This document shows, piece by piece, positions 1 through 64,000 of a DNA stretch of 64,000 nucleotides. The position numbers were made by a program, and so were the translations under genes. Positions within the stretch are counted from its first letter, which is position 1. Each line of letters starts with the position of its first letter. Below the pieces are notes generated by a model. That model worked only from the letters and a program-made list of their open reading frames with translations, was not told the origin of the DNA and made no database searches. Source of the DNA: Smithella sp. (GTDB lineage: Bacteria; Desulfobacterota; Syntrophia; Syntrophales; Smithellaceae); the NCBI GenBank assembly GCA_012510495.1, contig JAAZHX010000075.1, positions 1,064 to 65,063 of the forward strand. The letters are read 5' to 3'.

Positions 1-9546: not shown

Positions 9547-10128
9547 ATGAATATCAATGAGTTTCGTACACCGGAAAATGATGTCCATGAGATATTTCTT
9601 CATCGCTGGTCCCCCCGGGCAATGTCCGGCGGAGACGTCGATGAGGCAACGCTCCTGACGCTTTTTGAGGCGGCGCGCTGGGCGCCTTCCTCGAACAATA
9701 ACCAGCCCTGGCGGTTTATTTACGCGCGCCGGAACACGCCGCGCTGGGAGGTTTTCTTTGAACTGCTGGCGGAGGGTAACCGGGTGTGGGTGAAAAACGC
9801 CGCCGTTCTGATTGCCGTGATATCTAAAACATCGTTTGATTCCGGAAAACCCGCGCGAACGCATTCCTATGATGCGGGCGCCGCGTGGGTCAGCCTGGCC
9901 CTGCAGGGGTCGCTGAAAAATCTGGTGGTTCACGGCATGCAGGGATTTGACTACGACAAAGCCAGAGAAGCGCTGCAAGTGCCCGATGGCTACACGGTGG
10001 AGGCGATGATTGCCGTCGGCCAACCCGGGAAGAAAGAGGACCTTCCTGATTATCTTCAGGCGCGGGAGTTTCCTTCGCCGCGAAAAAAACTGGATGAAAT
10101 CGTGATGCAAGAGGTTTTTAAAAAGTAG
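9547..10128 (+). CDS. Nitroreductase family protein
   Basis: RWSPRA, AARWAPSSNNNQPWRF, HGMQGFD. Confidence 0.93.
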   Translation: MNINEFRTPENDVHEIFLHRWSPRAMSGGDVDEATLLTLFEAARWAPSSNNNQPWRFIYARRNTPRWEVFFELLAEGNRVWVKNAAVLIAVISKTSFDSGKPARTHSYDAGAAWVSLALQGSLKNLVVHGMQGFDYDKAREALQVPDGYTVEAMIAVGQPGKKEDLPDYLQAREFPSPRKKLDEIVMQEVFKK

Positions 10129-10147
10129 CGGCACAGATAGGGGCATC

Positions 10148-10464
10148 ATGAAAGAAACAGGGGGAATTTTACTGATTGTATGGGTTTTGCTGTGGTTTTC
10201 GTCTGTGTCGGATTCGCGGCCAATGAAACCGGCAGGGACGGCCGGTTTGTCGCCTATGACGACGGGACTGTCTTGGATACCGGCGCCGGCCTGATGCGGG
10301 CGGATAAAGACAACGGAGCCGATCTTCACTGGGCCGCCGCCAAGTCTTTCTGTGAAAGTTTTAACGCGGGCGGTTACACGGTGCCGACGAAGAACGAACC
10401 GGCGGGATTGTACGACGGCTCGCGCCGCGACGTCCGCGTTCTTCCGGTGCGTTCCCGCCGGTAG
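10148..10464 (+). pseudogene. Degraded DUF1566 (Lcl domain) secreted protein
   Basis: RFVAYDDGTVLDTGAGLM, W..A...C; signal-peptide region frameshifted, WRLP motif degraded, truncated. Confidence 0.65.
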
Positions 10465-10479
10465 CGCGTCAAAACAACA

Positions 10480-11325
10480 TCAGAAATGGACCACCGCTTT
10501 CAGGGGGACGGGCGGGTAGATCTGTCCGTGCACGGGAGGCATGGAATTATAGACCCAGTCGATTTCCAGCGTTCCCAGCCGGATGCCCCGGCGGCGGGTA
10601 TAGCCCTGGAATACTCCTCGGACCAGAACATCTTCCATTTGCATTGTCAGCCCGAAGATCGCCATCGTTTTCCCCGCTTCCAGCCGCTTCAGTTCCTGAC
10701 CGAACGCGCCGGGATGAAAAGCCAGACGGTTTTCATCGCAGGCCTGGCATTGGATGACGGGGATGACAACCGGATATTCATCGTCGTCAATGAACGATAA
10801 AAATTTAAGAGAATCCAGGCGGTCGAACAGGTTTTTCCCGAATGGCGAAAGCGCCTTCGCTCCGGCGTTTTGCGCGGCGGCACCTTTCGCGATTCTGGTC
10901 AGAATCGCCGACGCCGCGATGGAGGCCAGCGGCAGCGGCGCTCCTTCCGTTGTTTCCTTCAGCTCCAGATAGTGGACCGTGTTGATTCCGAAATACGTAT
11001 TGTAGCGGAACATCGGTTGTTGATTGTATATTTCGTATTCCGGTCCTTCTTTTTTCAAATGGGTCCAGAGGGCTTTCCCTCGCCAGACTTTTTTATCCAG
11101 CGTCAGAATGGCAAAGCCGGTTTTTCGGTTCTGCTGCAGATAGTTTTTGCTCACCCCTTTGCAGAACTCGCCGATGATCATCTGCGTCGGTGTGGAGGCC
11201 ATGACCGAGGTCAGAAGCGACAGGTGCGGCAGGCCGTCAGACGTCACGGTCGCGATGATGCCGACTTTCTCCGACGGCGCGAAGGCCGTCATGTCCGATT
11301 CGGAAAAACGATTTTTGATGGTCAT
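10480..11325 (-). CDS. Pyridoxamine-5'-phosphate-oxidase-like (split barrel) two-domain protein
   Basis: IIATVTSDGLPH and LSFIDDDEYP repeated split-barrel starts; last gene of the GRE operon. Confidence 0.65.
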   Translation of the reverse strand: MTIKNRFSESDMTAFAPSEKVGIIATVTSDGLPHLSLLTSVMASTPTQMIIGEFCKGVSKNYLQQNRKTGFAILTLDKKVWRGKALWTHLKKEGPEYEIYNQQPMFRYNTYFGINTVHYLELKETTEGAPLPLASIAASAILTRIAKGAAAQNAGAKALSPFGKNLFDRLDSLKFLSFIDDDEYPVVIPVIQCQACDENRLAFHPGAFGQELKRLEAGKTMAIFGLTMQMEDVLVRGVFQGYTRRRGIRLGTLEIDWVYNSMPPVHGQIYPPVPLKAVVHF

Positions 11326-11349
11326 GCGCTTTTTCCTTTCCCTTAGAAA

Positions 11350-12378
11350 TCAGCCGACGCAGGCCGGATGGCGTTTGTTCAGTTTCTCCGGCGGTTTTTT
11401 GGACTCCGCGCCTTTCGCCAGTCTTGTCGCTCCGCTCCAGCAGACGTTCGTCTCCGGTGCCGCGTCTTTCGCGACGTTTGTCAGATTTTCCATGAGCGAC
11501 TTTTCCACGGGTTGTGCCTCGGCAAATGCCCAGTTGAGTCCCAGCCGTTTGTATTTGTCCCGGCACAAATGGTTGAAAGCGCACAGCTCCCAGCGGTCAA
11601 CCGCTCCCTCCAGATTTTCGCGGATGAACCGGCCGATGCCCGTGATGTTTCCGGGGGTGTCGGTTGCGCCCGGGATAACGGGGGTTCTGATCCACAGCGT
11701 TTTCGGATATGGGTGGGTTTTTTTGAAGCGCGCTGCGAAGACGGCGTTGTCCAGAATTTTCGCGTTGTCCGCTCCCGTGAATCTTTTGTGTTTTTCCGGA
11801 TCGATTTCCTTGAGATCATACAGGAGGACATCGACATACGGAAAAAGGACGGCCAGTGTTTTTTGAGGCGCCTGCCCGCAGGTGTCCAGGGCCGTTGAAA
11901 TGCCATTGGCTCTCAGCTCTTTCAGAAGGGGCAGACAGAATTCATGCTGCAGAGCCGCCTCTCCGCCGGACAGCGTCACGCCGCCGCCGGACTCGTCGAA
12001 GTAAACACGATCCTTGACCAGTTCACGGACAAGATCCGGCACATTCCATTTTTTGCCCAGAAGCTCCATGGCGGTTGTGGGGCATTCTTCCGTGCACAGG
12101 CCGCAGCCGGTGCAGAGCCGCCGGTTGATGACGATGCCGTCGGGCGTCTTCTCCAGTGCTTTTTCCGGGCAGGTTTCCACGCAGAGGCCGCATCCGATGC
12201 AGCTTGCTTTGAGCCACTGAATCTGGGGCTTTGGGCTGATGCTTTCGGGATTGTGGCACCACAGGCAGCCGAGCGGGCACCCCTTGAAAAAAACGCTCGT
12301 GCGGATGCCGGGTCCATCCTCCGTGGACATGCGGAGAATTTGCAGAATACGGCCCTGTTTTGCTTCGACGCGCTTCAT
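11350..12378 (-). CDS. Glycyl-radical enzyme activase with 2x[4Fe-4S] insertion
   Basis: DGPGIRT.VFFKGCPLGCLWCHNPES; two CxxCxxCxxxCP; GGVTLSGGE. Confidence 0.96.
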   Translation of the reverse strand: MKRVEAKQGRILQILRMSTEDGPGIRTSVFFKGCPLGCLWCHNPESISPKPQIQWLKASCIGCGLCVETCPEKALEKTPDGIVINRRLCTGCGLCTEECPTTAMELLGKKWNVPDLVRELVKDRVYFDESGGGVTLSGGEAALQHEFCLPLLKELRANGISTALDTCGQAPQKTLAVLFPYVDVLLYDLKEIDPEKHKRFTGADNAKILDNAVFAARFKKTHPYPKTLWIRTPVIPGATDTPGNITGIGRFIRENLEGAVDRWELCAFNHLCRDKYKRLGLNWAFAEAQPVEKSLMENLTNVAKDAAPETNVCWSGATRLAKGAESKKPPEKLNKRHPACVG

Positions 12379-12390
12379 CGCTTGTCTGCC

Positions 12391-14901
12391 TTAAAATTGC
12401 TGGTGACTGACCCGTTCAATGACCTCATTTTGCAGCTCTCTTCCCACCGTCGTGAAATAGGCGTTGTAGCCAGTGATTCGCACCAGGAGATGACGGTAGT
12501 TTTCGGGATGGTCCTGCGCGTCTTTCAGCATGTCGGAATCCAGCATGTTGATCTGCAGTGCGGTCCCGCCGTTTCTGGCATAGCCTTTCAGATACGCCTT
12601 GAATTTATCCTTGTGGACCGGATCCCGGAGAATCGACGGATTGAACGTAATAGTGTGGCTGGCGCCGTTCGGCAGGAGGTTCAGATAGTCCAGCCAATCA
12701 CCCCGTCCGTCCTGCGCTTTTCCGCCCAGCGCCTTTCCGACCGAATTGGCGTTGGCGGTTGGCCCTTTGGTGTCCGCTCCGTTGGAAGGGCAGATGGCGT
12801 TGGAAAGGAACTGGCCCTTGGTTCGTCCGTCGGCGCTTGCCGCCATAATGTAGCCGTCGCCCGCCCAGTAGTTCCAGCTGAGCATTCCCGGGCGATACCT
12901 GCGCCCGGTGGAGACGGTCCGGTGCCGCCACGTTTCGTCACACCAGAGCCGCATGACGCGCAAGGCGAGCGCGTCCGCTTCGTCGTCGTCGCGGCCGTAC
13001 TTGGGGGCGCGGTTTTTGGCCATGGCCTGGAGCACTTCGTGCCCCTCCCAGTTGGCCCGAAGCGCTTCCGCCAGTTCGGGCAGCGTACAGACTTTTTTAT
13101 CGAAGACCAGATGCTTGATGGCGAGGAGCGAGTCCACGGTGGTCGCGTAGGTTACGGCTTCGAGCGTGGTAAAGCTGATTTCGGCGCCGCCCTGCGTGAC
13201 ATCCAGACCCTTTTCGGCGCAGCCTGCGACCATGCAGGAAAGATAAGGTGTGGGGAAAAAGCGGGCGCGGATGGATTCGGACGTTTCGTACAGCTCGACA
13301 CATTTTCGAATGATATACCGCGTCTGGACAGCGTACGCTTCCCAGAACTTGTCCCAGGTTTTCAAAGACGCGGCGTCCGGCGTTTTGGGGCCGTTCTGCC
13401 GGATAGCTTCCGTTTTTCCGGTCATGGGGTCATAAAAGGGCAGGAGATCTTTTCCGCCCGTGAGCGCCAGCTCGACGGCTTTGAGCAAATTGAGGTTGTT
13501 GTCCACGGTTCCGGAGCGGTCATTTCCGACCATGGTGTTCTCCAGACACCCGACGGGCGCATATTCGTGGATATTGCCCTCGTGGATCAGGTGCGCCAGC
13601 CCCGCTTTTTTGGCTTCCAGCATCATGCCGGCCATGGAACGTTCGTCGAAATTCAGCAAAAAAGGCGCGCCCTGGCTGGATTCGATCATGTCCACGATTT
13701 TGTCGTACAACGCTTCGGGACTGTTTTGGTGCAGCCGCACGTTCGGCTTGGGCTCCAGGATGGGCGACATTTCATCGATCACTTCCAGCATGGCGTAGGT
13801 CAGATCATTGGTCATGTCGCGGCCGTTGGCCCCGAGGCCGGAAAGCGTGATCAGCTGGCCGAAACCGGCGGTAATACCCTGATTGCCGTTGCGGATCATG
13901 GCGTCGTATGCCGTGTTGGCGTGAACCCAGAAGCATTTCAGAATTTCCTTGGCCCAATCCCGCGGCATGCCGTTGCGTAGAGATCTTTCGTAGTACGGGT
14001 AAAGATACTGGTCCGCCCGGCCGAAGGAAACGCCCGCGCCCGGGTAGTTCTCGTCCGTCATGACCAGCATGTGGTTGAGCCAGAGCGCCTGAACGGCTTC
14101 CCAGAAATTCGTCGGGGGCTCCCACGGCACACGGGCCAGATTGGCGGTCATGGTCCGAAGCTCGGCTGCGCGGACGGCATCCGTCTCCTTTTGCGCCAGG
14201 TCTTCACACAGTAACCGGTATTTCGCGGCCAGGTCGCGCGCCATGGTGGAGGCGGTCATCATCGCCCGGAGCTGTGCGCCCTTCGGTCCGTTGCGTCCGG
14301 CATTGCCGAGGTCGTTGTATAGGGACATCAAATCCGCGTGGACGCCCTTCCAGCCTATTTGCAGCAGCCGTTCATGACCGGGGATCAGGTGGCCGCTTGT
14401 GGCGCCGGCGTTTCCGTATCCGTGATCATGGAACCATTTCATCTTCGCCCTTGCGCCGTTTTTGCCAAAGACGAGCTTTTGCCAGGCCCTGCTTTCCTCT
14501 TTTGTAAAACACATGGACGCTTGAATATTGAACCTCGCGCCGGCGAGCAAATCCCCCGGCAGGATTTCCTGGGGGACATGGTTTACGATGGTTTCCTTCA
14601 CAAACCAGGCCCGCCGCTCCACAAGAGGCCATTTCCAGAAATCCGGGTGCAGCGCCACGGGCCGTGCGGCCTGAAGATAGGAAGCGCCCAGCGTGTTGAT
14701 CAGGGTATAAGTTTCCGGTACGATATAAAACGTCAGTTCATTGTAGATCACGTCCCAGGGGGTTCCGGTCGTCCAGCAGGTGAATTCGTTGTTCCAGGGG
14801 CGCTCGGTTCCCCGGAAATAATAATCGCGAAGCCATTGGATGCGGCCGGATAGCGCTTTGGGCTCTTTCAGGCGGTATTCGGTTGCCAGTGCGGTTTTCA
14901 T
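12391..14901 (-). CDS. Glycyl radical enzyme (PFL-like family), function unknown
   Basis: SFGRADQYLYPYY, Cys loop PVGCLEN, Gly loop LLVRITGYNAYF; GGAGGT RBS before ATG at 14901. Confidence 0.95.
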   Translation of the reverse strand: MKTALATEYRLKEPKALSGRIQWLRDYYFRGTERPWNNEFTCWTTGTPWDVIYNELTFYIVPETYTLINTLGASYLQAARPVALHPDFWKWPLVERRAWFVKETIVNHVPQEILPGDLLAGARFNIQASMCFTKEESRAWQKLVFGKNGARAKMKWFHDHGYGNAGATSGHLIPGHERLLQIGWKGVHADLMSLYNDLGNAGRNGPKGAQLRAMMTASTMARDLAAKYRLLCEDLAQKETDAVRAAELRTMTANLARVPWEPPTNFWEAVQALWLNHMLVMTDENYPGAGVSFGRADQYLYPYYERSLRNGMPRDWAKEILKCFWVHANTAYDAMIRNGNQGITAGFGQLITLSGLGANGRDMTNDLTYAMLEVIDEMSPILEPKPNVRLHQNSPEALYDKIVDMIESSQGAPFLLNFDERSMAGMMLEAKKAGLAHLIHEGNIHEYAPVGCLENTMVGNDRSGTVDNNLNLLKAVELALTGGKDLLPFYDPMTGKTEAIRQNGPKTPDAASLKTWDKFWEAYAVQTRYIIRKCVELYETSESIRARFFPTPYLSCMVAGCAEKGLDVTQGGAEISFTTLEAVTYATTVDSLLAIKHLVFDKKVCTLPELAEALRANWEGHEVLQAMAKNRAPKYGRDDDEADALALRVMRLWCDETWRHRTVSTGRRYRPGMLSWNYWAGDGYIMAASADGRTKGQFLSNAICPSNGADTKGPTANANSVGKALGGKAQDGRGDWLDYLNLLPNGASHTITFNPSILRDPVHKDKFKAYLKGYARNGGTALQINMLDSDMLKDAQDHPENYRHLLVRITGYNAYFTTVGRELQNEVIERVSHQQF

Positions 14902-15242
14902 GGTTACCTCCCGGTAAAAAGATTTACACAAGCAGGTTGTCCCGCCGGGCCACTTCCCGAAAATGCTTTTCCCTGTGGTTGGAGAAAGGCCTTCATGACA
15001 AAGGACAGCTTTTGTTGCCCGGCAGGCGACATTACCCTTGCCCACGCCAAAATAAGTCCCTCGGCCTGTTTTTGTCAAGCCAAATCCTGGCCGGTGTCAG
15101 AATCTGCCCGGCGAATTTCCTTTCACAAAAGAAGGAATGCCTCTCCGGGTTGGATGTCGCGCTGCCCCGGGCGACTTGATATATTTGAAAGAACAGGCTA
15201 TATAAAAACCGGTTTTCACACTACAGCATTGAAGGCTGGATC

Positions 15243-16208
15243 ATGACGCAAAAAGAACCCGAAAAATGGCTGAAAATTCAAATATCGGCGCCCGTGGAAG
15301 AAATCGACGCCTTAAGCAATTTTCTGGAAGAAGCAGGGGCCCAGGGCGTTTATTCCGAGTCGCTGATGCCGCCCGGCGCCGATGATTTTCCGGAGGCCGC
15401 GGAAGTGGAAGTAATCAACGCGTTTTTCCCCGCGGATGCGCGCAGCGAAAAACGGATGAAGGCGGTTCAAAAATATCTCAAAAGCCTTGAAGAAATTTTT
15501 CCGGATGCCGCCGCGCCCGCGCTCTCTACCGAAACCATCACCGATCCCGACTGGGGAGAGCAGTGGAAAAAGTATTTCAAGCCGATCCGCGTGTGCAGGA
15601 ATATTGTCGTCAAGCCGACTTGGGAACGATACGCGCCGGACAGCCGCGACATTGTCGTGGAAATCGATCCGGGCATGGCCTTCGGAACCGGTCAGCACGC
15701 CTCCACGCGCATGTGTATGGAAGCGATTGAGGATATTATTCTGAAGGACCGTTCGATCGGCGAATGGAAGGTGCTCGACGCCGGATGCGGCACCGGCATT
15801 CTGGGCATTACCGCCGCCAAGCTGGGCGCGCAGGATGTGATTTGTGTGGACAATGATCCCCGGGCCACGGAAATCGCGGCGCAGAACGTGCTCATCAACG
15901 CGGTGGAAGACCGAATCAAAATCTGCAACAAAGACGCGGAACAAATGAGTCAGCCGCGCAATCTGATCGTTGCCAATTTGACGGCTAAATTACTGCTGAA
16001 GATGCGTCCGCATCTGGTGCGGCTGCTTCTGCCCGGCGGCTATCTGATTGTTTCAGGGATGATTGAGAACGACGTGCCCGCCATGGAAGAGCATTTTATG
16101 GTTGCGCCGCTGGTTCAGTATCGTCGGCTGACCGAGAAAGAATGGGTCTGCTTTGTGCTGCGCAAAGAAACAGCGGACCGTCCTGATCGCTTCCGGGCGG
16201 CAAAATAA
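15243..16208 (+). CDS. prmA: Ribosomal protein L11 methyltransferase
   Basis: DWGEQWKKYFKP, IDPGMAFGTGQHAST, LDAGCGTGIL. Confidence 0.96.
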   Translation: MTQKEPEKWLKIQISAPVEEIDALSNFLEEAGAQGVYSESLMPPGADDFPEAAEVEVINAFFPADARSEKRMKAVQKYLKSLEEIFPDAAAPALSTETITDPDWGEQWKKYFKPIRVCRNIVVKPTWERYAPDSRDIVVEIDPGMAFGTGQHASTRMCMEAIEDIILKDRSIGEWKVLDAGCGTGILGITAAKLGAQDVICVDNDPRATEIAAQNVLINAVEDRIKICNKDAEQMSQPRNLIVANLTAKLLLKMRPHLVRLLLPGGYLIVSGMIENDVPAMEEHFMVAPLVQYRRLTEKEWVCFVLRKETADRPDRFRAAK

Positions 16209-16233
16209 TCTTTTTACTGGAAAGTGCCCGACG

Positions 16234-17007
16234 TTGACGTTGCCCCGAATCTACAGTTCCGAGACGCTGCAAAACGATTCGCACTGCGCGCTTGGTGCGG
16301 ATCATCTCCGGTATCTGAAGACGGTGATGCGCCTGAAGCCGGGCGACGCGATTTTGGTTTTTGACGGTTATGGACACGAGTTTGAAGCGCGCATCGAAAA
16401 TTTCAGCGCGTCGGGAGTGACGGTCCGTCTCGGCGCGCCTGTTCCCCCTGTACGGAGAAAAATCCGGCTGACGCTGGCCCAGGGCATTCCAAAGGCGGGG
16501 AAAATGGACGGGATCGTCAGGACGGCCGCGGAACTGGGAACGGATGTCATCATTCCCGTGGCGGCGGCCCGTTCCGTACGAAGGCTTGAAGGGGAAAAAT
16601 CGTCGGCAAAAGTCGCCCGCTGGCAAAAAATCGCCCGGGAGGCGGCGCGCTGCACGCGGAGTTCCCGCGTGACCGTGGTGGAGCCGGTATTGTCTTTTGC
16701 CGATATGCTGAAACGTGCGGATTCCGGTGCGAGGAAACTGATTTTCTGGGAGGAAGAGAGCCGGCAAACGATTCGGGAGGTTTTATCCGATACCCGTTTT
16801 TCCGGCGCGACTCATTATTTTATTATTGTCGGACCGGAAGGCGGGCTTGCCCGGGAGGAAGTGGATCGGGCCGGGGAAAACGGCTTCATTTCCGTGAGCC
16901 TGGGCCGGCAGATTTTAAAAGTGGAAACAGCGGCGGCGGCGATTCTGTCTATCATCCAGTACGAGAAAGGCATATTCAGCGACGTCGCGAAAGGAATCGA
17001 GGTATGA
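16234..17007 (+). CDS. rsmE: 16S rRNA m3U1498 methyltransferase
   Basis: VMRLKPGD, AAELG, VGPEGG, SLGRQILKVETA; start codon approximate. Confidence 0.94.
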   Translation: MTLPRIYSSETLQNDSHCALGADHLRYLKTVMRLKPGDAILVFDGYGHEFEARIENFSASGVTVRLGAPVPPVRRKIRLTLAQGIPKAGKMDGIVRTAAELGTDVIIPVAAARSVRRLEGEKSSAKVARWQKIAREAARCTRSSRVTVVEPVLSFADMLKRADSGARKLIFWEEESRQTIREVLSDTRFSGATHYFIIVGPEGGLAREEVDRAGENGFISVSLGRQILKVETAAAAILSIIQYEKGIFSDVAKGIEV

Positions 17008-17585
17008 CAACATACGCATTCGCTGGTTTCTGGCGCCGTTTCGTCGCGTATATGATCGACGGATTCATTGTCAGTGTCGTTATCATCTTTCTGGGGGTTG
17101 TGGCAGGCGTGGCTTACATTGCCGGCGCAATGTCCGGAGACGGCAGTGCGATCGTCGCCCAGATGACGGACCAGGCCAAACTGGCTTCGCTGACCGCCTG
17201 GATCTGGCTTTTGACATTTGCAGTCAATATTGCCTACTTTACCTATTTTCACGGCTCGACCGGGTGCACACCCGGAAAAATGCTGCTGGGGCTGCAGGTT
17301 GTGTCCGTCACCGGGGAGTCGATTTCCTTCGGCACGGCTTTTTTGAGGTCGGTCGGCTATCTGGTTTCCAGCCTTGTTTTCTGCCTTGGGTATCTCTGGG
17401 TTGCGTTTGACCGGAGAAAGCAGGGCTGGCATGACAAGATTGCCGGCACGGTAGTGATCATTCGCGAATCCCGGGGAAACGAAGCCGGAATTTCGATTCC
17501 CGATTCCTCATCAGGACCGCAAAACCCCACCGGATTCGGCTGCATCCCCGTCAACGCTTCACAACCGGAAGAAAAAAAGGATTGA
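17004..17585 (+). CDS. RDD family membrane protein
   Basis: AGFWRRFVAYMID, TPGKMLLGL, KQGWHDKIAGT. Confidence 0.93.
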   Translation: MTTYAFAGFWRRFVAYMIDGFIVSVVIIFLGVVAGVAYIAGAMSGDGSAIVAQMTDQAKLASLTAWIWLLTFAVNIAYFTYFHGSTGCTPGKMLLGLQVVSVTGESISFGTAFLRSVGYLVSSLVFCLGYLWVAFDRRKQGWHDKIAGTVVIIRESRGNEAGISIPDSSSGPQNPTGFGCIPVNASQPEEKKD

Positions 17586-17696
17586 TGCGCCTATTGCCCA
17601 GGGCGCGGCGGAGGCGGACGGACAAAAAATGCCTTGACAAAGGGAATCAAGTTTTATAGAGGTTTTCGGCCTTTAAACAGGTTTGGCCAATCGTTC

Positions 17697-17772
17697 GGGT
17701 CGGTAGCTCAGTCGGTAGAGCATCGGACTGAAAATCCGAGTGTCGGCAGTTCAATTCTGCCCTGACCCACCA
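17697..17772 (+). tRNA. tRNA-Phe(GAA)
   Basis: GGGTCGGTAGCTCAGTCGGTAGAGCATCGGACT-GAA-AATCCGA...GTTCAATTCTGCCCTGACCCACCA; TTGACA at 17634. Confidence 0.97.
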
Positions 17773-17774
17773 GT

Positions 17775-17815
17775 AAAATAAAGGGTTTAGGCGGTTTCGC
17801 TTAAACCTTTTTTCT
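17775..17815 (+). terminator. Terminator after tRNA-Phe
   Basis: GGGTTTAGGCG-gttt-CGCTTAAACC followed by a T run. Confidence 0.7.
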
Positions 17816-17892
17816 TGCCTTGTTCATTTTCTTCCCACTCCCTCCCCACTTTTTGGTTTGGTAGTGTCAGCAAATCTTTCACGCTTTTCGAT

Positions 17893-20800
17893 TTAGCACC
17901 GTTCCAGTTCCTTGCGGATAGCTATTCCGATCGTTTCCATCACATAGGGTTTTTTGACATATGCGCCAGCTCCGAGCAGTTGCGCTTTCCGGACGCGGTC
18001 CGTTTCCGAGAAACCGCTTACCAGAATCGTCTTCTGCTTCGGGTGGATTTCAAGAATCCTCCGGTACGCCTCCATTCCGTCCATTCCCGGCGCCATAATC
18101 ATGTCCAGAATCAGAATGTCCGCCCGGTTCTCCTTCAGATGTTCCACAGCCTCCTCCCCGCTGGAAACACTGTGGACCCGATACCCCAGCTTGGTCAGCA
18201 TCCCGGAAGCGACATCCCGCTGCTCGGCAATGTCATCCACGACCAAAACCGTCTCTCCCCTGCCCATGTACCGTTCCACCGGCGTTTGCTGCGGCGGGGC
18301 GGCCGGTTCCTCCCGGGTGGCGGGGAAATACAGGGTAAACGTCGTTCCTTCTCCCATGCGGCTTGACACATCGATATAACCGTTGTGGTCCTTGACCGTT
18401 CCCCAGACAATCGTCAGCCCCAGGCCGGTCCCGCTTCTGCCCATGGTCTTCTTCGTGTAAAACGGCTCAAAGATCTTCTCCCGGTGCTCGGCGGAAATGC
18501 CGGCCCCCGTGTCGGATACGGACAAAACGGCGTAGTTCCCCTCCCGGACCTCATCGTAGCCCACAATGGCTTTGTCCAGATAGCGGTTCTCGGTCCGGAT
18601 GGTCACCTCGCCCTCGCCGCTGATGGCCTCCGCCGCGTTGGACACCAGATTCATCAGTGTCTTCTCCAGATGGACGGGAGAGCCTTTGATGTTGAGGAGG
18701 TTCGGGTTGCATTCCACCCGGAAGGAAACGCCCGGATGATAGTCACGAATGCTCTCGAAAGCCGGGGTTTTGGCAAAACCGGAAACTATGGCATTGACTT
18801 GAATAATTTCCTCCAGGATGACTCCCCGCCGGGCCAGGGTCAGCAGGTCCTGAATGATGGCTGCGCCTTTCTCCGTGGACTGGAGGATTTTTTCAACGTG
18901 TCTCCGGGATTTCTGCCCCTCGGGAATCTCCGCCAGCAAAAGCTCGGAATATCCGGAAAGGACGCCCAGAACGTTGTTCAGATCATGGGCGACGCCGCCC
19001 GCCAGTTGACCGAGGGCCTCCATCTTCTCGGCCCGGCGCAAACGCTCTTCCAGTCTCCGCTTCTCGGCCTCGGCCTGCTTCCGGTCGGTGATGTCCAGAA
19101 TCACGCCATTAAAGATCAATCCATCCTCAATCTCGATGGGTGCAGATATCCCCCGTAGATACATCTCTTTGCCAGTCGGTTTGATGTAGCGTCCTTCGAA
19201 ACTCCACCGGCTTACGGAGCGGATTGCTTCATTGATGGACTCGAAAAATCTTTCGCGGTCTTCCGGAGCGATGCAGGCGGCAAATTTTGGGAAAAATTGC
19301 TCTGGATCATGGGGCAGCCCCAATAAATCCAGGGCGTTTTCACTGACGTAGTTGAGCCCCATGTCTCCATTGTGGCGGGCAAAGAACTGAAAGACGCCGC
19401 CAGGCAGATTGCTGGCAATTCCCCTGAATTTCTCTTCGCTGAATCGCAGGTTTTCTTCCGCCTTCCTGCGCTCCGTGATGTCGGTCATAAAATTCAGCGT
19501 CGCGGGCTTTCCTTGCCAGTTGATCAGAATCGTATCCAACTGCGCCCACAACAAACATCCGTTTTTGCAAAGTACCCGAAAAGTGTAACTCCGGGGAATT
19601 TCTTCGCTGCGAAGGCGTCTGGTATGACGGTCAATGACCATAGCGCGGTCATCTGTATGAATGAAATCGACAAATGGCCTTGAAGCGATCTCCTCGCCGG
19701 AATAACCGGTGATCTGCGTTGTCATGGGATTGAGAAACACAAGCCTGCCGTTCTGGGCGACAAAAATCGCTTCACCGGCATTTTCAAAAAGGGTACGGTA
19801 TTTCTCCTCGCTCTCCTGAAGCGCACATTCCGCCTGTCTGCGGGCGGTAACATCGTCATAGACTGCCACGATCTCCCCGGAAGGTAATTTATAAACATGA
19901 TTTTCGCGCCAGCCCGAAATCCGGTTATCCTGATAAAATGAAATGTCGTGATCTTCGGAATTACCCGTCTTCCAGACCCGTTGAAAAACCGAAAAGAGTC
20001 CGAAATGGCTGACCGCCGGGAAGGCCTCCGTTACCCGTTTACCCAGGATTTCCTCCTTCTGAATCTTTTCCATCCGCTCAGCCGCGGCATTGAAATCCCG
20101 GATCACGAAATCCGTCCCGTCTTCAACGGCTTCATAGATCGCAACGCCGCTGCCCATGTGTTCAAAGAGCTTGTGGTAGCGGTTTTCGCTGGTTCGGAGC
20201 GCCTCCTTCGCCTGTTTGCGTTCGCTTATATCGCGGCAGACATTGACGAGGCCGAAAGGCGTTTGGTCTTCGTTTCGTAAGACATCGCCATTGACTTCAA
20301 AAGGAATTACTCTCCCGTCTTTCATGATAAGACGATATTCCTGCGGCCCCAGTCTGCGCTCCATCATCAGAAAAGTGTTTTGAATCGCCCTGCTTTGGTC
20401 TTCAGGGACAATGAAGTTAATCATATTCCGGCCAAGGATTTCCTCCCGAAGGTAGCCGCTGAACTGCAAAGTGTTGTCGTTCACAAAGAGGATCTTTCCG
20501 TCAAGATCCATGCGTATGATGATGTCCGGGATCGTGTTGATGAGGCGTGTATAAATTTCCTCGTTCTCCTGCAGGGCGTCCTGCGCGTTCTTTCTCAGCG
20601 TAATATCTTCCGCAACTCCTTCCAGCCACCCTTTATCCGGGATCAGTTTTGTGGATAAACGAATCCAAATGACCGAGCCGTCATTACGTCTGAATAGTGC
20701 TTCATAGTTGTCGCAGTAACCCTGCTGATTGATGATGGCCAGCATTCTCTTTCGCGCTTCAGGATCTATATATCTTTCCGCGATGTTGAAGTGACTGGAC

Positions 20801-21060
20801 AAAAGCTCTTCCCGGTTTTTAAATCCTGCAAATCGGGCCATACTGTCATTCGCTTCTATCATGAGGCCCGTGCTGATTTCTGTTCGAAACAACCCCGTTT
20901 GGGAATTCATAAAAATATTTCTATAGGTCGCTTCAGCCGCTTTCAGTTTCTCCTCTGCCCGCTTGCGCTCCGACTCGGATTGCTCCAGCTGGGCAATCCG
21001 CTTTCTTAAGGAAGCCAGTTCGCCGATCAATGTCTGTTTGGTTTTGGCTTGATCTTTCAT
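17893..21060 (-). CDS. Multi-PAS hybrid histidine kinase with receiver domain
   Basis: About 5 PAS repeats, GGVAHDLNN H-box, NAAEA, DTGAG, EPFYTTK, GTGLGL, VVDD...LDMIM REC. Confidence 0.95.
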   Translation of the reverse strand: MKDQAKTKQTLIGELASLRKRIAQLEQSESERKRAEEKLKAAEATYRNIFMNSQTGLFRTEISTGLMIEANDSMARFAGFKNREELLSSHFNIAERYIDPEARKRMLAIINQQGYCDNYEALFRRNDGSVIWIRLSTKLIPDKGWLEGVAEDITLRKNAQDALQENEEIYTRLINTIPDIIIRMDLDGKILFVNDNTLQFSGYLREEILGRNMINFIVPEDQSRAIQNTFLMMERRLGPQEYRLIMKDGRVIPFEVNGDVLRNEDQTPFGLVNVCRDISERKQAKEALRTSENRYHKLFEHMGSGVAIYEAVEDGTDFVIRDFNAAAERMEKIQKEEILGKRVTEAFPAVSHFGLFSVFQRVWKTGNSEDHDISFYQDNRISGWRENHVYKLPSGEIVAVYDDVTARRQAECALQESEEKYRTLFENAGEAIFVAQNGRLVFLNPMTTQITGYSGEEIASRPFVDFIHTDDRAMVIDRHTRRLRSEEIPRSYTFRVLCKNGCLLWAQLDTILINWQGKPATLNFMTDITERRKAEENLRFSEEKFRGIASNLPGGVFQFFARHNGDMGLNYVSENALDLLGLPHDPEQFFPKFAACIAPEDRERFFESINEAIRSVSRWSFEGRYIKPTGKEMYLRGISAPIEIEDGLIFNGVILDITDRKQAEAEKRRLEERLRRAEKMEALGQLAGGVAHDLNNVLGVLSGYSELLLAEIPEGQKSRRHVEKILQSTEKGAAIIQDLLTLARRGVILEEIIQVNAIVSGFAKTPAFESIRDYHPGVSFRVECNPNLLNIKGSPVHLEKTLMNLVSNAAEAISGEGEVTIRTENRYLDKAIVGYDEVREGNYAVLSVSDTGAGISAEHREKIFEPFYTKKTMGRSGTGLGLTIVWGTVKDHNGYIDVSSRMGEGTTFTLYFPATREEPAAPPQQTPVERYMGRGETVLVVDDIAEQRDVASGMLTKLGYRVHSVSSGEEAVEHLKENRADILILDMIMAPGMDGMEAYRRILEIHPKQKTILVSGFSETDRVRKAQLLGAGAYVKKPYVMETIGIAIRKELERC

Positions 21061-21306
21061 GGGCGTGTCCCGTTCACTGGTTGATGGCCCCGTAAAAATG
21101 AATCCCGGCCCTGTGAGGTCCGGTCGCGTCTTTGGACGGGTGCTTCATTTTTACCGGGAGATTTCTAACCTATATTTGCTTTTGGGTCAAGAAATCCGTA
21201 TTATCTGAAGGGGGGGTGAAGCGGCAAAGCGGGTCTTGCCGGATGACCTTTCCGTTGATTATGAATTCAGGTTGTGCTAATCAGACATAAAATTACCGAG
21301 GCGGCG

Positions 21307-22173
21307 ATGATCGAAAGACCCGATAAAATAATTGATTTCCATGTGCACCTGTTTCCGGACAAGCTTTTCGACGCGATCCGGGAAGCCTTTCTCCGGCAGT
21401 ATAACTGGCGCATTATGCATCGTTATTACTATCGGGAGTGCATCGCCCGTCTGAGGGAGGCGGGCGCGGGCGTCATTGTGTATTCCAACTACGCCCATCG
21501 CGCCGGCATTGCCGGGGAGCTGAACCGGTGGAACGAAAAAATCCTCCGGGAGTATGACGACCTGTACTGCTTTGCCGCGTACCACCCGGATGACGACGAT
21601 GCTCTGGACATGGCCCGGCGGCTTCTGGAAAACCCGAAGATTCTCGGATTCAAACTTCAGCTCCTTGTCCAGAATTTTTATCCGTTCGATGAGCGGCTCT
21701 ATCCCCTCTACGAAATGGTCATCAGAAAGAACAAGCACATTCTCTTCCACACCGGAACTGGCCCCGTGGGGAATCAGTTTGTCGGGCTGAAGCCGTTTGT
21801 GAAAGCGCTCGATCGTTTTCCCGAACTTCCCGCCACGGTCGCCCACTTGGGTGCGCATGAATACACCGGCTTCATGGAGCTTCTGGACCGGCATCCGGGG
21901 CTTTACCTCGACACGGCCTTCTGCTTTTTGCCGCCGCCATACGAAGGGTACAACCTCGGCCCCGCTTATCTTGAAAAATATAAATCCAGAATTTTATACG
22001 GGTCGGATTATCCCAACCTGATCACGCCTTGGGAAGCGGAAATCGAGAACCTCCTGAAGATGAATCTTTCGCGGGAATTTTACGACGACATTTTTTATCA
22101 CAACGGCGCCGCGCTGATCCGGTCCCTGACGGCGCAAGGAGAGACGGGAAAATCCGGCCTCCCGTCAGGCTGA
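21307..22173 (+). CDS. Amidohydrolase family 2 protein
   Basis: IDFHVH, FHTG, VAHLG, YLDTA, LYGSDYP. Confidence 0.9.
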   Translation: MIERPDKIIDFHVHLFPDKLFDAIREAFLRQYNWRIMHRYYYRECIARLREAGAGVIVYSNYAHRAGIAGELNRWNEKILREYDDLYCFAAYHPDDDDALDMARRLLENPKILGFKLQLLVQNFYPFDERLYPLYEMVIRKNKHILFHTGTGPVGNQFVGLKPFVKALDRFPELPATVAHLGAHEYTGFMELLDRHPGLYLDTAFCFLPPPYEGYNLGPAYLEKYKSRILYGSDYPNLITPWEAEIENLLKMNLSREFYDDIFYHNGAALIRSLTAQGETGKSGLPSG

Positions 22174-22283
22174 AGAAAAGGACGCAGCGCGCTTGCAGGC
22201 TGACCCGGTGGCGCGGCTGACGTTAAAAAAACACAAGCCGGGCAAAAGCGTGAAAGAGCACCCGGGAGAAAAGGAGAAAGTCC

Positions 22284-22679
22284 ATGAACCATGTCCACCA
22301 TGTGCATCTCTTTGCGTCGGACATCGAAAAGAGCCTGGCTTTTTATAAAAATGCCTTCGGCGGAAAAATCATTCTCGACGAGAACATGGCCGGGGCGCGA
22401 AACGTGTTCATGAGGGTCGGCACGGGACGGATTCACTTCTATGACCAGGCGCCTTCCTTCTCCGGCCGGGGAAGCATCCACCATTTCGGGATTCAGACGG
22501 ATGACATCGACGGCGTTGTTGAAAAGCTCAAAGCCATGGGGACGCCTTTCAAAAAGAGCGTCACGGACATCGGCGTCTGGAAATATATCATGGTGCCCGC
22601 GCCCGATAATGTGCTCATCGAGCTGTTCCAGGTGAACCGGGACGCTCTCCCGGAGGCCTACCGAAACTATTTCGATTGA
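22284..22679 (+). CDS. VOC/glyoxalase family protein
   Basis: HHVHL, SLAFY, IHHFG, PDNVLIELFQ. Confidence 0.9.
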   Translation: MNHVHHVHLFASDIEKSLAFYKNAFGGKIILDENMAGARNVFMRVGTGRIHFYDQAPSFSGRGSIHHFGIQTDDIDGVVEKLKAMGTPFKKSVTDIGVWKYIMVPAPDNVLIELFQVNRDALPEAYRNYFD

Positions 22680-22712
22680 GGCGCCCCGAAGGAAGGCGTT
22701 CAGGCCATTTCG

Positions 22713-24137
22713 CTAGGCCGTGTTTTCTTCCCCCCGGCGCGGGCGCTTTTCCGCCCATTCGAAATAGGTTTCGATGACGTAAAGCGCCTCCTGGATGGTA
22801 GGATAAACGGGGAATCCCGCCTTGCGCAGCGAGTTGAAAGTGGAAATTCTGACGCGTTCCGCCTCCAGGTCGTTTTCCAGAAAGCACGACAGAACGGGGA
22901 TTACCGGCTTTTTGATTTGCCGGGACATTTCCATGATGCTGTCCGCGCTGTTGGTCACCTTGAGAAACAATTCCGCGTGCATGATGTATTCGACGGAAAA
23001 GTAAGGAACGATCACATCGATGTTTTCGTCTTCGTCGAGGGCTTTCATGGTGTGCAGCATCACGTTGAAGTCAAAGCCGAAGGCCCCGAGATCGACGGGA
23101 TTGGTTGTCGAGGTGTTGACCCCCATGATTTTCTCACCGATCATTTGCTGCGTGCGGGGGCTCAATTCAGGAAGCAATACCCCCGAGGAAACGGCCAGAT
23201 CGGAAAACAGCACGGAGATGCCGCCGCCCGCGCCCATGAATCCCACGCGCCTCCCGCGGGGGAGTCGTCGAGCGGTGCCGAGCATGGCCAGGTTCATCAG
23301 CTCTTCGAAATCATTGACCAGCAGGCCGCCGTGCTGCCGCACAGCCGCGGCCCAGATCGTATAATTGCTGGCCATGGCGCCCGTGTGGCTGGCCGCCGCC
23401 TTCGAGCCCAGCTCCGTTTTCCCCCCTTTGAGAATGATCACCGGCTTTTTGGCCGTCGTGCGCTTCAGTGTTTTCAGAAATTTATTCACGTCCTTGATGT
23501 CTTCCACGTAGCACGCGATCAGACGGATCTTGTCGTCATCCGCCAGATACTCCAGATAATCTTCCAGGCGCAGATCGATCTGATTTCCGTAAGAGACCAC
23601 TTTATTGAGCCAGATGCCGCGGGTGGTTGCCATGGCCACAAAGCTGGAGGTGATTCCGCCGGACTGACCCAGGAAGGCGATCGAGCCGGGCGCTTCCTGC
23701 GGTTTCGTCAGCCGGAAAGAAACTTTCGACTCAAAGCACTGAACGCCGATGCAGTTGGGGCCCACGATCCGGAGATTTCCCCTGCGGGCTTCCCGGACGA
23801 CATCGCGCTCCAGTTGCAGATTCCCCGTTTCCCCAAAGCCGGAGGTGAAGAAATGAATAAACTTGATTTGTTTGCGGACGGCCGCCCGGACAATGTCCGT
23901 GGACTGCTCAACCGGCGCGGCGACGATGGCAAAATCAACGGGTTCCGGGAGATCATCGATGGACGCACAGGTCTTCACGCCGGACACTTCAGCCCGGCGG
24001 GGATTCACGGGATACAGGGCGCCGGTAAAACCGTTCGCCTGCAGGATCTGAAAATAGGGCAGTTTCCCGCCGCCAAGATTGTCGGATGCGCCGACGACGG
24101 CGACGCTTTTGGGATAAAACAAGGGATCTAAACTCAT
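22713..24137 (-). CDS. ADP-forming acyl-CoA synthetase alpha-type subunit (CoA-binding)
   Basis: PKSVAVVGAS, GPNCIG, QSGG, AASHTGAM, NPVDL; no ATP-grasp domain. Confidence 0.9.
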   Translation of the reverse strand: MSLDPLFYPKSVAVVGASDNLGGGKLPYFQILQANGFTGALYPVNPRRAEVSGVKTCASIDDLPEPVDFAIVAAPVEQSTDIVRAAVRKQIKFIHFFTSGFGETGNLQLERDVVREARRGNLRIVGPNCIGVQCFESKVSFRLTKPQEAPGSIAFLGQSGGITSSFVAMATTRGIWLNKVVSYGNQIDLRLEDYLEYLADDDKIRLIACYVEDIKDVNKFLKTLKRTTAKKPVIILKGGKTELGSKAAASHTGAMASNYTIWAAAVRQHGGLLVNDFEELMNLAMLGTARRLPRGRRVGFMGAGGGISVLFSDLAVSSGVLLPELSPRTQQMIGEKIMGVNTSTTNPVDLGAFGFDFNVMLHTMKALDEDENIDVIVPYFSVEYIMHAELFLKVTNSADSIMEMSRQIKKPVIPVLSCFLENDLEAERVRISTFNSLRKAGFPVYPTIQEALYVIETYFEWAEKRPRRGEENTA

Positions 24138-24331
24138 GGTGCTTCTCCTTCTTCAAATTTCCTTTGCGGCAGTACCGGGAACGGATTGCCCGCAAGGGAC
24201 TCTTTTAAACCGGCGCTATATTACAGTTTTGATGAAACGTTGCAAGGAAAAATCATTGGCCGACAAGACTGTCTTGACAAACGGACCGTCGTGTCTGTAT
24301 GTTGACAAAAAATAAATTCGAGGATCACACT

Positions 24332-25264
24332 ATGTCATTTGTCAGACCGGATATTATTCGACCCCCCAGCGAGCATGCCAGCTATTATCTGCCCCTGACG
24401 TCGGGGTGTTCCAACAATTCCTGCACCTTTTGCGCGTTTTCCTTCACCCATCTCGGCATTCGCGACCTCGACGACGTGAAACGTGAAATCGACGCTATGG
24501 CTCTGTACGCAAACAGCCGCATGTGGACGGCGGGCCAGCCGGACATCGTCTATGCCATCCTCCGCCAGTGGGATAGGGAGCGGGTGTTTCTCCAGGACGG
24601 CGACGCCCTGGTTTATCCGTATCCACTGCTGATGGAGGTGCTGCAATATCTCAACGGAAAATTCCCCGCCCTGGAGCGCATTGCCAGCTACGCTACGCCG
24701 CAGGACATTTTACGGCGAAGCGTTCAGGAGCTGCGGGCGCTCAGGGAGCAGAAGCTCGGCATTCTTTATATGGGCGTGGAAAGCGGTGACGACGACGTCC
24801 TGAAGAAGATCCGGAAAAACGCCAGCCACGACCAGATGGTGGAGGCCGCCAAAAAAGTGAAGGCCTCCGGCATTCTCCTGTCCGTCACCGTGATTCTCGG
24901 ACTGGGCGGCGTCGCGGGAAGCGGGAAGCACGCGCTGGAAACGGCGAGAATTCTGACGGAGATGGACCCGGATTACGCCGGCGCCCTGACGTTGACGCTG
25001 ATTCCCGAAACGGAGCTTTACAAGGAGTGGGAGAGCGGCGCCTTCGAAATGATCACGCCGTTTGATTCGCTCAGGGAATTGAAAACGATGGTGGAACATT
25101 CAACCTTTTCCAACTGCTTTTTCAGCTCCATGCACGCTTCCAATTATTTCTCCATCCGCGGCTCGATGCCGAAGGATAAAGGCAAAGTCCTCCGGCAGCT
25201 TCAGGCGCTGCTGTCCCGGAAGGATCCCAATATGCTGCGCCCGGAATTTATGCGGGGACTGTAA
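24332..25264 (+). CDS. Radical SAM protein
   Basis: RPPSE, GCSNNSCTFC, GVESG, HASNY. Confidence 0.9.
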   Translation: MSFVRPDIIRPPSEHASYYLPLTSGCSNNSCTFCAFSFTHLGIRDLDDVKREIDAMALYANSRMWTAGQPDIVYAILRQWDRERVFLQDGDALVYPYPLLMEVLQYLNGKFPALERIASYATPQDILRRSVQELRALREQKLGILYMGVESGDDDVLKKIRKNASHDQMVEAAKKVKASGILLSVTVILGLGGVAGSGKHALETARILTEMDPDYAGALTLTLIPETELYKEWESGAFEMITPFDSLRELKTMVEHSTFSNCFFSSMHASNYFSIRGSMPKDKGKVLRQLQALLSRKDPNMLRPEFMRGL

Positions 25265-25399
25265 AAGAGACATTCCTTGTCCGTAACATACGGTAAAAAA
25301 ACGGCAAATCGGCAAACGGTTGTTTGTTTTTATGTCTTTGAAACCTGTCAGCGATGTTACCGGATACAGGATCGAAGCCGGGTCCGGCGGGGTCCGCCA

Positions 25400-26545
25400 T
25401 CAGCGCTTCAGCAGCCGAACGACCGGCCGGTACAGAAAAAGATTCCGGCGCAGAAAGCTTTCCTGATCATCGATGTCTTCCAATGAATTGCAGACGTAAG
25501 TTGCGACGAGTTCCCTCCCGCGAGCGAATTGTCGATGCTCCTTGCCGGCGTAGCAGAACGTCTGCGGATGGTATAGCGGGCTTTTCGGGTCCACTTCTCC
25601 GATGGAGGCAATGAGAGCCGCCGGCGCGCTCCACGGGCCTTCCGGTCGACGGGATGTCGCATACAGAAGCCGATCCCCCTTGTTTTCCGGCGACAGGTAA
25701 ACAGCCAGCCATTCCCCATCCTCCGCCAAATAGCGAACGCTCAGTTCGGAAAGACCGGGGGAAAAGATCATCCTGGCGTTTTTCGAGGTAACCTCCTTTC
25801 GCCAGCCGTCGGATGTCCAGTACTCAAAATGACCGGCCGGATTTTCCAGTCCGTTGACGGAAAGCCTTGCCAGAAGATTGCCGTGGACGGGAACGCCGTC
25901 TTTGACGGACCGGTACAGAGGATAGAAATAGACAAAACGGTCATGAACGACGGATGCGGTGCCCAGAGCTTCGATGCCGGGTGCGATCGCGCCGGTCCAG
26001 TCCAGGTAGTCCACCGGCCAGTCATGGGGATCTTCCGCCGAATAATCCCTGATCCGGGCGATCCTGTGGCCGACAATTTCGAAGTGGAAGGGTCTTGGCG
26101 GCCCGGGAAGCGCCCGGATGACCAAAAACGGTATGTATAAAACATGGTTGGCGATAAACGGGTCCTGGGGCCAGAACCATTGATCTCCGCCGAAGGACGA
26201 TGCGAATTTGCCGTTTGCTTTTTTCAGATAATACCGGATGGAGAATTGCTCGCCGGTGCAGGTGGAGACGGCCAGCGTCGTTCCCAGGATCACCTCCATG
26301 TCGATCCGGTCTTTTCGCTCTTTTTCTTCCGAGACGAAGGTGTCTCCGAACAGCCACAGGGAACGCCGCTCATCCAGGGCAATGGAGTAGGCGCCGTCGC
26401 CGCCGTACCAGTCGTCCTGATCGGGGAAAAAGGGCAGGCATCGGGTTGAAATTTCCCCGGTGGGGACGATGCCCGACCGGAGGGGCGCGCAGGAGGCCGC
26501 CCAAAGGCACACAAGCAGAAGAGCTATCGCGTTAAATTTCTTCAT
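25400..26545 (-). CDS. Lipoprotein, DUF4185/DUF5005-like beta-propeller
   Basis: Lipobox AASC; WYGGDGAYS, WLFGDTF, PEGPWS, YAGKEH. Confidence 0.7.
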   Translation of the reverse strand: MKKFNAIALLLVCLWAASCAPLRSGIVPTGEISTRCLPFFPDQDDWYGGDGAYSIALDERRSLWLFGDTFVSEEKERKDRIDMEVILGTTLAVSTCTGEQFSIRYYLKKANGKFASSFGGDQWFWPQDPFIANHVLYIPFLVIRALPGPPRPFHFEIVGHRIARIRDYSAEDPHDWPVDYLDWTGAIAPGIEALGTASVVHDRFVYFYPLYRSVKDGVPVHGNLLARLSVNGLENPAGHFEYWTSDGWRKEVTSKNARMIFSPGLSELSVRYLAEDGEWLAVYLSPENKGDRLLYATSRRPEGPWSAPAALIASIGEVDPKSPLYHPQTFCYAGKEHRQFARGRELVATYVCNSLEDIDDQESFLRRNLFLYRPVVRLLKR

Positions 26546-26582
26546 GATTGCCGTTTTCCCGGGCGCGAAATGCGCAGCGCCG

Positions 26583-29534
26583 TTATTTTATTTTAAAGTC
26601 CACACGGCTGTCTTTGACCTTGTCTTTCTTCGCGGGCGCCCTGGTTTTGGGCTGGACGATGAAAACGCGCCCCGCTTCCACCTTGCCGTCTTTCAGCAGT
26701 TGTTCGCGAACGGTCTGGGTTCGACTGGAGGCGAGCTGCTCCAGATTGCCTTCCGTTACGGTTGTGTTGTCGTAGAGCAGCTTTTCCATTTCCGGGGGCG
26801 GCAGACTTTTGGCGAAGCCCAGCACCGTGCGCGGTTTGGAAAATTTTGCCGCCTTGTAGGCCAGCGTCAGATATTTTTCGTATTCGGCCTGTCCGATTGC
26901 CATTTCCTCCAGCGGCGCGGGGGTTTCACCTTTGTCGATCATTTCCTTGCGCTTCTGCGTTTTGAGCAGACGGTTGAATTTCGCTTTTTTCAGAGCCTCC
27001 GAATCCTGCGTTGCGTCAACGTAGCCTTCAATCTCCAGCTTCAGTTGCGGGCGGTCGTACAGCGCTTTGGAAAGCGCGCCGATTTTTTTCAGGCCCGCCT
27101 CCGGAAGATCCGCGCTGCCGTAGTTGAATTCGACGTAGCTCATTTCCTCTCCCCCTCCGGTCAGCGAGGACAAAAGGGAAAAGGGGGCGGTGACGGCTTT
27201 GGTAATGATGTTGACGAGAACCTGCCAGACAATCGGCCAGATTCTGAACTTCGGATCGTCGAGGCTTCCGGACAGGGGAATGTCGAGGTTGATCTGACCG
27301 TTACGGTCGGTCAGCAGCGAAACGGCCAGCGGCACCGGTGCTTTGATCGCCTCGGGGCTTTCCACCTTTTCACCGAACGTCAGTTGGTCGAAAAAGATTT
27401 TGTTTTCGGCGGTCAGTTTTCGCTGATCGACGAGATAGACCACGTTGAAATTGAGTTTGCCTTTGGTGATGGGATAACCCAGATACTTGCTGGTGTATGG
27501 CGTGACCGGGCTCATTTCAATATCCTTGAAGATGAGTTTAATATCGGCAAAGAAATCTTTGGCCAGCGGGTTGATCATGCCCGCGATTTCCAGCGGTGAT
27601 CCGTAGCCCAGATTTCCCTTCAAGTCCACTTTCGCGCGCGAGATCTGCTGCGAGGAAAGCCCCGTGACGCTTCCTCGGAGATTGAGCATGGTCGCCGCGT
27701 AATTCGGCCGGATGTTGCGATCGGTGAAATCCACCGTGCCTCCGTTAAAGCTGACCTTGCCGATTTTTATATCCGGCGGTGGTGCGGCCTGCGGGGTTTT
27801 GGCGGCTACGGCCTTTTCGTCCGCTGTTTTTCCGGCGGCATCGGATGGCGGTGTTTCCTTTTTGGCCACGCCGAAGATGTGCTGGACATTGGTGACGCCG
27901 CCCGGGTGGATGATGATCCTGGCGAAGAAGTCCTCAAGAGATATTCCCTTGATGTTCACAAAGAGAGGATTGGCGCCGGCGGCGAGCGACTGAAAACGGA
28001 GTTGCTTCCATTTCAGAAAATCGTTGGCGCGCGCCCGGTCGATCGTCGCGAGACGATCCACGGAAAGATTCCCCGAATATTTCACGGTAGGTTTGTCCTG
28101 CGCATCCGTCGCCAAGATGAATTTCCCGGATGTGGAAAGGGCACCGTCGGTGATGTCCATCCGGACGGTGCCCGGGATATAGGACTGGAAGGGACGGAGC
28201 GCCAGGTTTTTCACGCCCAGCGCCAGATCGGCGCCGAGCGGCGAGAGGCAAACCGGCCCTTTCGCGGTGATCGTGCTTTTCTGGTCCATGACCAGCGCCA
28301 GATCGATGTCGGCCTTGTTATCCTTTTTCAGGGAAAAATTCGAGACGGTTAGGCGCAACGGGTGAATCCGCGTGCGAAACGGCCGGGGCGGCGCCTCGTC
28401 CATAAACGCAATATCGGCCTCATCGACCAGAATATTGTCCACCTGCAGATCCAGCTCTTTTTTTCCGGCGTCGGCTTGAACGGTTTTTTTCTTTGTCGCC
28501 GCCGCTTTTTCCGGTTTCGCTTTGGCCTGCGTCCCGATCAGTTTGAGCAGGTTGATCTCCCCTTTCGGGCTGCGCCGGACGGCCAGTTGGAGTCCGTTGA
28601 GCGAAATTTCGGAAAGATGAACTTTGGGAACCAGCGGCTGGACGGAAGCCAGGTTGACCGACAGGGCGGGAAGCCGCAGAATTTTGCTGCCGCGCAGGTC
28701 ATCCAGGGCCACTTTCTTCAGATCTGCCCGGCCGGTCAGCTTCAATTCGGGTGCTTGTTTTTCAGGCATGATGAAATACATCTGCAGGCGGATGTCCAGC
28801 AGCGCCTGGGTCAGCTTGAAATTCATCTTCACCGGCACATATTGCAGATAAAAAGGAACATCGATATCCCGGATGTCGATATCCAAAAGGACTTCCCGCG
28901 AGGGGTGTAACGGCTGGGTCTTCCCGGTGACCGAAACGACGTGGTCGTTGACGACGGCGGAAAATTTAGGCTGGACGTAATCCTTCATATAATAATCGAT
29001 ATTGGATACAAACGGAACGTCGAGATTCAGGTTCCGGATCGAATGATTGGCTTTGTTGGGGGTGTCATGAAAATCCGCCGCGCCGTTGGAAATTTGAATG
29101 TTGTTGAGTGAGAAGAGGAACGGTTGGGACGGCTCTTTCTTTTGTTTTTCTTCTTTGGGAATCAGATCGGAAAAATTATAGGTTCCGTCGATTTTGCGCG
29201 TGATGCCGACGTAGGGTTGATTCAGCCGGATTTCCTCCAGAATGAGCGCGCGCCGGAAGACGGACATCAGAACATCCACGTTGACGTGCAGCTCCTGAAA
29301 GGCCACAAACGATTCATGGCTCCCGGGATCTGCCAGTTTGAATTCCCGGATCGTCGCGGAAAGATCAAAAGGATTGATTTTGATTTCGCCTATAGCTGCT
29401 TCCCGGTGCAGGGCCTCGGAAATCTTCTTAGTCAGAACCGGCTTGAGAACGGCGGGAAGAATCAGGAAGCCGGTAAGGCCGATTAACAAAACGATAACGA
29501 GGACGGTGATCAGAACTTTTTTCAAAAGACGCAT
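26583..29534 (-). CDS. DUF748 repeat protein (AsmA-like) with C-terminal OmpA-like region
   Basis: N-terminal TM, INPF, YNFSDL, SLLTDRNGQINLDIPLSGSLDDPKF, KAVTAPF. Confidence 0.88.
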   Translation of the reverse strand: MRLLKKVLITVLVIVLLIGLTGFLILPAVLKPVLTKKISEALHREAAIGEIKINPFDLSATIREFKLADPGSHESFVAFQELHVNVDVLMSVFRRALILEEIRLNQPYVGITRKIDGTYNFSDLIPKEEKQKKEPSQPFLFSLNNIQISNGAADFHDTPNKANHSIRNLNLDVPFVSNIDYYMKDYVQPKFSAVVNDHVVSVTGKTQPLHPSREVLLDIDIRDIDVPFYLQYVPVKMNFKLTQALLDIRLQMYFIMPEKQAPELKLTGRADLKKVALDDLRGSKILRLPALSVNLASVQPLVPKVHLSEISLNGLQLAVRRSPKGEINLLKLIGTQAKAKPEKAAATKKKTVQADAGKKELDLQVDNILVDEADIAFMDEAPPRPFRTRIHPLRLTVSNFSLKKDNKADIDLALVMDQKSTITAKGPVCLSPLGADLALGVKNLALRPFQSYIPGTVRMDITDGALSTSGKFILATDAQDKPTVKYSGNLSVDRLATIDRARANDFLKWKQLRFQSLAAGANPLFVNIKGISLEDFFARIIIHPGGVTNVQHIFGVAKKETPPSDAAGKTADEKAVAAKTPQAAPPPDIKIGKVSFNGGTVDFTDRNIRPNYAATMLNLRGSVTGLSSQQISRAKVDLKGNLGYGSPLEIAGMINPLAKDFFADIKLIFKDIEMSPVTPYTSKYLGYPITKGKLNFNVVYLVDQRKLTAENKIFFDQLTFGEKVESPEAIKAPVPLAVSLLTDRNGQINLDIPLSGSLDDPKFRIWPIVWQVLVNIITKAVTAPFSLLSSLTGGGEEMSYVEFNYGSADLPEAGLKKIGALSKALYDRPQLKLEIEGYVDATQDSEALKKAKFNRLLKTQKRKEMIDKGETPAPLEEMAIGQAEYEKYLTLAYKAAKFSKPRTVLGFAKSLPPPEMEKLLYDNTTVTEGNLEQLASSRTQTVREQLLKDGKVEAGRVFIVQPKTRAPAKKDKVKDSRVDFKIK

Positions 29535-29857
29535 GAGTGGCTCCTTCTGAAAGATTTTGGCGGCGAACCTGCCGTCTTTGCTGAATCCCGTGGGTTCAGG
29601 GTTCAAATTGTGGTTCAAATATCTCTTTGAGCGGTCATCGCTTGTGACATTCAGGTTAAGAGCGTTTTGTTTAATAAATCTTGGCGAAGCGAAATATCAG
29701 CAATGACAACTTTTTGAGCCGAAGGTAAGTTTTGTCAAAGCCTTTCGCGAGCTTTAGATTTATACAAAACGCTCACAGGCAAAGCGAAGAGGATATTTGG
29801 GACACACCCCTTCTGCCCCTCGCCTGGTCCGGCCCGTGGAAAAGGGCGGCGCCCCGG

Positions 29858-31948
29858 CTATTTCTGAAAAAAGACGCGGGCGTCCACCAGGCTCACGCCC
29901 TGGCCTTCCGGATGAACGATGACCGGATTCAGGTCGATTTCCGAAATTTCCGGGCACGCGGCAAGCAGAGCGGAGATTCTGCATACCACATTCTGCAGCG
30001 CCTGACAATCCGCTAGGTCTCTGCCTCTTGCGCCGGCCAGCAGCGGATACGCTTTCAGCTCCCGGATCATGGCTTCGGCTTCCGAGTGCGTCACCGGCGC
30101 CAGCCGGATGGAGGTGTCTTTGAAGATTTCAATGAAAATGCCGCCCAGACCGACGACAATCACCGGGCCAAAGGCGGGATCGCGCCTGCCTCCGACAAAA
30201 CATTCGACGCCGGCGGGCGCCATTTCCTGAATCAGATACCCGTCGATGGCGGGCGATGGCTTCAGGTTTCTGATTTTGCTTTTCATACCGGCCAGAGCTT
30301 CGGAAAGATGTTTTTTGCTCCGGATGTTCACGACGACGCCGCCCACGTCGGACTTGTGCGAGGCGTTTCGGGAGATCAGCTTGGCGGCCAGCGGGTAGCG
30401 CAGCGCGATTCTTGACGGCACGTTTTCGTTCTTGAGCGGCAGGCTTTTCACGGGCTGCAACCCGGCGGCCGCGCAGATCGCAAGCGCTTCGTCCGTAAGC
30501 GGAATTCGCTTTTCCTTTTTGCAGCGGGCGCGGATGCAAAGAACCGTTTCAAGATCCAGATCATACTCTTCCAGGCGGCCCCGCTTTTGGCATGCGGTTT
30601 TCTTTTCGTAATAGGATCGCGAGACGTACAGGGCCTCCACCGCTTCCAGCGGAGACACGAAAACGGGAAACGGCTGCTTTTTCTGCAGGTCAAGAATTTC
30701 TTCGCGCTCGGAAATCATCGCCAGACTGACGGGCTTTTCATACCGGGCGACGAGCTCCTTCACACCCGTCAGAAAGGCGCGGGACATTTCGCCTTCAAAA
30801 TCCGCGGAATACAAATGATTGAAAAGGACGCCGTCAAATTCGTCGAGCTTGAGGGCTTCCTCCAGAATATCCGTAAAGATCGTGTAGTCGAAGATTTCAC
30901 CGAGATCCAGGGGGTTCTGGTGGGCGATCACGCGGGTGTTGTAAATGGTTTTGAGTTTTTCGATGAACGACGGCGGAAAGGGCGTCATTTCAAATCCGTA
31001 TTTCGCGCAGGCGTCGGCCGTCAGAACGGCATGGCCGCCGGAGCGCGACAGCACGGCCACGCGTTTGCCTTTCATGAGCGGCATTCCTACCACCTGAACC
31101 GCGCTGACCAGATCCATTTCGTCGTCCACGCGGATGACCCCGGCCTGCCGCATGGCACCGTCCACCACTGCGTCGTCGCCGGAAAGCGCCGTTGTGTGCG
31201 ACTGGGCGATCTTAGCGCTCGCCTTCGACCGGTTGGATTTCTGAAGGATGATGGGTTTGTCGCAGCTTCGTGCCAGATCAAAAAATCTCCGTCCGCGCTT
31301 GAAGCCTTCCAGATAGAGCGCAATGCATCGGGTCTCGGGATCCTGAATCAGGTATTCAAGAAAATCCGCCTCGTCGAGCAGCAGCTTGTTGCCAATCGAC
31401 ACAAACTTACCGGCGGTAATTCCGAATCCCGCGAACGTTTGCAGATAGGAGCTTCCGACACCGCCGCTCTGGGTGATGAGTCCCAGGACGCCGCCGGAGG
31501 GGACTTCCTTGGCGAAGGCGAAGGGCATCATCATTTTATAATCAAAATTGATCACGCCCACGCAGTTGGGACCGATGACTTTCATGTCGTATTTACGCGC
31601 GATGGCCAGCACGTCTTCTTCCAGGGAATGATGGCCGTGCGAGTATTCGCTGAATCCCCCCGATTCGATGACCACGTGCGTAATGCCTTTCTGGCCGCAT
31701 TCTTCCATGAGGGCAGGGACGGTCCGGGCGGGCGTCAGGAAAATCGCCACGTCCGGAACGCACGGCAGATCGGCGACTTTGGTATATACAGGAACGCCGC
31801 TCACGTTGCCTTCCTGAGAACCGACGCCGTAAAGCTCTCCCGGATAGCCGATGTGTTTGTTGTTGATGAGAACGATTTGTCCCAGATTCATCTTGGTGAC
31901 GGACGCGCCGAAAACTACCATGCTGCGGGGGGTGAAGAATTTTTCCAT
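29858..31948 (-). CDS. ADP-forming acyl-CoA synthetase (fused alpha and ATP-grasp)
   Basis: GPNCVG, AQSHTTAL, HKSDVGGV, DPAFGP, EIDLNP. Confidence 0.93.
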   Translation of the reverse strand: MEKFFTPRSMVVFGASVTKMNLGQIVLINNKHIGYPGELYGVGSQEGNVSGVPVYTKVADLPCVPDVAIFLTPARTVPALMEECGQKGITHVVIESGGFSEYSHGHHSLEEDVLAIARKYDMKVIGPNCVGVINFDYKMMMPFAFAKEVPSGGVLGLITQSGGVGSSYLQTFAGFGITAGKFVSIGNKLLLDEADFLEYLIQDPETRCIALYLEGFKRGRRFFDLARSCDKPIILQKSNRSKASAKIAQSHTTALSGDDAVVDGAMRQAGVIRVDDEMDLVSAVQVVGMPLMKGKRVAVLSRSGGHAVLTADACAKYGFEMTPFPPSFIEKLKTIYNTRVIAHQNPLDLGEIFDYTIFTDILEEALKLDEFDGVLFNHLYSADFEGEMSRAFLTGVKELVARYEKPVSLAMISEREEILDLQKKQPFPVFVSPLEAVEALYVSRSYYEKKTACQKRGRLEEYDLDLETVLCIRARCKKEKRIPLTDEALAICAAAGLQPVKSLPLKNENVPSRIALRYPLAAKLISRNASHKSDVGGVVVNIRSKKHLSEALAGMKSKIRNLKPSPAIDGYLIQEMAPAGVECFVGGRRDPAFGPVIVVGLGGIFIEIFKDTSIRLAPVTHSEAEAMIRELKAYPLLAGARGRDLADCQALQNVVCRISALLAACPEISEIDLNPVIVHPEGQGVSLVDARVFFQK

Positions 31949-32373
31949 GATCGAATTGCTCCTTCCGCCCGGCAACGATGATTCTCGACCACGTTTTTGA
32001 GCTTGTCTGAGCAAACGACGCCTTCACCTTGCTGCCCGCCATCAGCCTGAATGCGAAATGTCAGAAAAAACATCAGGAAAACGAAATTGAATTCCTGTCA
32101 CCGAGCAGGGCCCTTATAAAGAACAGATGGGTCGGTGTCAAGCGCAAAGAGAGGGCCAAAACCTCGGGCGTAAAAATCAGTCAAGGGGCCGTCCCTTGCG
32201 GAACCCCCGAACCTTGCTCCGTTATTTTAAAGATTCGTTTGACTTCTTTGCCAAAGCCAATATAATCATTTCCAACGCAATTTTCTCAGATCCATCCTTC
32301 AGCGGCGGCGCAAGGGTTTGGCGGCCCCGGGGTGGGATCAGGCCGACCCTCAACTTTGAATAAGGGTGAAGTC

Positions 32374-34608
32374 ATGAAGAACAGACGGCAGACGGAAGAG
32401 ACTCCGGTGGATGACATTCGGCGACAAAGCGTCCGCCTCAAAAAACGCAGACCGTCGGATCATGAAGGGAGACCAGTGGAGAGCGAGCTTAGGGAGAGCG
32501 AGCTTAGGGAGAGCGAAGAGCGCCTCAAGAGCGTCGTCAGCCGATCCCCGATTCCCGCGTTTGTGATCAGCAAGGATCACCGCATCCTTTATTGGAACAA
32601 GGCGCTGGAGCAGCTTACCAAAATCAGGGCCGAAGACGTCATCGGCACTTCCCAGCAGTGGCGCGCGTTTTACGCGAGAAAGCGCCCCTGCATGGCGGAT
32701 CTACTGGTGAGCCGCGCCCAGGAAAAAATATCCAAGTGGTACACCGGCAAATATTCCAAATCCAAACTGCTGGACGAGGCCTACGAAGCGATTGATTTTT
32801 TCCCCGAGCTTGGCCATCACGGCAAATGGCTGCGCTTTACCGCGGCGATTATCCGCAACGAAGCCGGCGATCTGATCGGCGCCATCGAAACGCTGGAGGA
32901 CATCACCCGGCGCAAGAAGGCCAAGGAGGCGCTGCTCAAGGCGCACCGGGAGCTGGAAGAACGTGTGCAGACGAGAACGGCGGAGCTGGCCCAGGTCAAC
33001 GAGGCGCTGCTGAATGAATTGCTGGAGCGCCACCGGACGCAAAAAGCGCTCAAACAGACTACCGATCACCTTTCTCTGCTTTTGGAATCCCTGCCGATCG
33101 TTTCCTATACCCGGAAGACGGAAGAACCATTCAGCATCACGTTCGTAAGCAGCACCATCGAGGAAATTACCGGTTATCCGCCGCAATGCTTCATGGACGA
33201 TGAAAATTTCTGGGCCGACCATATTCACCCGGACGACCGGTCCCGGATTCTGGGCGAACTCAAATCCGGTCAGGCTACGGGGACGCATCGCTACAGTTAC
33301 CGGTTTCGCGTCATGGACGATTCCTACCGCTGGTTTTCGGATTACTGGCGGGTGGTGCAGTTGCCCGCCGGTTCGACCAATTACATTGTCGGTGCGTGGC
33401 AGGACGTCACGGAAGACAAGAGAATCCGACAGGAGGGCGAGCTTCGCCTCCAGCAGATGATTCAGACGCACAAACTTACGGCGTTGGGCGAAGTCGTGGC
33501 CGGCGTTGCCCACGAGATCAACAATCCGGTCAGCTTCATTGCCTACAACGTTCCGATCCTCGAAGAAATCTGGAACACCGTGGAAACCATTCTTTCCCGT
33601 TCGGACACCCACCATCCCGAATGGGAAAAGAGGGGCCTGTCCTATGAAGACGTCTGCCGCAACATGCAGGAGATCGTTCAGGCGTTCAAAATCGGCGCCA
33701 ACCGGATCAGCCGGGTCGTAACCAGTCTGAAAGAATTTTCCCGTTCCGACGAAACCGCGCAGAAAAAACTGATGTCGGTGCCGGAAGTGATCGCGGGCGC
33801 GCTGGTTATCGTGGGCGCGCAGATACGCAGAACGGTCTCCACCATCGAACAGGACATCGCCCCCGATGTTCCGCCGGTTTGCGGCCACTTTCAGAAGATC
33901 GAACAAGTGGTGGCCAATCTGCTGATCAACGCCCATCAGGCGATTCCGCCGGGGCAGAAAGGCCTCATCACCATCCGCTGCCGTTATATCGACAGCCTCA
34001 AAGCGGCGGTGGTCGATATTGAAGACAACGGCAGAGGGATCGAGAAAAAAGTCATGGACCAGATTTTCGATCCCTTTTTTACCACGCGCCGCGACCGGGA
34101 CGGCACGGGATTGGGCCTTTCCATTTCCTACGGGCTGATCCGGGAGCACCACGGACTGATCAGTGTCCTTTCGCGCCCGGGCCGCGGCAGCCGGTTTTCA
34201 CTCTTTCTTCCCGTGAATGGCGCCGCCGACATCAGCCTGTATCCGGCCATTCTCTGCATCGACCACAATGTCAAGTATCTGAAGGAGCTGAAAGCCAACT
34301 TTGTGGACGCGGTGATCTGGCGGTCGGAAGCTCAGGACCGGCTGGAAGACGTTCTCGATTTTCTGGATCAGCATCCGGAGGTGGATATCGTCATTTCGGA
34401 AGCCCGTCTCCGGGGATTCAACGGCTGGGCGCTTCTGGAAAAAATCCGCGCGAAGCATCCGCTGCTGCCGGTGATTCTCTATTCGACGGACCGCAAGGCC
34501 CTGTCCCCCCCGCCGCTCAAAACTCTGCCCGACTTTACGCTGCACAAACCGTTCAGCATCTATAAACTCCAGAAAATTATTCATGAAGTGGGGAGACAGC
34601 GTTTATGA
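32374..34608 (+). CDS. PAS sensor histidine kinase with atypical receiver domain
   Basis: PAS domains, GVAHEINNP, DNGRG, DPFFTT, GTGLGL; REC has Glu at the phosphoacceptor position. Confidence 0.92.
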   Translation: MKNRRQTEETPVDDIRRQSVRLKKRRPSDHEGRPVESELRESELRESEERLKSVVSRSPIPAFVISKDHRILYWNKALEQLTKIRAEDVIGTSQQWRAFYARKRPCMADLLVSRAQEKISKWYTGKYSKSKLLDEAYEAIDFFPELGHHGKWLRFTAAIIRNEAGDLIGAIETLEDITRRKKAKEALLKAHRELEERVQTRTAELAQVNEALLNELLERHRTQKALKQTTDHLSLLLESLPIVSYTRKTEEPFSITFVSSTIEEITGYPPQCFMDDENFWADHIHPDDRSRILGELKSGQATGTHRYSYRFRVMDDSYRWFSDYWRVVQLPAGSTNYIVGAWQDVTEDKRIRQEGELRLQQMIQTHKLTALGEVVAGVAHEINNPVSFIAYNVPILEEIWNTVETILSRSDTHHPEWEKRGLSYEDVCRNMQEIVQAFKIGANRISRVVTSLKEFSRSDETAQKKLMSVPEVIAGALVIVGAQIRRTVSTIEQDIAPDVPPVCGHFQKIEQVVANLLINAHQAIPPGQKGLITIRCRYIDSLKAAVVDIEDNGRGIEKKVMDQIFDPFFTTRRDRDGTGLGLSISYGLIREHHGLISVLSRPGRGSRFSLFLPVNGAADISLYPAILCIDHNVKYLKELKANFVDAVIWRSEAQDRLEDVLDFLDQHPEVDIVISEARLRGFNGWALLEKIRAKHPLLPVILYSTDRKALSPPPLKTLPDFTLHKPFSIYKLQKIIHEVGRQRL
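32478..32516 (+). repeat. 15-bp in-frame tandem duplication (ESELR)
   Basis: GGAGAGCGAGCTTAG x2 plus a partial third copy. Confidence 0.85.
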
Positions 34609-35957
34609 AGATATTGATTGTGGACGATGAGGACTTGTCTCTGTCCTCCGTGAAGCGGGTTCTCAAGTGGAAGGGCATCAAAAATGTCGAGGCGTGCGAC
34701 AACGGCCGGACGGCCATCGAGCGCATCCGCCGGGAAAATTTCGACATCGTCCTTTTGGATCTGCTGATGCCGGATGTGGACGGCATGCAGGTGCTGGAAT
34801 CCACAAAACCTTTTTGTCCGGGGACCGAATTCATCATCCTCACCGCCGTGGACGACATTCAAACCACCGTCCGGGCGATGCGGCAGGGGGCCTACGACTA
34901 TCTGGTCAAACCGGTGGACAATGAACTGCTGTTTTTGTCCATCGAACGGGCCTATGAGCGAAAAGGGCTGCTGGCCGGCCTTTCGATCAGCGCCAGCCGC
35001 GAGACGGCCGATATTCCGCCAGCATTTGCCGACACGATCACACAGGACAAGCAGATGAAGGCGCTGATTTCCTACGCGCAAGTCATGGCGCGCAGCGGCA
35101 ATCCGATTTTGATTACCGGTGAATCGGGGACCGGCAAGGAGCTGATGGCGCGCGGCATTCACCGGACCGGGCCCGCGCCCGCCGGGCCTTTCGTGCCGGT
35201 GAATGTGTCCGCCATTCCCGCCACGATGTTTGAAAGCCAGATTTTCGGACATGTCAAAGGCGCCTTTACCGGCGCGGAAAGCCCGCACAGCGGCTTTTTC
35301 GAACAGGCGGACGGCGGCACGCTGTTTCTGGATGAAATCGGCGAACTGCCGATCGGCCTGCAGGCCAAACTGCTGCGGGTGCTGGAGGACAAGACGTTTA
35401 CGCCGCTGGGGGCCAGCCGGCCGGTGTGCGTGGATGTGCGGCTGGTCTCGGCGACGAACACCAATCTGGAAGCCGCCTGCCAGGAGGGGAGGTTCCGGAT
35501 GGATCTGATGTACCGGCTCAAGTCCGCCCATGTCTGCCTGCCGCCGCTCCGGGAGCGAAGAGGGGACATTCCGCTCCTGGTTTCCCATTTTCTGAAAAAC
35601 GCCTGCGCGCGCCATCAGAAAAACATTTCCGGGTTCAGCCCGGAAGCCATGCGGTTGCTGACGCGAGGGGACTATCCCGGAAACATCCGCGAGCTTTCCC
35701 AGATGGTGGAAAACGCCGCGCTGCTGACGGCCGGTCCCGTGATCCTGCCTGCCGATCTGGGCGGAAACGGCGCCGCTTTGGATCTGCAGGGGGATATCGC
35801 CTCCCGCAGGTTATGCACGCTCAGGGAAAACGATTCGGCGCATGTGCGTTTTGTGATGGACGCCACCGGCGGCAACCGCCGTGAAGCCGCCGAGATTCTG
35901 GGAATCACGCTCCGGCAGCTTCAGCGAAAGCTGGCGGACATGAAAGGACCTTTTTAA
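34605..35957 (+). CDS. NtrC-family sigma54-dependent response regulator
   Basis: REC, GESGTGKE, GAFTGA, LFLDEIG, PGNIREL, C-terminal HTH. Confidence 0.96.
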   Translation: MKILIVDDEDLSLSSVKRVLKWKGIKNVEACDNGRTAIERIRRENFDIVLLDLLMPDVDGMQVLESTKPFCPGTEFIILTAVDDIQTTVRAMRQGAYDYLVKPVDNELLFLSIERAYERKGLLAGLSISASRETADIPPAFADTITQDKQMKALISYAQVMARSGNPILITGESGTGKELMARGIHRTGPAPAGPFVPVNVSAIPATMFESQIFGHVKGAFTGAESPHSGFFEQADGGTLFLDEIGELPIGLQAKLLRVLEDKTFTPLGASRPVCVDVRLVSATNTNLEAACQEGRFRMDLMYRLKSAHVCLPPLRERRGDIPLLVSHFLKNACARHQKNISGFSPEAMRLLTRGDYPGNIRELSQMVENAALLTAGPVILPADLGGNGAALDLQGDIASRRLCTLRENDSAHVRFVMDATGGNRREAAEILGITLRQLQRKLADMKGPF

Positions 35958-36004
35958 GAAAAACGGTTGACGGGCAGGCCCGGTTTTCCGCTCCCGAAAA
36001 GGCA

Positions 36005-38335
36005 TTATTTGCCGCCGTGCCAGTGTCCGGACAGTTCGGCCACAGGGATGTCAAAAACTTTTTGATCTCCGGCGTAGCCCGACAATGACGGCCTTGCCGT
36101 TGTCACCCCGATGGGGATCAGCGCAATCCCGTATCGGCCATAGACTTCTTTTAATTTTACGGCGTTTTGCCGGGACACTTCCAGAACATACCCGACAGAC
36201 TCGCTGAAAAGCGCGTAATCGGCGCGCAGACGGCTCATGGAGGCCATGTCGATTTCCGCGCCGGTTTTTCCACCGGCCATCACCATTCTCACCAGCGTGG
36301 CGGCAAGCCCGCCATTTTCAATAACGGCCGCGGCCCGGACAAGTTTTTCCCGCGTCGCGTCCAGCGCCGCGTATTCCATTTTCCCCGCTTCAGCAGGAGA
36401 AATGGAAGGAAGATTCTTTCCCTCTCTGCCGGCAAGAAGGGCGTATTCCGATCCCTTGAATTCCATTTTTCGCTTTCCCGCCAGGAAAAGAAGGTTTCCC
36501 GCGCTTTTGAGTCCGGTCGTCACGGTTTGACGATGGTCCCTGATGTATCCGAAAACCACGGGAATCAGCGACGGATCAAGCGTCACTTCTTTTCCTTTGC
36601 TGACATAAGTGTTTTTCATGGAGACGTTTCCGGCAATCACGGCCAGCGGTTCCTTTTCGCCGTAAAGAGGTATGCGGCAGGCCTGGTTCAATCCGTTGAT
36701 GCCCCTGTCAAAACAAAAATAATGTTCGGGGTTTTCAGGATTGCCGTAATTGCATCCGTCGGCCGCCGCCACCGGTTTAAGGCCGGCCGCCGCCAGCTTG
36801 AGCCTCGCCAAAACCGTGGCCAGATAGGCCTGCGCATGAGCGGAGCCGTTTCTGCCGTGCAGCGATTTTCCGCCAAAGGCCAGCCCCACGCCGATGCGTT
36901 TGTTTTGGGCGGATGTTTTTTCGTTTTGGAGCGGGGCAATGACGCTGACGTCTGTTTCCTGCGGCGCCGTAATCACGTAACCCTGCCGTTTCCCTTTCAT
37001 CATGCCGAATACGTCATTTTTGGAATACACATTCCGGGAGGCTATGACTTTCAATATTTCTTTTTCCAGGGACTTGGGCGCCGTCACCTGAAAGGCCTTT
37101 TCTTCTGTTGGAACGGAAGGTTGTTTTGAAGAGGGTTTATAAACCGGCGCGCCGGTAATAAGGCTGACGGGAATATCGCAATAGATCGTGTTGCCGTCTC
37201 GCATCACAAACCGGTCTTCTTTTAAAACTTTGCCGATGACCGCGACCCTGCCGCCGTATTTTTTGAAATTTTTATCGTTTTGGAAAACCGGCAGGATCAC
37301 TTCGGCGGCCCGGTCCGACGCGATGATCATGTTTCTTTCCTGATCTTCGCCCACGGCCAGCGCCAGAGGATGAACTTTCATTCCCCGCGGCACGGGAACT
37401 TGTTTTGTGGAGATTTCTATGCCGAAGCCTCTTGCGGACACCTGTTCCGCGGTCGAGCAGGTCAGCCCCGCCGCCCCCATGTCCTTCAGGGACATCTCGG
37501 ACAGGAGCTTCTTTTTTTTCAATTCCTTTTTGACTTTTTCAAACACGTCAAAAGTGGCTTTTTCCAGCCGGGGGTTGGAACCGAATTCAATTTCTTTTGT
37601 CCGGCCCGCCTCAAAGGCCTGGGAGGCAAAGGAAGCCCCGCCGACGGCGGCGCCCGCCGTGGGCTTTCCGATGTAAATCAGATGGTAGCCGACAGCATTT
37701 TCGGGAACGATGTTGGGGATCAATTCGTCGTTTTTCACCACGCCCAGCGCCGACACATTCATCAGGCAATTGCGCCGGAAAGAGTCTTCGTAATACAGGT
37801 CAAGGGCGATGAGCGGAATCTCCATGGCGCGGCAGTAGTGTGCCGCCCCCTCCATGGCGCCTGAGAGAATGTCTTTGGAGCTTTTTTCGGCTTTCGGTCC
37901 GTAGCGCAACGAAGCGCCCACGGCGAGGTTTCTGGCGCCCATGCCGAAGATGTCGCGCAAAACACCGCCGACGCCTGTCGCCGCGCCGTCAAACGGATTG
38001 AGCAGCGTGGGGTGATTGTGCGACTCGATTTTAAAAACGGCGCTGTATCCGCTTTCCCCGATCTTCACGGCTCCGGCGTCGCTATGCTCGGCGCTCAGGA
38101 CGTGCCGGTTGGTTCTGATGAGGGAGCCAAGCTTGTTTTTCGAGTTTTTATAAGAACAGTGATCGGACCACAAACTGTCCATGATGAAAGCTTCCGTAAT
38201 GCGAAGCGGTCTTTTGACTTTTTTTTGCGCCAGGCGAAATTCGTCAAGCGTCAGCCCCCAGCCGTTGTCCCGGCGTACCTTTTTAAATTCTTTTTCCCGC
38301 ATCCCTGAAAAATCAAATTCTTTTTTCTTTTCCAT
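36005..38335 (-). CDS. purL: FGAM synthase subunit PurL
   Basis: WSDHCSYK, KIESHNHP, GAATGVGG, DMGAAGLTCS, NYGNP, GNVS. Confidence 0.92.
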   Translation of the reverse strand: MEKKKEFDFSGMREKEFKKVRRDNGWGLTLDEFRLAQKKVKRPLRITEAFIMDSLWSDHCSYKNSKNKLGSLIRTNRHVLSAEHSDAGAVKIGESGYSAVFKIESHNHPTLLNPFDGAATGVGGVLRDIFGMGARNLAVGASLRYGPKAEKSSKDILSGAMEGAAHYCRAMEIPLIALDLYYEDSFRRNCLMNVSALGVVKNDELIPNIVPENAVGYHLIYIGKPTAGAAVGGASFASQAFEAGRTKEIEFGSNPRLEKATFDVFEKVKKELKKKKLLSEMSLKDMGAAGLTCSTAEQVSARGFGIEISTKQVPVPRGMKVHPLALAVGEDQERNMIIASDRAAEVILPVFQNDKNFKKYGGRVAVIGKVLKEDRFVMRDGNTIYCDIPVSLITGAPVYKPSSKQPSVPTEEKAFQVTAPKSLEKEILKVIASRNVYSKNDVFGMMKGKRQGYVITAPQETDVSVIAPLQNEKTSAQNKRIGVGLAFGGKSLHGRNGSAHAQAYLATVLARLKLAAAGLKPVAAADGCNYGNPENPEHYFCFDRGINGLNQACRIPLYGEKEPLAVIAGNVSMKNTYVSKGKEVTLDPSLIPVVFGYIRDHRQTVTTGLKSAGNLLFLAGKRKMEFKGSEYALLAGREGKNLPSISPAEAGKMEYAALDATREKLVRAAAVIENGGLAATLVRMVMAGGKTGAEIDMASMSRLRADYALFSESVGYVLEVSRQNAVKLKEVYGRYGIALIPIGVTTARPSLSGYAGDQKVFDIPVAELSGHWHGGK

Positions 38336-38525
38336 GCTCTGTCCTCCGTTAAAGCCGAAGCTGCCGGTTGTCCCGCGGTTTGCGTTGACTAAAAAAAGTA
38401 GGCCCTCCTGAAGGCGGTCTGCCGCAAAACATCATGAACGGGCACAACCCGATCAGGTTGGCGCCTTGTAGCACATCTCAATCCAAAAATCTGCAATTTT
38501 TTGGAAAAATGAGGGAAGGGAAAAC

Positions 38526-38556
38526 GGGGTCAAATCTTTATTCTTGACATTTGACC
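38526..38556 (+). repeat. Solo, uninterrupted copy of the repeat flanking the 8828-9193 element
   Basis: GGGGTCAAATCTTTATTCTTGACATTTGACC. Confidence 0.8.
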
Positions 38557-38701
38557 ACAACTTTACAGCCTTTGGTGAAATCAGTGTGATGGTTAAATCA
38601 TAAAAATCAAAACCTCTCTTGGTTTCCCTTTGAGAAAGGGAAACCAAGCAGCTTGTGTCATTAGCGTATGGTTTGGACGAATGCCTGAAAAATACCTAAG
38701 G

Positions 38702-39754
38702 TTAACCGGTTGTGTAAGTTCCGCTGAGCTGTCCGCAGGCTGCCAGGATGTCGGAGCCCTTGCTTTTGCGCAGCATGGCGGTGTAGCGTTGGTCGAGCAG
38801 GACCTGCTGAAAATCCGACACGACCCCGGGGGAGGGCGCCCGAAATGGTGAACCGGGGTATTCGTTAAAGACGATCAGGTTGATTTTGCAGCGCTGATCG
38901 GCGAGCAGGCGGGCCAGCTTCCGGGCGTCTTGCCGTGAGTCGTTCACACCGTCAATCAGAATGTATTCGTAGGTAAGCATGCGTCTTCCCGGCATGGGGT
39001 ATTTTTTGCAGGCGCCCAGAAGCTCGGTCAGAGGATATTTTTTGTTGACCGGCATCAGCCGGCTGCGGGTTTCGTCGTCGTGGGCGTTTAAGGATACGGC
39101 CAGGTTAATGCAGATGTCGTTGCCCAGTTGCATGATCTGCTGGGTGAGCCCGCAGGTGGACACGGTGATCCGGCGCGAGGAAAAGCCCGGTCCGAAATCG
39201 CAGGTGAGGATCCGGATCGCTTTTACCGTATTGTCGTAATTGGCCAGCGGCTCGCCCATGCCCATCATGACGATGTTGCCCACGGCTGCCCCCTCGGGTG
39301 TTTCTTTCCTGATAGTTACCACCTGTCCGACAATTTCCCCCGGCGTCAGGTTGCGCTTGAAACCCTGGCGCGCGGTCAGGCAGAAGGCGCAGCCCATCGC
39401 GCAGCCGGCCTGCGTGGAAATGCACAGCGTCCAGTGGTTTTTGCCGGGGATAAGCACGCTTTCGACAAAAAAGCCGTCTTCGAGGCCCAGCAGAACTTTT
39501 TGTGTGCCATCCTGCGACTTCTGGATTTTGACAATCGACGGCCGGTAAATCCGGGCCGTTTGCGCGATCGTTTTGCGGAAATCGCGCGCGAGCGTCGTCA
39601 TGGCGTCGAAGGAGAGGCAGCCGGACTGGTGGATCTCCTTCATGATCTGGCGGGCGCGGTATTTTTCTTTGCCGGAGGCGGCAATGAATTCTTCCATCTC
39701 CGGAAGGGTAAAGTCCGACAGATTGGGCAAAGAATTTTCGTTACGTTCACTCAT
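38702..39754 (-). CDS. rlmN: Dual-specificity RNA methyltransferase RlmN
   Basis: CISTQAGCAMGCAFC, MGMGEPL, ILAACGQL. Confidence 0.97.
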   Translation of the reverse strand: MSERNENSLPNLSDFTLPEMEEFIAASGKEKYRARQIMKEIHQSGCLSFDAMTTLARDFRKTIAQTARIYRPSIVKIQKSQDGTQKVLLGLEDGFFVESVLIPGKNHWTLCISTQAGCAMGCAFCLTARQGFKRNLTPGEIVGQVVTIRKETPEGAAVGNIVMMGMGEPLANYDNTVKAIRILTCDFGPGFSSRRITVSTCGLTQQIMQLGNDICINLAVSLNAHDDETRSRLMPVNKKYPLTELLGACKKYPMPGRRMLTYEYILIDGVNDSRQDARKLARLLADQRCKINLIVFNEYPGSPFRAPSPGVVSDFQQVLLDQRYTAMLRKSKGSDILAACGQLSGTYTTG

Positions 39755-39784
39755 GATCAATTCCGGATTCCCGCATTCTGAAAA

Positions 39785-39807
39785 GCGGGTCTGAAGACCC
39801 GCACTAC
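39785..39807 (-). repeat. GTAG-type REP palindrome
   Basis: GTAG-TGCGGGTCT-tc-AGACCCGC on the minus strand. Confidence 0.6.
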
Positions 39808-39852
39808 ATCTTGTGATGTCGCGCGCACCCTCAGGCGTGTGTGTTTCCCGTG

Positions 39853-41070
39853 CTAAAGTTTTTTCTTCAGGTTTCGGGCGATGGCGTCGATGAAATCTTC
39901 AGTGTTGACCTTGCGGTTGGTGGGCCGCTTTTCGGCCAAGAGGAGCAGATCGCCCGTCATCATACCGCTTTCCACAGTTTCCAGTGCGGCCATCTCCACT
40001 TTATCCGCAAACCCGGCAACTTCCGGTGTGCCGTCCAGTTCGCCGCGCTTGCGCAGGCCGCCGGTCCAGGCGAAAATCAGCGCCATCGAATTGGAAGAGG
40101 TTTCTTCACCCTTGAGATGTTTGTAGTAGTGCTTCTGCACCGTGCCGTGCGCGGCTTCGTATTCGTACCAGCCGGAAGGCGACACCAGGACGGAGGTCAT
40201 CATGGCGAGCGACCCGCTCGCGGAGGCGATCATATCCGACATTACGTCGCCGTCGTAGTTTTTGAGCGCCCAGAGGATTCCGCCCTCCGTCTTCATGATG
40301 CGCGCGACTGCGTCATCAATCAGGGTGAAAAAATATTCAATGCCGACCTTGTCGAATTGATCCTTCCAGTTTTGCTGAAATTCGCTGTCGAAGACATCGC
40401 GGAAGCCCGCGTCGTACTTTTTGGAAATCGTGTCCTTGGTGGAAAACCACACGTCGATCTTTTCGGAAAGCGCGTAAGTGAAGCAGGCCCGGGCGAAGCT
40501 CAGCATCGACGCTTCCAGGTTGTGGTTGATCTGGATAATGCCCGCCGAAGGGAAGTCTTTCACCAGTTCCTTCTGCGGCGCGCCGCCGTCGGCCGGTGTG
40601 AAGACGACTTCCAGCTTTCCCGCGCCGGGAATGTTCATTTCAAAGTTGTCGTAAACGTCACCGTAGGCGTGGCGGCCGATCGTGATAGGTTTTTTCCAGG
40701 CGGTCACCCCCGATTTAATGTTGCTGACCAGAATCGGTTTGCGGAACACCGTGCCGTCAAGCAGGGCGCGGATCGTGCCGTTGGGGCTTTTCCAGGCTTT
40801 CTTCAGGTTGTATTCCTTCACCCGGTCTTCGTTGGGCGTGATCGTGGCGCACTTGACGCCGACACCGTATTTCTGGACGGCGCGGGCTGCGTCAACCGTG
40901 ACCCGGTCGTCCGTGTCGTCGCGGTGCTTGATGTGGAGATCGTAGTAGTCGATGTCCATGTCCAGATAGGGAAAGAGCAGCTTGTCTTTCACCATCTGCC
41001 ACATGATGCGGGTCATTTCGTCTCCGTCCATTTCGACGAGAGTTGTCTTCACTTTGATTTTCTGTGTCAT
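39853..41070 (-). CDS. icd: NADP-dependent isocitrate dehydrogenase (eukaryote-like type II)
   Basis: [40 protein letters not shown]. Confidence 0.96.
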
Positions 41071-41102
41071 TGCTCTTCACTCCATGGGATCGGGATGCGG
41101 GA

Positions 41103-43037
41103 TTATTTTGGACTGCGGACGTTGAGCGCGCCGCCGGCCAGAATCATCTCTTTTTGTCGGGGCGACAGGCTCAGGCGCACGGCGAAGGATGTCCCTTTGG
41201 TTTTGTTGGCCACCGTCAGGGATTCTCCGCCGGCAACGGCCGTTCTCAGTCCGGCGATTTCCAGCTCGTCGCTTTCGCCGAGGGTATCGTAGTCCTTTTC
41301 ATCGGCGAACGTGAGCGGCAGGATGCCGAAGTTGATCAGGTTGGCAGCATGGATTCTCTCCAGGGATTTGGCGATGACCGCCCGCACGCCCAGATACATC
41401 GGGCAGATAGCCGCATGTTCGCGCGACGATCCCTGGCCGTAGGAGAGGCCGGCCACAATGATGTTGTGCCTGCCCGCCTCTTTGTTGGCGAGCGCGCGTA
41501 GGGCAAAAGTGGCGTCCACGTTTTCAAAAACAAATTCGGCGTAGCGGGGAATATTCGAGCGGTACTTCATTCGCGCACCGGCGGGGATGATGTGATCGGT
41601 CGTGATCTTATCGCCGACTTTGATCGTCACCGGACCCGCGAGCGCCTCGGGCAGCGGCGTGTTGACGGGCGGCGCACCGATGTTCGGACCGCGGTAGATG
41701 TTCCCGTCCCGGGTCGCGTCGTCCGGCCGGAGCATCAGGCTGTCGTCGATGACCAGCTTCTCGGGCGTCCGCACGTCCGGGTAGTCCATCCCCAGATCGC
41801 GCGGATCGGTGAAGCGGCCGGTAATGACCGCTGCCGCCGCCGTTTCAGGGCTCACCAGATAGATGTCGGCGTCGAGTGTGCCCGACCGTCCGGGGAAATT
41901 CCGGTTGGAGGTGCGCAGCGAAACCGCGCCTGATTGCGGACTCTGGCTGTTGCCGATGCAGAAGCCGCAGGCGTTTTCCATAAGCCGTGCGCCGGAGGCG
42001 ATGAGGGAGGCCAGGTGGCCGTCGCGGGCGAGGTTGTCCAGCACCTGCCGGGAGCCTGGGGCCAGAATAAAGCTGACGTCGGGGTGCGCGATCCGGCCCT
42101 TGAGGATTTTGGCGACCGTCGCCAGATCCTTGTAAGAGGAATTGGTACAGCTCCCCAGGCAGACCTGCTGAACGGGGATGCCGGTCAGAGACCGGACGGT
42201 GGCGATATTGTCGGGGCTGTGCGGTTTGGCCGCCAGCGGTTCAATCCGGGACAGATCGATCGTTTCTTCACGGGCATAAACCGCGTCGTCGTCCGCTTTC
42301 AGTTCGATAAAATCCGCTTCCCGCTGCTGGGAGCGCAGAAATTGCCGGGTCATCCCGTCGCCGGGAAACACTGAGGTCGTCACGCCGCATTCCGCGCCCA
42401 TGTTGGCGATCGTGGCGCGCTCCGGAACGCTCAACGTAGCGAGGCCCCCGCCACCGTATTCGAAAACGGTTCCGACGTTGCCTTTTGTTGAGAAAATTTC
42501 CAGCACTTTGAGGATGACATCTTTCGCGGAAACCCAGGGCGCGAGACGGCCCTCCAGGTTGATTTTTACCACCGACGGGCAGGCGAGGTAAAAAGGCTCT
42601 CCCGCCATCGCCTGCGCGACGTCGAGTCCGCCCGCTCCGATGGCGATCATGCCCAGCGCGCCGCAGGTAGGCGTGTGGCTGTCGGAGCCGATCAGCGTTT
42701 TGCCGGGACGCCCGAAGCGCTCCAAGTGGACCTGGTGGCATATCCCGTTGCCGGCGCGCGAGAGCACGATGCCGAACTTTTGCGCGACGCTCATCAGGTA
42801 GCGGTGATCGTCCGCATTTTCATAACCGATTTGAATCGTGTTGTGGTCGATGTAGCTGACGGACAGCTCCGTGCGGACGCGGGGGATGTTCATGGCTTCA
42901 AACTGCAGATAAGCCATGGTTCCTGTAGCGTCCTGGGTGAGGGTCTGGTCGATCCGGATGCCGATTTCTTCGCCGGGCGCGAAGGCGCCGTAAACCAGAT
43001 GATCGGCGAGGATCTTTTCCACAATGTTTTTTCCCAT
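41103..43037 (-). CDS. Aconitate hydratase
   Basis: TQDATGT, GICHQVH, GSDSHTP, GSCTN, CGFCIG, TSNRNF, GSSREHA. Confidence 0.95.
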   Translation of the reverse strand: MGKNIVEKILADHLVYGAFAPGEEIGIRIDQTLTQDATGTMAYLQFEAMNIPRVRTELSVSYIDHNTIQIGYENADDHRYLMSVAQKFGIVLSRAGNGICHQVHLERFGRPGKTLIGSDSHTPTCGALGMIAIGAGGLDVAQAMAGEPFYLACPSVVKINLEGRLAPWVSAKDVILKVLEIFSTKGNVGTVFEYGGGGLATLSVPERATIANMGAECGVTTSVFPGDGMTRQFLRSQQREADFIELKADDDAVYAREETIDLSRIEPLAAKPHSPDNIATVRSLTGIPVQQVCLGSCTNSSYKDLATVAKILKGRIAHPDVSFILAPGSRQVLDNLARDGHLASLIASGARLMENACGFCIGNSQSPQSGAVSLRTSNRNFPGRSGTLDADIYLVSPETAAAAVITGRFTDPRDLGMDYPDVRTPEKLVIDDSLMLRPDDATRDGNIYRGPNIGAPPVNTPLPEALAGPVTIKVGDKITTDHIIPAGARMKYRSNIPRYAEFVFENVDATFALRALANKEAGRHNIIVAGLSYGQGSSREHAAICPMYLGVRAVIAKSLERIHAANLINFGILPLTFADEKDYDTLGESDELEIAGLRTAVAGGESLTVANKTKGTSFAVRLSLSPRQKEMILAGGALNVRSPK

Positions 43038-43169
43038 GGGTTCTTCCTTACAGGCCAATTGTGATAATCCCAATTAATTCAGCAGTCTTTCACCTATACG
43101 ATGCGGGGACCGGCAGGGTTGTCTTCATATAATAAACGGCCCGGATAAGCAACCGGCAAAACGACCGAT

Positions 43170-43199
43170 AAAAAAAAGAGGCGTTCCAGCCTCTTTTTT
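43170..43199 (-). terminator. Intrinsic terminator
   Basis: A-run GAGGC-loop-GCCTC T-run. Confidence 0.75.
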
Positions 43200-43225
43200 G
43201 AAAATGCCTTGTGGAAAAATCATCA

Positions 43226-44164
43226 TCAGGTGCCGTCGTTTTCATCCAATCCTTTCAAGCGCGTGGCCCGCTGAAATCTTTTCTGAAAATAGGGGCGATC
43301 CAGGCTGTCGATACGGACGGCTTTTGCCTTGTAAGAGGCGTGAACAAACTCGTTGTTACCGATGTAAATGCCGACGTGGCCGATCGGTTTCTTGGTCCGG
43401 AAAAAAACCAGATCTCCTTCAACCAGTTCATCGCGTCCAACTTGCATGCCGACCGTGGATTGTTCACGGGCGGTGCGGGGCAGGGTGATGTCGAAAAACT
43501 CATACATTTTGCGGACAAAGGCTGAACAATCAATTCCTCTGACGGTGGCGCCGCCCAGCCGGTAAGGCGCGCCCAGGAAACCGGTCGCCACCCGGATGAA
43601 CAGCTTTCTTTCGTCAGCGCTGCCCCATTTGCCCAGGAGTTCCTCGCTTATTCCTTCCTCACAGGCGATCTGGCCGGATGCGTCATCCGTCAATCCGTCA
43701 TCCTCTTCATCCAACAGACCTTCCTCTTCCTCGACGGGCGCCTTCGCGGGCGTTTCCTCCCTGGGGATCATCAACTTCTGTCCGGCACGCAGGGTCTTTG
43801 TGGTGACATTGTTCAGCTTCGCTATCTGCATAACGGAAACGCCGGTTTTTTTGGCGATCAGGGGAAGCGTGTCGCCCCATTTGACAATATAGGATGAAGT
43901 AAGTTGGGCTTTGGGTTTTGCGGTTACGGGGGATGGAGTATTTTTTTCTTTGATGCTTAAGAGCTGGCCGGGCTTTATGGCATCGCCGGTTAACCGGTTG
44001 GTTTTTTTGATTTCCGCGACACTGACGCCGGTTCGTTTGGAGATGAGGGAAAGGTTGTCGCCTTTTTTAACCTTATACTGGATTGCATGGGCATCGATTT
44101 GAAAGCTGAACAGTAAAAAAAGAACAAACAATCCCCAAAAAACCATGGTTCGCCGTTGCATCAT
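43226..44164 (-). CDS. LysM-LysM-NlpC/P60 peptidoglycan endopeptidase
   Basis: YKVKKGD, YIVKWGD, GIDCSAF, HVGIY, FVHAS. Confidence 0.94.
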   Translation of the reverse strand: MMQRRTMVFWGLFVLFLLFSFQIDAHAIQYKVKKGDNLSLISKRTGVSVAEIKKTNRLTGDAIKPGQLLSIKEKNTPSPVTAKPKAQLTSSYIVKWGDTLPLIAKKTGVSVMQIAKLNNVTTKTLRAGQKLMIPREETPAKAPVEEEEGLLDEEDDGLTDDASGQIACEEGISEELLGKWGSADERKLFIRVATGFLGAPYRLGGATVRGIDCSAFVRKMYEFFDITLPRTAREQSTVGMQVGRDELVEGDLVFFRTKKPIGHVGIYIGNNEFVHASYKAKAVRIDSLDRPYFQKRFQRATRLKGLDENDGT

Positions 44165-44416
44165 GAAGTGCCTCCTGTTTTAGCGGGGAGAGCCCCATTT
44201 TGTTAACGGTGCACAGGTGGATCGGTGAAGCTAATATTTTTATGTCATAGACATTCTACTGCACACTGAAAACGAAAGTTTACAATTAAAATCCATTTTA
44301 TCAACTTCGTACGTGCCCCCCTTACTAAAAATGAAAGGGCATGTCAAATTTATTTTGCAATCTTTTTCAATGAGGTATAGGAAGCGGCAAACGAAAAAGA
44401 TGAGGATACGCCGTTG

Positions 44417-45238
44417 ATGCAAAAGTGGAAAAAGATAATTTTATGGAGTTTCTTGGCGGTGGTTGTTTTCTTTGCGGTGGACGTCGGCCGCTATTTTTTT
44501 TATCCGGACGTGGCCGTACTCCGGAAGAATCGTCCCGGCAAGACCGCCTTCATGGAATATCGGGAAGAGATTTGGAAGAAAAAAGGCATTCATAAAAAGA
44601 TATCCGTATCTTGGGTTCCTCTGTCGGGGGTGTCGCCTTACGTGATGAAGGCGGTGATCATTGCCGAGGATGATAAATTCTGGTCCCATGAGGGGTTTGA
44701 CTTTGACGCCATGCAGAAGGCGCTGGAAAAAGACATCCAAAAGAAGAAATTCAAGGCCGGAGGCAGCACCATCTCACAGCAACTGGCGAAAAATCTATAT
44801 CTGACGCCGGCGAAAAATCCGGTTCGAAAAATCAAGGAGGCCATTCTAACTTGGCGAATCGAAAGGCAATTGAGCAAAAGAAGGATTCTGGAGCTCTATT
44901 TGAACGTGGCCGAATGGGGGGATGGACTGTTTGGCGTGGGGACCGCCGCGCGCCGGTATTATGGCAAATCCGCCGCCGGCCTCGGCCCGCGGGAAGCGGC
45001 CCAGCTTGCCGCAGCCCTGCCCAATCCAAGGCGTTTCCGCCCGGACGGCAGTTCAAGGTATGCGGCAAACCGGGCGGAGAGAATTTATCAAATCATGGTT
45101 CGGCGCGGCATTGTCATTGAAGAATATGATGAAGTTTTGAAGGATGAAGGCGGAGAAGAAGAAAAAGCTCCTGAACCGGCATCGCCGGAGCCGGAGACTT
45201 CTGTCGCAGGCGAGCCCGCGCCCGTGGTGCTTCCCTGA
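44417..45238 (+). CDS. mtgA: Monofunctional peptidoglycan glycosyltransferase
   Basis: AEDDKF.SHEG, GGSTISQQLAKNL, RKIKE, LYLN.AEWG. Confidence 0.94.
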   Translation: MQKWKKIILWSFLAVVVFFAVDVGRYFFYPDVAVLRKNRPGKTAFMEYREEIWKKKGIHKKISVSWVPLSGVSPYVMKAVIIAEDDKFWSHEGFDFDAMQKALEKDIQKKKFKAGGSTISQQLAKNLYLTPAKNPVRKIKEAILTWRIERQLSKRRILELYLNVAEWGDGLFGVGTAARRYYGKSAAGLGPREAAQLAAALPNPRRFRPDGSSRYAANRAERIYQIMVRRGIVIEEYDEVLKDEGGEEEKAPEPASPEPETSVAGEPAPVVLP

Positions 45239-45315
45239 CCACCCTGAGGCCGCAGGCAGCCGGGACGCAAAAGCCTGAAGAAAATCCAGACAGTCCTTGA
45301 TGAAAGAGGTGTTTT

Positions 45316-46464
45316 ATGGCGCAGCCCGTTTACCTCGATTACAATGCAACCACACCGATTGATCCCCGGGTGATCGCCGAAATGCGGCTCTTTCTGGAGA
45401 CGGAATTCGGCAATCCGTCGAGCTCTCACCTGTATGGCGCGGTCGCCGGGCAGGCCGTGGAAAAAGCCAGGCGGCGCGTGTCGGAGTTTCTGGGCTGCCT
45501 TCCCGAAGAAGTTTTCTTTACGTCCGGCGGGACGGAATCCAACAACCAGGCCATCAAAGGCATGGCCCGGGCGCTGAAGGACAGGGGCCGACACATCGTC
45601 ACCACAGTTTTTGAGCATCCGGCGGTGCTCGAGGTGTGCCGGTATCTGGAAGGCGAGGGGTTTGAAACGACGCGCGTGGCAGTGGATGAGCGGGGCATGG
45701 TGGATCCTGAAAAGATCCGGCAGGCTCTGCGTCCCGATACGATTCTCGTTACCGTCATGCACGCCAACAATGAAGTTGGCACAGTGCAGCCCATCGCGGA
45801 CATTGCCCGGTTGGCAGGGTCGCGCGGCATTGTCCTGCACACCGATGCCGCCCAGTCTCCGGGGAAGATCCCGGTTGACGTGGTGTCCCTCGGCGTGGAC
45901 CTGCTGTCCATCGCCGGTCACAAGCTTTACGCGCCCAAGGGAATCGGAGCTCTTTATATTCGAAAGGGCCTCGCGCCGGAGAAATTCTGCCACGGCGCAG
46001 GGCAGGAAATGGGCCGAAGGGCCGGAACGGAAAATGTGGCGGGCATCGTCGGCCTGGGCAAAGCCTGTGAGATTGCGTCCGCAAGCCTGGCCGAAGATTC
46101 GCTTCGCATGCGGGCGCTTCGCGACCGGCTTCATGAGGGGATTGCCGGACGCACGAATGGCGTGCGGTTAAACGGACACCCCGAATACCGCCTGCCCAAT
46201 ACGCTCAACCTGTCGTTTCAGGGATTGGATGCCAACCGGCTGCTGGAGGAAATCGGACGGGAAGTCGCCGCGTCGGCCGGGGCCGCCTGTCACGCCGGTT
46301 CGGTTGCCGTTTCCCATGTTCTTGAAGCCATGCGGACGCCGGTCGAATGGGTGCGGGGCGCCTTGCGGTTTTCCCTGGGGCGCATGACCACCCCCGGTGA
46401 TATTGACCGGGCGGTGGAAGCGGTAGTGGCGGCAGCGGCCGGACTTCGGAAAGGGACGAAATAA
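45316..46464 (+). CDS. Cysteine desulfurase (IscS/NifS class)
   Basis: YLDYNATTP, GNPSS, HTDAAQ, GHKLYAPKG, SAGAACH. Confidence 0.94.
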   Translation: MAQPVYLDYNATTPIDPRVIAEMRLFLETEFGNPSSSHLYGAVAGQAVEKARRRVSEFLGCLPEEVFFTSGGTESNNQAIKGMARALKDRGRHIVTTVFEHPAVLEVCRYLEGEGFETTRVAVDERGMVDPEKIRQALRPDTILVTVMHANNEVGTVQPIADIARLAGSRGIVLHTDAAQSPGKIPVDVVSLGVDLLSIAGHKLYAPKGIGALYIRKGLAPEKFCHGAGQEMGRRAGTENVAGIVGLGKACEIASASLAEDSLRMRALRDRLHEGIAGRTNGVRLNGHPEYRLPNTLNLSFQGLDANRLLEEIGREVAASAGAACHAGSVAVSHVLEAMRTPVEWVRGALRFSLGRMTTPGDIDRAVEAVVAAAAGLRKGTK

Positions 46465-47421
46465 ATGAAAGCGATTGGCGCGGGGAATAAAGACCTGGAA
46501 AATCCGGCCTTGCCGGCCGCCGCGATCAAGGAAGAAGCCCGCAGGCTCGGATTTGACAGTTGCGGGATTTCCCGCGCAGAAGCGCTCCCGGAAGACGCGG
46601 CGCGCCTGCAGAAGTGGCTGGATCACGGGTATCACGCCTCGATGGCTTACATGGAAAGAAATACCCGGAAGCGGGTTGACCCGACCCGGCTTTTCGAAGG
46701 CGCCCGGTCGGTCATTTCCGTCCTTTTGAATTACTATCCGCCCGGGACGCAAGCCGATCCCGAAGCGCCTGTTCTGGCAAAGTATGCTTACGGAAAAGAC
46801 TATCACGTCGTTGTCAGGGAAAAACTAAACCGCCTTTTGAGGAGCATCACATCAGGCATCGCGCCGGTTCGCGGCCGGGTGTTTGTGGATACGGCGCCGC
46901 TGCTTGAAAAGGCATGGGCCGCCCGCGCGGGGCTGGGCTGGATCGGCAAAAACACCTGCCTGATTTCACCGGAGAGAGGCTCCTTTTGTTTCATTGGGAC
47001 GATTCTGGTCGATATCCCCCTGCAATGCGACAGCCCCGTTGACGATCTATGCGGCGATTGCACGCTCTGCATCGACGCCTGCCCTGCGAAGGCGCTTGTC
47101 GCCCCGCGAACACTGGATGCCGGCCGCTGCATTTCCTATTGGACAGTCGAAAACAAGACGGCCGTCGGAGAGGCGTTCGGAGATCGGCTGGCCAATCGCG
47201 TGTTCGGCTGTGATATCTGCCAGGATGTCTGCCCCTGGAACCGCCGCGCCGTTCCGCACTGTGAAAAAGACTTCGACGCCCCGGCCGGATTGCTGAAAAT
47301 GACCCGCGAGGACTGGTTCAACCTCAACGAAGAACAATACTGGAGGCTGTTTCAACATTCCGCCGTGAAAAGAATTGGATTTGAAGGGCTGAAAAGAAAC
47401 CTCGATCGCATCGCGGAGTAA
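46465..47421 (+). CDS. queG: Epoxyqueuosine reductase
   Basis: YAYGKDYH, VDTAPLLEK, GWIGKN, CGDCTLCIDACP, FGCDICQDVCPWN. Confidence 0.96.
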   Translation: MKAIGAGNKDLENPALPAAAIKEEARRLGFDSCGISRAEALPEDAARLQKWLDHGYHASMAYMERNTRKRVDPTRLFEGARSVISVLLNYYPPGTQADPEAPVLAKYAYGKDYHVVVREKLNRLLRSITSGIAPVRGRVFVDTAPLLEKAWAARAGLGWIGKNTCLISPERGSFCFIGTILVDIPLQCDSPVDDLCGDCTLCIDACPAKALVAPRTLDAGRCISYWTVENKTAVGEAFGDRLANRVFGCDICQDVCPWNRRAVPHCEKDFDAPAGLLKMTREDWFNLNEEQYWRLFQHSAVKRIGFEGLKRNLDRIAE

Positions 47422-47545
47422 TCAAGACGCGGGAAGGCGACATTCTTAAGTGAAAACGCCGGATGCGAAGTTTCCCAAATTGCGAAAGGCTCTGTGGATA
47501 GAGGGACACTTTTTTTCAGCCATACCTGCCGAATTCCCAATATGA

Positions 47546-47593
47546 TTGACAAAACCATATCGATCATGATATCGTAGCACAAAACAGATCGAT
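47546..47593 (+). promoter_or_regulatory. vapBC promoter with inverted operator
   Basis: TTGACA at 47546; ATCGATC (47559) and GATCGAT (47587) inverted pair. Confidence 0.6.
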
Positions 47594-47605
47594 GGAGGTA
47601 TTGGA

Positions 47606-47812
47606 ATGCAATCAGTAACCGTATCACCAAAATATCAAATCGTTATACCCAAAACCGTCAGGGAGTCTTTGCAGCTTTATCCAGGCCAAAAAATGCAGAT
47701 TGTTGAATATGCCGGTCATATTGAACTGATACCGGAACGCGATATCAAGGAACTGCGTGGATTTCTCAAGGGTATCAATACTGAATTCAAACGAGAGGAA
47801 GACAGAGTATGA
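47606..47812 (+). CDS. vapB: AbrB/MazE-type antitoxin
   Basis: VSPKYQIVIPK.VRE.L...PGQ; overlaps the toxin start. Confidence 0.92.
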   Translation: MQSVTVSPKYQIVIPKTVRESLQLYPGQKMQIVEYAGHIELIPERDIKELRGFLKGINTEFKREEDRV

Positions 47813-48183
47813 ACATTGTAGATTCGTCCGGCTGGCTTGCATATTTTGCCGACGAGCCAAATGCCAAGTATTTTTTGCCGCCACTCAGTGATTCAGATTT
47901 ACTTGTTGTCCCATCGGTCACTATTTACGAAGTCTTTAAAGTCATCCTGAGGGAATCCAGTGACAATGAAGCATTACAGGCGGTTGTTGCCATGCAAAGA
48001 GGAAAGGTTGTGGACCTGAGCGCGCCATTGGCAATCGCAGCTTCAAGGCTGAGCCTGGAGCATCAACTTCCCATGGCAGACAGTATCATTCTTGCCACAG
48101 CACAAGAATTCAAAGCCGTTATATGGACGCAAAATTCAGACTTTAAAAACATAAGCAAGGTGAAGTATTTTCCTAAAAAATAA
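47809..48183 (+). CDS. vapC: PIN-domain toxin
   Basis: NIVDSSGWLAY, YEV, LPMADSIILATA. Confidence 0.94.
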   Translation: MNIVDSSGWLAYFADEPNAKYFLPPLSDSDLLVVPSVTIYEVFKVILRESSDNEALQAVVAMQRGKVVDLSAPLAIAASRLSLEHQLPMADSIILATAQEFKAVIWTQNSDFKNISKVKYFPKK

Positions 48184-48184
48184 A

Positions 48185-48220
48185 GCCCAACAGATCAATA
48201 CAGTCGATCGCTTCGCTCCG
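48185..48220 (+). other. Left half of an integron attC-like site
   Basis: RYYYAAC core GCCCAAC right after the vapC stop, then CAATACAGTCGATCGCTTCGCTCCG; right arm replaced by AT-rich DNA. Confidence 0.6.
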
Positions 48221-48350
48221 TTTCAGATTTTCCTCCGGTTTCGGGAGATTTTTCTTTTTTTAAAATGATGAATAAAAAAATCATTGCAACTAAGAGAATA
48301 CCCATTATAACAAAAACACTTATTTGGGCCTTTTTATTTGAAAAAATCAC
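48195..48350 (-). pseudogene. Truncated archaeal-type class III signal peptide (prepilin-like) protein
   Basis: GTG-start MIFSNKKAQISVFVIMGILLVAMIFLFIILKKEK, then reads through the junction into attC and stops. Confidence 0.7.
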
Positions 48351-48481
48351 TTCCTCTCCTTTAGCAATTTAATTGCCTCTTCAATAACGTGAGATTTATT
48401 TCTGTATTTGCCTTTTTTTAAGAACTCTTCAATAATTTTTTCCGTTTCTTTATCAATTGTTGCCGATATTCTTGTCTTCAT
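48347..48481 (-). CDS. 44-aa ribbon-helix-helix DNA-binding protein (archaeal-like), below the ORF-track cutoff
   Basis: MKTRISATIDKETEKIIEEFLKKGKYRNKSHVIEEAIKLLKERK; GAGGTGA SD; GTGA overlap with the next gene. Confidence 0.8.
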   Translation of the reverse strand: MKTRISATIDKETEKIIEEFLKKGKYRNKSHVIEEAIKLLKERK

Positions 48482-48515
48482 CAATTCACCTCTATTTTAA
48501 AGTAACATTAAATAA

Positions 48516-48618
48516 TACTAAATACTACAAAATATTTAAAATAAGATAAAATATACTTAATCTTATTTAATATACTAAATACTACTTAGTAATAAGGGTA
48601 TTTAAAAGTTTTTGTTCG
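48516..48618 (-). promoter_or_regulatory. Archaeal-type BRE/TATA promoter with 13-bp direct repeats
   Basis: Minus strand CGAACAAAAACTTTTAAATAC; second TTTAAATA near 48533-48540; TACTAAATACTAC at 48516 and 48573. Confidence 0.6.
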
Positions 48619-48655
48619 GTATTAAAATTATAAAATTAAGAAAAATACAAAACGT

Positions 48656-49369
48656 TTATCCGTCTTTCCAGTGAAGAATTAGTCCCCTTTTCTTTTGATA
48701 GAGCTCAAGTCTAGCAATGTTTTCATTTTTGTGCGCTTCGTTTATAAAATTTCTAGTGGTAGCAATAGATCCTACAAAATTGTCTCTTGAATAAATTCTT
48801 TTTGTAGGATTAATTCCTTTTTTATATGAGTATATAAATGAATCACCAAATTTAAAATTTTCTATTATTGGTTTTATTTCTTTAATTCTTTCTTTAGCAT
48901 TTTCCTCATTTTCAAGTTCTGTAAATTCTACAAAAAAAAAATAATTAGGGAAATTTGTTTTTCCGGTGTATTCTGCATTCATAAGCCTTTTCCAAGAATG
49001 CTCTTTTTTTAATAAACTTCCATCACTCTTTACGTTATTTAAAAACATAGGGTTTGCTTGCCTTTTAAGTTTCATATAGTGCCTGTCTTCTGGCCAAGTA
49101 AGTCTCATTCCATAGAGCTCTTCTCCTGATAGAAGGAAATCTTCTATTTTTGTAATTGGAATTGGTCCAGAATCGTATTGTTTATGAGAGTTTACATCAA
49201 AATCTTTTGTAACGTTTTCGTGAGCTACACGTACATAACACCCCCCCAAACTTCCAAGTCCAGCAAGGGCTAATCCAGCAATTCCAGCTTTTTTTATAAA
49301 ATCTCTTCTTCCAATACCCTCTGATTTTTCTTCCAAATCATAAACGCTCTTTATTAAATCATTTTTCAT
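48656..49369 (-). CDS. Hypothetical Tat-type lipoprotein-like protein, very AT-rich
   Basis: GRRDFIKKAGIAGLALAGLGSLGGC twin-arginine signal ending in Cys; foreign codon usage. Confidence 0.7.
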   Translation of the reverse strand: MKNDLIKSVYDLEEKSEGIGRRDFIKKAGIAGLALAGLGSLGGCYVRVAHENVTKDFDVNSHKQYDSGPIPITKIEDFLLSGEELYGMRLTWPEDRHYMKLKRQANPMFLNNVKSDGSLLKKEHSWKRLMNAEYTGKTNFPNYFFFVEFTELENEENAKERIKEIKPIIENFKFGDSFIYSYKKGINPTKRIYSRDNFVGSIATTRNFINEAHKNENIARLELYQKKRGLILHWKDG

Positions 49370-49384
49370 GGTTTTTGGGGTTCC

Positions 49385-49610
49385 TTTCTTGAACTTTGCT
49401 CTAATTCTTCTGTTTATATGGAAAGTATGCCAACCGCTCCTGCTGGGTTTGTCAATACCGCTCCTATTGCTGCACCAGTTATTCCGAAGAATGTTTCTCT
49501 AGGCTCGGTAGGAGCGCCTTCAGCAGTATTTTTTTAGAAGTTTCTGAACCCTCTTATTAATCAGTTGAACCGGTTGTTGAAGAAATTGTTGCAATGTAAA
49601 TTGATAAGAA
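49385..49610 (-). pseudogene. Degenerate C-terminus of a DPANN-style secreted/anchored protein
   Basis: S/T/E-rich linker with stops and a frameshift, then PRETFFGITGAAIGAVLTNP and a basic tail RRIRAKFKK. Confidence 0.5.
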
Positions 49611-49704
49611 CCTCTTTTTGCGGTTATGAGCATAGGCGGCGGTGAATTTTTTGTCAAGAAGATTATGGGCATACATATAATGACGATATTTTGCCGAATC
49701 ATGG

Positions 49705-49733
49705 TTGACAGACGAAACGTCTCTTCATATACT
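49705..49733 (+). promoter_or_regulatory. sigma70 promoter of the IMPCH-AICART operon
   Basis: TTGACA-17bp-TATACT. Confidence 0.75.
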
Positions 49734-49780
49734 CGCGCCACAAAACGACAATCCATAATTTGCAACAGGGAGAAAACTTC

Positions 49781-50512
49781 ATGAAAACGAACTTATATGA
49801 CTATCTGGCCGGAAACGAGTATCCGGGCCGCGGCCTGGCCATCGGAAAAACCCCGGACGGCAAAAAATCCATGATCGCTTATTTCATCATGGGCCGGAGC
49901 ACAAACAGCCGCAACCGCGTGTTTGATCCCATTGAGGGCGGCATCCGCACGAAGGCGGCCGATCCTTCCAGGATGACGGACCCGCATCTGATCATTTACA
50001 ATCCCGTTCTGACGCTGGACGGCACGACAATTGTGACGAACGGCGACCAGACCAACACCATCTATGACTTTCTGATCGCCGACCGCCATCCCGGCTATAA
50101 TTTTGAAGCCGCGCTCGCGACCCGCACGTTTGAAGACGACAAGCCCAACTGGACGCCCCGCATTTCCGGCGTATTGAATATGCGCCAGGGCGGCTATAAG
50201 CTCAGCATTTTAAAGAGCGATGACGGCAATGAGGAGAGCGTCGAGCGATTTACGTTCAGTTATCCGGAACCCCTGGCGGGTTCGGGGCGCTTCATCAGCA
50301 CCTACAAATGTAACGGCAATCCGATACCCAGTTTCGAAGGCGAGCCGCTGCGCGTGGTCCTCGACGAGGAAGATCCCAACGAATATGCGGGCAAACTCTG
50401 GGAATCCTTGAACGAAGACAACAAGGTGAGCCTGTTTGTCCGCGCCATCGATCTTTCGAACGGTTCCTATGAAGACGTCATCATGAACAAATATCAGGCC
50501 GTGGAGGGATAA
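49781..50512 (+). CDS. IMP cyclohydrolase-like protein (PurO-related Ntn fold)
   Basis: YPGRG, YFIMGRSTNSRNR, LIIYNP, TNGDQT, TPRISG. Confidence 0.88.
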   Translation: MKTNLYDYLAGNEYPGRGLAIGKTPDGKKSMIAYFIMGRSTNSRNRVFDPIEGGIRTKAADPSRMTDPHLIIYNPVLTLDGTTIVTNGDQTNTIYDFLIADRHPGYNFEAALATRTFEDDKPNWTPRISGVLNMRQGGYKLSILKSDDGNEESVERFTFSYPEPLAGSGRFISTYKCNGNPIPSFEGEPLRVVLDEEDPNEYAGKLWESLNEDNKVSLFVRAIDLSNGSYEDVIMNKYQAVEG

Positions 50513-50515
50513 GCC

Positions 50516-51694
50516 ATGAATGAAATACAATTGAAATACGGATGCAACCCCAACCAGAAACCCGCCCGGATTTTTCTGGCGGCGGGCGGAAGCCTGCCGG
50601 TGACGGTGCTCAACGGCAAGCCGGGCTATATCAACTTTCTCGACGCGCTCAACAGCTGGCAGTTGGTTAAAGAGCTCAAGGAGAATACCGGCAAGGTGGC
50701 CGCTGCTTCCTTCAAGCATGTGTCGCCCGCCGGCGCCGCTTTGGGCTTTCCCCTGGATGACGTGCTGCGCCGGATGTATCACATCGCGCCGGACATGGAG
50801 CTTTCACCGCTTGCCTGCGCTTACGCAAGAGCGCGGGGCGCCGACCGCATGAGCAGCTTCGGCGACTGGATCGCGCTGTCCGACCCGTGCGATGTTCCCA
50901 CGGCAAAGATCATCAAAAATGAAGTCACCGACGGCATCATCGCTCCGGGCTACGAGCCCGAAGCGCTGGCAATCCTGAAATCCAAGAAGGGCGGCAACTA
51001 CAATGTCGTGTCCATCGACCCGCGCTACGTTCCCGCCGCGATCGAGCACAAGCAGGTTTACGGCATTACGTTTGAGCAGGGCCGTAACGAGCTGAAGATC
51101 GACGCGGGCATGCTGGAAAACATCGTGACCGAAAACAAGACGCTTTCCGACGCGCAGAAGCGCGACCTCGTGCTGGCGCTCATCACGCTCAAATACACGC
51201 AGTCCAACAGCGTCTGCTTCGTGCAGGACGGCCAGGTGATCGGTGTGGGCGCGGGCCAGCAGAGCCGCATCCACTGCACGCGGCTGGCCGGACAAAAGGC
51301 CGACCTCTGGCAGCTTCGCCACATGACCAAGGTGCTGGATCTGCCCTTCCGCGACGACGTCGCCAAGCCCAACCGCGACAACGCCATCGATGTTTATCTG
51401 GGGGACACCCCCGAAGACGTGATCGGCGAGGGCATGTGGGCCGAAACCTTCACGCGCCGCCCCGAACCGCTTTCAACACAAGAGCGGAAGGCCTGGCTTG
51501 GCAAGGTTACCGGCGTCTGTCTGGGGAGCGATGCGTTCTTCCCCTTCGGCGACAATATCGAGCGCGCGCGCCGCAGCGGCGTCGCCGCCATTGTCGAGCC
51601 GGGCGGCTCCATCCGCGACCGGCAGGTGATCGACACCTGCAACAAGTATGGCATCGTCATGGCGTTTTGCGGGCTCAGGCTGTTCCATCACTGA
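50516..51694 (+). CDS. purH: Stand-alone AICAR transformylase (PurH C-terminal domain)
   Basis: LKYGCNPNQ, GYINFLDA, SFKHVSPAG, KYTQSNSV, GQQSRIHC, SDAFFPF, PGGS; no IMPCH domain. Confidence 0.93.
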   Translation: MNEIQLKYGCNPNQKPARIFLAAGGSLPVTVLNGKPGYINFLDALNSWQLVKELKENTGKVAAASFKHVSPAGAALGFPLDDVLRRMYHIAPDMELSPLACAYARARGADRMSSFGDWIALSDPCDVPTAKIIKNEVTDGIIAPGYEPEALAILKSKKGGNYNVVSIDPRYVPAAIEHKQVYGITFEQGRNELKIDAGMLENIVTENKTLSDAQKRDLVLALITLKYTQSNSVCFVQDGQVIGVGAGQQSRIHCTRLAGQKADLWQLRHMTKVLDLPFRDDVAKPNRDNAIDVYLGDTPEDVIGEGMWAETFTRRPEPLSTQERKAWLGKVTGVCLGSDAFFPFGDNIERARRSGVAAIVEPGGSIRDRQVIDTCNKYGIVMAFCGLRLFHH

Positions 51695-51793
51695 AGAATG
51701 GGGCGACAGCCGGCTGGAGAACTGGTTGTCCGTCAAAGCGAAATAAAAATCATCGGGTGAAACCGACGCCCGATCAGACAAGGAGTTTACATT

Positions 51794-52972
51794 ATGGCAG
51801 GCACGGAGATTTTTGACAGCGCGGAAATAAAGGCAGTGACGGACGTCATCGAAAGGAAAATGATCCATCGTTACGGCTCGCATGCGGTGAGAAACGGGCA
51901 GTACCGGGTGGATGAATTTGAGGACAAGGTGAAAGCCCTGACCGGCGCCAGGTATGCACTGGGCGTTTCGAGCGGCACGGCGGCCCTGATTGTTGCTCTC
52001 AAGGGCATCGGCATTCAGCCCGGCGACGAAATAATCACAACGCCGTTTACTTTCATTGCGACCATCGAGGCGATTGTCGCCTTAAACGCGGTTCCGATTC
52101 TCGGGGATATCGACGAGACGCTGAGCCTGGACGCGGCCAGTGTCGAAAGACTCATCACGCCGAAGACCAGGGCGATCATGCCCGTGCATATGTTCGGTGT
52201 TGCGGCGGATATGGATCGATTCACGGCCCTGGCCAAAAAACACAATATCCCCGTGATTGAAGACGCCTGCGAGGTTGTCGGCGGCACGTATAAAGGCCGC
52301 TGCCTCGGGACGCTGGGCAAGTGCGGCACGTGGAGCTTTGACCCCAACAAGACGCTGACGGTCGGCGAAGGGGGCATCATTCTCACCGACGATGAAGCGG
52401 TTTATTTAAAAATGGAATACTATCACGACCACGGGCATGTCCACAGCAAGGCCCATGACCGGGGGGCCGACGCCAAATCCGGCCTCGGGGTCAACTACCG
52501 CTTAAGCGAAATCCAGGGTGCGCTCGGCCTGGTGGCGCTCGACAAAATGCCGAAGGCCCTGGGGATGCTGCGCGCGACAAAAAAGAAAATCCTGGATGCC
52601 GTCGCCCCGACGGGAATCAAACCGCGCCCCATGAACGACGAGGAGGGCGATACGGCGACGCACGTCATCTTCATGATGCCGACGGCCGAAGCCGCGAAAA
52701 AATTTCAGGCGGCGACAAAAGAAACCGGCTGTCCCTGCGCGATCATCGCCGAAAACACCTGGCACTATGCCAAACACTGGCAGGCGCTGGAAGACATGGG
52801 AGAGAAAGATTACTTCGGCACGAAGACGCCTTCCTATGCTCCGGCGACCATGGCCGCAAGCGACGCCATTCTGAGCCGCGCGGTCATGTTCGGTCTCAAC
52901 ATCATCATGGACGAGGCGTCCGTGAATCAAATCATCACGGCGATCAATGCAGGCGCCAAAGCAGCCCTGTAA
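51794..52972 (+). CDS. DegT/DnrJ aminotransferase, KdnA-like
   Basis: SSGTAAL, IEDAC, SFDPNKTLTVGEGG, HDHGH..DRG, NTWHYAKHW resemble KdnA as recalled. Confidence 0.85.
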   Translation: MAGTEIFDSAEIKAVTDVIERKMIHRYGSHAVRNGQYRVDEFEDKVKALTGARYALGVSSGTAALIVALKGIGIQPGDEIITTPFTFIATIEAIVALNAVPILGDIDETLSLDAASVERLITPKTRAIMPVHMFGVAADMDRFTALAKKHNIPVIEDACEVVGGTYKGRCLGTLGKCGTWSFDPNKTLTVGEGGIILTDDEAVYLKMEYYHDHGHVHSKAHDRGADAKSGLGVNYRLSEIQGALGLVALDKMPKALGMLRATKKKILDAVAPTGIKPRPMNDEEGDTATHVIFMMPTAEAAKKFQAATKETGCPCAIIAENTWHYAKHWQALEDMGEKDYFGTKTPSYAPATMAASDAILSRAVMFGLNIIMDEASVNQIITAINAGAKAAL

Positions 52973-53011
52973 CCCGAACGATTGCCTGCGAACAAGAAGT
53001 CCGTTTTATCC

Positions 53012-53045
53012 GGGGATCAGGTCTTTCGCGCCTGATCCCCTTTTT
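53012..53045 (+). terminator. Intrinsic terminator
   Basis: GGGGATCAGG-loop-CCTGATCCCC-TTTTT. Confidence 0.85.
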
Positions 53046-53138
53046 CAGAACTCATCATCGAACAAAGATACCGGACCATCCGGAGGCGGTTCTTCGCGCC
53101 TTGCTGTTTTCCGGGGCGGTCCGGATTGTCGGGCGGGA

Positions 53139-54473
53139 TTATTCGTTCCGGATTTTTTTCATGTGATCAATCCGCTTTTGAATGAGCGCGTCTGTGCCGA
53201 TGTCCGCGCGGTAAGCGACGGGGCCTTTCACGGCTTTGACGCCTTCTTCCGCGATCTTTCGCGCTTCATCCAGATCGTCGGCGATGCCGACGATGCCGAC
53301 GGCGCGCGACGAACTCAGGTAGATGCCGTCTTCTCTTTGATCCACGGAGGAGTAATACAGCCTGGCCTTGCCCGTGTCGCCGACTTCGATCCTGGCTTGG
53401 GACGATGCCGCGTCGGGATGATCGGCGGAAAGGCCGTAGCCTTTCGGGACGATGTATTTGCAGACCGTGGCTTTCTTTTCAAATTCAATATTCAGTTGAT
53501 CGAGCGTCCCGTCGATGATGTGTTTGCAGACGTCCACAAAATCCGTTTTTAAAAGCGGCAGGATGTTCATGGCTTCCGGATCGCCGAAGCGCGCGTTGAA
53601 CTCCAGAAGCCGCGCGCCGTTTTTCGTGGCGATGAAACCGCCGTACATCACACCCTTGTAGGGGCTGCCGGTTTCTTCCCAAAGCGCCGCCGCCACCCGG
53701 CGCGTGATCTCGAGGCCTTCTTCAATGTCCGACGGCCGGAGAAACGGCATCGAATGATCCGGGAGGGAATAGGAGCCCATGCCGCCCGTGTTGGGACCGC
53801 AGTCGCCGTCAAAGCGTCTTTTATGATCCTGCACCAGCGGTGTGCCGACGACGGTCTTGCCGTCGCACAGGCACTGCAGCGAGAATTCTTCTCCGTCGAA
53901 TTTTTCCTCCACGATCACCGAGGTGCTGTCTTTCAGGATTTGCGCGCACAGGGCAAGCGCCTCATCCTTCGTGGCGAAGTGATCGCCCTGCACAAGGACG
54001 CCCTTGCCGCCCGTGAGCCCGTCCGGCTTAAGGACGACGGCGTCGAGGGCGTTCAAAAAATCCTTCACGTTGTCGAGAGACGGAAAAACCCGGTACCGCG
54101 GATTGCCGGGAATGCGGTATTTATGGACCAGGTTCCTTGTGAACGATTTGGATGTTTCCAGCCGCGCCAGACTTTTGTTCGGCCCGACGGCGGGAATGCC
54201 GATTTGGGCCAGCGCATCGGCCACGCCGTTGTTCAGCGGATCTTCCGGACCGATTACGGCGAAGTCGATTTTATTTTCCCGGGCAAAACCGGCGATGGCG
54301 TCAAGGTCCGCGTAAGATCCGATTTGAGTTTTTCGGGAAAGGGATGCGATTCCCGGGTTTTTGGACTTCATCCAGGAAATCAGGGAAGGGGTTTGCGCGG
54401 AACGCGCGAGGGTTTCGGCGATCGCGTGCTCCCGCGCGCCGTTTCCTATCAGCAGGATGTTTGGCATGCTCAT
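53139..54473 (-). CDS. purD: Phosphoribosylamine-glycine ligase (archaeal-type signature)
   Basis: GAREHA, GPEDPL, KPDGLTGGKGV, QDHKR, GPNTGGMG, EFNARFGDPE. Confidence 0.95.
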   Translation of the reverse strand: MSMPNILLIGNGAREHAIAETLARSAQTPSLISWMKSKNPGIASLSRKTQIGSYADLDAIAGFARENKIDFAVIGPEDPLNNGVADALAQIGIPAVGPNKSLARLETSKSFTRNLVHKYRIPGNPRYRVFPSLDNVKDFLNALDAVVLKPDGLTGGKGVLVQGDHFATKDEALALCAQILKDSTSVIVEEKFDGEEFSLQCLCDGKTVVGTPLVQDHKRRFDGDCGPNTGGMGSYSLPDHSMPFLRPSDIEEGLEITRRVAAALWEETGSPYKGVMYGGFIATKNGARLLEFNARFGDPEAMNILPLLKTDFVDVCKHIIDGTLDQLNIEFEKKATVCKYIVPKGYGLSADHPDAASSQARIEVGDTGKARLYYSSVDQREDGIYLSSSRAVGIVGIADDLDEARKIAEEGVKAVKGPVAYRADIGTDALIQKRIDHMKKIRNE

Positions 54474-54706
54474 CTCCTCAAAGATTTGCTTATGATGGGG
54501 GGAGGCATCCTTCTGCGAAAGGGCCTCTCTTTCTTTAGCGGCGGAGTATAGGGAGGATGACCGTAGATGTCAACGGAATATTCGGAAGGCCGCGGCGACC
54601 AGCGGCGACCAGCGGCGGACGCCCGGTCCAGAAATCGCTGTATCTTTTTTGTGTAATCTGTTACAAAGAGACCACGAATTACAGCAGCGAGGTGACGTAA
54701 TCCATT

Positions 54707-55972
54707 TTGAGTTCGGATATTATTATTCTGCTGATTCTTTTTTTGTTTTCCGGTTTCTTTTCGTCGGCGGAGGCGGCTCTCCTGTCTCTTTCGGACCTTC
54801 ATCTGCACAAGATGAAGTCGGACAATTATCCTTTCCTCAATTCCGTGGTGAAGCTGTTGGGGCATCCCCGGCGTCTGCTGATCACTGTGGTGACCAGCAA
54901 TGAAGCCGTCAACATCAGTATTTCCATTCTGGCCGCGTCCTTCTTTATCGCGCTGTTCGGCGAGAAAGGGCAGTGGATTTCCATCGTTGCCACGTCCATC
55001 GTTCTTTTTCTGGCCGGCGAGGCTATTCCCAAAACTTTCGGCGTAACGTATCCCATGCAGATCTCATCGGCTGTGGCGCCGCTGCTGCTTTTGATTTCCC
55101 GTCTGGAACGCCCGATCGTCGTGGCGCTGGAAAAAACGCCGGAACTGCTTCTGAAACGCCTGGGCCAGCGCAGGATGGACGGCGCCGACGTCCTGACGGA
55201 AGACGAGTTCAAGCATCTGGTTGACGCGGGCAGCCGGGAAGGCGTGGTGGATGAATCCCAGAAAGAGCTCATCAAAACGATTTTTGAATCGGGAGACAGG
55301 CCGGTGACGGACATCATGATTCCCCGCGTGGAAATGTTTTGCCTCGCCCTGGACATGCCGGTTGCGGACATTATCCGGGAAGTGGTGGCCAGCCGCTGCG
55401 AACGGGTGCCTGTTTACCGGGACGACCGGGATGACATTGTCGGCATTCTCTTTGCCCGCGACCTGCTTGGCAGCGCCCTGCCGACCGGATCGGACGCCTC
55501 GATTGAAAAAAGTCTGGTCAGACCCTATTTTGTCCCCGAGAGCAAGACGATCAACGGGTTGCTTTCCGATTTTCAGGAAAAATCGATACAGATCGCCATC
55601 GTCGTGGATGAATACGGCGGCGTGTCCGGCCTGGTGACGCTGGAGGATATTCTCGAGCATCTGTTTGAGGAGGCCTACGGGGATGACGACACGGCATGCT
55701 ACGAGTGCGACATGCCGGATGCCGACACCCTTGTGGTTCCCGGCCGGATGTCGATCGAACAGGTCAACGAACTGCTGCAGGCCTCCCTGCCGCAGGAGGA
55801 ATTCGACACCATCGGCGGCTTTGTTCTGCATCTGTTCGGGAAAATGCCGGAGCGGGGAGACATGATCCATTTTGGATGCTACACCATCCGGGTGGAAAGC
55901 GTGGGTAGAACGCGCATCCTGAAAATCCGGATTGAAAAGGAAAAGCTGGCGCGGACGGAGGAAGACGAATGA
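54707..55972 (+). CDS. CNNM/HlyC-CorC family protein
   Basis: SGFFSSAE, GEAIPK, CBS pair, VVDEYGG, CorC domain. Confidence 0.92.
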   Translation: MSSDIIILLILFLFSGFFSSAEAALLSLSDLHLHKMKSDNYPFLNSVVKLLGHPRRLLITVVTSNEAVNISISILAASFFIALFGEKGQWISIVATSIVLFLAGEAIPKTFGVTYPMQISSAVAPLLLLISRLERPIVVALEKTPELLLKRLGQRRMDGADVLTEDEFKHLVDAGSREGVVDESQKELIKTIFESGDRPVTDIMIPRVEMFCLALDMPVADIIREVVASRCERVPVYRDDRDDIVGILFARDLLGSALPTGSDASIEKSLVRPYFVPESKTINGLLSDFQEKSIQIAIVVDEYGGVSGLVTLEDILEHLFEEAYGDDDTACYECDMPDADTLVVPGRMSIEQVNELLQASLPQEEFDTIGGFVLHLFGKMPERGDMIHFGCYTIRVESVGRTRILKIRIEKEKLARTEEDE

Positions 55973-57264
55973 GCCTCTATCTGATGATCGCCGCCATCGT
56001 GCTTTGTCTGATCCTGGAAGCCCTCTATTCCGGCGGGGAAGTCGCGCTTTTTTCCTCCGACATCAACAAGATCAAATGTCATACGCGTGGTGGATCGTCC
56101 TCCGCCCGTCAGGCGGTCAGGCTGAAGGAGCATCCCGAATGGTTTATCTCCACAACGCTCATCGGCACCAATCTGGCGATCATTGCCGCTTCCACGCTGG
56201 TCACGGGGCTTCTGATCAAATATTTCGGGGCGAAGCAGGGCGAGCAAATCGCCTTTCTGATCATGCTGCCCGTCCTGTTTATCATGATTGTCATCCGCAG
56301 CATCTTCCAGCACTACGCGGAGACGATGGCCATCCGGGTGGCTCATTTTATCCGTCTTTCCTCTTACATATTTTATCCGCTGGCCTATGGCGTCGCGGCG
56401 ATTTCCCGGGGCGCGGTGAATCTTTCTTCCGATCCGAAAATCCGGCAACACTCCTATATTACCAAGGAAGGGTTGAAGTATATTCTGGGGGAAAAGACGG
56501 AAGGCGGCGACATTCTGACCGCGGAAAAGGAAATGATCAGCCGCGTTTTTGATTTTTCCGAACTCACGGCGGAAAAGATCATGGTTCCCGTTTCCGCGCT
56601 GACGGCCCTGCCGCAGCAGATGAAGCTTGATGAAGCGGCCCGCGTGGTCGCAGCGAAAAAATATCTGCGCATTCCCGTTTATTCGGACACGGTTTACAAT
56701 ATTGTCGGCATCCTGCATTATTTTGATCTTCTCGACGCGCTGCTGAAAAGCCGGCAGGAGCCGGAAGCGAAAAACGACGCGACGGTGGCCGACTGCATGC
56801 GGAAGGATGTGTTTTATGTTCCGGAAGCGAAAAAGGCCGTGCCGTTTTTGATTGACATGCAGAGACGGCGTGAGCACATGGCCGTGGTCGTGGATGAATA
56901 CGGCGGCGCGGTCGGAATTGTGACCATGGAGGATATCGGGGAGGAAATTATCGGCAGCATCGATGAAGAGTACAACAAGGGGAAAAAGCTTCACAAAAAG
57001 ACGGCTCCCGGCCGGTACCTGGTGAACGGGCGGATGAAGATAGAAGATTTGAACCAAATCCTGCCGACAAAGCTGCCCGAAGGCAATTATGAAACGCTTG
57101 GCGGTTTTCTGATTGCTCAGGCGGGGAGAATCCCCCTGCGCCGGGAAAGGCTGGAATTCGGCGGGACGATTTTTGTCGTGGAGGATTCGGATCAGAAATC
57201 CGTTCGGGAAGTTCTGGTGATTGCGCCGCAGTCCCTGGAGGGATTGCGGACGCCTGCGGGGTAA
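55969..57264 (+). CDS. CNNM/HlyC-CorC family protein (second copy)
   Basis: YSGGEVA, TTLIGTN, VVDEYGG, YETLGGF. Confidence 0.92.
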   Translation: MSLYLMIAAIVLCLILEALYSGGEVALFSSDINKIKCHTRGGSSSARQAVRLKEHPEWFISTTLIGTNLAIIAASTLVTGLLIKYFGAKQGEQIAFLIMLPVLFIMIVIRSIFQHYAETMAIRVAHFIRLSSYIFYPLAYGVAAISRGAVNLSSDPKIRQHSYITKEGLKYILGEKTEGGDILTAEKEMISRVFDFSELTAEKIMVPVSALTALPQQMKLDEAARVVAAKKYLRIPVYSDTVYNIVGILHYFDLLDALLKSRQEPEAKNDATVADCMRKDVFYVPEAKKAVPFLIDMQRRREHMAVVVDEYGGAVGIVTMEDIGEEIIGSIDEEYNKGKKLHKKTAPGRYLVNGRMKIEDLNQILPTKLPEGNYETLGGFLIAQAGRIPLRRERLEFGGTIFVVEDSDQKSVREVLVIAPQSLEGLRTPAG

Positions 57265-57271
57265 GGAGCAG

Positions 57272-58027
57272 ATGCTGGAAAAAAATTCGCAGTTCTGCGC
57301 GCTGATTCTGGCGGCGGGCAAAGGCACCCGCATGAAATCGGATATGGCCAAAGTCCTCCATATGCTGGAGGGAAAGCCGCTGTTGCACTACTGCCTGAAG
57401 GCGGCACGCAAGGCCCGCGCGGAGAAAATCGTTGTGGTTGTCGGGCATCAGGCGGGCAGGGTGAGAGAAGCGTTTCCTTATCCGGATTTGATTTTCGTGG
57501 ATCAGATGCCGCAACTGGGGACCGGACACGCCGTTTTGCAGGCTCGTGACGTTCTTAAAGATTATACCGGTCTGACGGTTATTCTCTGCGGCGACGTGCC
57601 GCTTCTGAAGCCGGAAACCATTCGGTCGCTGATCCGTCAGCATCGGGCCGCGCAATCCTGTGTCACCGTTTTGACAACCGAGCCTCCCGGGCCGCACGCG
57701 TATGGACGCATTGTAAAAGATGGCCGGGGCGAAATCCTGAAAATCGTCGAGCACAAGGACGCAACCGAAGCCGAAAGAAAAATTCTCGAAATCAATACGG
57801 GCATTTACTGCGTCGACACGCCGTTTTTGTTTGCCGCGCTGGCCCGGGTCAAAAACGACAACCGGCAAAAGGAGTATTATCTGACGGATATCGTGGAAAT
57901 TGCCCGGCGTGAAGGCAGGAAGGTTCATGCCTTCCTGACGGCGGATGATGTGGAAGTCATGGGGATCAATACGCCGGAAGAGCTGGAAAAAGCGGGAAGC
58001 TATCTGAAAACAGTGGATAGTGGATAG
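57272..58027 (+). CDS. Nucleotidyltransferase, GlmU N-terminal domain only
   Basis: LAAGKGTRMKS..KVLH, QLGTGHA, GDVPL, YGRI, EINTG, EYYLTD; stops before any hexapeptide repeats. Confidence 0.9.
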   Translation: MLEKNSQFCALILAAGKGTRMKSDMAKVLHMLEGKPLLHYCLKAARKARAEKIVVVVGHQAGRVREAFPYPDLIFVDQMPQLGTGHAVLQARDVLKDYTGLTVILCGDVPLLKPETIRSLIRQHRAAQSCVTVLTTEPPGPHAYGRIVKDGRGEILKIVEHKDATEAERKILEINTGIYCVDTPFLFAALARVKNDNRQKEYYLTDIVEIARREGRKVHAFLTADDVEVMGINTPEELEKAGSYLKTVDSG

Positions 58028-58302
58028 CGATCCACTCCACGGGTTTGGGGCTTTGTTGGGGAATAACTTGCCGATCCCGGGATAACAGAAGTGGATGGAA
58101 AAAGGTGATAAGTGGAAAGAAGGGCGATGCATTCAAGGAAGGTGAGGGAGAGGGTTCAGGGAAGGCATGTTGGAGATACCTGTTCGCTCTCCGAATCCCT
58201 CTCCCCCTTCGGTAGGATTAAAAAAGGGGAATTTTAGCGGTTAGTGAATTTAACCGCACTGATTGTATTTGTTTCAGCCAATCGTCTTTTCAATAAATGA
58301 CT

Positions 58303-58318
58303 AGCATTCAGTATGCCA
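58303..58318 (-). promoter_or_regulatory. sigma54 -24/-12 promoter
   Basis: TGGCAT-ACTGA-ATGCT (GG-N10-GC), divergent from the bEBP gene. Confidence 0.75.
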
Positions 58319-58401
58319 AATCTTAAATAATTTTAGAGTGTTGTTTTGTTTTGATTTTTTAAAATTTCTCTGGATTTTTGTATCAAAAAATGTTTTACAA
58401 A

Positions 58402-58439
58402 TGTCTCATTGAGACAATATTTGAGACATTTGTGAGACA
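58402..58439. promoter_or_regulatory. Enhancer (UAS) repeats TGAGACA
   Basis: TGTCTCA-t-TGAGACA palindrome plus TGAGACA at 58422 and 58433. Confidence 0.75.
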
Positions 58440-58470
58440 ACCGTCCGGTTGTTCAGGGTAGGAGTGCGGC

Positions 58471-60498
58471 ATGACACAAGAGTCCAGGTCGGCAAAACGA
58501 AGGCTGCTTCGGGACATTAATCTGATGGGCGCGGAGTACTACGAGAAATTTTACCAGCAGACCTATCTGGAATGGAAAAAATTTGTTTCAGGCGACCGCA
58601 ACATTGACCACTCCATTATACCAAGGCAGGTGTTTGATTCGTGGGTAAGCTGTGCTGCGCTTGGCCTCGATCCGTTTGCCCATCCGGAAAATGAAGTATT
58701 GACTGGAGATGCGCTGGAAGCTCTCCTTGCGGCGCACAGGGAATTTATTGATGTCAGCCGACCGTTTATGAAAAGCCTGTACCGCTTTCTGGAGGGGTCG
58801 GGATTTATGGTCAGCCTTCTGAACAGCAAGGGGTATGTGCTGGAGATTTTTGGCGATCCCGAAGAGGACCGGCTGGTGCAGACGGCCAGAGGCTATGCCG
58901 GGGCCTGCTGGGACCTGAAAAATTCGGGCAACAATGCCGCGAGCGCTGTGGTTTTTTATAAAAAGCCCGTGCAGGTGTTCGGCGCGCAGCATTACATCCG
59001 AATGTATCACGGCGCGACCGGATGCGGGTCGCCTGTTTTTAGTCCGGAAGGACATCTGCTGGGCTGTCTCGCGCTGTTCGGAAGGTATTACCGCGCCAAC
59101 CCTCACACTCTGGGCATGACGGTGGCGACGGCAAATGCTATTGAAAACGAGCTGCGCACCCGCAAGGCTCTGTCTGAAACCCGCGTGGCCTACAGCTATC
59201 AGCAGACAGTGATCTCGTCGATTCAGGAAGCGCTCATCGCGGTGGATTCCGCGGGCCATGTGAAGCTGATGAACCAAAACGCACGGAAGATGTTCCGACT
59301 CCCGGAGGATGCCGACTTTGAAGGGCGGAGGCTCCGGGATATTTTCAAACGGGGAAACGAGCAGTTCTTTGATCTGATCGAAAACCAGGAGACCGTCACC
59401 GACACGGAAGTTCGCATTTTTTTCAGGCATCTTTCGGGCGATTTTACGTTGACCTGCAATCCGATTTTGTCGTCGGACAAAAACATGATCGGCAAGATCA
59501 TTGTTCTCAATAAAATTCAGCGGGCCAAGTCCATGGTGACCCGGATGATGGGGGCGACCGCCAATTTTTGCTTTGAAGATATTCAGGGGAAAAATCCCCG
59601 CTTTTTGAGGACGGTGGACCAGGCCAGAATGGTTTCCCGGAGCCGCTCCAATGTTCTGCTTTTGGGAAAAAGCGGAACCGGCAAGGATATTTTTGCCCAG
59701 GCCATTCACAATGAGAGCGACCGGAAGAGCGGTCCCTACGTCGCCATCAACTGCGGTGCCATCCCCCGGGATTTGATTGCCAGCGAACTGTTCGGACATG
59801 AAGAAGGCGCCTTCACGGGGTCGCGGCGGGGCGGCAATCAGGGCAAATTCGAGCTGGCCGACGGCGGCACACTGTTCCTCGATGAAATTGCCGAAACCCC
59901 GCTAGAGCTGCAAACCGCTCTTCTGCGGGTCATCGAGGACAAATCCGTACTGCGCATCGGCGGCACGTGCGTCCGGCCGGTGAATGTGCGTATTATTTTT
60001 TCGACCAACAAGGACCTGCGGGAAGAGGTCCGCAGGGGAAATTTTCGCGAGGATCTTTACTATCGCGCCAACGTCTTCGCCATCGAGATGATTCCGCTCA
60101 GGGACCGGCTCGATGACATTCCTCTCCTGGCGGACTGCTTCATCAGGCGCTATGCCGTGGCGATGAAAAAAAGCATCACCCGCGTGGACGAAAAGGTGAT
60201 GGAGGCGTTTATGAATTATACCTGGCCGGGAAATGTGCGGGAGCTGCAGAACGCCATCGAACGAATGGTCAATTTTCTCCAGACGCCTGTGCTGACCGCC
60301 GATCTCATTCCGGACCATATCCGCCGTCCGGGCGGCGCGGATACCTTCGGCGCGGATGTCGAAACGCGTCCGGAAGCCGACCGGGAGATGCTGGCCGGGC
60401 TGCTGAATTCGAAAATGCCCAAAAACCGCATCGCCCGGAAAATGAACATCTCCCGCGCGACGCTTTACCGGAAGATGAAACAGTTCAATTTGCGGTAG
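58471..60498 (+). CDS. AcoR-like sigma54 activator (GAF-PAS-AAA-HTH)
   Basis: SW..C GAF start, GKSGTGKD, GAFTGS, LFLDEI, WPGNVREL, ISRATLYRK. Confidence 0.94.
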   Translation: MTQESRSAKRRLLRDINLMGAEYYEKFYQQTYLEWKKFVSGDRNIDHSIIPRQVFDSWVSCAALGLDPFAHPENEVLTGDALEALLAAHREFIDVSRPFMKSLYRFLEGSGFMVSLLNSKGYVLEIFGDPEEDRLVQTARGYAGACWDLKNSGNNAASAVVFYKKPVQVFGAQHYIRMYHGATGCGSPVFSPEGHLLGCLALFGRYYRANPHTLGMTVATANAIENELRTRKALSETRVAYSYQQTVISSIQEALIAVDSAGHVKLMNQNARKMFRLPEDADFEGRRLRDIFKRGNEQFFDLIENQETVTDTEVRIFFRHLSGDFTLTCNPILSSDKNMIGKIIVLNKIQRAKSMVTRMMGATANFCFEDIQGKNPRFLRTVDQARMVSRSRSNVLLLGKSGTGKDIFAQAIHNESDRKSGPYVAINCGAIPRDLIASELFGHEEGAFTGSRRGGNQGKFELADGGTLFLDEIAETPLELQTALLRVIEDKSVLRIGGTCVRPVNVRIIFSTNKDLREEVRRGNFREDLYYRANVFAIEMIPLRDRLDDIPLLADCFIRRYAVAMKKSITRVDEKVMEAFMNYTWPGNVRELQNAIERMVNFLQTPVLTADLIPDHIRRPGGADTFGADVETRPEADREMLAGLLNSKMPKNRIARKMNISRATLYRKMKQFNLR

Positions 60499-61513
60499 CG
60501 GGCCAGAGCACCTCGCCCAGCGCCATGCGGCACAGGTCGGTGATGAATATTTTCGGCAGACCGGCTTTTGCGACAGGCGCGCCGAGGACGACATCGCACA
60601 TGGGACAGATGGTGATCAGGGCTTCGGCCTGGTGGTCCAGCGCATCCCGGATGTTGTCGTTCTGCATTTTTGCCGCCAGCTCCCGATTGACGGCCAGCGC
60701 TGGCCCGCCGCAGCAAAGAGCGTCCACTCCTTCGTATTTTCTCGAAACGCGTTTCACGCCGATGAGATCGAAAATTTCATCGAGCCAGGCGTCCTGATGG
60801 GGAATCCACCGGACGGCGCAGTTGGGCTGATAGGCGATTTTCCGATTCAGCGCGGTGATGCCCGGCGCGTTATTTTTCAGATAGTCCCGCAGGTACTCGA
60901 ACAGGTGCAGATACCGGTAGGGGACGTCAATGCCCAGCTCCTTCGCCCTGACATGGGCCAGAACATATCCTTCGTTATGAAGGTAAACGATGTCTTTGCC
61001 CAGCGCGGCCAGCCCTTCAATCACTTGCCGGGCGTAACGTCCGGTAAGACTCGCGCCTCCCATATGGCACATGCCGACCAGGGAAGCGAAACTTTTTCCC
61101 CGGACCACCGTCATGCCTTTGAACATGGCGCTTTCCATCGTTCCTTCCGGGAACTGTTTGATGCCGAAGGAGTCCATGGACAAAACAGGTTTATCCGCTT
61201 CTCCTTCGATGATCCGGTTCGGGCCGCCTTCATCAAACCCCTGAATAACGGCGTCTATAAAAGGCTTGAACCCTGCGACAATCGGGCTGACCCCGGTTTT
61301 CTCCTGCAGGGTATAGATGAGATCGGCCGGATCAGCGCCGGTCGGGCAGTTTTGAACACAGGCGTTGCAGGTAATGCAGTGCGTCAGAATGTCCGCCGTC
61401 CGGCCTTCCATGAGAAGTTTGATTTCACGCGCGGCCCTGTCCTTGTCGTAATCGACATAACGGCACTTGACCAGACAATCACCGCACAGATCGCACTTTG
61501 AAGCATCCCACAT
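60485..61513 (-). CDS. Fe-S oxidoreductase ((Fe-S)-binding, CCG domain)
   Basis: CDLCGDCLVKC, CITCNACVQNCP, CCGG, CPMC. Confidence 0.88.
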   Translation of the reverse strand: MWDASKCDLCGDCLVKCRYVDYDKDRAAREIKLLMEGRTADILTHCITCNACVQNCPTGADPADLIYTLQEKTGVSPIVAGFKPFIDAVIQGFDEGGPNRIIEGEADKPVLSMDSFGIKQFPEGTMESAMFKGMTVVRGKSFASLVGMCHMGGASLTGRYARQVIEGLAALGKDIVYLHNEGYVLAHVRAKELGIDVPYRYLHLFEYLRDYLKNNAPGITALNRKIAYQPNCAVRWIPHQDAWLDEIFDLIGVKRVSRKYEGVDALCCGGPALAVNRELAAKMQNDNIRDALDHQAEALITICPMCDVVLGAPVAKAGLPKIFITDLCRMALGEVLWPATAN

Positions 61514-61534
61514 GATTTTATCTCCTTCCGGATT

Positions 61535-62239
61535 TTAGGAATTTTTTGGAATTTCGAGGAAGGGCGGCAGGTTCGGACGATGCCGCACATCCGCCAGGAC
61601 GGGATAGCGGAACCCCATGGCATGCGTATCCGCCAGCGCCTTCATCATCAGGTCGATTTTGCTTTTCGGAATCGTGAATATGAGCTCGCCGTCCTGCGTG
61701 GACGCATAGACCCTGGTTCCGCCCGAGGGAAGGATAAACTGGCTCAGATCCGTTTTGACCGTGCGCGCCACGATGTCGCCGCAGCTTCCCATGCCGGTCG
61801 CTAATGTCGGTCCGATGCCCCCGCCTCCGTTGGCTGCCGCCTGCGCCAGACGCATGGCCTGCGCGGAGTTGACATACAGAGCGATCAGGTCCGGCTCAAA
61901 ATCGGTCCGTTCAATGGGCGCCGAGACCATAAAGGCATATTTACCCGGTTCATGCTTCGTTTCCGGATCGCCTGTGCCTCCCTGGGGAGAGTCCATAAAT
62001 CCCATGGCGATGTGGCCCCCGATGCAGCATTGATCTTCCTTGCCGACAGCCACGACCATGCCGTGTCGCCGGGAAAGGGACCAGGCCTGGCAAAGCGCGA
62101 TCGGATGCCCCATGTCCCGGACGGGGATTTTGACTTTGGCCGGAAGCGCTTCCCCTGCCGCGAACAGCCTGACGGCAACGGGAAAAGTCTGCGGCCGGAT
62201 GTAGGTGTTCAAGGTTTCATTGACTTTTTTCGGATCCAT
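61535..62239 (-). CDS. DUF169 family protein
   Basis: PVAVRL, CQA, G..AMG, PDL, QAMRL, SCGD. Confidence 0.85.
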   Translation of the reverse strand: MDPKKVNETLNTYIRPQTFPVAVRLFAAGEALPAKVKIPVRDMGHPIALCQAWSLSRRHGMVVAVGKEDQCCIGGHIAMGFMDSPQGGTGDPETKHEPGKYAFMVSAPIERTDFEPDLIALYVNSAQAMRLAQAAANGGGGIGPTLATGMGSCGDIVARTVKTDLSQFILPSGGTRVYASTQDGELIFTIPKSKIDLMMKALADTHAMGFRYPVLADVRHRPNLPPFLEIPKNS

Positions 62240-62255
62240 GCCTTCCTCCTTTCTT

Positions 62256-63059
62256 TCAAACCGGGTCCTTGAATTTTGGCGGTTGCCCGGTGAAGTTTGC
62301 GTTCACCGCCTCGAGCTGGTTGGGACTGCCCATGAGCGCCATCATCAGTTCGGATTCCATCATGAGCCCCCTGGCGGAATCTCCGTGCCAGACTTCATTG
62401 ATGAGCTTTTTCGCCGCGCGCACGGCATCGGGACTTTTGGACGCGATTTCCCGGGCCAGAGCCATGGCCTCCTCAAGGGGTTTCTCGCAGACGTGCGTCA
62501 CCAGATTCAACCGGAGAGCTTCTTCGCCTTTGACCACCTTGCCTGTGAAAATCAGTTCCTTGGCCACGTCCATCGGCACAAAATCGCGGATGGTCTGGGT
62601 AACGCTCATATCCGGAATCAAGCCCCATCTCATTTCCATCAGCGAGAGCTTGGCTTCAGGCGTGCTGAAGCGGATATCCGCCCCCATGGCGATCTGGAAC
62701 CCGCCCCCGAGCGCTACGCCGTGAATGGCCGCGATCACCGGCACGGGAAGTTCTTTCCATCCGTAGCCGACATGCTGGTAGATGTTCGTGATCCGATTCT
62801 GATAACGCTGTGTCAGATTGGGAAAACTTTTTTCTCCGGACAGGAGAGCCGCGAAGTTCTCGACATCCAGCCCGGCGCAGAAGCTCTTGCCTTCGCCGGA
62901 AATCACCACGACCCGGACGCCGGGTTCCTTTGCCAGCCGGTTGATGGCATCGGCAATGGCGTCGATCATGTCAAAGCTGAGCGCGTTGTATTTTTTTGGC
63001 CGGTTGAAACGGACATCCGCAACGTGATCTGCGATTGAAATTTTTACCAGTTCATTCAT
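62256..63059 (-). CDS. Crotonase/enoyl-CoA hydratase family protein
   Basis: NRPKKYNAL, FCAGLD, HGVALGGGFQIAMGADIR, EMRWGLIPDM. Confidence 0.93.
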   Translation of the reverse strand: MNELVKISIADHVADVRFNRPKKYNALSFDMIDAIADAINRLAKEPGVRVVVISGEGKSFCAGLDVENFAALLSGEKSFPNLTQRYQNRITNIYQHVGYGWKELPVPVIAAIHGVALGGGFQIAMGADIRFSTPEAKLSLMEMRWGLIPDMSVTQTIRDFVPMDVAKELIFTGKVVKGEEALRLNLVTHVCEKPLEEAMALAREIASKSPDAVRAAKKLINEVWHGDSARGLMMESELMMALMGSPNQLEAVNANFTGQPPKFKDPV

Positions 63060-63076
63060 AATTGACTCCTTTCAGT

Positions 63077-64000
63077 TTATATTGCCTCTACCCGGCAGGG
63101 CACAAATCGATGCATCGGCGTGCCGAACCGGTCTCGGTGCGTGTTTTTCGTCAGGCGGTTGACGTTCGCGCCGTATTTGACGCCGTCGTACACCAGGCCG
63201 AAGCCGTGCGGAATGACCACGTGACCGGGGCGCGCGGTATCCGTGATTTCCAGTTCAATCTCTTCGCTGCCGGCTTCCGTGGTAACGTTGACCTGTTGAG
63301 CGTCTTGGAGATGTAACGCCGCCGCGTCGTCCGGATGCATCGCCAGCGTGCAGGCGCGCTTGCCTTTGTTCCAGGCGGGATCGCGCATGTTGGTGTTCGC
63401 ATTCATGTCCATGTGACGGCCGGCCATCAGAATCAACGGAAATTCGGAAGGCAGCGCCAGAGCCTTTTCTTCCGCCTCCGCCTCAATGGTTTTCAGTTCA
63501 TCGAGCAATTCGGGGATGTGCAGGTGAATTTTGCCGTCTTCGGTTTTTAACTGGGTGAAATTATTCTCAGCGTCAATCCTGCCCACCCAGACGCCTTCCG
63601 GATGATCGATAATTTCCTGGAACAATTCATCGCCCAGGCCCGGCCCCGATTTGAATCCGGCCCGGATGGCGTTTTCCCGAAAGGATTTGGGAGCGGTCTG
63701 CAGCATCCCCCAAAGCGCCGCCAGATGGACGGAACCCAGAGCCTTGCCCAGCGTCTTGCCCAGAACAAACGGCATGGCTTTCAGGGCTTTTGCCTCCGTC
63801 ATCGCATATTCCATCAGCGCTTTACCGAAGGTTGCGCGGTCTGCAAAGGCCGCCTGATAAAGGCTTTCCGGAATCGGCGGAATCAACCCCAGTTTGTCGG
63901 CGATCCGCAGATGAATTTCTCCCAGTTCCAGTTGTTCTCCGTCCGGTTCAACGATCGGCCGCCGCATTTGAAAATGAATGCCGGGATAGGTCATGGGGAA
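63077..64000 (-). CDS. Molybdopterin oxidoreductase, C-terminal part (runs off the window)
   Basis: PLILMAGR, MHPDDA, RPGHVVIPHGFG, NVNRLT bisMGD-binding domain. Confidence 0.88.
   Translation of the reverse strand, partial: FPMTYPGIHFQMRRPIVEPDGEQLELGEIHLRIADKLGLIPPIPESLYQAAFADRATFGKALMEYAMTEAKALKAMPFVLGKTLGKALGSVHLAALWGMLQTAPKSFRENAIRAGFKSGPGLGDELFQEIIDHPEGVWVGRIDAENNFTQLKTEDGKIHLHIPELLDELKTIEAEAEEKALALPSEFPLILMAGRHMDMNANTNMRDPAWNKGKRACTLAMHPDDAAALHLQDAQQVNVTTEAGSEEIELEITDTARPGHVVIPHGFGLVYDGVKYGANVNRLTKNTHRDRFGTPMHRFVPCRVEAI

Follow-up and report, generated by a model that had tools for sequence, protein, structure and literature searches.

A clade of glycyl radical enzymes linked to a tandem split-barrel protein, a putative accessory subunit of a new type

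A stretch of 64,000 nucleotides from Smithella sp. (contig JAAZHX010000075.1), hereafter the window, carries adjacent genes for a glycyl radical enzyme (GRE), its activase and a tandem split-barrel protein (SB). This arrangement raises the question of what a protein with a PNPOx-like fold contributes to a GRE system. The explanation we favor, at a probability of roughly 60%, is a heteromeric, eliminase-like GRE with its own activase, in which SB serves as an accessory subunit of a new type bound to the GRE.

The cassette and its glycyl radical enzyme

All three genes are on the minus strand with intergenic gaps of 12 and 24 nt, in agreement with the tight co-orientation described in an initial annotation of this DNA. 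The cassette contains the following features.

12391..14901, minus strand: GRE, the catalytic glycyl radical enzyme of an uncharacterised clade, 836 aa (Pfam PFL-like and Gly_radical)
14392..14901, minus strand: GRE residues 1-170, clade-specific divergent N-terminal region and predicted SB docking site
14389..14391, minus strand: His171, aligned with the general-acid His of diol dehydratases
13537..13551, minus strand: GRE residues 451-455, Cys loop GCLEN with Cys452 and Glu454 (CxE motif)
12466..12480, minus strand: GRE residues 808-812, glycyl radical loop RITGY with Gly811
11350..12378, minus strand: activase, GRE-activating radical SAM enzyme, 342 aa (TIGR02494, CX3CX2C)
12067..12222, minus strand: activase residues 53-104, ferredoxin-like insert with two CxxCxxCxxxC motifs (Fer4, Fer4_6, Fer4_7)
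10480..11325, minus strand: SB, tandem split-barrel protein and predicted accessory subunit, 281 aa (model, Foldseek, profile)
10945..11325, minus strand: SB domain 1, residues 1-127; conserved are the motif FRYNxYFGI at 106-114 as well as T26, H34, K60, N101 and R107
10483..10848, minus strand: SB domain 2, residues 160-281; conserved motif VYNSMPP at 258-264
15049..15078, minus strand: weak promoter-like sequence TTGACA-18-TATTTT (10/12 matches), some 150 nt ahead of the GRE start

The GRE begins at an ATG preceded by a GGGAGG ribosome-binding site. As annotated initially, it is an 836-aa protein with a single-Cys GCLEN loop and a RITGY sequence, and it combines the hallmarks of the superfamily: a PFL-like barrel (PF02901, 403 bits) and a glycyl radical domain (PF01228, 77 bits), the radical Gly and Cys loop, and a nearby activase. 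The activase, too, is as described, scoring 300 bits against TIGR02494 (cut-off 174) with its CX3CX2C motif at C34, C38 and C41 and two Fer4 motifs in the ferredoxin insert.

The GRE had been suspected to lie outside the characterised families, and our searches bear this out. The NCBIfam equivalogs gave 95-347 bits against cut-offs of 994-1150, in each case no more than roughly one third of the score required; the best was HypD (347 bits, cut-off 1100), with HpfG at 343 of 1000, HpsG at 338 of 1000 and CutC at 303 of 1050. The score against TIGR01774, the PFL2/glycerol dehydratase subfamily, was 393 bits, below the cut-off of 678, and the closest PDB relatives matched at E values of 4e-82 or weaker. 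Judged by these scores, the searches show the GRE to be a member of a clade apart from every characterised GRE family. Alignments to the Pfam and NCBIfam profiles start only near residue 167, in the GRE of this clade and of its sister clade alike; in GRE paralogues without SB they start at residues 14-22. Homologues at 73-93% identity carry only the names 'pyruvate formate lyase family protein' or 'hypothetical'. Separately, homologues are entered in some sources as 'trans-4-hydroxy-L-proline dehydratase' or as 'formate C-acetyltransferase'.

The predicted GRE structure (pTM 0.86; pLDDT below 50 in the active-site loops at 336-348, 675-690, 707-712 and 809-823) has its best Foldseek matches in glycerol dehydratase (GD), CutC, HypD and propanediol dehydratase (PD), at TM 0.72-0.78. 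With GD and PD (1r8w, 5i2a/5i2g, 9rco; TM 0.72-0.77) the GRE has in common the fold, the CxE loop, the general-acid His, the RxxG[Y] loop and an activase with a ferredoxin insert. However, it is only 22-23% identical to them in structural alignment and falls under the TIGR01774 cut-off, the GD/PD family profile leaves its first 170 residues unaligned, and its pocket differs at Trp676 and Asp467/Asn469. Unlike GD and PD, it also has an obligate split-barrel partner and no microcompartment genes; consistent with the initial annotation on this point, a search of the genome (2.8 Mb, 332 contigs) for BMC shell genes (PF00936) gave no match.

The active site is strongly conserved. We compared 53 orthologues that have a close SB (tier-1) with 11 sequences of a sister GRE clade at 43-52% identity (tier-2). 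Among 25 mapped active-site columns, all (near-)invariant, the majority residue is the same in both tiers, with conservative variation at positions 345, 351 and 809. His171, invariant in 53/53 tier-1 and 11/11 tier-2 sequences, is the counterpart, in alignment, of His166 in the propanediol dehydratase chain 5i2a and matches by register residue 164 of glycerol dehydratase 1r8w, and thus occupies the general-acid position of GD and PD. The Cys loop GCLEN, with its single Cys, is invariant in 64/64 clade sequences, as are R808, T810, G811 and Y812. Cys452-Leu-Glu454 aligns with the CxE of CutC and HypD, a feature of GRE eliminases and isomerases that is described, along with the roles of the catalytic residues, in a 2026 review of GREs, where GD His164 is the proton donor. 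The suggested 'new GRE chemistry' is not shown by these data: because His171, Cys452 and Glu454 are the residues of known dehydrating eliminases, the chemistry may be ordinary 1,2-elimination.

GRE and SB co-occur across two deep sub-clades

Alone, SB scores 20.8 bits against PNPOx_N (PF01243), below the gathering cut-off of 28.1, and 61 of 78 SB relatives match this profile at E<=0.01. A profile built from the 78 relatives matches HupZ over residues 19-99 and 2htd over residues 157-227, and its matches to split-barrel proteins range from E 1e-6 to 1e-3. The AlphaFold2 model (pLDDT 96.6) consists of two split barrels linked by a helix, and Foldseek retrieves 2htd, HupZ, FMN-binding proteins and F420 reductases (TMt 0.6-0.77). 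With both halves matching split-barrel proteins and two barrels in the model, the third protein is indeed a duplicated split barrel. An ESM Atlas search returned only PNPOx-labelled or unnamed clusters. Each half has the fold of HupZ/HutZ, the Desulfovibrio FMN-binding protein, 2htd and 3in6; whereas these proteins are homodimers of ~120-160 aa, SB is a fused pseudo-dimer, and its most conserved motifs (FRYNxYFGI and VYNSMPP) sit in a predicted protein-protein interface.

Relatives of SB occur on 225 contig stretches in a one-genome-per-species collection. Among 80 loci found with SB, the GRE is present in 69, the other 11 being interrupted by contig ends, and the activase is present in 76, with the remainder interrupted in the same way. 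In a sample of 401 genomes of the phylum, about 50 of which carry the GRE, the 26 genomes with a GRE of at least 68% identity are the same 26 that have an SB of at least 39%. The tier-2 GREs, which have the same active-site columns, are accompanied by a distant SB at 20-27% identity: it was detected at E<=1e-10 in 17 of 24 genomes with a tier-2 GRE and in 4 more by blastp of fetched loci, and both proteins are encoded in 12/12 fetched tier-2 loci. Between tiers, SB (20-27%) diverges much faster than the GRE (43-52%); the SB motifs have changed, as has the N-terminal region of the GRE, but the active site has not. The cassette was also found in MAGs of Spirochaetota, Leptospirales and Poribacteria. 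Together, these observations show a near-perfect two-way co-occurrence of GRE and SB in two deep sub-clades and several phyla. The third gene is thus kept beside GRE orthologues in related loci and in genomes of the phylum. Our results are the reverse of the two outcomes that the initial annotation had named as contradicting it, a GRE that clusters with a characterised enzyme and a third gene not conserved next to orthologues, because the GRE is outside the known families and SB is strictly conserved.

SB tracks the GRE and not the activase. In six genomes (G117, G045, G083, G297, G150 and G181) the GRE and SB are 70-280 nt apart with no activase between them, and in L086 and L087 the two genes are directly adjacent, so that this arrangement is seen in at least 8 genomes. 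In the source genome, the sole SB match is that of the cassette itself, and the fetched loci of its other two GREs are without SB. A search of longer proteins yielded one activase-SB fusion sequence (P0394, 617 aa) and no GRE-SB fusion.

A predicted GRE-SB complex and the role of SB

The position of SB was predicted with a complex model of SB and GRE residues 1-719, taken as a monomer without the glycyl radical domain. With this truncated GRE, the model reached ipSAE values of 0.79, 0.81 and 0.79, and the best of 3 controls reached 0.00; the runs share at least 68% of contacts and the partner has a pLDDT of at least 84. The mark used was attained by 116/157 solved complexes and by 2/215 mismatched pairs, counts that hold only roughly here because our own alignments were used. 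We know of no solved GRE-split-barrel complex, and it is therefore unlikely that the predictor reproduced a known structure. In the model, the GRE interface residues are mostly within 27-127, the SB interface includes residues 104-112 and 260-281, and SB is predicted to contact GRE loops 334-338 and 684 beside the active-site strands. Within SB, conservation is higher at the interface than elsewhere (0.523 vs 0.431; 108 of 10,000 permutations reach this value), and within the GRE it is not raised at the interface (0.673 vs 0.720 for the rest; reached by 9012 of 10,000 permutations). The predicted complex supports the accessory-protein role initially suggested for SB.

Accessory proteins bound at the surface of a catalytic alpha subunit are known, according to the 2026 review, from benzylsuccinate synthase (BSS; beta, gamma), 4-hydroxyphenylacetate decarboxylase (HPAD; gamma) and (1-methylalkyl)succinate synthase (MASS; beta, gamma, delta), and some of them cover the substrate channel or are in contact with the radical domain. 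The same review describes these small subunits as HiPIP-like [4Fe-4S] or rubredoxin-like iron-binding proteins, restricted to the X-succinate synthases and HPAD, with enigmatic roles. Like them, SB is co-encoded and is predicted on the GRE surface near the active-site strands. In contrast to these iron-binding subunits, the 281 residues of SB form a tandem split barrel and include neither a Cys cluster nor an iron-sulfur motif (none of its three Cys residues is invariant across the family), and the catalytic subunit here is eliminase-like. No HiPIP-like or rubredoxin-like small-subunit gene lies within the operon, where the gaps of 12 and 24 nt leave no room for one; the absence of BSS- or decarboxylase-type small subunits noted initially therefore stands inside the operon. 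The limonenylsuccinate synthase operon encodes LssP, a PNPOx-annotated protein without an assigned role that is described as co-encoded and co-expressed with a GRE (PMC12583861). By its description LssP resembles SB in being a PNPOx-annotated GRE neighbor, but its operon is of the X-succinate synthase type with many other genes. The initial statement that no characterised GRE has such a partner agrees with the 2026 review, which lists no split-barrel partner, and our literature searches found no split-barrel or FMN accessory subunit described for a GRE and, for Smithella and Hxd3, nothing on this GRE clade; a paper on a benzene cluster had no bearing on it.

One unlikely but credible alternative is that SB works independently within the same short pathway, as a flavoenzyme or redox carrier that would reduce, oxidise or tautomerise the GRE product without forming a stable complex with the GRE. 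GRE-eliminase gene clusters usually encode product-processing enzymes, and SB shares its fold with reductases that depend on FMN or F420, as well as with the Desulfovibrio FMN-binding protein. In addition, the conserved T26, H34, K60 and N101 are outside the predicted interface and may mark a site for a phosphate-bearing cofactor, and SB evolves faster than the GRE. Against this, the complex model separates clearly from its controls and buries the most conserved SB motifs, the clade-specific N-terminal region of the GRE coincides with the predicted docking site, and the neighborhood shows no recurring gene for a redox partner, NAD(P)H-binding or otherwise. A rather doubtful variant combines binding with redox chemistry: a flavin on SB at the active-site mouth would support a reaction that is not redox-neutral, for example a reductive dehydroxylation like that of class III ribonucleotide reductase, possibly via Cys704. 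This residue is conserved in the clade and stands, by alignment, where CutC, PFL2 and HypD have the Ser of the GISP motif. If true, PFL-like GREs would gain a new reaction class, and this would be the first GRE coupled to a flavin.

It is quite improbable that SB instead serves the activase, either as electron donor for the radical SAM cluster or by controlling installation of the glycyl radical. Small split-barrel FMN proteins are electron carriers in sulfate reducers, and the gene order GRE-activase-SB in 76/80 loci and the natural activase-SB fusion would fit such a role, as would the modulation of activation by BSS beta (2026 review). Yet at least 8 genomes have SB directly behind the GRE without an intervening activase, the fetched loci of the source genome's other two GREs lack SB, and the predicted interface is with the GRE. 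That the cassette is an ordinary known GRE (glycerol/propanediol dehydratase, HypD, CutC or a sulfonate lyase) with an unrelated neighbor is highly improbable: the fold, the catalytic His/Cys/Glu set and some homologue labels resemble known enzymes, but the equivalog scores are too low, GRE Gly288, His171 and Trp676 align with HypD Asp278, CutC Asp216 and CutC Ile700/HypD Thr645, respectively, which we take to be substrate-binding positions, and an unrelated neighbor is already contradicted by the retention of SB across phyla and two sub-clades.

Proposed mechanism, neighborhood and occurrence

For the favored heteromeric enzyme, we propose that SB docks via its FRYN and VYNSMPP motifs onto the clade-specific N-terminal region of the GRE and thereby may reach the two GRE loops beside the active-site strands. 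The activase would install a radical on Gly811, which would then move to Cys452, and the Cys452 thiyl radical would take a hydrogen from a hydroxyl-bearing carbon. Glu454 would deprotonate the hydroxyl, and His171 would protonate the neighboring leaving group. From the catalytic residues we infer that a small polar substrate would undergo either a 1,2-elimination or an isomerisation with ring opening, similar to the reactions of the glycerol and propanediol dehydratases. SB may work like BSS beta or gamma, keeping the GRE soluble and gating its radical domain or substrate channel. Its T26, H34, K60, N101 and R107 could form an anion-binding site, such that domain 1 may hold a phosphate-bearing cofactor such as FMN facing the GRE. 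This GRE clade would add the tandem split barrel as a different kind of partner, on an eliminase-like GRE. The subunit reading predicts that the GRE needs co-expression of SB for solubility or activity, a requirement that could explain failed reconstitutions and open a whole unannotated clade to biochemistry.

Clustering of open reading frames over the 80 loci yielded no recurrent transporter, dehydrogenase or other enzyme, and Pfam searches of 77 flanking reading frames from 20 diverse tier-1 loci and of 41 from tier-2 loci yielded no recurring pathway partner. ThiT with thiamin pyrophosphokinase was considered and rejected as lineage-specific to one family, as were MaoC-like, VOC, CoA ligase and enoyl-CoA hydratase proteins in another. 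The only recurring extra gene encodes a FadR-type GntR regulator (31/80 loci); its place before many copies hints at a carboxylate signal. Rfam searches of window positions 9000-17000 and of ten tier-2 loci revealed no riboswitch for the cassette, the only matches being tRNA-Glu and a single TPP riboswitch, which is that of ThiT. The promoter scan was at chance level (2 sites found vs 1.9 expected from shuffles), as was the terminator scan.

An RNA-library contig of 4,673 nt from a relative about 91% identical covers positions 10425-14936, and 99%-identical RNA-library pieces cover 14284-14493 and 14628-15015. These contigs are a weak hint that the cassette is transcribed, weak because DNA carry-over is possible in RNA libraries. 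The cassette is widespread in anoxic habitats. Near-identical DNA is present in anaerobic digester, wastewater and bioreactor metagenomes, and the substrate of the GRE may therefore matter for carbon flow there.

Architecture, family placement and putative chemistry of the glycyl radical enzyme

The reading best supported by our analysis, to which we assign a probability of about 0.6, is a heteromeric, eliminase-like glycyl radical enzyme (GRE) with a tandem split-barrel protein (SB) as its accessory subunit. The initial annotation had described the gene order and motifs of a GRE operon with a ferredoxin-bearing activase, a split-barrel protein and no microcompartment genes. The anatomy, motifs and profile scores, together with our finding no BMC shell gene across the 2.8-Mb genome, confirm this observation. 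The features are as follows:

14901..12391, minus strand: GRE, 836 aa, with its ATG behind GGGAGG; Pfam PFL-like 403 bits, Gly_radical 77 bits
12378..11350, minus strand: activase, 342 aa; TIGR02494 300 bits against a cut-off of 174; two ferredoxin motifs, residues 53-104
11325..10480, minus strand: SB, a split-barrel protein of 281 aa
GRE residues 451-455: Cys loop, GCLEN
GRE residues 808-812: glycyl loop, RITGY

All three genes of this cassette lie on the minus strand and are separated by gaps of 12 and 24 nt. The length of the GRE is that of its 836-aa homologues. The surrounding genes are unrelated to the cassette, with a divergent PrmA gene followed by RsmE-like and RDD genes upstream, and tRNA-Glu and a nitroreductase-like ORF downstream.

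Judged by its profile scores, the GRE is uncharacterised. It falls far below the cut-off of every NCBIfam equivalog (bits/cut-off: HypD 347/1100, HpfG 343/1000, HpsG 338/1000, CutC 303/1050, PflD-type 256/1109, indoleacetate decarboxylase 211/1100, HPAD 168/1150, PFL 95/994), and also misses the PFL2/glycerol dehydratase subfamily model (393 versus a cut-off of 678). Its best solved relatives are CutC, A. fulgidus PFL2 and HypD (E about 1e-80), and a structural model of the GRE (pLDDT 79.5, pTM 0.86) finds glycerol dehydratase (GD), CutC, HypD and propanediol dehydratase as best Foldseek matches, with TM scores of 0.72-0.78 at 22-25% identity. Because all Pfam and NCBIfam profiles align only from about residue 167, the N-terminal 170 residues of the GRE are divergent in sequence. 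Close homologues are numerous (73-93% identity, 836-838 aa) and carry only the names 'pyruvate formate lyase family protein' or 'hypothetical', or automatic labels. Among the characterised eliminases, isomerases and accessory subunits listed in the excerpted part of a 2026 superfamily review, none matches the GRE-SB system (PMC13450708).

The same genome encodes two further GREs on other contigs. One (contig C192, fetched locus L001:1096-3477, minus strand) is 793 aa long, scores 694 against the TIGR01774 cut-off of 678 with no equivalog, and is flanked by SDR and CoA-transferase-like genes. The other (contig C132, L002:1084-4104, minus strand) is 1006 aa long, has an N-terminal extension of about 210 aa, lies below all cut-offs and has its own activase upstream. 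Neither of these two fetched loci shows an SB gene.

The catalytic residues of the GRE resemble those of eliminases. In HMMER alignments, Cys452 and Glu454 match the CxE of CutC and HypD, and His171 is equivalent to His166 of propanediol dehydratase (chain 5i2a) and, by register, to residue 164 of glycerol dehydratase (1r8w). In GD, according to the same review, Glu435 deprotonates the substrate hydroxyl and His164 protonates the leaving hydroxyl (PMC13450708). At the substrate-binding positions, Asp216, Thr334, Leu698 and Ile700 of CutC correspond to His171, Pro287, Leu674 and Trp676 of the GRE, with Thr502 and Tyr506 corresponding to Thr465 and Asn469 at further positions, and Asp278 of HypD is replaced by Gly288. 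For the CutC and HypD positions, residue identities and substrate-binding roles are those given in the literature, and the numbering agrees with the printed alignments. The combination of eliminase-type catalytic residues and differing substrate-binding positions thus makes the protein look like a dehydrating or eliminating GRE with a pocket of its own. From these conserved residues we infer a chemistry in which a Cys452 thiyl radical would abstract hydrogen from the substrate, and elimination would follow, Glu454 acting as the base and His171 as the acid.

The split-barrel protein and its predicted complex with the GRE

SB belongs to a compact family of 346 representative clusters (E<=1e-3, 1.84 billion proteins searched), and among the matches listed nearly all full-length members are about 265-305 aa long. 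An AlphaFold2 model from an alignment of 78 members (pLDDT 96.6) shows one split barrel at residues 1-127 and a second at 160-281, connected by helix 133-150. Profile and fold searches with SB return HupZ, 2htd, 3in6, F420 reductases and the Desulfovibrio FMN-binding protein, every match covering a single half of SB. Conservation peaks in two motifs, FRYNxYFGI (106-114) and VYNSMPP (258-264), and extends to T26, P33, H34, K60, N101 and a number of Gly and Pro positions. None of the three cysteines is invariant across the family, so an iron-sulfur cluster in SB is unlikely.

The complex was modelled from GRE residues 1-719 (34-row alignment), from which the glycyl radical domain is absent, and full-length SB (the 78-member alignment). 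Three runs scored 0.79, 0.81 and 0.79, and none of three controls scored above 0.00; 68% or more of the contacts agreed between runs, and partner pLDDT was at least 84. In calibration 116 of 157 solved complexes pass the mark, as do 2 of 215 mismatched pairs, counts that are only rough here because we used our own alignments. The predicted interface comprises GRE residues 27-127, 334-338, 492-493 and 684 and SB residues 19, 55-57, 104-112, 160-165, 227-233 and 260-281, and thus would place both conserved SB motifs on the clade-specific N-terminal region of the GRE. In the model these motifs also contact loops flanking the strands that bear Phe347/Ile351 and Leu674/Trp676. A candidate ligand of SB, FMN or another cofactor, bound by the conserved T26, H34, K60, N101 and R107, which lie near the interface in sequence, would be close to the GRE. 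The SB interface is more conserved than the rest of SB (0.523 versus 0.431; reached by 108 of 10,000 permutations), and the GRE interface shows no conservation enrichment (0.673 versus 0.720 for the rest; 9012 of 10,000 permutations). GRE-SB binding is a prediction of a model in which the GRE is truncated, and any fit with the glycyl radical domain or the GRE dimer lies outside that model.

SB could instead be a free flavoenzyme acting in the pathway of the GRE, a reading that we consider a good deal less probable than an accessory subunit. According to the 2026 review, HPAD, BSS and MASS are the only GREs with known small subunits, and these are HiPIP-like or rubredoxin-like (PMC13450708); our full-text literature searches found no paper on a split-barrel or FMN accessory partner of GREs. 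A published account of the limonenylsuccinate synthase operon mentions LssP, a PNPOx-annotated protein with no assigned role (PMC12583861). An accessory split barrel would give this GRE a new type of partner, which is of interest to the field and directly testable.

Conservation of the cassette across genomes

A search with SB over one genome per species yielded 225 stretches encoding an SB relative, of which 80 loci were kept. By tblastn, a GRE is present in 69 and an activase in 76 of the 80, and the genes invariably run GRE-activase-SB on a single strand; in all 11 loci lacking a GRE match, the contig stops before the position of the GRE. Carriers include Smithellaceae, Syntrophaceae, many Desulfobacterales (among them MAGs assigned to Desulfosudis oleivorans, Desulfocicer vacuolatum and Desulfatitalea), Desulfomonilia, Spirochaetota, Leptospirales and one Poribacteria MAG. 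Among 401 evenly sampled genomes from the phylum, GRE orthologues (tier 1, 68-100% identity) occur in 26, and SB relatives of at least 39% identity occur in the identical 26. Both genes share a contig in 25 of these, the exception being a fragmented assembly. That an ordinary, known GRE has here acquired a neighbour by chance is very improbable.

SB follows the GRE. In six tier-1 genomes (G117, G045, G083, G297, G150 and G181) only 70-280 nt separate the two genes, which leaves no room for an activase gene between them. That SB is a factor serving the activase, and not the GRE, seems improbable, and a 617-aa fusion of an activase (radical SAM with Fer4 insert) to SB (P0394, 45% identity over 98% of SB) keeps a role at the activation step possible. 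This fusion is one sequence on one contig, and may be genuine or an assembly artefact.

Two relatives have a second, canonical-looking GRE adjoining the cassette (L090:8647-11091, minus strand; L083:6569-8938, plus strand). Both score about 565 bits against PF02901, aligned from residue 15-22, and a TetR regulator lies upstream in L090.

A sister clade of GREs (tier 2), about 800 aa long with 43-52% identity and matches that start at residue 15, is found in 24 further genomes of the 401. A distant SB (21-30% identity, E<=1e-10) is present in 17 of the 24, with the SB status of G091, G199 and G384 looked at to that threshold only. Both genes occur in all 12 fetched tier-2 loci: in two the SB match comes from the genome-sample search (masked in ORF calls), in one SB is split in two pieces, and in L086 and L087 SB comes immediately after the GRE. 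In genome G312 there is an SB fragment of 41 residues, with no GRE match at the threshold applied. Like its tier-1 counterpart, the tier-2 GRE falls below all NCBIfam cut-offs and has no profile alignment over its N-terminal region.

When 53 tier-1 and 11 tier-2 sequences are compared, the majority residue agrees at twenty-five mapped active-site columns, which show no or almost no variation: His171, Glu284, Tyr286, Pro287, Gly288, Gly290, Ser292, Phe347, Cys452 to Thr456, Thr465, Val466, Asp467, Asn469, Leu674 to Trp679 and Gly811. Ile351 varies conservatively, and Cys704 is kept in 10 of 11 tier-2 sequences. One substrate is probably common to both tiers. From one tier to the other, the N-terminal segments of the GRE and the motifs of SB differ and the active site stays the same, a pattern that would fit a co-evolving interface.

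In one family, upstream of the tier-2 GRE, a ThiT/YuaJ thiamine transporter and thiamin pyrophosphokinase are divergently encoded in L084 and L085 (in L094 only the kinase was identified), and a TPP riboswitch precedes ThiT in L084 (L084:9659-9753, plus strand). These thiamine genes probably reflect lineage synteny and not a functional link.

Regulation, expression and surroundings

One other neighbour alone recurs: in 31 of the 80 loci, the gene immediately upstream, on the same strand, encodes a protein of about 243 aa. This protein is a GntR regulator of the FadR subfamily, with the NanR, GlcC, FadR, LldR and PdhR models as its best matches, all below cut-off, and it hints at a carboxylate as substrate or signal. 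This regulator is absent from the window, and 21 further loci with more than 1 kb of upstream sequence have other genes in its place. Since the remaining flanking genes are unrelated from lineage to lineage, the cassette looks autonomous.

Metagenomes from anaerobic digesters, bioreactors, wastewater and manure contain near-identical DNA. An RNA-library contig of 4,673 nt from a relative about 91% identical spans the whole cassette (10425-14936), and RNA-library contigs at 99% identity cover the 5' end of the window's own GRE and its leader; these contigs hint weakly at tricistronic expression. The promoter scan, which performed at chance level, gave a promoter-like TTGACA-18-TATTTT at 15078-15049.

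The region of the cassette, PrmA, RsmE and RDD is flanked by tRNA-Glu(TTC) (9252-9327, minus strand) and tRNA-Phe(GAA) (17697-17772, plus strand). Coding assignment just 3' of SB is ambiguous, with overlapping ORFs on both strands: a 267-aa ORF without family (9526-10329, minus strand) overlaps a 193-aa ORF (9547-10128, plus strand) that has a partial nitroreductase match at residues 19-60 only, and a 94-aa ORF (10180-10464, plus strand) also lies downstream of SB. The window further encodes a LarA-like lactate racemase homologue (6784-8088, minus strand), a hybrid histidine kinase of 1055 aa that carries several PAS domains (17893-21060, minus strand) and another radical SAM protein (24299-25264, plus strand), none of which recurs near the cassette in other genomes. 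Finally, positions 48001-50000, between a QueG-like and an IMP cyclohydrolase-like gene, are low in G+C (0.358 versus about 0.55 elsewhere). Within this stretch, a 237-aa ORF with no Pfam family (48656-49369, minus strand) adjoins a PIN-domain gene (47809-48183, plus strand), and the stretch may be a small inserted element.

Follow-up and report, generated by a model that had tools for sequence, protein, structure and literature searches.

Genes and features at the locus

The window is a stretch of 64,000 nt from a contig of Smithella sp. (assembly GCA_012510495.1). At the locus described here, a vapBC cassette that ends in half of an attC site is followed by a short AT-rich island, a fragment of a bacterial promoter and an IMP cyclohydrolase-like gene with its native promoter (Table 1). 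The genes of the island lie on the minus strand: two are intact, encoding a predicted Tat-signal lipoprotein and a ribbon-helix-helix (RHH) protein, and the third is the beginning of a pilin-like gene.

Table 1. Features of the locus, in window coordinates
Feature	Position	Strand	Basis or remark
3'-end remnant of bacterial gene 'Y'	47453-47506	+	85% identical to C291:47419-47472 of the same genome
vapBC integron-type cassette	47538-48220	+	Recurring 683-nt unit; Pfam
vapBC own promoter	47546-47575	+	Promoter scan
MazE/AbrB-type antitoxin	47606-47812	+	Pfam MazE_antitoxin, 4.2e-8
PIN toxin (vapC)	47809-48183	+	Pfam PIN, 1.2e-17
Half attC	48185-48220	+	Alignment with 8 other cassette copies and 2 attC sites of contig C132 of the same genome
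Island, foreign DNA	48221-49598 (1378 nt)		GC 0.307 vs 0.57 and 0.568 in the flanks
Pilin-type gene, first 44 codons	48221-48350	-	71% identity to residues 1-45 of the L003 261-aa protein; codon alignment
44-aa RHH (CopG-type) gene, intact	48347-48481	-	Pfam RHH_1
AT-rich spacer	48485-48655	-	Repeats; within the continuous L003 alignment
237-aa predicted Tat-signal lipoprotein gene, intact	48656-49369	-	RRDFIKK and LGGC read
Orphan stretch	49378-49598 (221 nt)	-	GC 0.416; outside the L003 alignment
Bacterial sigma-70 promoter fragment	49599-49671	-	TTGACA 49657-49652, 17-nt spacer, TATGCT 49634-49629
Direct repeat TGCCGAAT	49692-49699; copy at 47527-47534	+	Near both ends of the composite insert
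Native promoter	49705-49733	+	Promoter scan, 11/12
IMP cyclohydrolase-like gene, bacterial right flank	49781-50512	+	Pfam IMP_cyclohyd, 3.5e-60

The sudden switch to AT-rich DNA that had first drawn attention to the locus is borne out by GC content in 300-nt windows, which is 0.23-0.26 at 48250-48999 and 0.53-0.65 in the flanks. The island is found in none of the 46 other genomes of the genus; of 339 genomes searched across the order, 2 have it. The synteny of the site varies between relatives, and a toxin-antitoxin module adjoins the island. An Rfam scan of 47300-50000 (E up to 1) returns a single hit, to speFL, which is dismissed because its 17.6 bits fall below the 37-bit threshold.

The lipoprotein gene had been predicted as a Tat-signal ORF amid the minus-strand features, and both signal motifs are present in its 237-aa product. 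Its protein has twelve relatives, which their sources call 'twin-arginine translocation signal domain-containing protein'; identity is 70% to a Smithellaceae-labelled protein (P0002, on the 60-kb contig that encodes MDD3248762.1) and 58% and 40% to proteins of Woesearchaeota MAGs. The signal part is 89-98% identical as against 20-63% for the hypervariable mature part, and R21, R22 and C44 of the putative Tat/lipobox region GRRDFIKKAGIAGLALAGLGSLGGC are invariant in 13 sequences. An Atlas search with this protein is uninformative (top score 0.79). The AF2 model, whose pLDDT of 64.5 denotes moderate confidence, has the PknH ectodomain as its top fold match (VIA Z 8.0, rmsd 3.8, 129 residues aligned) and a lowest Foldseek E of 0.019. 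The mature part (residues ~60-237) aligns with PknH-ectodomain, TiME, LpqN and PsbP-Mog1-type domains at Z 8.0, 7.3, 6.1 and 4.8, at 5-9% sequence identity; several such domains are lipoproteins or secreted sensors. Z values near 8 are frequent for models without true relatives, and the matches may offer a lead on the fold, not on the function.

The 44-aa RHH gene and the GAGGTGA ahead of it (48486-48492, minus strand, 4 nt 5' of the ATG) can both be read where they had been proposed. The protein matches Pfam RHH_1 (PF01402) above the gathering score (23.0 vs 20.5 bits, E 7.6e-5), with residues 5-44 on profile positions 1-39, and it is identical at 40 of 44 residues to its counterpart on L003, a contig of a Woesearchaeota MAG, and at 39 of 44 to that of G007, a bacterial genome of another genus. 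The spacer upstream contains ATACTAAATACTAC twice (48515 and 48572), a 41-nt inverted repeat (48513-48594) and, at 48599-48613 on the minus strand, AAAAACTTTTAAATA, which had been read as a BRE-TATA promoter; the G007 island has the similar motifs AGTATATTTTAT and TATTTAGTA. Judged by these motifs, the spacer is a candidate operator for the RHH protein and a candidate native promoter.

Between the RHH gene and the pilin-like gene, stop and start codons overlap. The pilin-like gene is read as a GTG-start ORF of 51 aa (48195-48350, minus strand), which begins (V)IFSNKKAQ, continues into the hydrophobic run ISVFVIMGILLVAMIFLFIIL and takes its last seven codons (ERSDRLY) from the attC loop. Past codon 44 it departs from its 261-aa homologue on L003, which confirms the proposal of a gene with NKKAQ and a hydrophobic run cut off at the junction. 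The archaeal class III signal consists of a short basic N-terminus, a motif of the K-[GA]-Q type and a hydrophobic helix, and is cut by the archaeal prepilin peptidase. The gene has in common with archaeal type IV pilin-like proteins its short basic NKKAQ N-terminus, a hydrophobic helix of ~21 residues and an archaeal Atlas family. Unlike them, it is reduced to 44 codons and has no match to Class_IIIsignal, which we take to be the Pfam family for this signal, either in the 51-aa ORF (E up to 0.1) or in the 261-aa homologue (E up to 0.05); an NCBIfam search of the pilin-like protein likewise gives no class III signal match. Since just 44 codons survive, a pilin function in the bacterium is impossible.

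Relatives in Woesearchaeota-type genomes and the source of the DNA

The first 1157 nt of the island (48221-49377) align without a break with the L003 contig at 74% nucleotide identity. In blastn this is one alignment of 1186 columns (73.9%, window 48220-49377), which stops exactly at the junction. The gene order on L003 is that of the window: Tat-signal lipoprotein, 44-aa RHH protein and the 261-aa protein with a putative pilin-type signal. A search of a species-genome collection yields two relatives among 100 candidate stretches, both titled Candidatus Woesearchaeota MAGs. The two Woesearchaeota MAGs G116 and G117 encode a TBP, and the bacterial genome of the window (G000) and G007 do not; in 14 control genomes the TBP search was positive in only the 4 archaea. 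The family of the truncated pilin-like gene is 90-100% archaeal (Nanobdellota) in three Atlas clusters (0.97; 52-101 members), with taxa recorded for only 4-11 members per cluster. The GC content of the archaeal-homologous part of the island (0.286) resembles that of the donor-type contigs (0.287 and 0.307), and the putative donor genome is at 0.29-0.31 throughout.

The island thus has the marks of horizontally acquired DNA of archaeal origin, with the composition and gene order of the donor group and absent from the close relatives of its host, and the core of the original prediction, DPANN/Woesearchaeota-like DNA in a bacterial chromosome, is upheld by the colinear MAG contig, the TBP of the MAGs and the archaeal gene family. 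The expectation that the best named hits would be neither low-GC bacteria nor phage held for the top hits, with the reservation that the lipoprotein relatives include two distant proteins (30-35%) labelled Gracilibacteria, which are low-GC bacteria. As the nearest archaeal sequence is just 74% identical in DNA, the true donor is unsampled. The composition of the island and the GC of the donor genome suggest a transfer from archaeon to bacterium, and the lack of amelioration suggests that it was recent. The earlier suggestion of residence and decay is doubtful in view of the donor-like GC of the homologous part and of the two genes out of three that are intact.

The archaeal assignment of the 8.7-kb and 28-kb contigs rests on binning. 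No archaeal marker genes were found on them in Pfam and NCBIfam searches, which returned glycosyltransferases, a radical SAM protein, a flippase-like protein and an NYN domain, nothing domain-specific. The donor might instead be a CPR bacterium or a small AT-rich mobile element (a plasmid, a virus or an integrative element), not an archaeal chromosome. Such an element would visit DPANN archaea as well as bacteria, and the archaeal MAG contigs would simply carry it or have been binned with it. This is improbable. The patchy occurrence of the lipoprotein family would fit it: strong matches are found in 1 of 401 genomes sampled from the phylum of G116 and in 1 of 251 from its order, in both cases G116 itself, beside three weak matches confined to the signal part, and among bacteria 2 of 339 genomes are positive. 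So would the Gracilibacteria labels, the lack of archaeal markers on the two contigs, the central domain swapped between G116 and G117, whose flanks are 99% and 94% identical, and the duplicated recO 3' end that flanks the G007 insert, as left by integrative elements. Against it, none of 160 candidate stretches from a viral collection is related, and no integrase, Rep or relaxase gene was found in any of the islands. The 28-kb contig carries housekeeping-like genes (glycosyltransferase and methyltransferase) at unchanged GC. G116 also has a second, chromosomal paralogue (63%) of the 261-aa gene in another operon and a 657-aa relative, G117 carries another 657-aa relative, and the Atlas clusters of the pilin-like family are archaeal within the limits of their recorded taxa.

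The two ends of the island

The left neighbour of the island is an integron-type cassette. The 683-nt vapBC unit, with the boundaries 47538 and 48220, recurs 16 times at 76-87% identity and in other contexts, in 15 of the 46 congeneric genomes, and the host genome itself encodes integron integrases (TIGR02249, 365 and 290 bits vs a cut-off of 265); the unit is bounded by attC. An attC site is defined here by the inverted cores R'' (RYYYAAC) and R' (GTTRRRY) around the arms L'' and L'. The copy in the window retains the R'' core GCCCAAC (48185-48191), the L'' arm and the loop (…CAATACAGTCGATCGCTTCGCTCCG), and it lacks the L' arm and the R' core, in place of which island DNA stands from 48221. 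The eight other vapBC copies have ...GATCGCTNCGCTCCG in common, and six of them go on, judged by eye, to a GCTGAT-type arm and a GTT-containing core (complete cores are, for example, GTTAGGC and GTTCGGC), both missing from the window. The half site also has a 25-nt match to C132. The complete attC sites of C132 fold with a CAGCCG/CGGCTG stem, at z-scores (-0.66 and -0.30) no better than those of shuffles, and no such stem appears in the fold of the half site. A breakpoint inside an attC-like site after vapC, as first proposed, is therefore confirmed by the other cassette copies. No further attC was found in the window at three mismatches or fewer.

The joint itself (48220|48221) falls after ...GCTCCG at the border of loop and L', with 1 nt common to both sides. 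Canonical integron capture would have recruited the archaeal DNA as a cassette, by IntI acting on attC x attC or attC x attI. The integrases and attC sites of the host genome and the position of the island against an attC speak for this route, which has an experimental precedent in the reported recruitment of archaeal cassettes by a bacterial integron (PMC9668308). It is nevertheless highly improbable, for the joint misses the G|TT of the R' core, the foreign DNA ends in the middle of a gene, the other end of the island has no attC, and the insert is three genes and a spacer, not a single cassette. The transfer was most likely something other than integrase-mediated capture.

At the right end, the 221 nt of orphan DNA give only marginal matches of 17-31 nt in a search of 116 family genomes and of G116, G117 and G007. 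The stretch with GITGAAIG, once taken for part of a decayed ORF, lies within them: it is 39 codons open between stops, unsupported as a gene and without protein or DNA relatives, and when read through a TAA as X (48 residues) it gives 127 word-sharing candidates, none with E of 10 or better. Next comes the 73-nt promoter fragment, which faces into the island, scores 10/12 as the top minus-strand match of the promoter scan and is 84% identical to C42:21425-21499, just 5' of a Tat-signal flavoprotein gene; matches occur in six relatives. The GTTATGA at 49623 lies inside this C42-like fragment and cannot be kept as the displaced arm of the attC.

From ~49690 onward the right flank is 77-93% identical in DNA to that of relatives. 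In the relative G091, the IMP-cyclohydrolase gene immediately follows gene Y (G091 ...AAATTCCCCAAATTGCAGAAAGCTTGA aligns at 47453-47506), and a single TTTGCCGAATCC stands ahead of the equivalent promoter; the right copy of TGCCGAAT in the window is native. Cassette, half attC, island and promoter fragment together form a composite insert of 2.18 kb (47517-49697) 5' of the IMP-cyclohydrolase promoter. The 8-bp direct repeat TGCCGAAT and the 12-bp direct repeat ATATTTTGCCGA (47841 and 49686) are expected by chance in 2.6 kb. No convincing terminal inverted repeats were found at the ends of the insert by eye or by repeat search, and for this reason a reading as a MITE or transposon was dropped.

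Both junctions are physically continuous. Single contigs cross them in run X14 (47212-50435, 38 differences), run X5 (47311-49722, one difference and one gap) and run X2 (47297-51150, 0 differences), and in run X3 they are covered by two overlapping contigs. The depth of the island equals that of the flanks in all four runs, which come from four studies of 2017-2025, so that contigs of independent runs cross both junctions at flank-like depth; the evidence consists of per-run contigs, and X2 and X3 may include the source of the assembly. Twenty of the 24 listed runs, from eight studies, contain at least 68% of the words. Run X3 also has a minor contig that joins 47516 to 49698, a hint of an empty site, and a minor joint of 48612 to 49238, a hint of another allele; the sides of these minor joints are short (36 and 27 letters).

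A chimeric assembly or mis-binning, in which reads of a co-occurring archaeon were joined into the bacterial contig, is very unlikely, because the per-run contigs of four studies bridge both junctions. The genome is a MAG of 332 contigs with 6.56% contamination, and queG and the IMP-cyclohydrolase gene are not adjacent in any examined relative, which would suit such an error. It would nonetheless require two false joins, each repeated independently, and islands of this kind lie well inside other assemblies, in contigs of 85 kb (G007) and 42 kb (a metagenome).

The preferred explanation, which we consider probable, is that a digester bacterium captured a piece of chromosome from a DPANN archaeon of the Woesearchaeota type, and that this DNA was fixed by illegitimate recombination resembling end joining. 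The fragment taken up would have comprised the Tat lipoprotein gene, the RHH gene and 44 codons of the pilin-like gene. One of its ends would have joined the single-stranded loop of the attC hairpin in the vapBC cassette, the attC serving as a fragile or single-stranded site rather than as a recombination substrate, and the other a copy of a bacterial promoter, through the 221 nt of orphan DNA. Both intact genes would be transcribed from the bacterial TTGACA-17-TATGCT promoter, and the lipoprotein would be a Tat substrate that acquires a lipid anchor in its bacterial host.

Recurrence in other bacteria and comparison with known systems

The same trio of genes lies in the 85-kb contig of G007, between different flanks. 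There the pilin-like gene is cut ~8 nt from the cut in the window (in homologous coordinates) and joined to other DNA. On L042, a third contig of bacterial type, only the lipoprotein gene is present, within a patch of GC 0.348 between flanks of GC 0.538, and a metagenome scan confirmed at least one locus among the 599 stretches listed.

The islands of the window, G007 and L042 may all go back to DNA captured once, long ago, by a mobile unit of bacteria (possibly a cassette array) that then spread among Smithellaceae-type bacteria, in which case they would not stand for separate cross-domain events; this is possible but doubtful. The near-coincident cuts of the pilin-like gene would be accounted for, as would the position of the window and G007 islands beside a toxin-antitoxin module and a promoter with a consensus -35, and the occurrence of a 51-aa ORF with an identical junction tail beside an apparent mature domain of the G007 type. 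However, the signal region of the window is nearer to that of the archaeal G117 (90%) than to that of G007 (81.6%), and G007 is equally far from the window and from the archaea (80-81%). All three islands are at donor-like GC (0.30-0.35), which long residence should erode, and their junction partners are unlike: an attC loop, a recO copy and another sequence.

More tentatively still, and on balance unlikely, the hypervariable Tat lipoprotein and its RHH regulator could form a small module in recent and repeated transit from DPANN archaea of the Woesearchaeota type to syntrophic deltaproteobacteria in anaerobic digesters. The downstream end of the module would favour one break point, with two independent joints 8 nt apart, and in the bacterium the variable domain would even be exchanged with other alleles while the junction is kept. 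Such traffic, if real, would imply a specific route, for example direct cell contact, with the DPANN archaeon living on or next to its bacterial partner, or a dedicated vector, and it would mean that an archaeal surface protein is under selection in the bacterium.

Most cases of archaea-to-bacteria gene transfer are deduced from phylogenies of genes that are old and ameliorated. In the capture preferred here, the arrangement in the donor and the joints are both legible at single-base resolution, and several consequences would follow: (i) unaltered DPANN DNA can become fixed in a bacterial chromosome, (ii) an attC hairpin can be a landing point without integrase chemistry and (iii) a bacterial promoter is in place for transcription of the foreign genes. 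Recurrence in three bacterial contexts, together with breaks that nearly coincide, makes two questions testable: which cells DPANN archaea touch in digesters, and why this surface lipoprotein is retained.

Two further known systems invite comparison. Ghaly et al. (2022, Sci Adv, PMC9668308) report that a bacterial integron can recruit archaeal cassettes, and that attCs of Nanoarchaeota match those of Desulfobacterota and other phyla at 95-100% identity. The locus shares with the cross-domain cassettes of that study the archaeal DNA beside an attC, a bacterium with integron integrases, and a donor phylum (Nanoarchaeota) and a recipient phylum (Desulfobacterota) that are among those named there for shared attCs; it differs from them in its joint off the integrase crossover and in being a cut piece of three genes with no attC of its own. 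With ordinary genomic islands, it shares the break in GC, the absence from 46 of 46 congeners, the association with a toxin-antitoxin module and a site of variable synteny. Unlike these, it has no integrase, tRNA target or mobility genes, measures 1.4 kb and comes from a donor in another domain, with base-exact colinearity to donor-type DNA and related pieces in other bacteria.

The AT-rich island and its archaeal counterpart

The window belongs to contig C206 of a 2.8 Mb MAG in 332 contigs. GC content is 0.307 over 48221-49598, with single 300-nt windows down to 0.23-0.26, against 0.57 on both flanks. The minus strand holds the entire coding capacity of this island: (i) a Tat lipoprotein, (ii) an RHH protein, and (iii) a truncated pilin-like ORF. 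When one genome per species was scanned, two of 100 candidate stretches were confirmed as loci, both in records titled Candidatus Woesearchaeota archaeon MAGs (G116 and G117). On a G116 contig (locus L003; 8.7 kb, GC 0.307 throughout) the three genes stand in the same order, and a single blastn alignment (1186 columns, 73.9%) matches window 48220-49377 to L003 and ends at the junction. The observation first made from the sequence is confirmed, and the putative motifs AAAAACTTTTAAATA and GAGGTGA were both found where the original prediction had placed them.

Features of the window, its relatives and the matching contigs
Feature	Location	Strand	Remarks
queG	46465-47421
MazE-type antitoxin	47606-47812		Pfam
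PIN toxin	47809-48183		Pfam; vapBC pair with the antitoxin
51-codon pilin-like ORF	48195-48350	-	overlaps RHH stop; start (V)IFSNKKAQ, then hydrophobic helix
44-aa RHH ORF	48347-48481	-	Pfam RHH_1, 23 bits (gathering score 20.5)
GAGGTGA	48486-48492		putative motif
AAAAACTTTTAAATA	48599-48613		putative motif
237-aa lipoprotein ORF	48656-49369	-	twin-arginine motif, lipobox-like LGGC
221-nt stretch	49378-49598		GC 0.416; contains the predicted 'decayed ORF'
Bacterial sequence	49599-49671		84% identical to DNA immediately 5' of a Tat-signal flavoprotein gene, own contig C42
PurO-like IMP cyclohydrolase / AICARFT gene pair	49781-51694
Tat lipoprotein, 242 aa	L003		58% identical to the window's
RHH, 44 aa	L003		40/44 residues identical to the window's
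Pilin-like protein, 261 aa	L003		start MIFSNKKAQ; 71% identical to the window's over residues 1-45
Lipoprotein	G007		38-42% identical to the window's
RHH	G007		39/44 residues identical to the window's
Pilin-like gene	G007		cut after the codon that matches K41 in the window; the two cuts lie ~8 nt apart
Contig cover, run X14	47212-50435		38 differences
Contig cover, run X5	47311-49722		1 difference, 1 gap
Contig cover, run X2	47297-51150		0 differences
Contig cover, run X3	47216-48612; 48583-49733		two contigs, 0 differences

A TATA-binding protein is encoded in G116 and G117 and absent from the source genome and from G007, a bacterial genome; this control was positive only in the four archaea among 14 named genomes. 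Domain-specific marker genes were not found on the two MAG contigs themselves, so that their archaeal membership rests on binning. G116 also carries the 261-aa gene a second time, as a 63% copy in a different operon, together with a 657-aa relative; G117 has one more 657-aa relative. In a protein-language-model atlas the 261-aa protein lies at 0.97 beside three clusters of 52-101 members each; Archaea, mostly Nanobdellota, make up 90-100% of the taxa recorded for them, the phylum being known for 4-11 members per cluster.

At the left junction the vapBC pair lies within a discrete unit of 683 nt (47538-48220), an integron cassette, which recurs at 16 places in 15 of the 46 congeners with 76-87% identity and a different context each time. 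Alignment of eight copies with two sites on the bacterium's own contig C132 reveals attC-type sites on both sides of the unit: an RYYYAAC core directly 3' of the stop codon, the arm CAATNCAGCCGATCGC, a loop, then GGCTGAT as return arm and a core of the form GTTRRRY (for example GTTAGGC or GTTCGGC). The window's site is complete through ...GATCGCTTCGCTCCG (48220), beyond which AT-rich DNA replaces the return arm and R' core; the predicted 'half attC' is therefore correct. The pilin-like gene tracks its archaeal counterpart codon by codon up to GAA AC of codon 44, past which the ORF reads the complement of the attC loop, the joint sharing a single C. ERSDRLY, the seven codons that close the called ORF, is attC sequence.

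No further attC of this type occurs elsewhere in the window. Three more are found on own contigs (C132:43213, C132:44178 and C139:4189), together with two integron integrase genes (C35:1353-2294 and C242:232-1077; TIGR02249 365 and 290 bits, curated cut-off 265); the source bacterium carries one or more chromosomal integrons away from the window.

On the right, the archaeal contig ceases to match at a point 8 nt upstream of where the lipoprotein starts. The supposed decayed ORF beyond it is an open stretch of 39 codons for which no protein relatives were found, and 49378-49598 has only marginal DNA matches of 17-31 nt among 116 family genomes and the two archaeal MAGs. The adjoining bacterial fragment also matches six relatives; its minus strand reads TTGACA, 17 nt, TATGCT, the region's best minus-strand promoter match, directed into the island. 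GTTATGA at 49623, once proposed as a displaced attC arm, is no such arm and adjoins the -10 box of this promoter fragment.

Upstream of the RHH gene lie an exact 14-nt direct repeat, ATACTAAATACTAC (48515 and 48572), and a 41-nt inverted repeat (48513-48594, 73% complementary, without spacer), which are likely to be operator sites; similar motifs are present within the island of G007 and past the lipoprotein gene of a metagenome contig, L042. The lipoprotein and RHH ORFs are intact, and the position of the promoter is established. In a working model, the bacterial promoter would transcribe the lipoprotein and RHH genes, RHH would bind the ATACTAAATACTAC repeats in the spacer, Tat would export the lipoprotein for anchoring at the bacterial envelope, and the pilin stub of 44 codons would be a remnant.

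Assembly and chromosomal setting

A chimeric assembly was weighed against public runs. Sampled words of 47500-50200 were present at 68-100% in 20 of 24 listed runs, from eight studies of digesters, bioreactors and wastewater. In four runs, one per study, per-run contigs cover the island and its flanks, and island depth equals flank depth in each; the source sample may be included in X2 and X3, a mark that X14 and X5 do not bear. This evidence consists of contigs rather than raw or long reads, so the case against an artefact is strong, not final. The predicted cross-domain capture is supported: the island is a real and apparently recent cross-domain insert whose junctions are base-exact, and it recurs in other bacteria.

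In X2 and X14, loose ends occur at window 48841 and 49282, where other contigs match the island rightwards and then diverge, in one case within the signal peptide region. The samples therefore also contain additional alleles or paralogues that share this leader.

Relatives conserve both flanks at 80-93%, the left one as far as 47437 and the right one from about 49690 on. queG and the cyclohydrolase gene are adjacent in this genome only, being neighbours in no relative examined. The cyclohydrolase gene is preceded by a CoA-ligase-like gene (by reading of sequence) in G080, by another gene in G114 and by a gene 'Y' in G091; of Y, a 54-nt piece from the 3' end persists at window 47453-47506. DNA past queG in G080, G086, G087 and G091 matches a stretch at about 60-68 kb of own contig C42, and DNA preceding the cyclohydrolase gene in G091, G079 and G071 matches own contig C291. 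The locus is a point of rearrangement.

A minor X3 contig joins 47516 to 49698 (depth 10 vs 125; one side 36 letters long), a hint of the site free of vapBC, island and promoter fragment. The 8-bp repeat TGCCGAAT lies close to both ends of the 2.18-kb composite, its right copy native, and could be the point where a circular intermediate crossed over, although repeats this short are common by chance. An exact 12-nt direct repeat, ATATTTTGCCGA (47841-47852 inside vapC and 49686-49697 at the insert's right edge), is possibly meaningless, since chance would supply ~0.2 repeats of this kind in 2.6 kb. On C291 (44166-44267; L030 6167-6268) lies a ~100-nt element like a MITE or REP element, with dozens of copies in G080 and G087 (80-94% identity); such repeats may explain the fragmentation of these MAGs into many contigs.

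Recurrence and the variable lipoprotein

Protein and DNA searches found the island in none of the genus's other 46 genomes. The lipoprotein profile was positive in two of 339 genomes of the order, the source genome and G007, which belongs to a different genus and whose lipoprotein is letter-identical to P0009, a relative labelled as deltaproteobacterial. The G007 island (1.5 kb, GC 0.30) holds the same trio of genes beside a BrnT/BrnA pair and a TTGACA-17-TATACT promoter; its joint partner, an incomplete duplicate of the recO 3' end, differs from the window's. Two recO copies bracket the G007 insert, which consists of BrnT/BrnA, promoter and island (L006, on G007:C22, 633-900 and 3110-3673): one copy is intact and the other, of the 3' end, is partial with an internal deletion, an arrangement expected from Campbell-type integration of a circle with a recO fragment. 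On L042 (42 kb, flank GC 0.538) the lipoprotein gene stands alone in a 0.9-kb patch of GC 0.348, also behind a TTGACA -35 box.

DNA identity in the conserved signal region is 90% between window and archaeal G117, 81.6% between window and G007, and 80.9% between G007 and G117, which favours separate captures over a single bacterial ancestor. If the captures were separate, a hot spot is needed to account for independent cuts at only 8 nt from each other.

In an alignment of 13 lipoproteins, members of the main group share 89-98% identity over the signal part, and identity of the mature part drops to 20-63%. Between G116 and G117 the gene is 99% identical through the signal and 94% at the 3' end with unalignable centres, which suggests that the mature domain is swapped cassette-like within the archaeal population. 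The 99% identity extends upstream (L003 5986-6714, G117:C9 27331-28146), the two MAGs coming from different projects. A 51-aa ORF with the window's junction tail, two residues different, is found on two Logan contigs (longest 8201 nt), and P0008, another relative of the lipoprotein, has the same contig count and longest contig; we infer that the two share one contig. P0008 has a signal 98% identical to the window's and a mature part 23% identical to the window's and 64% to that of G007, so that, if the contig is shared, exchange of the variable domain took place in the bacterium and left the junction as it was. For the lipoprotein, AF2 gives a model of middling confidence (pLDDT 64.5); its best fold matches are the PknH ectodomain (Z 8.0), TiME (7.3) and then PsbP/Mog1/LpqN-type domains, and Foldseek returned nothing below E 0.019. 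An extracytoplasmic binding fold is a lead from the model, no more.

Comparison with known integron traffic

Horizontally acquired islands are a known kind, of which this is an unusually clean instance. It raises the questions of the shared break point and of a variable surface protein that moves between DPANN archaea and syntrophic bacteria. According to Ghaly et al. 2022 (PMC9668308), integrons occur in Archaea, archaeal cassettes can be recruited by a bacterial class 1 integron, and Nanoarchaeota attCs share 95-100% identity with attCs of Desulfobacterota and other phyla. The cast is the same as in the present case, but the mechanism described there differs: the window's joint lies off the integrase crossover, and the island piece is not a cassette.
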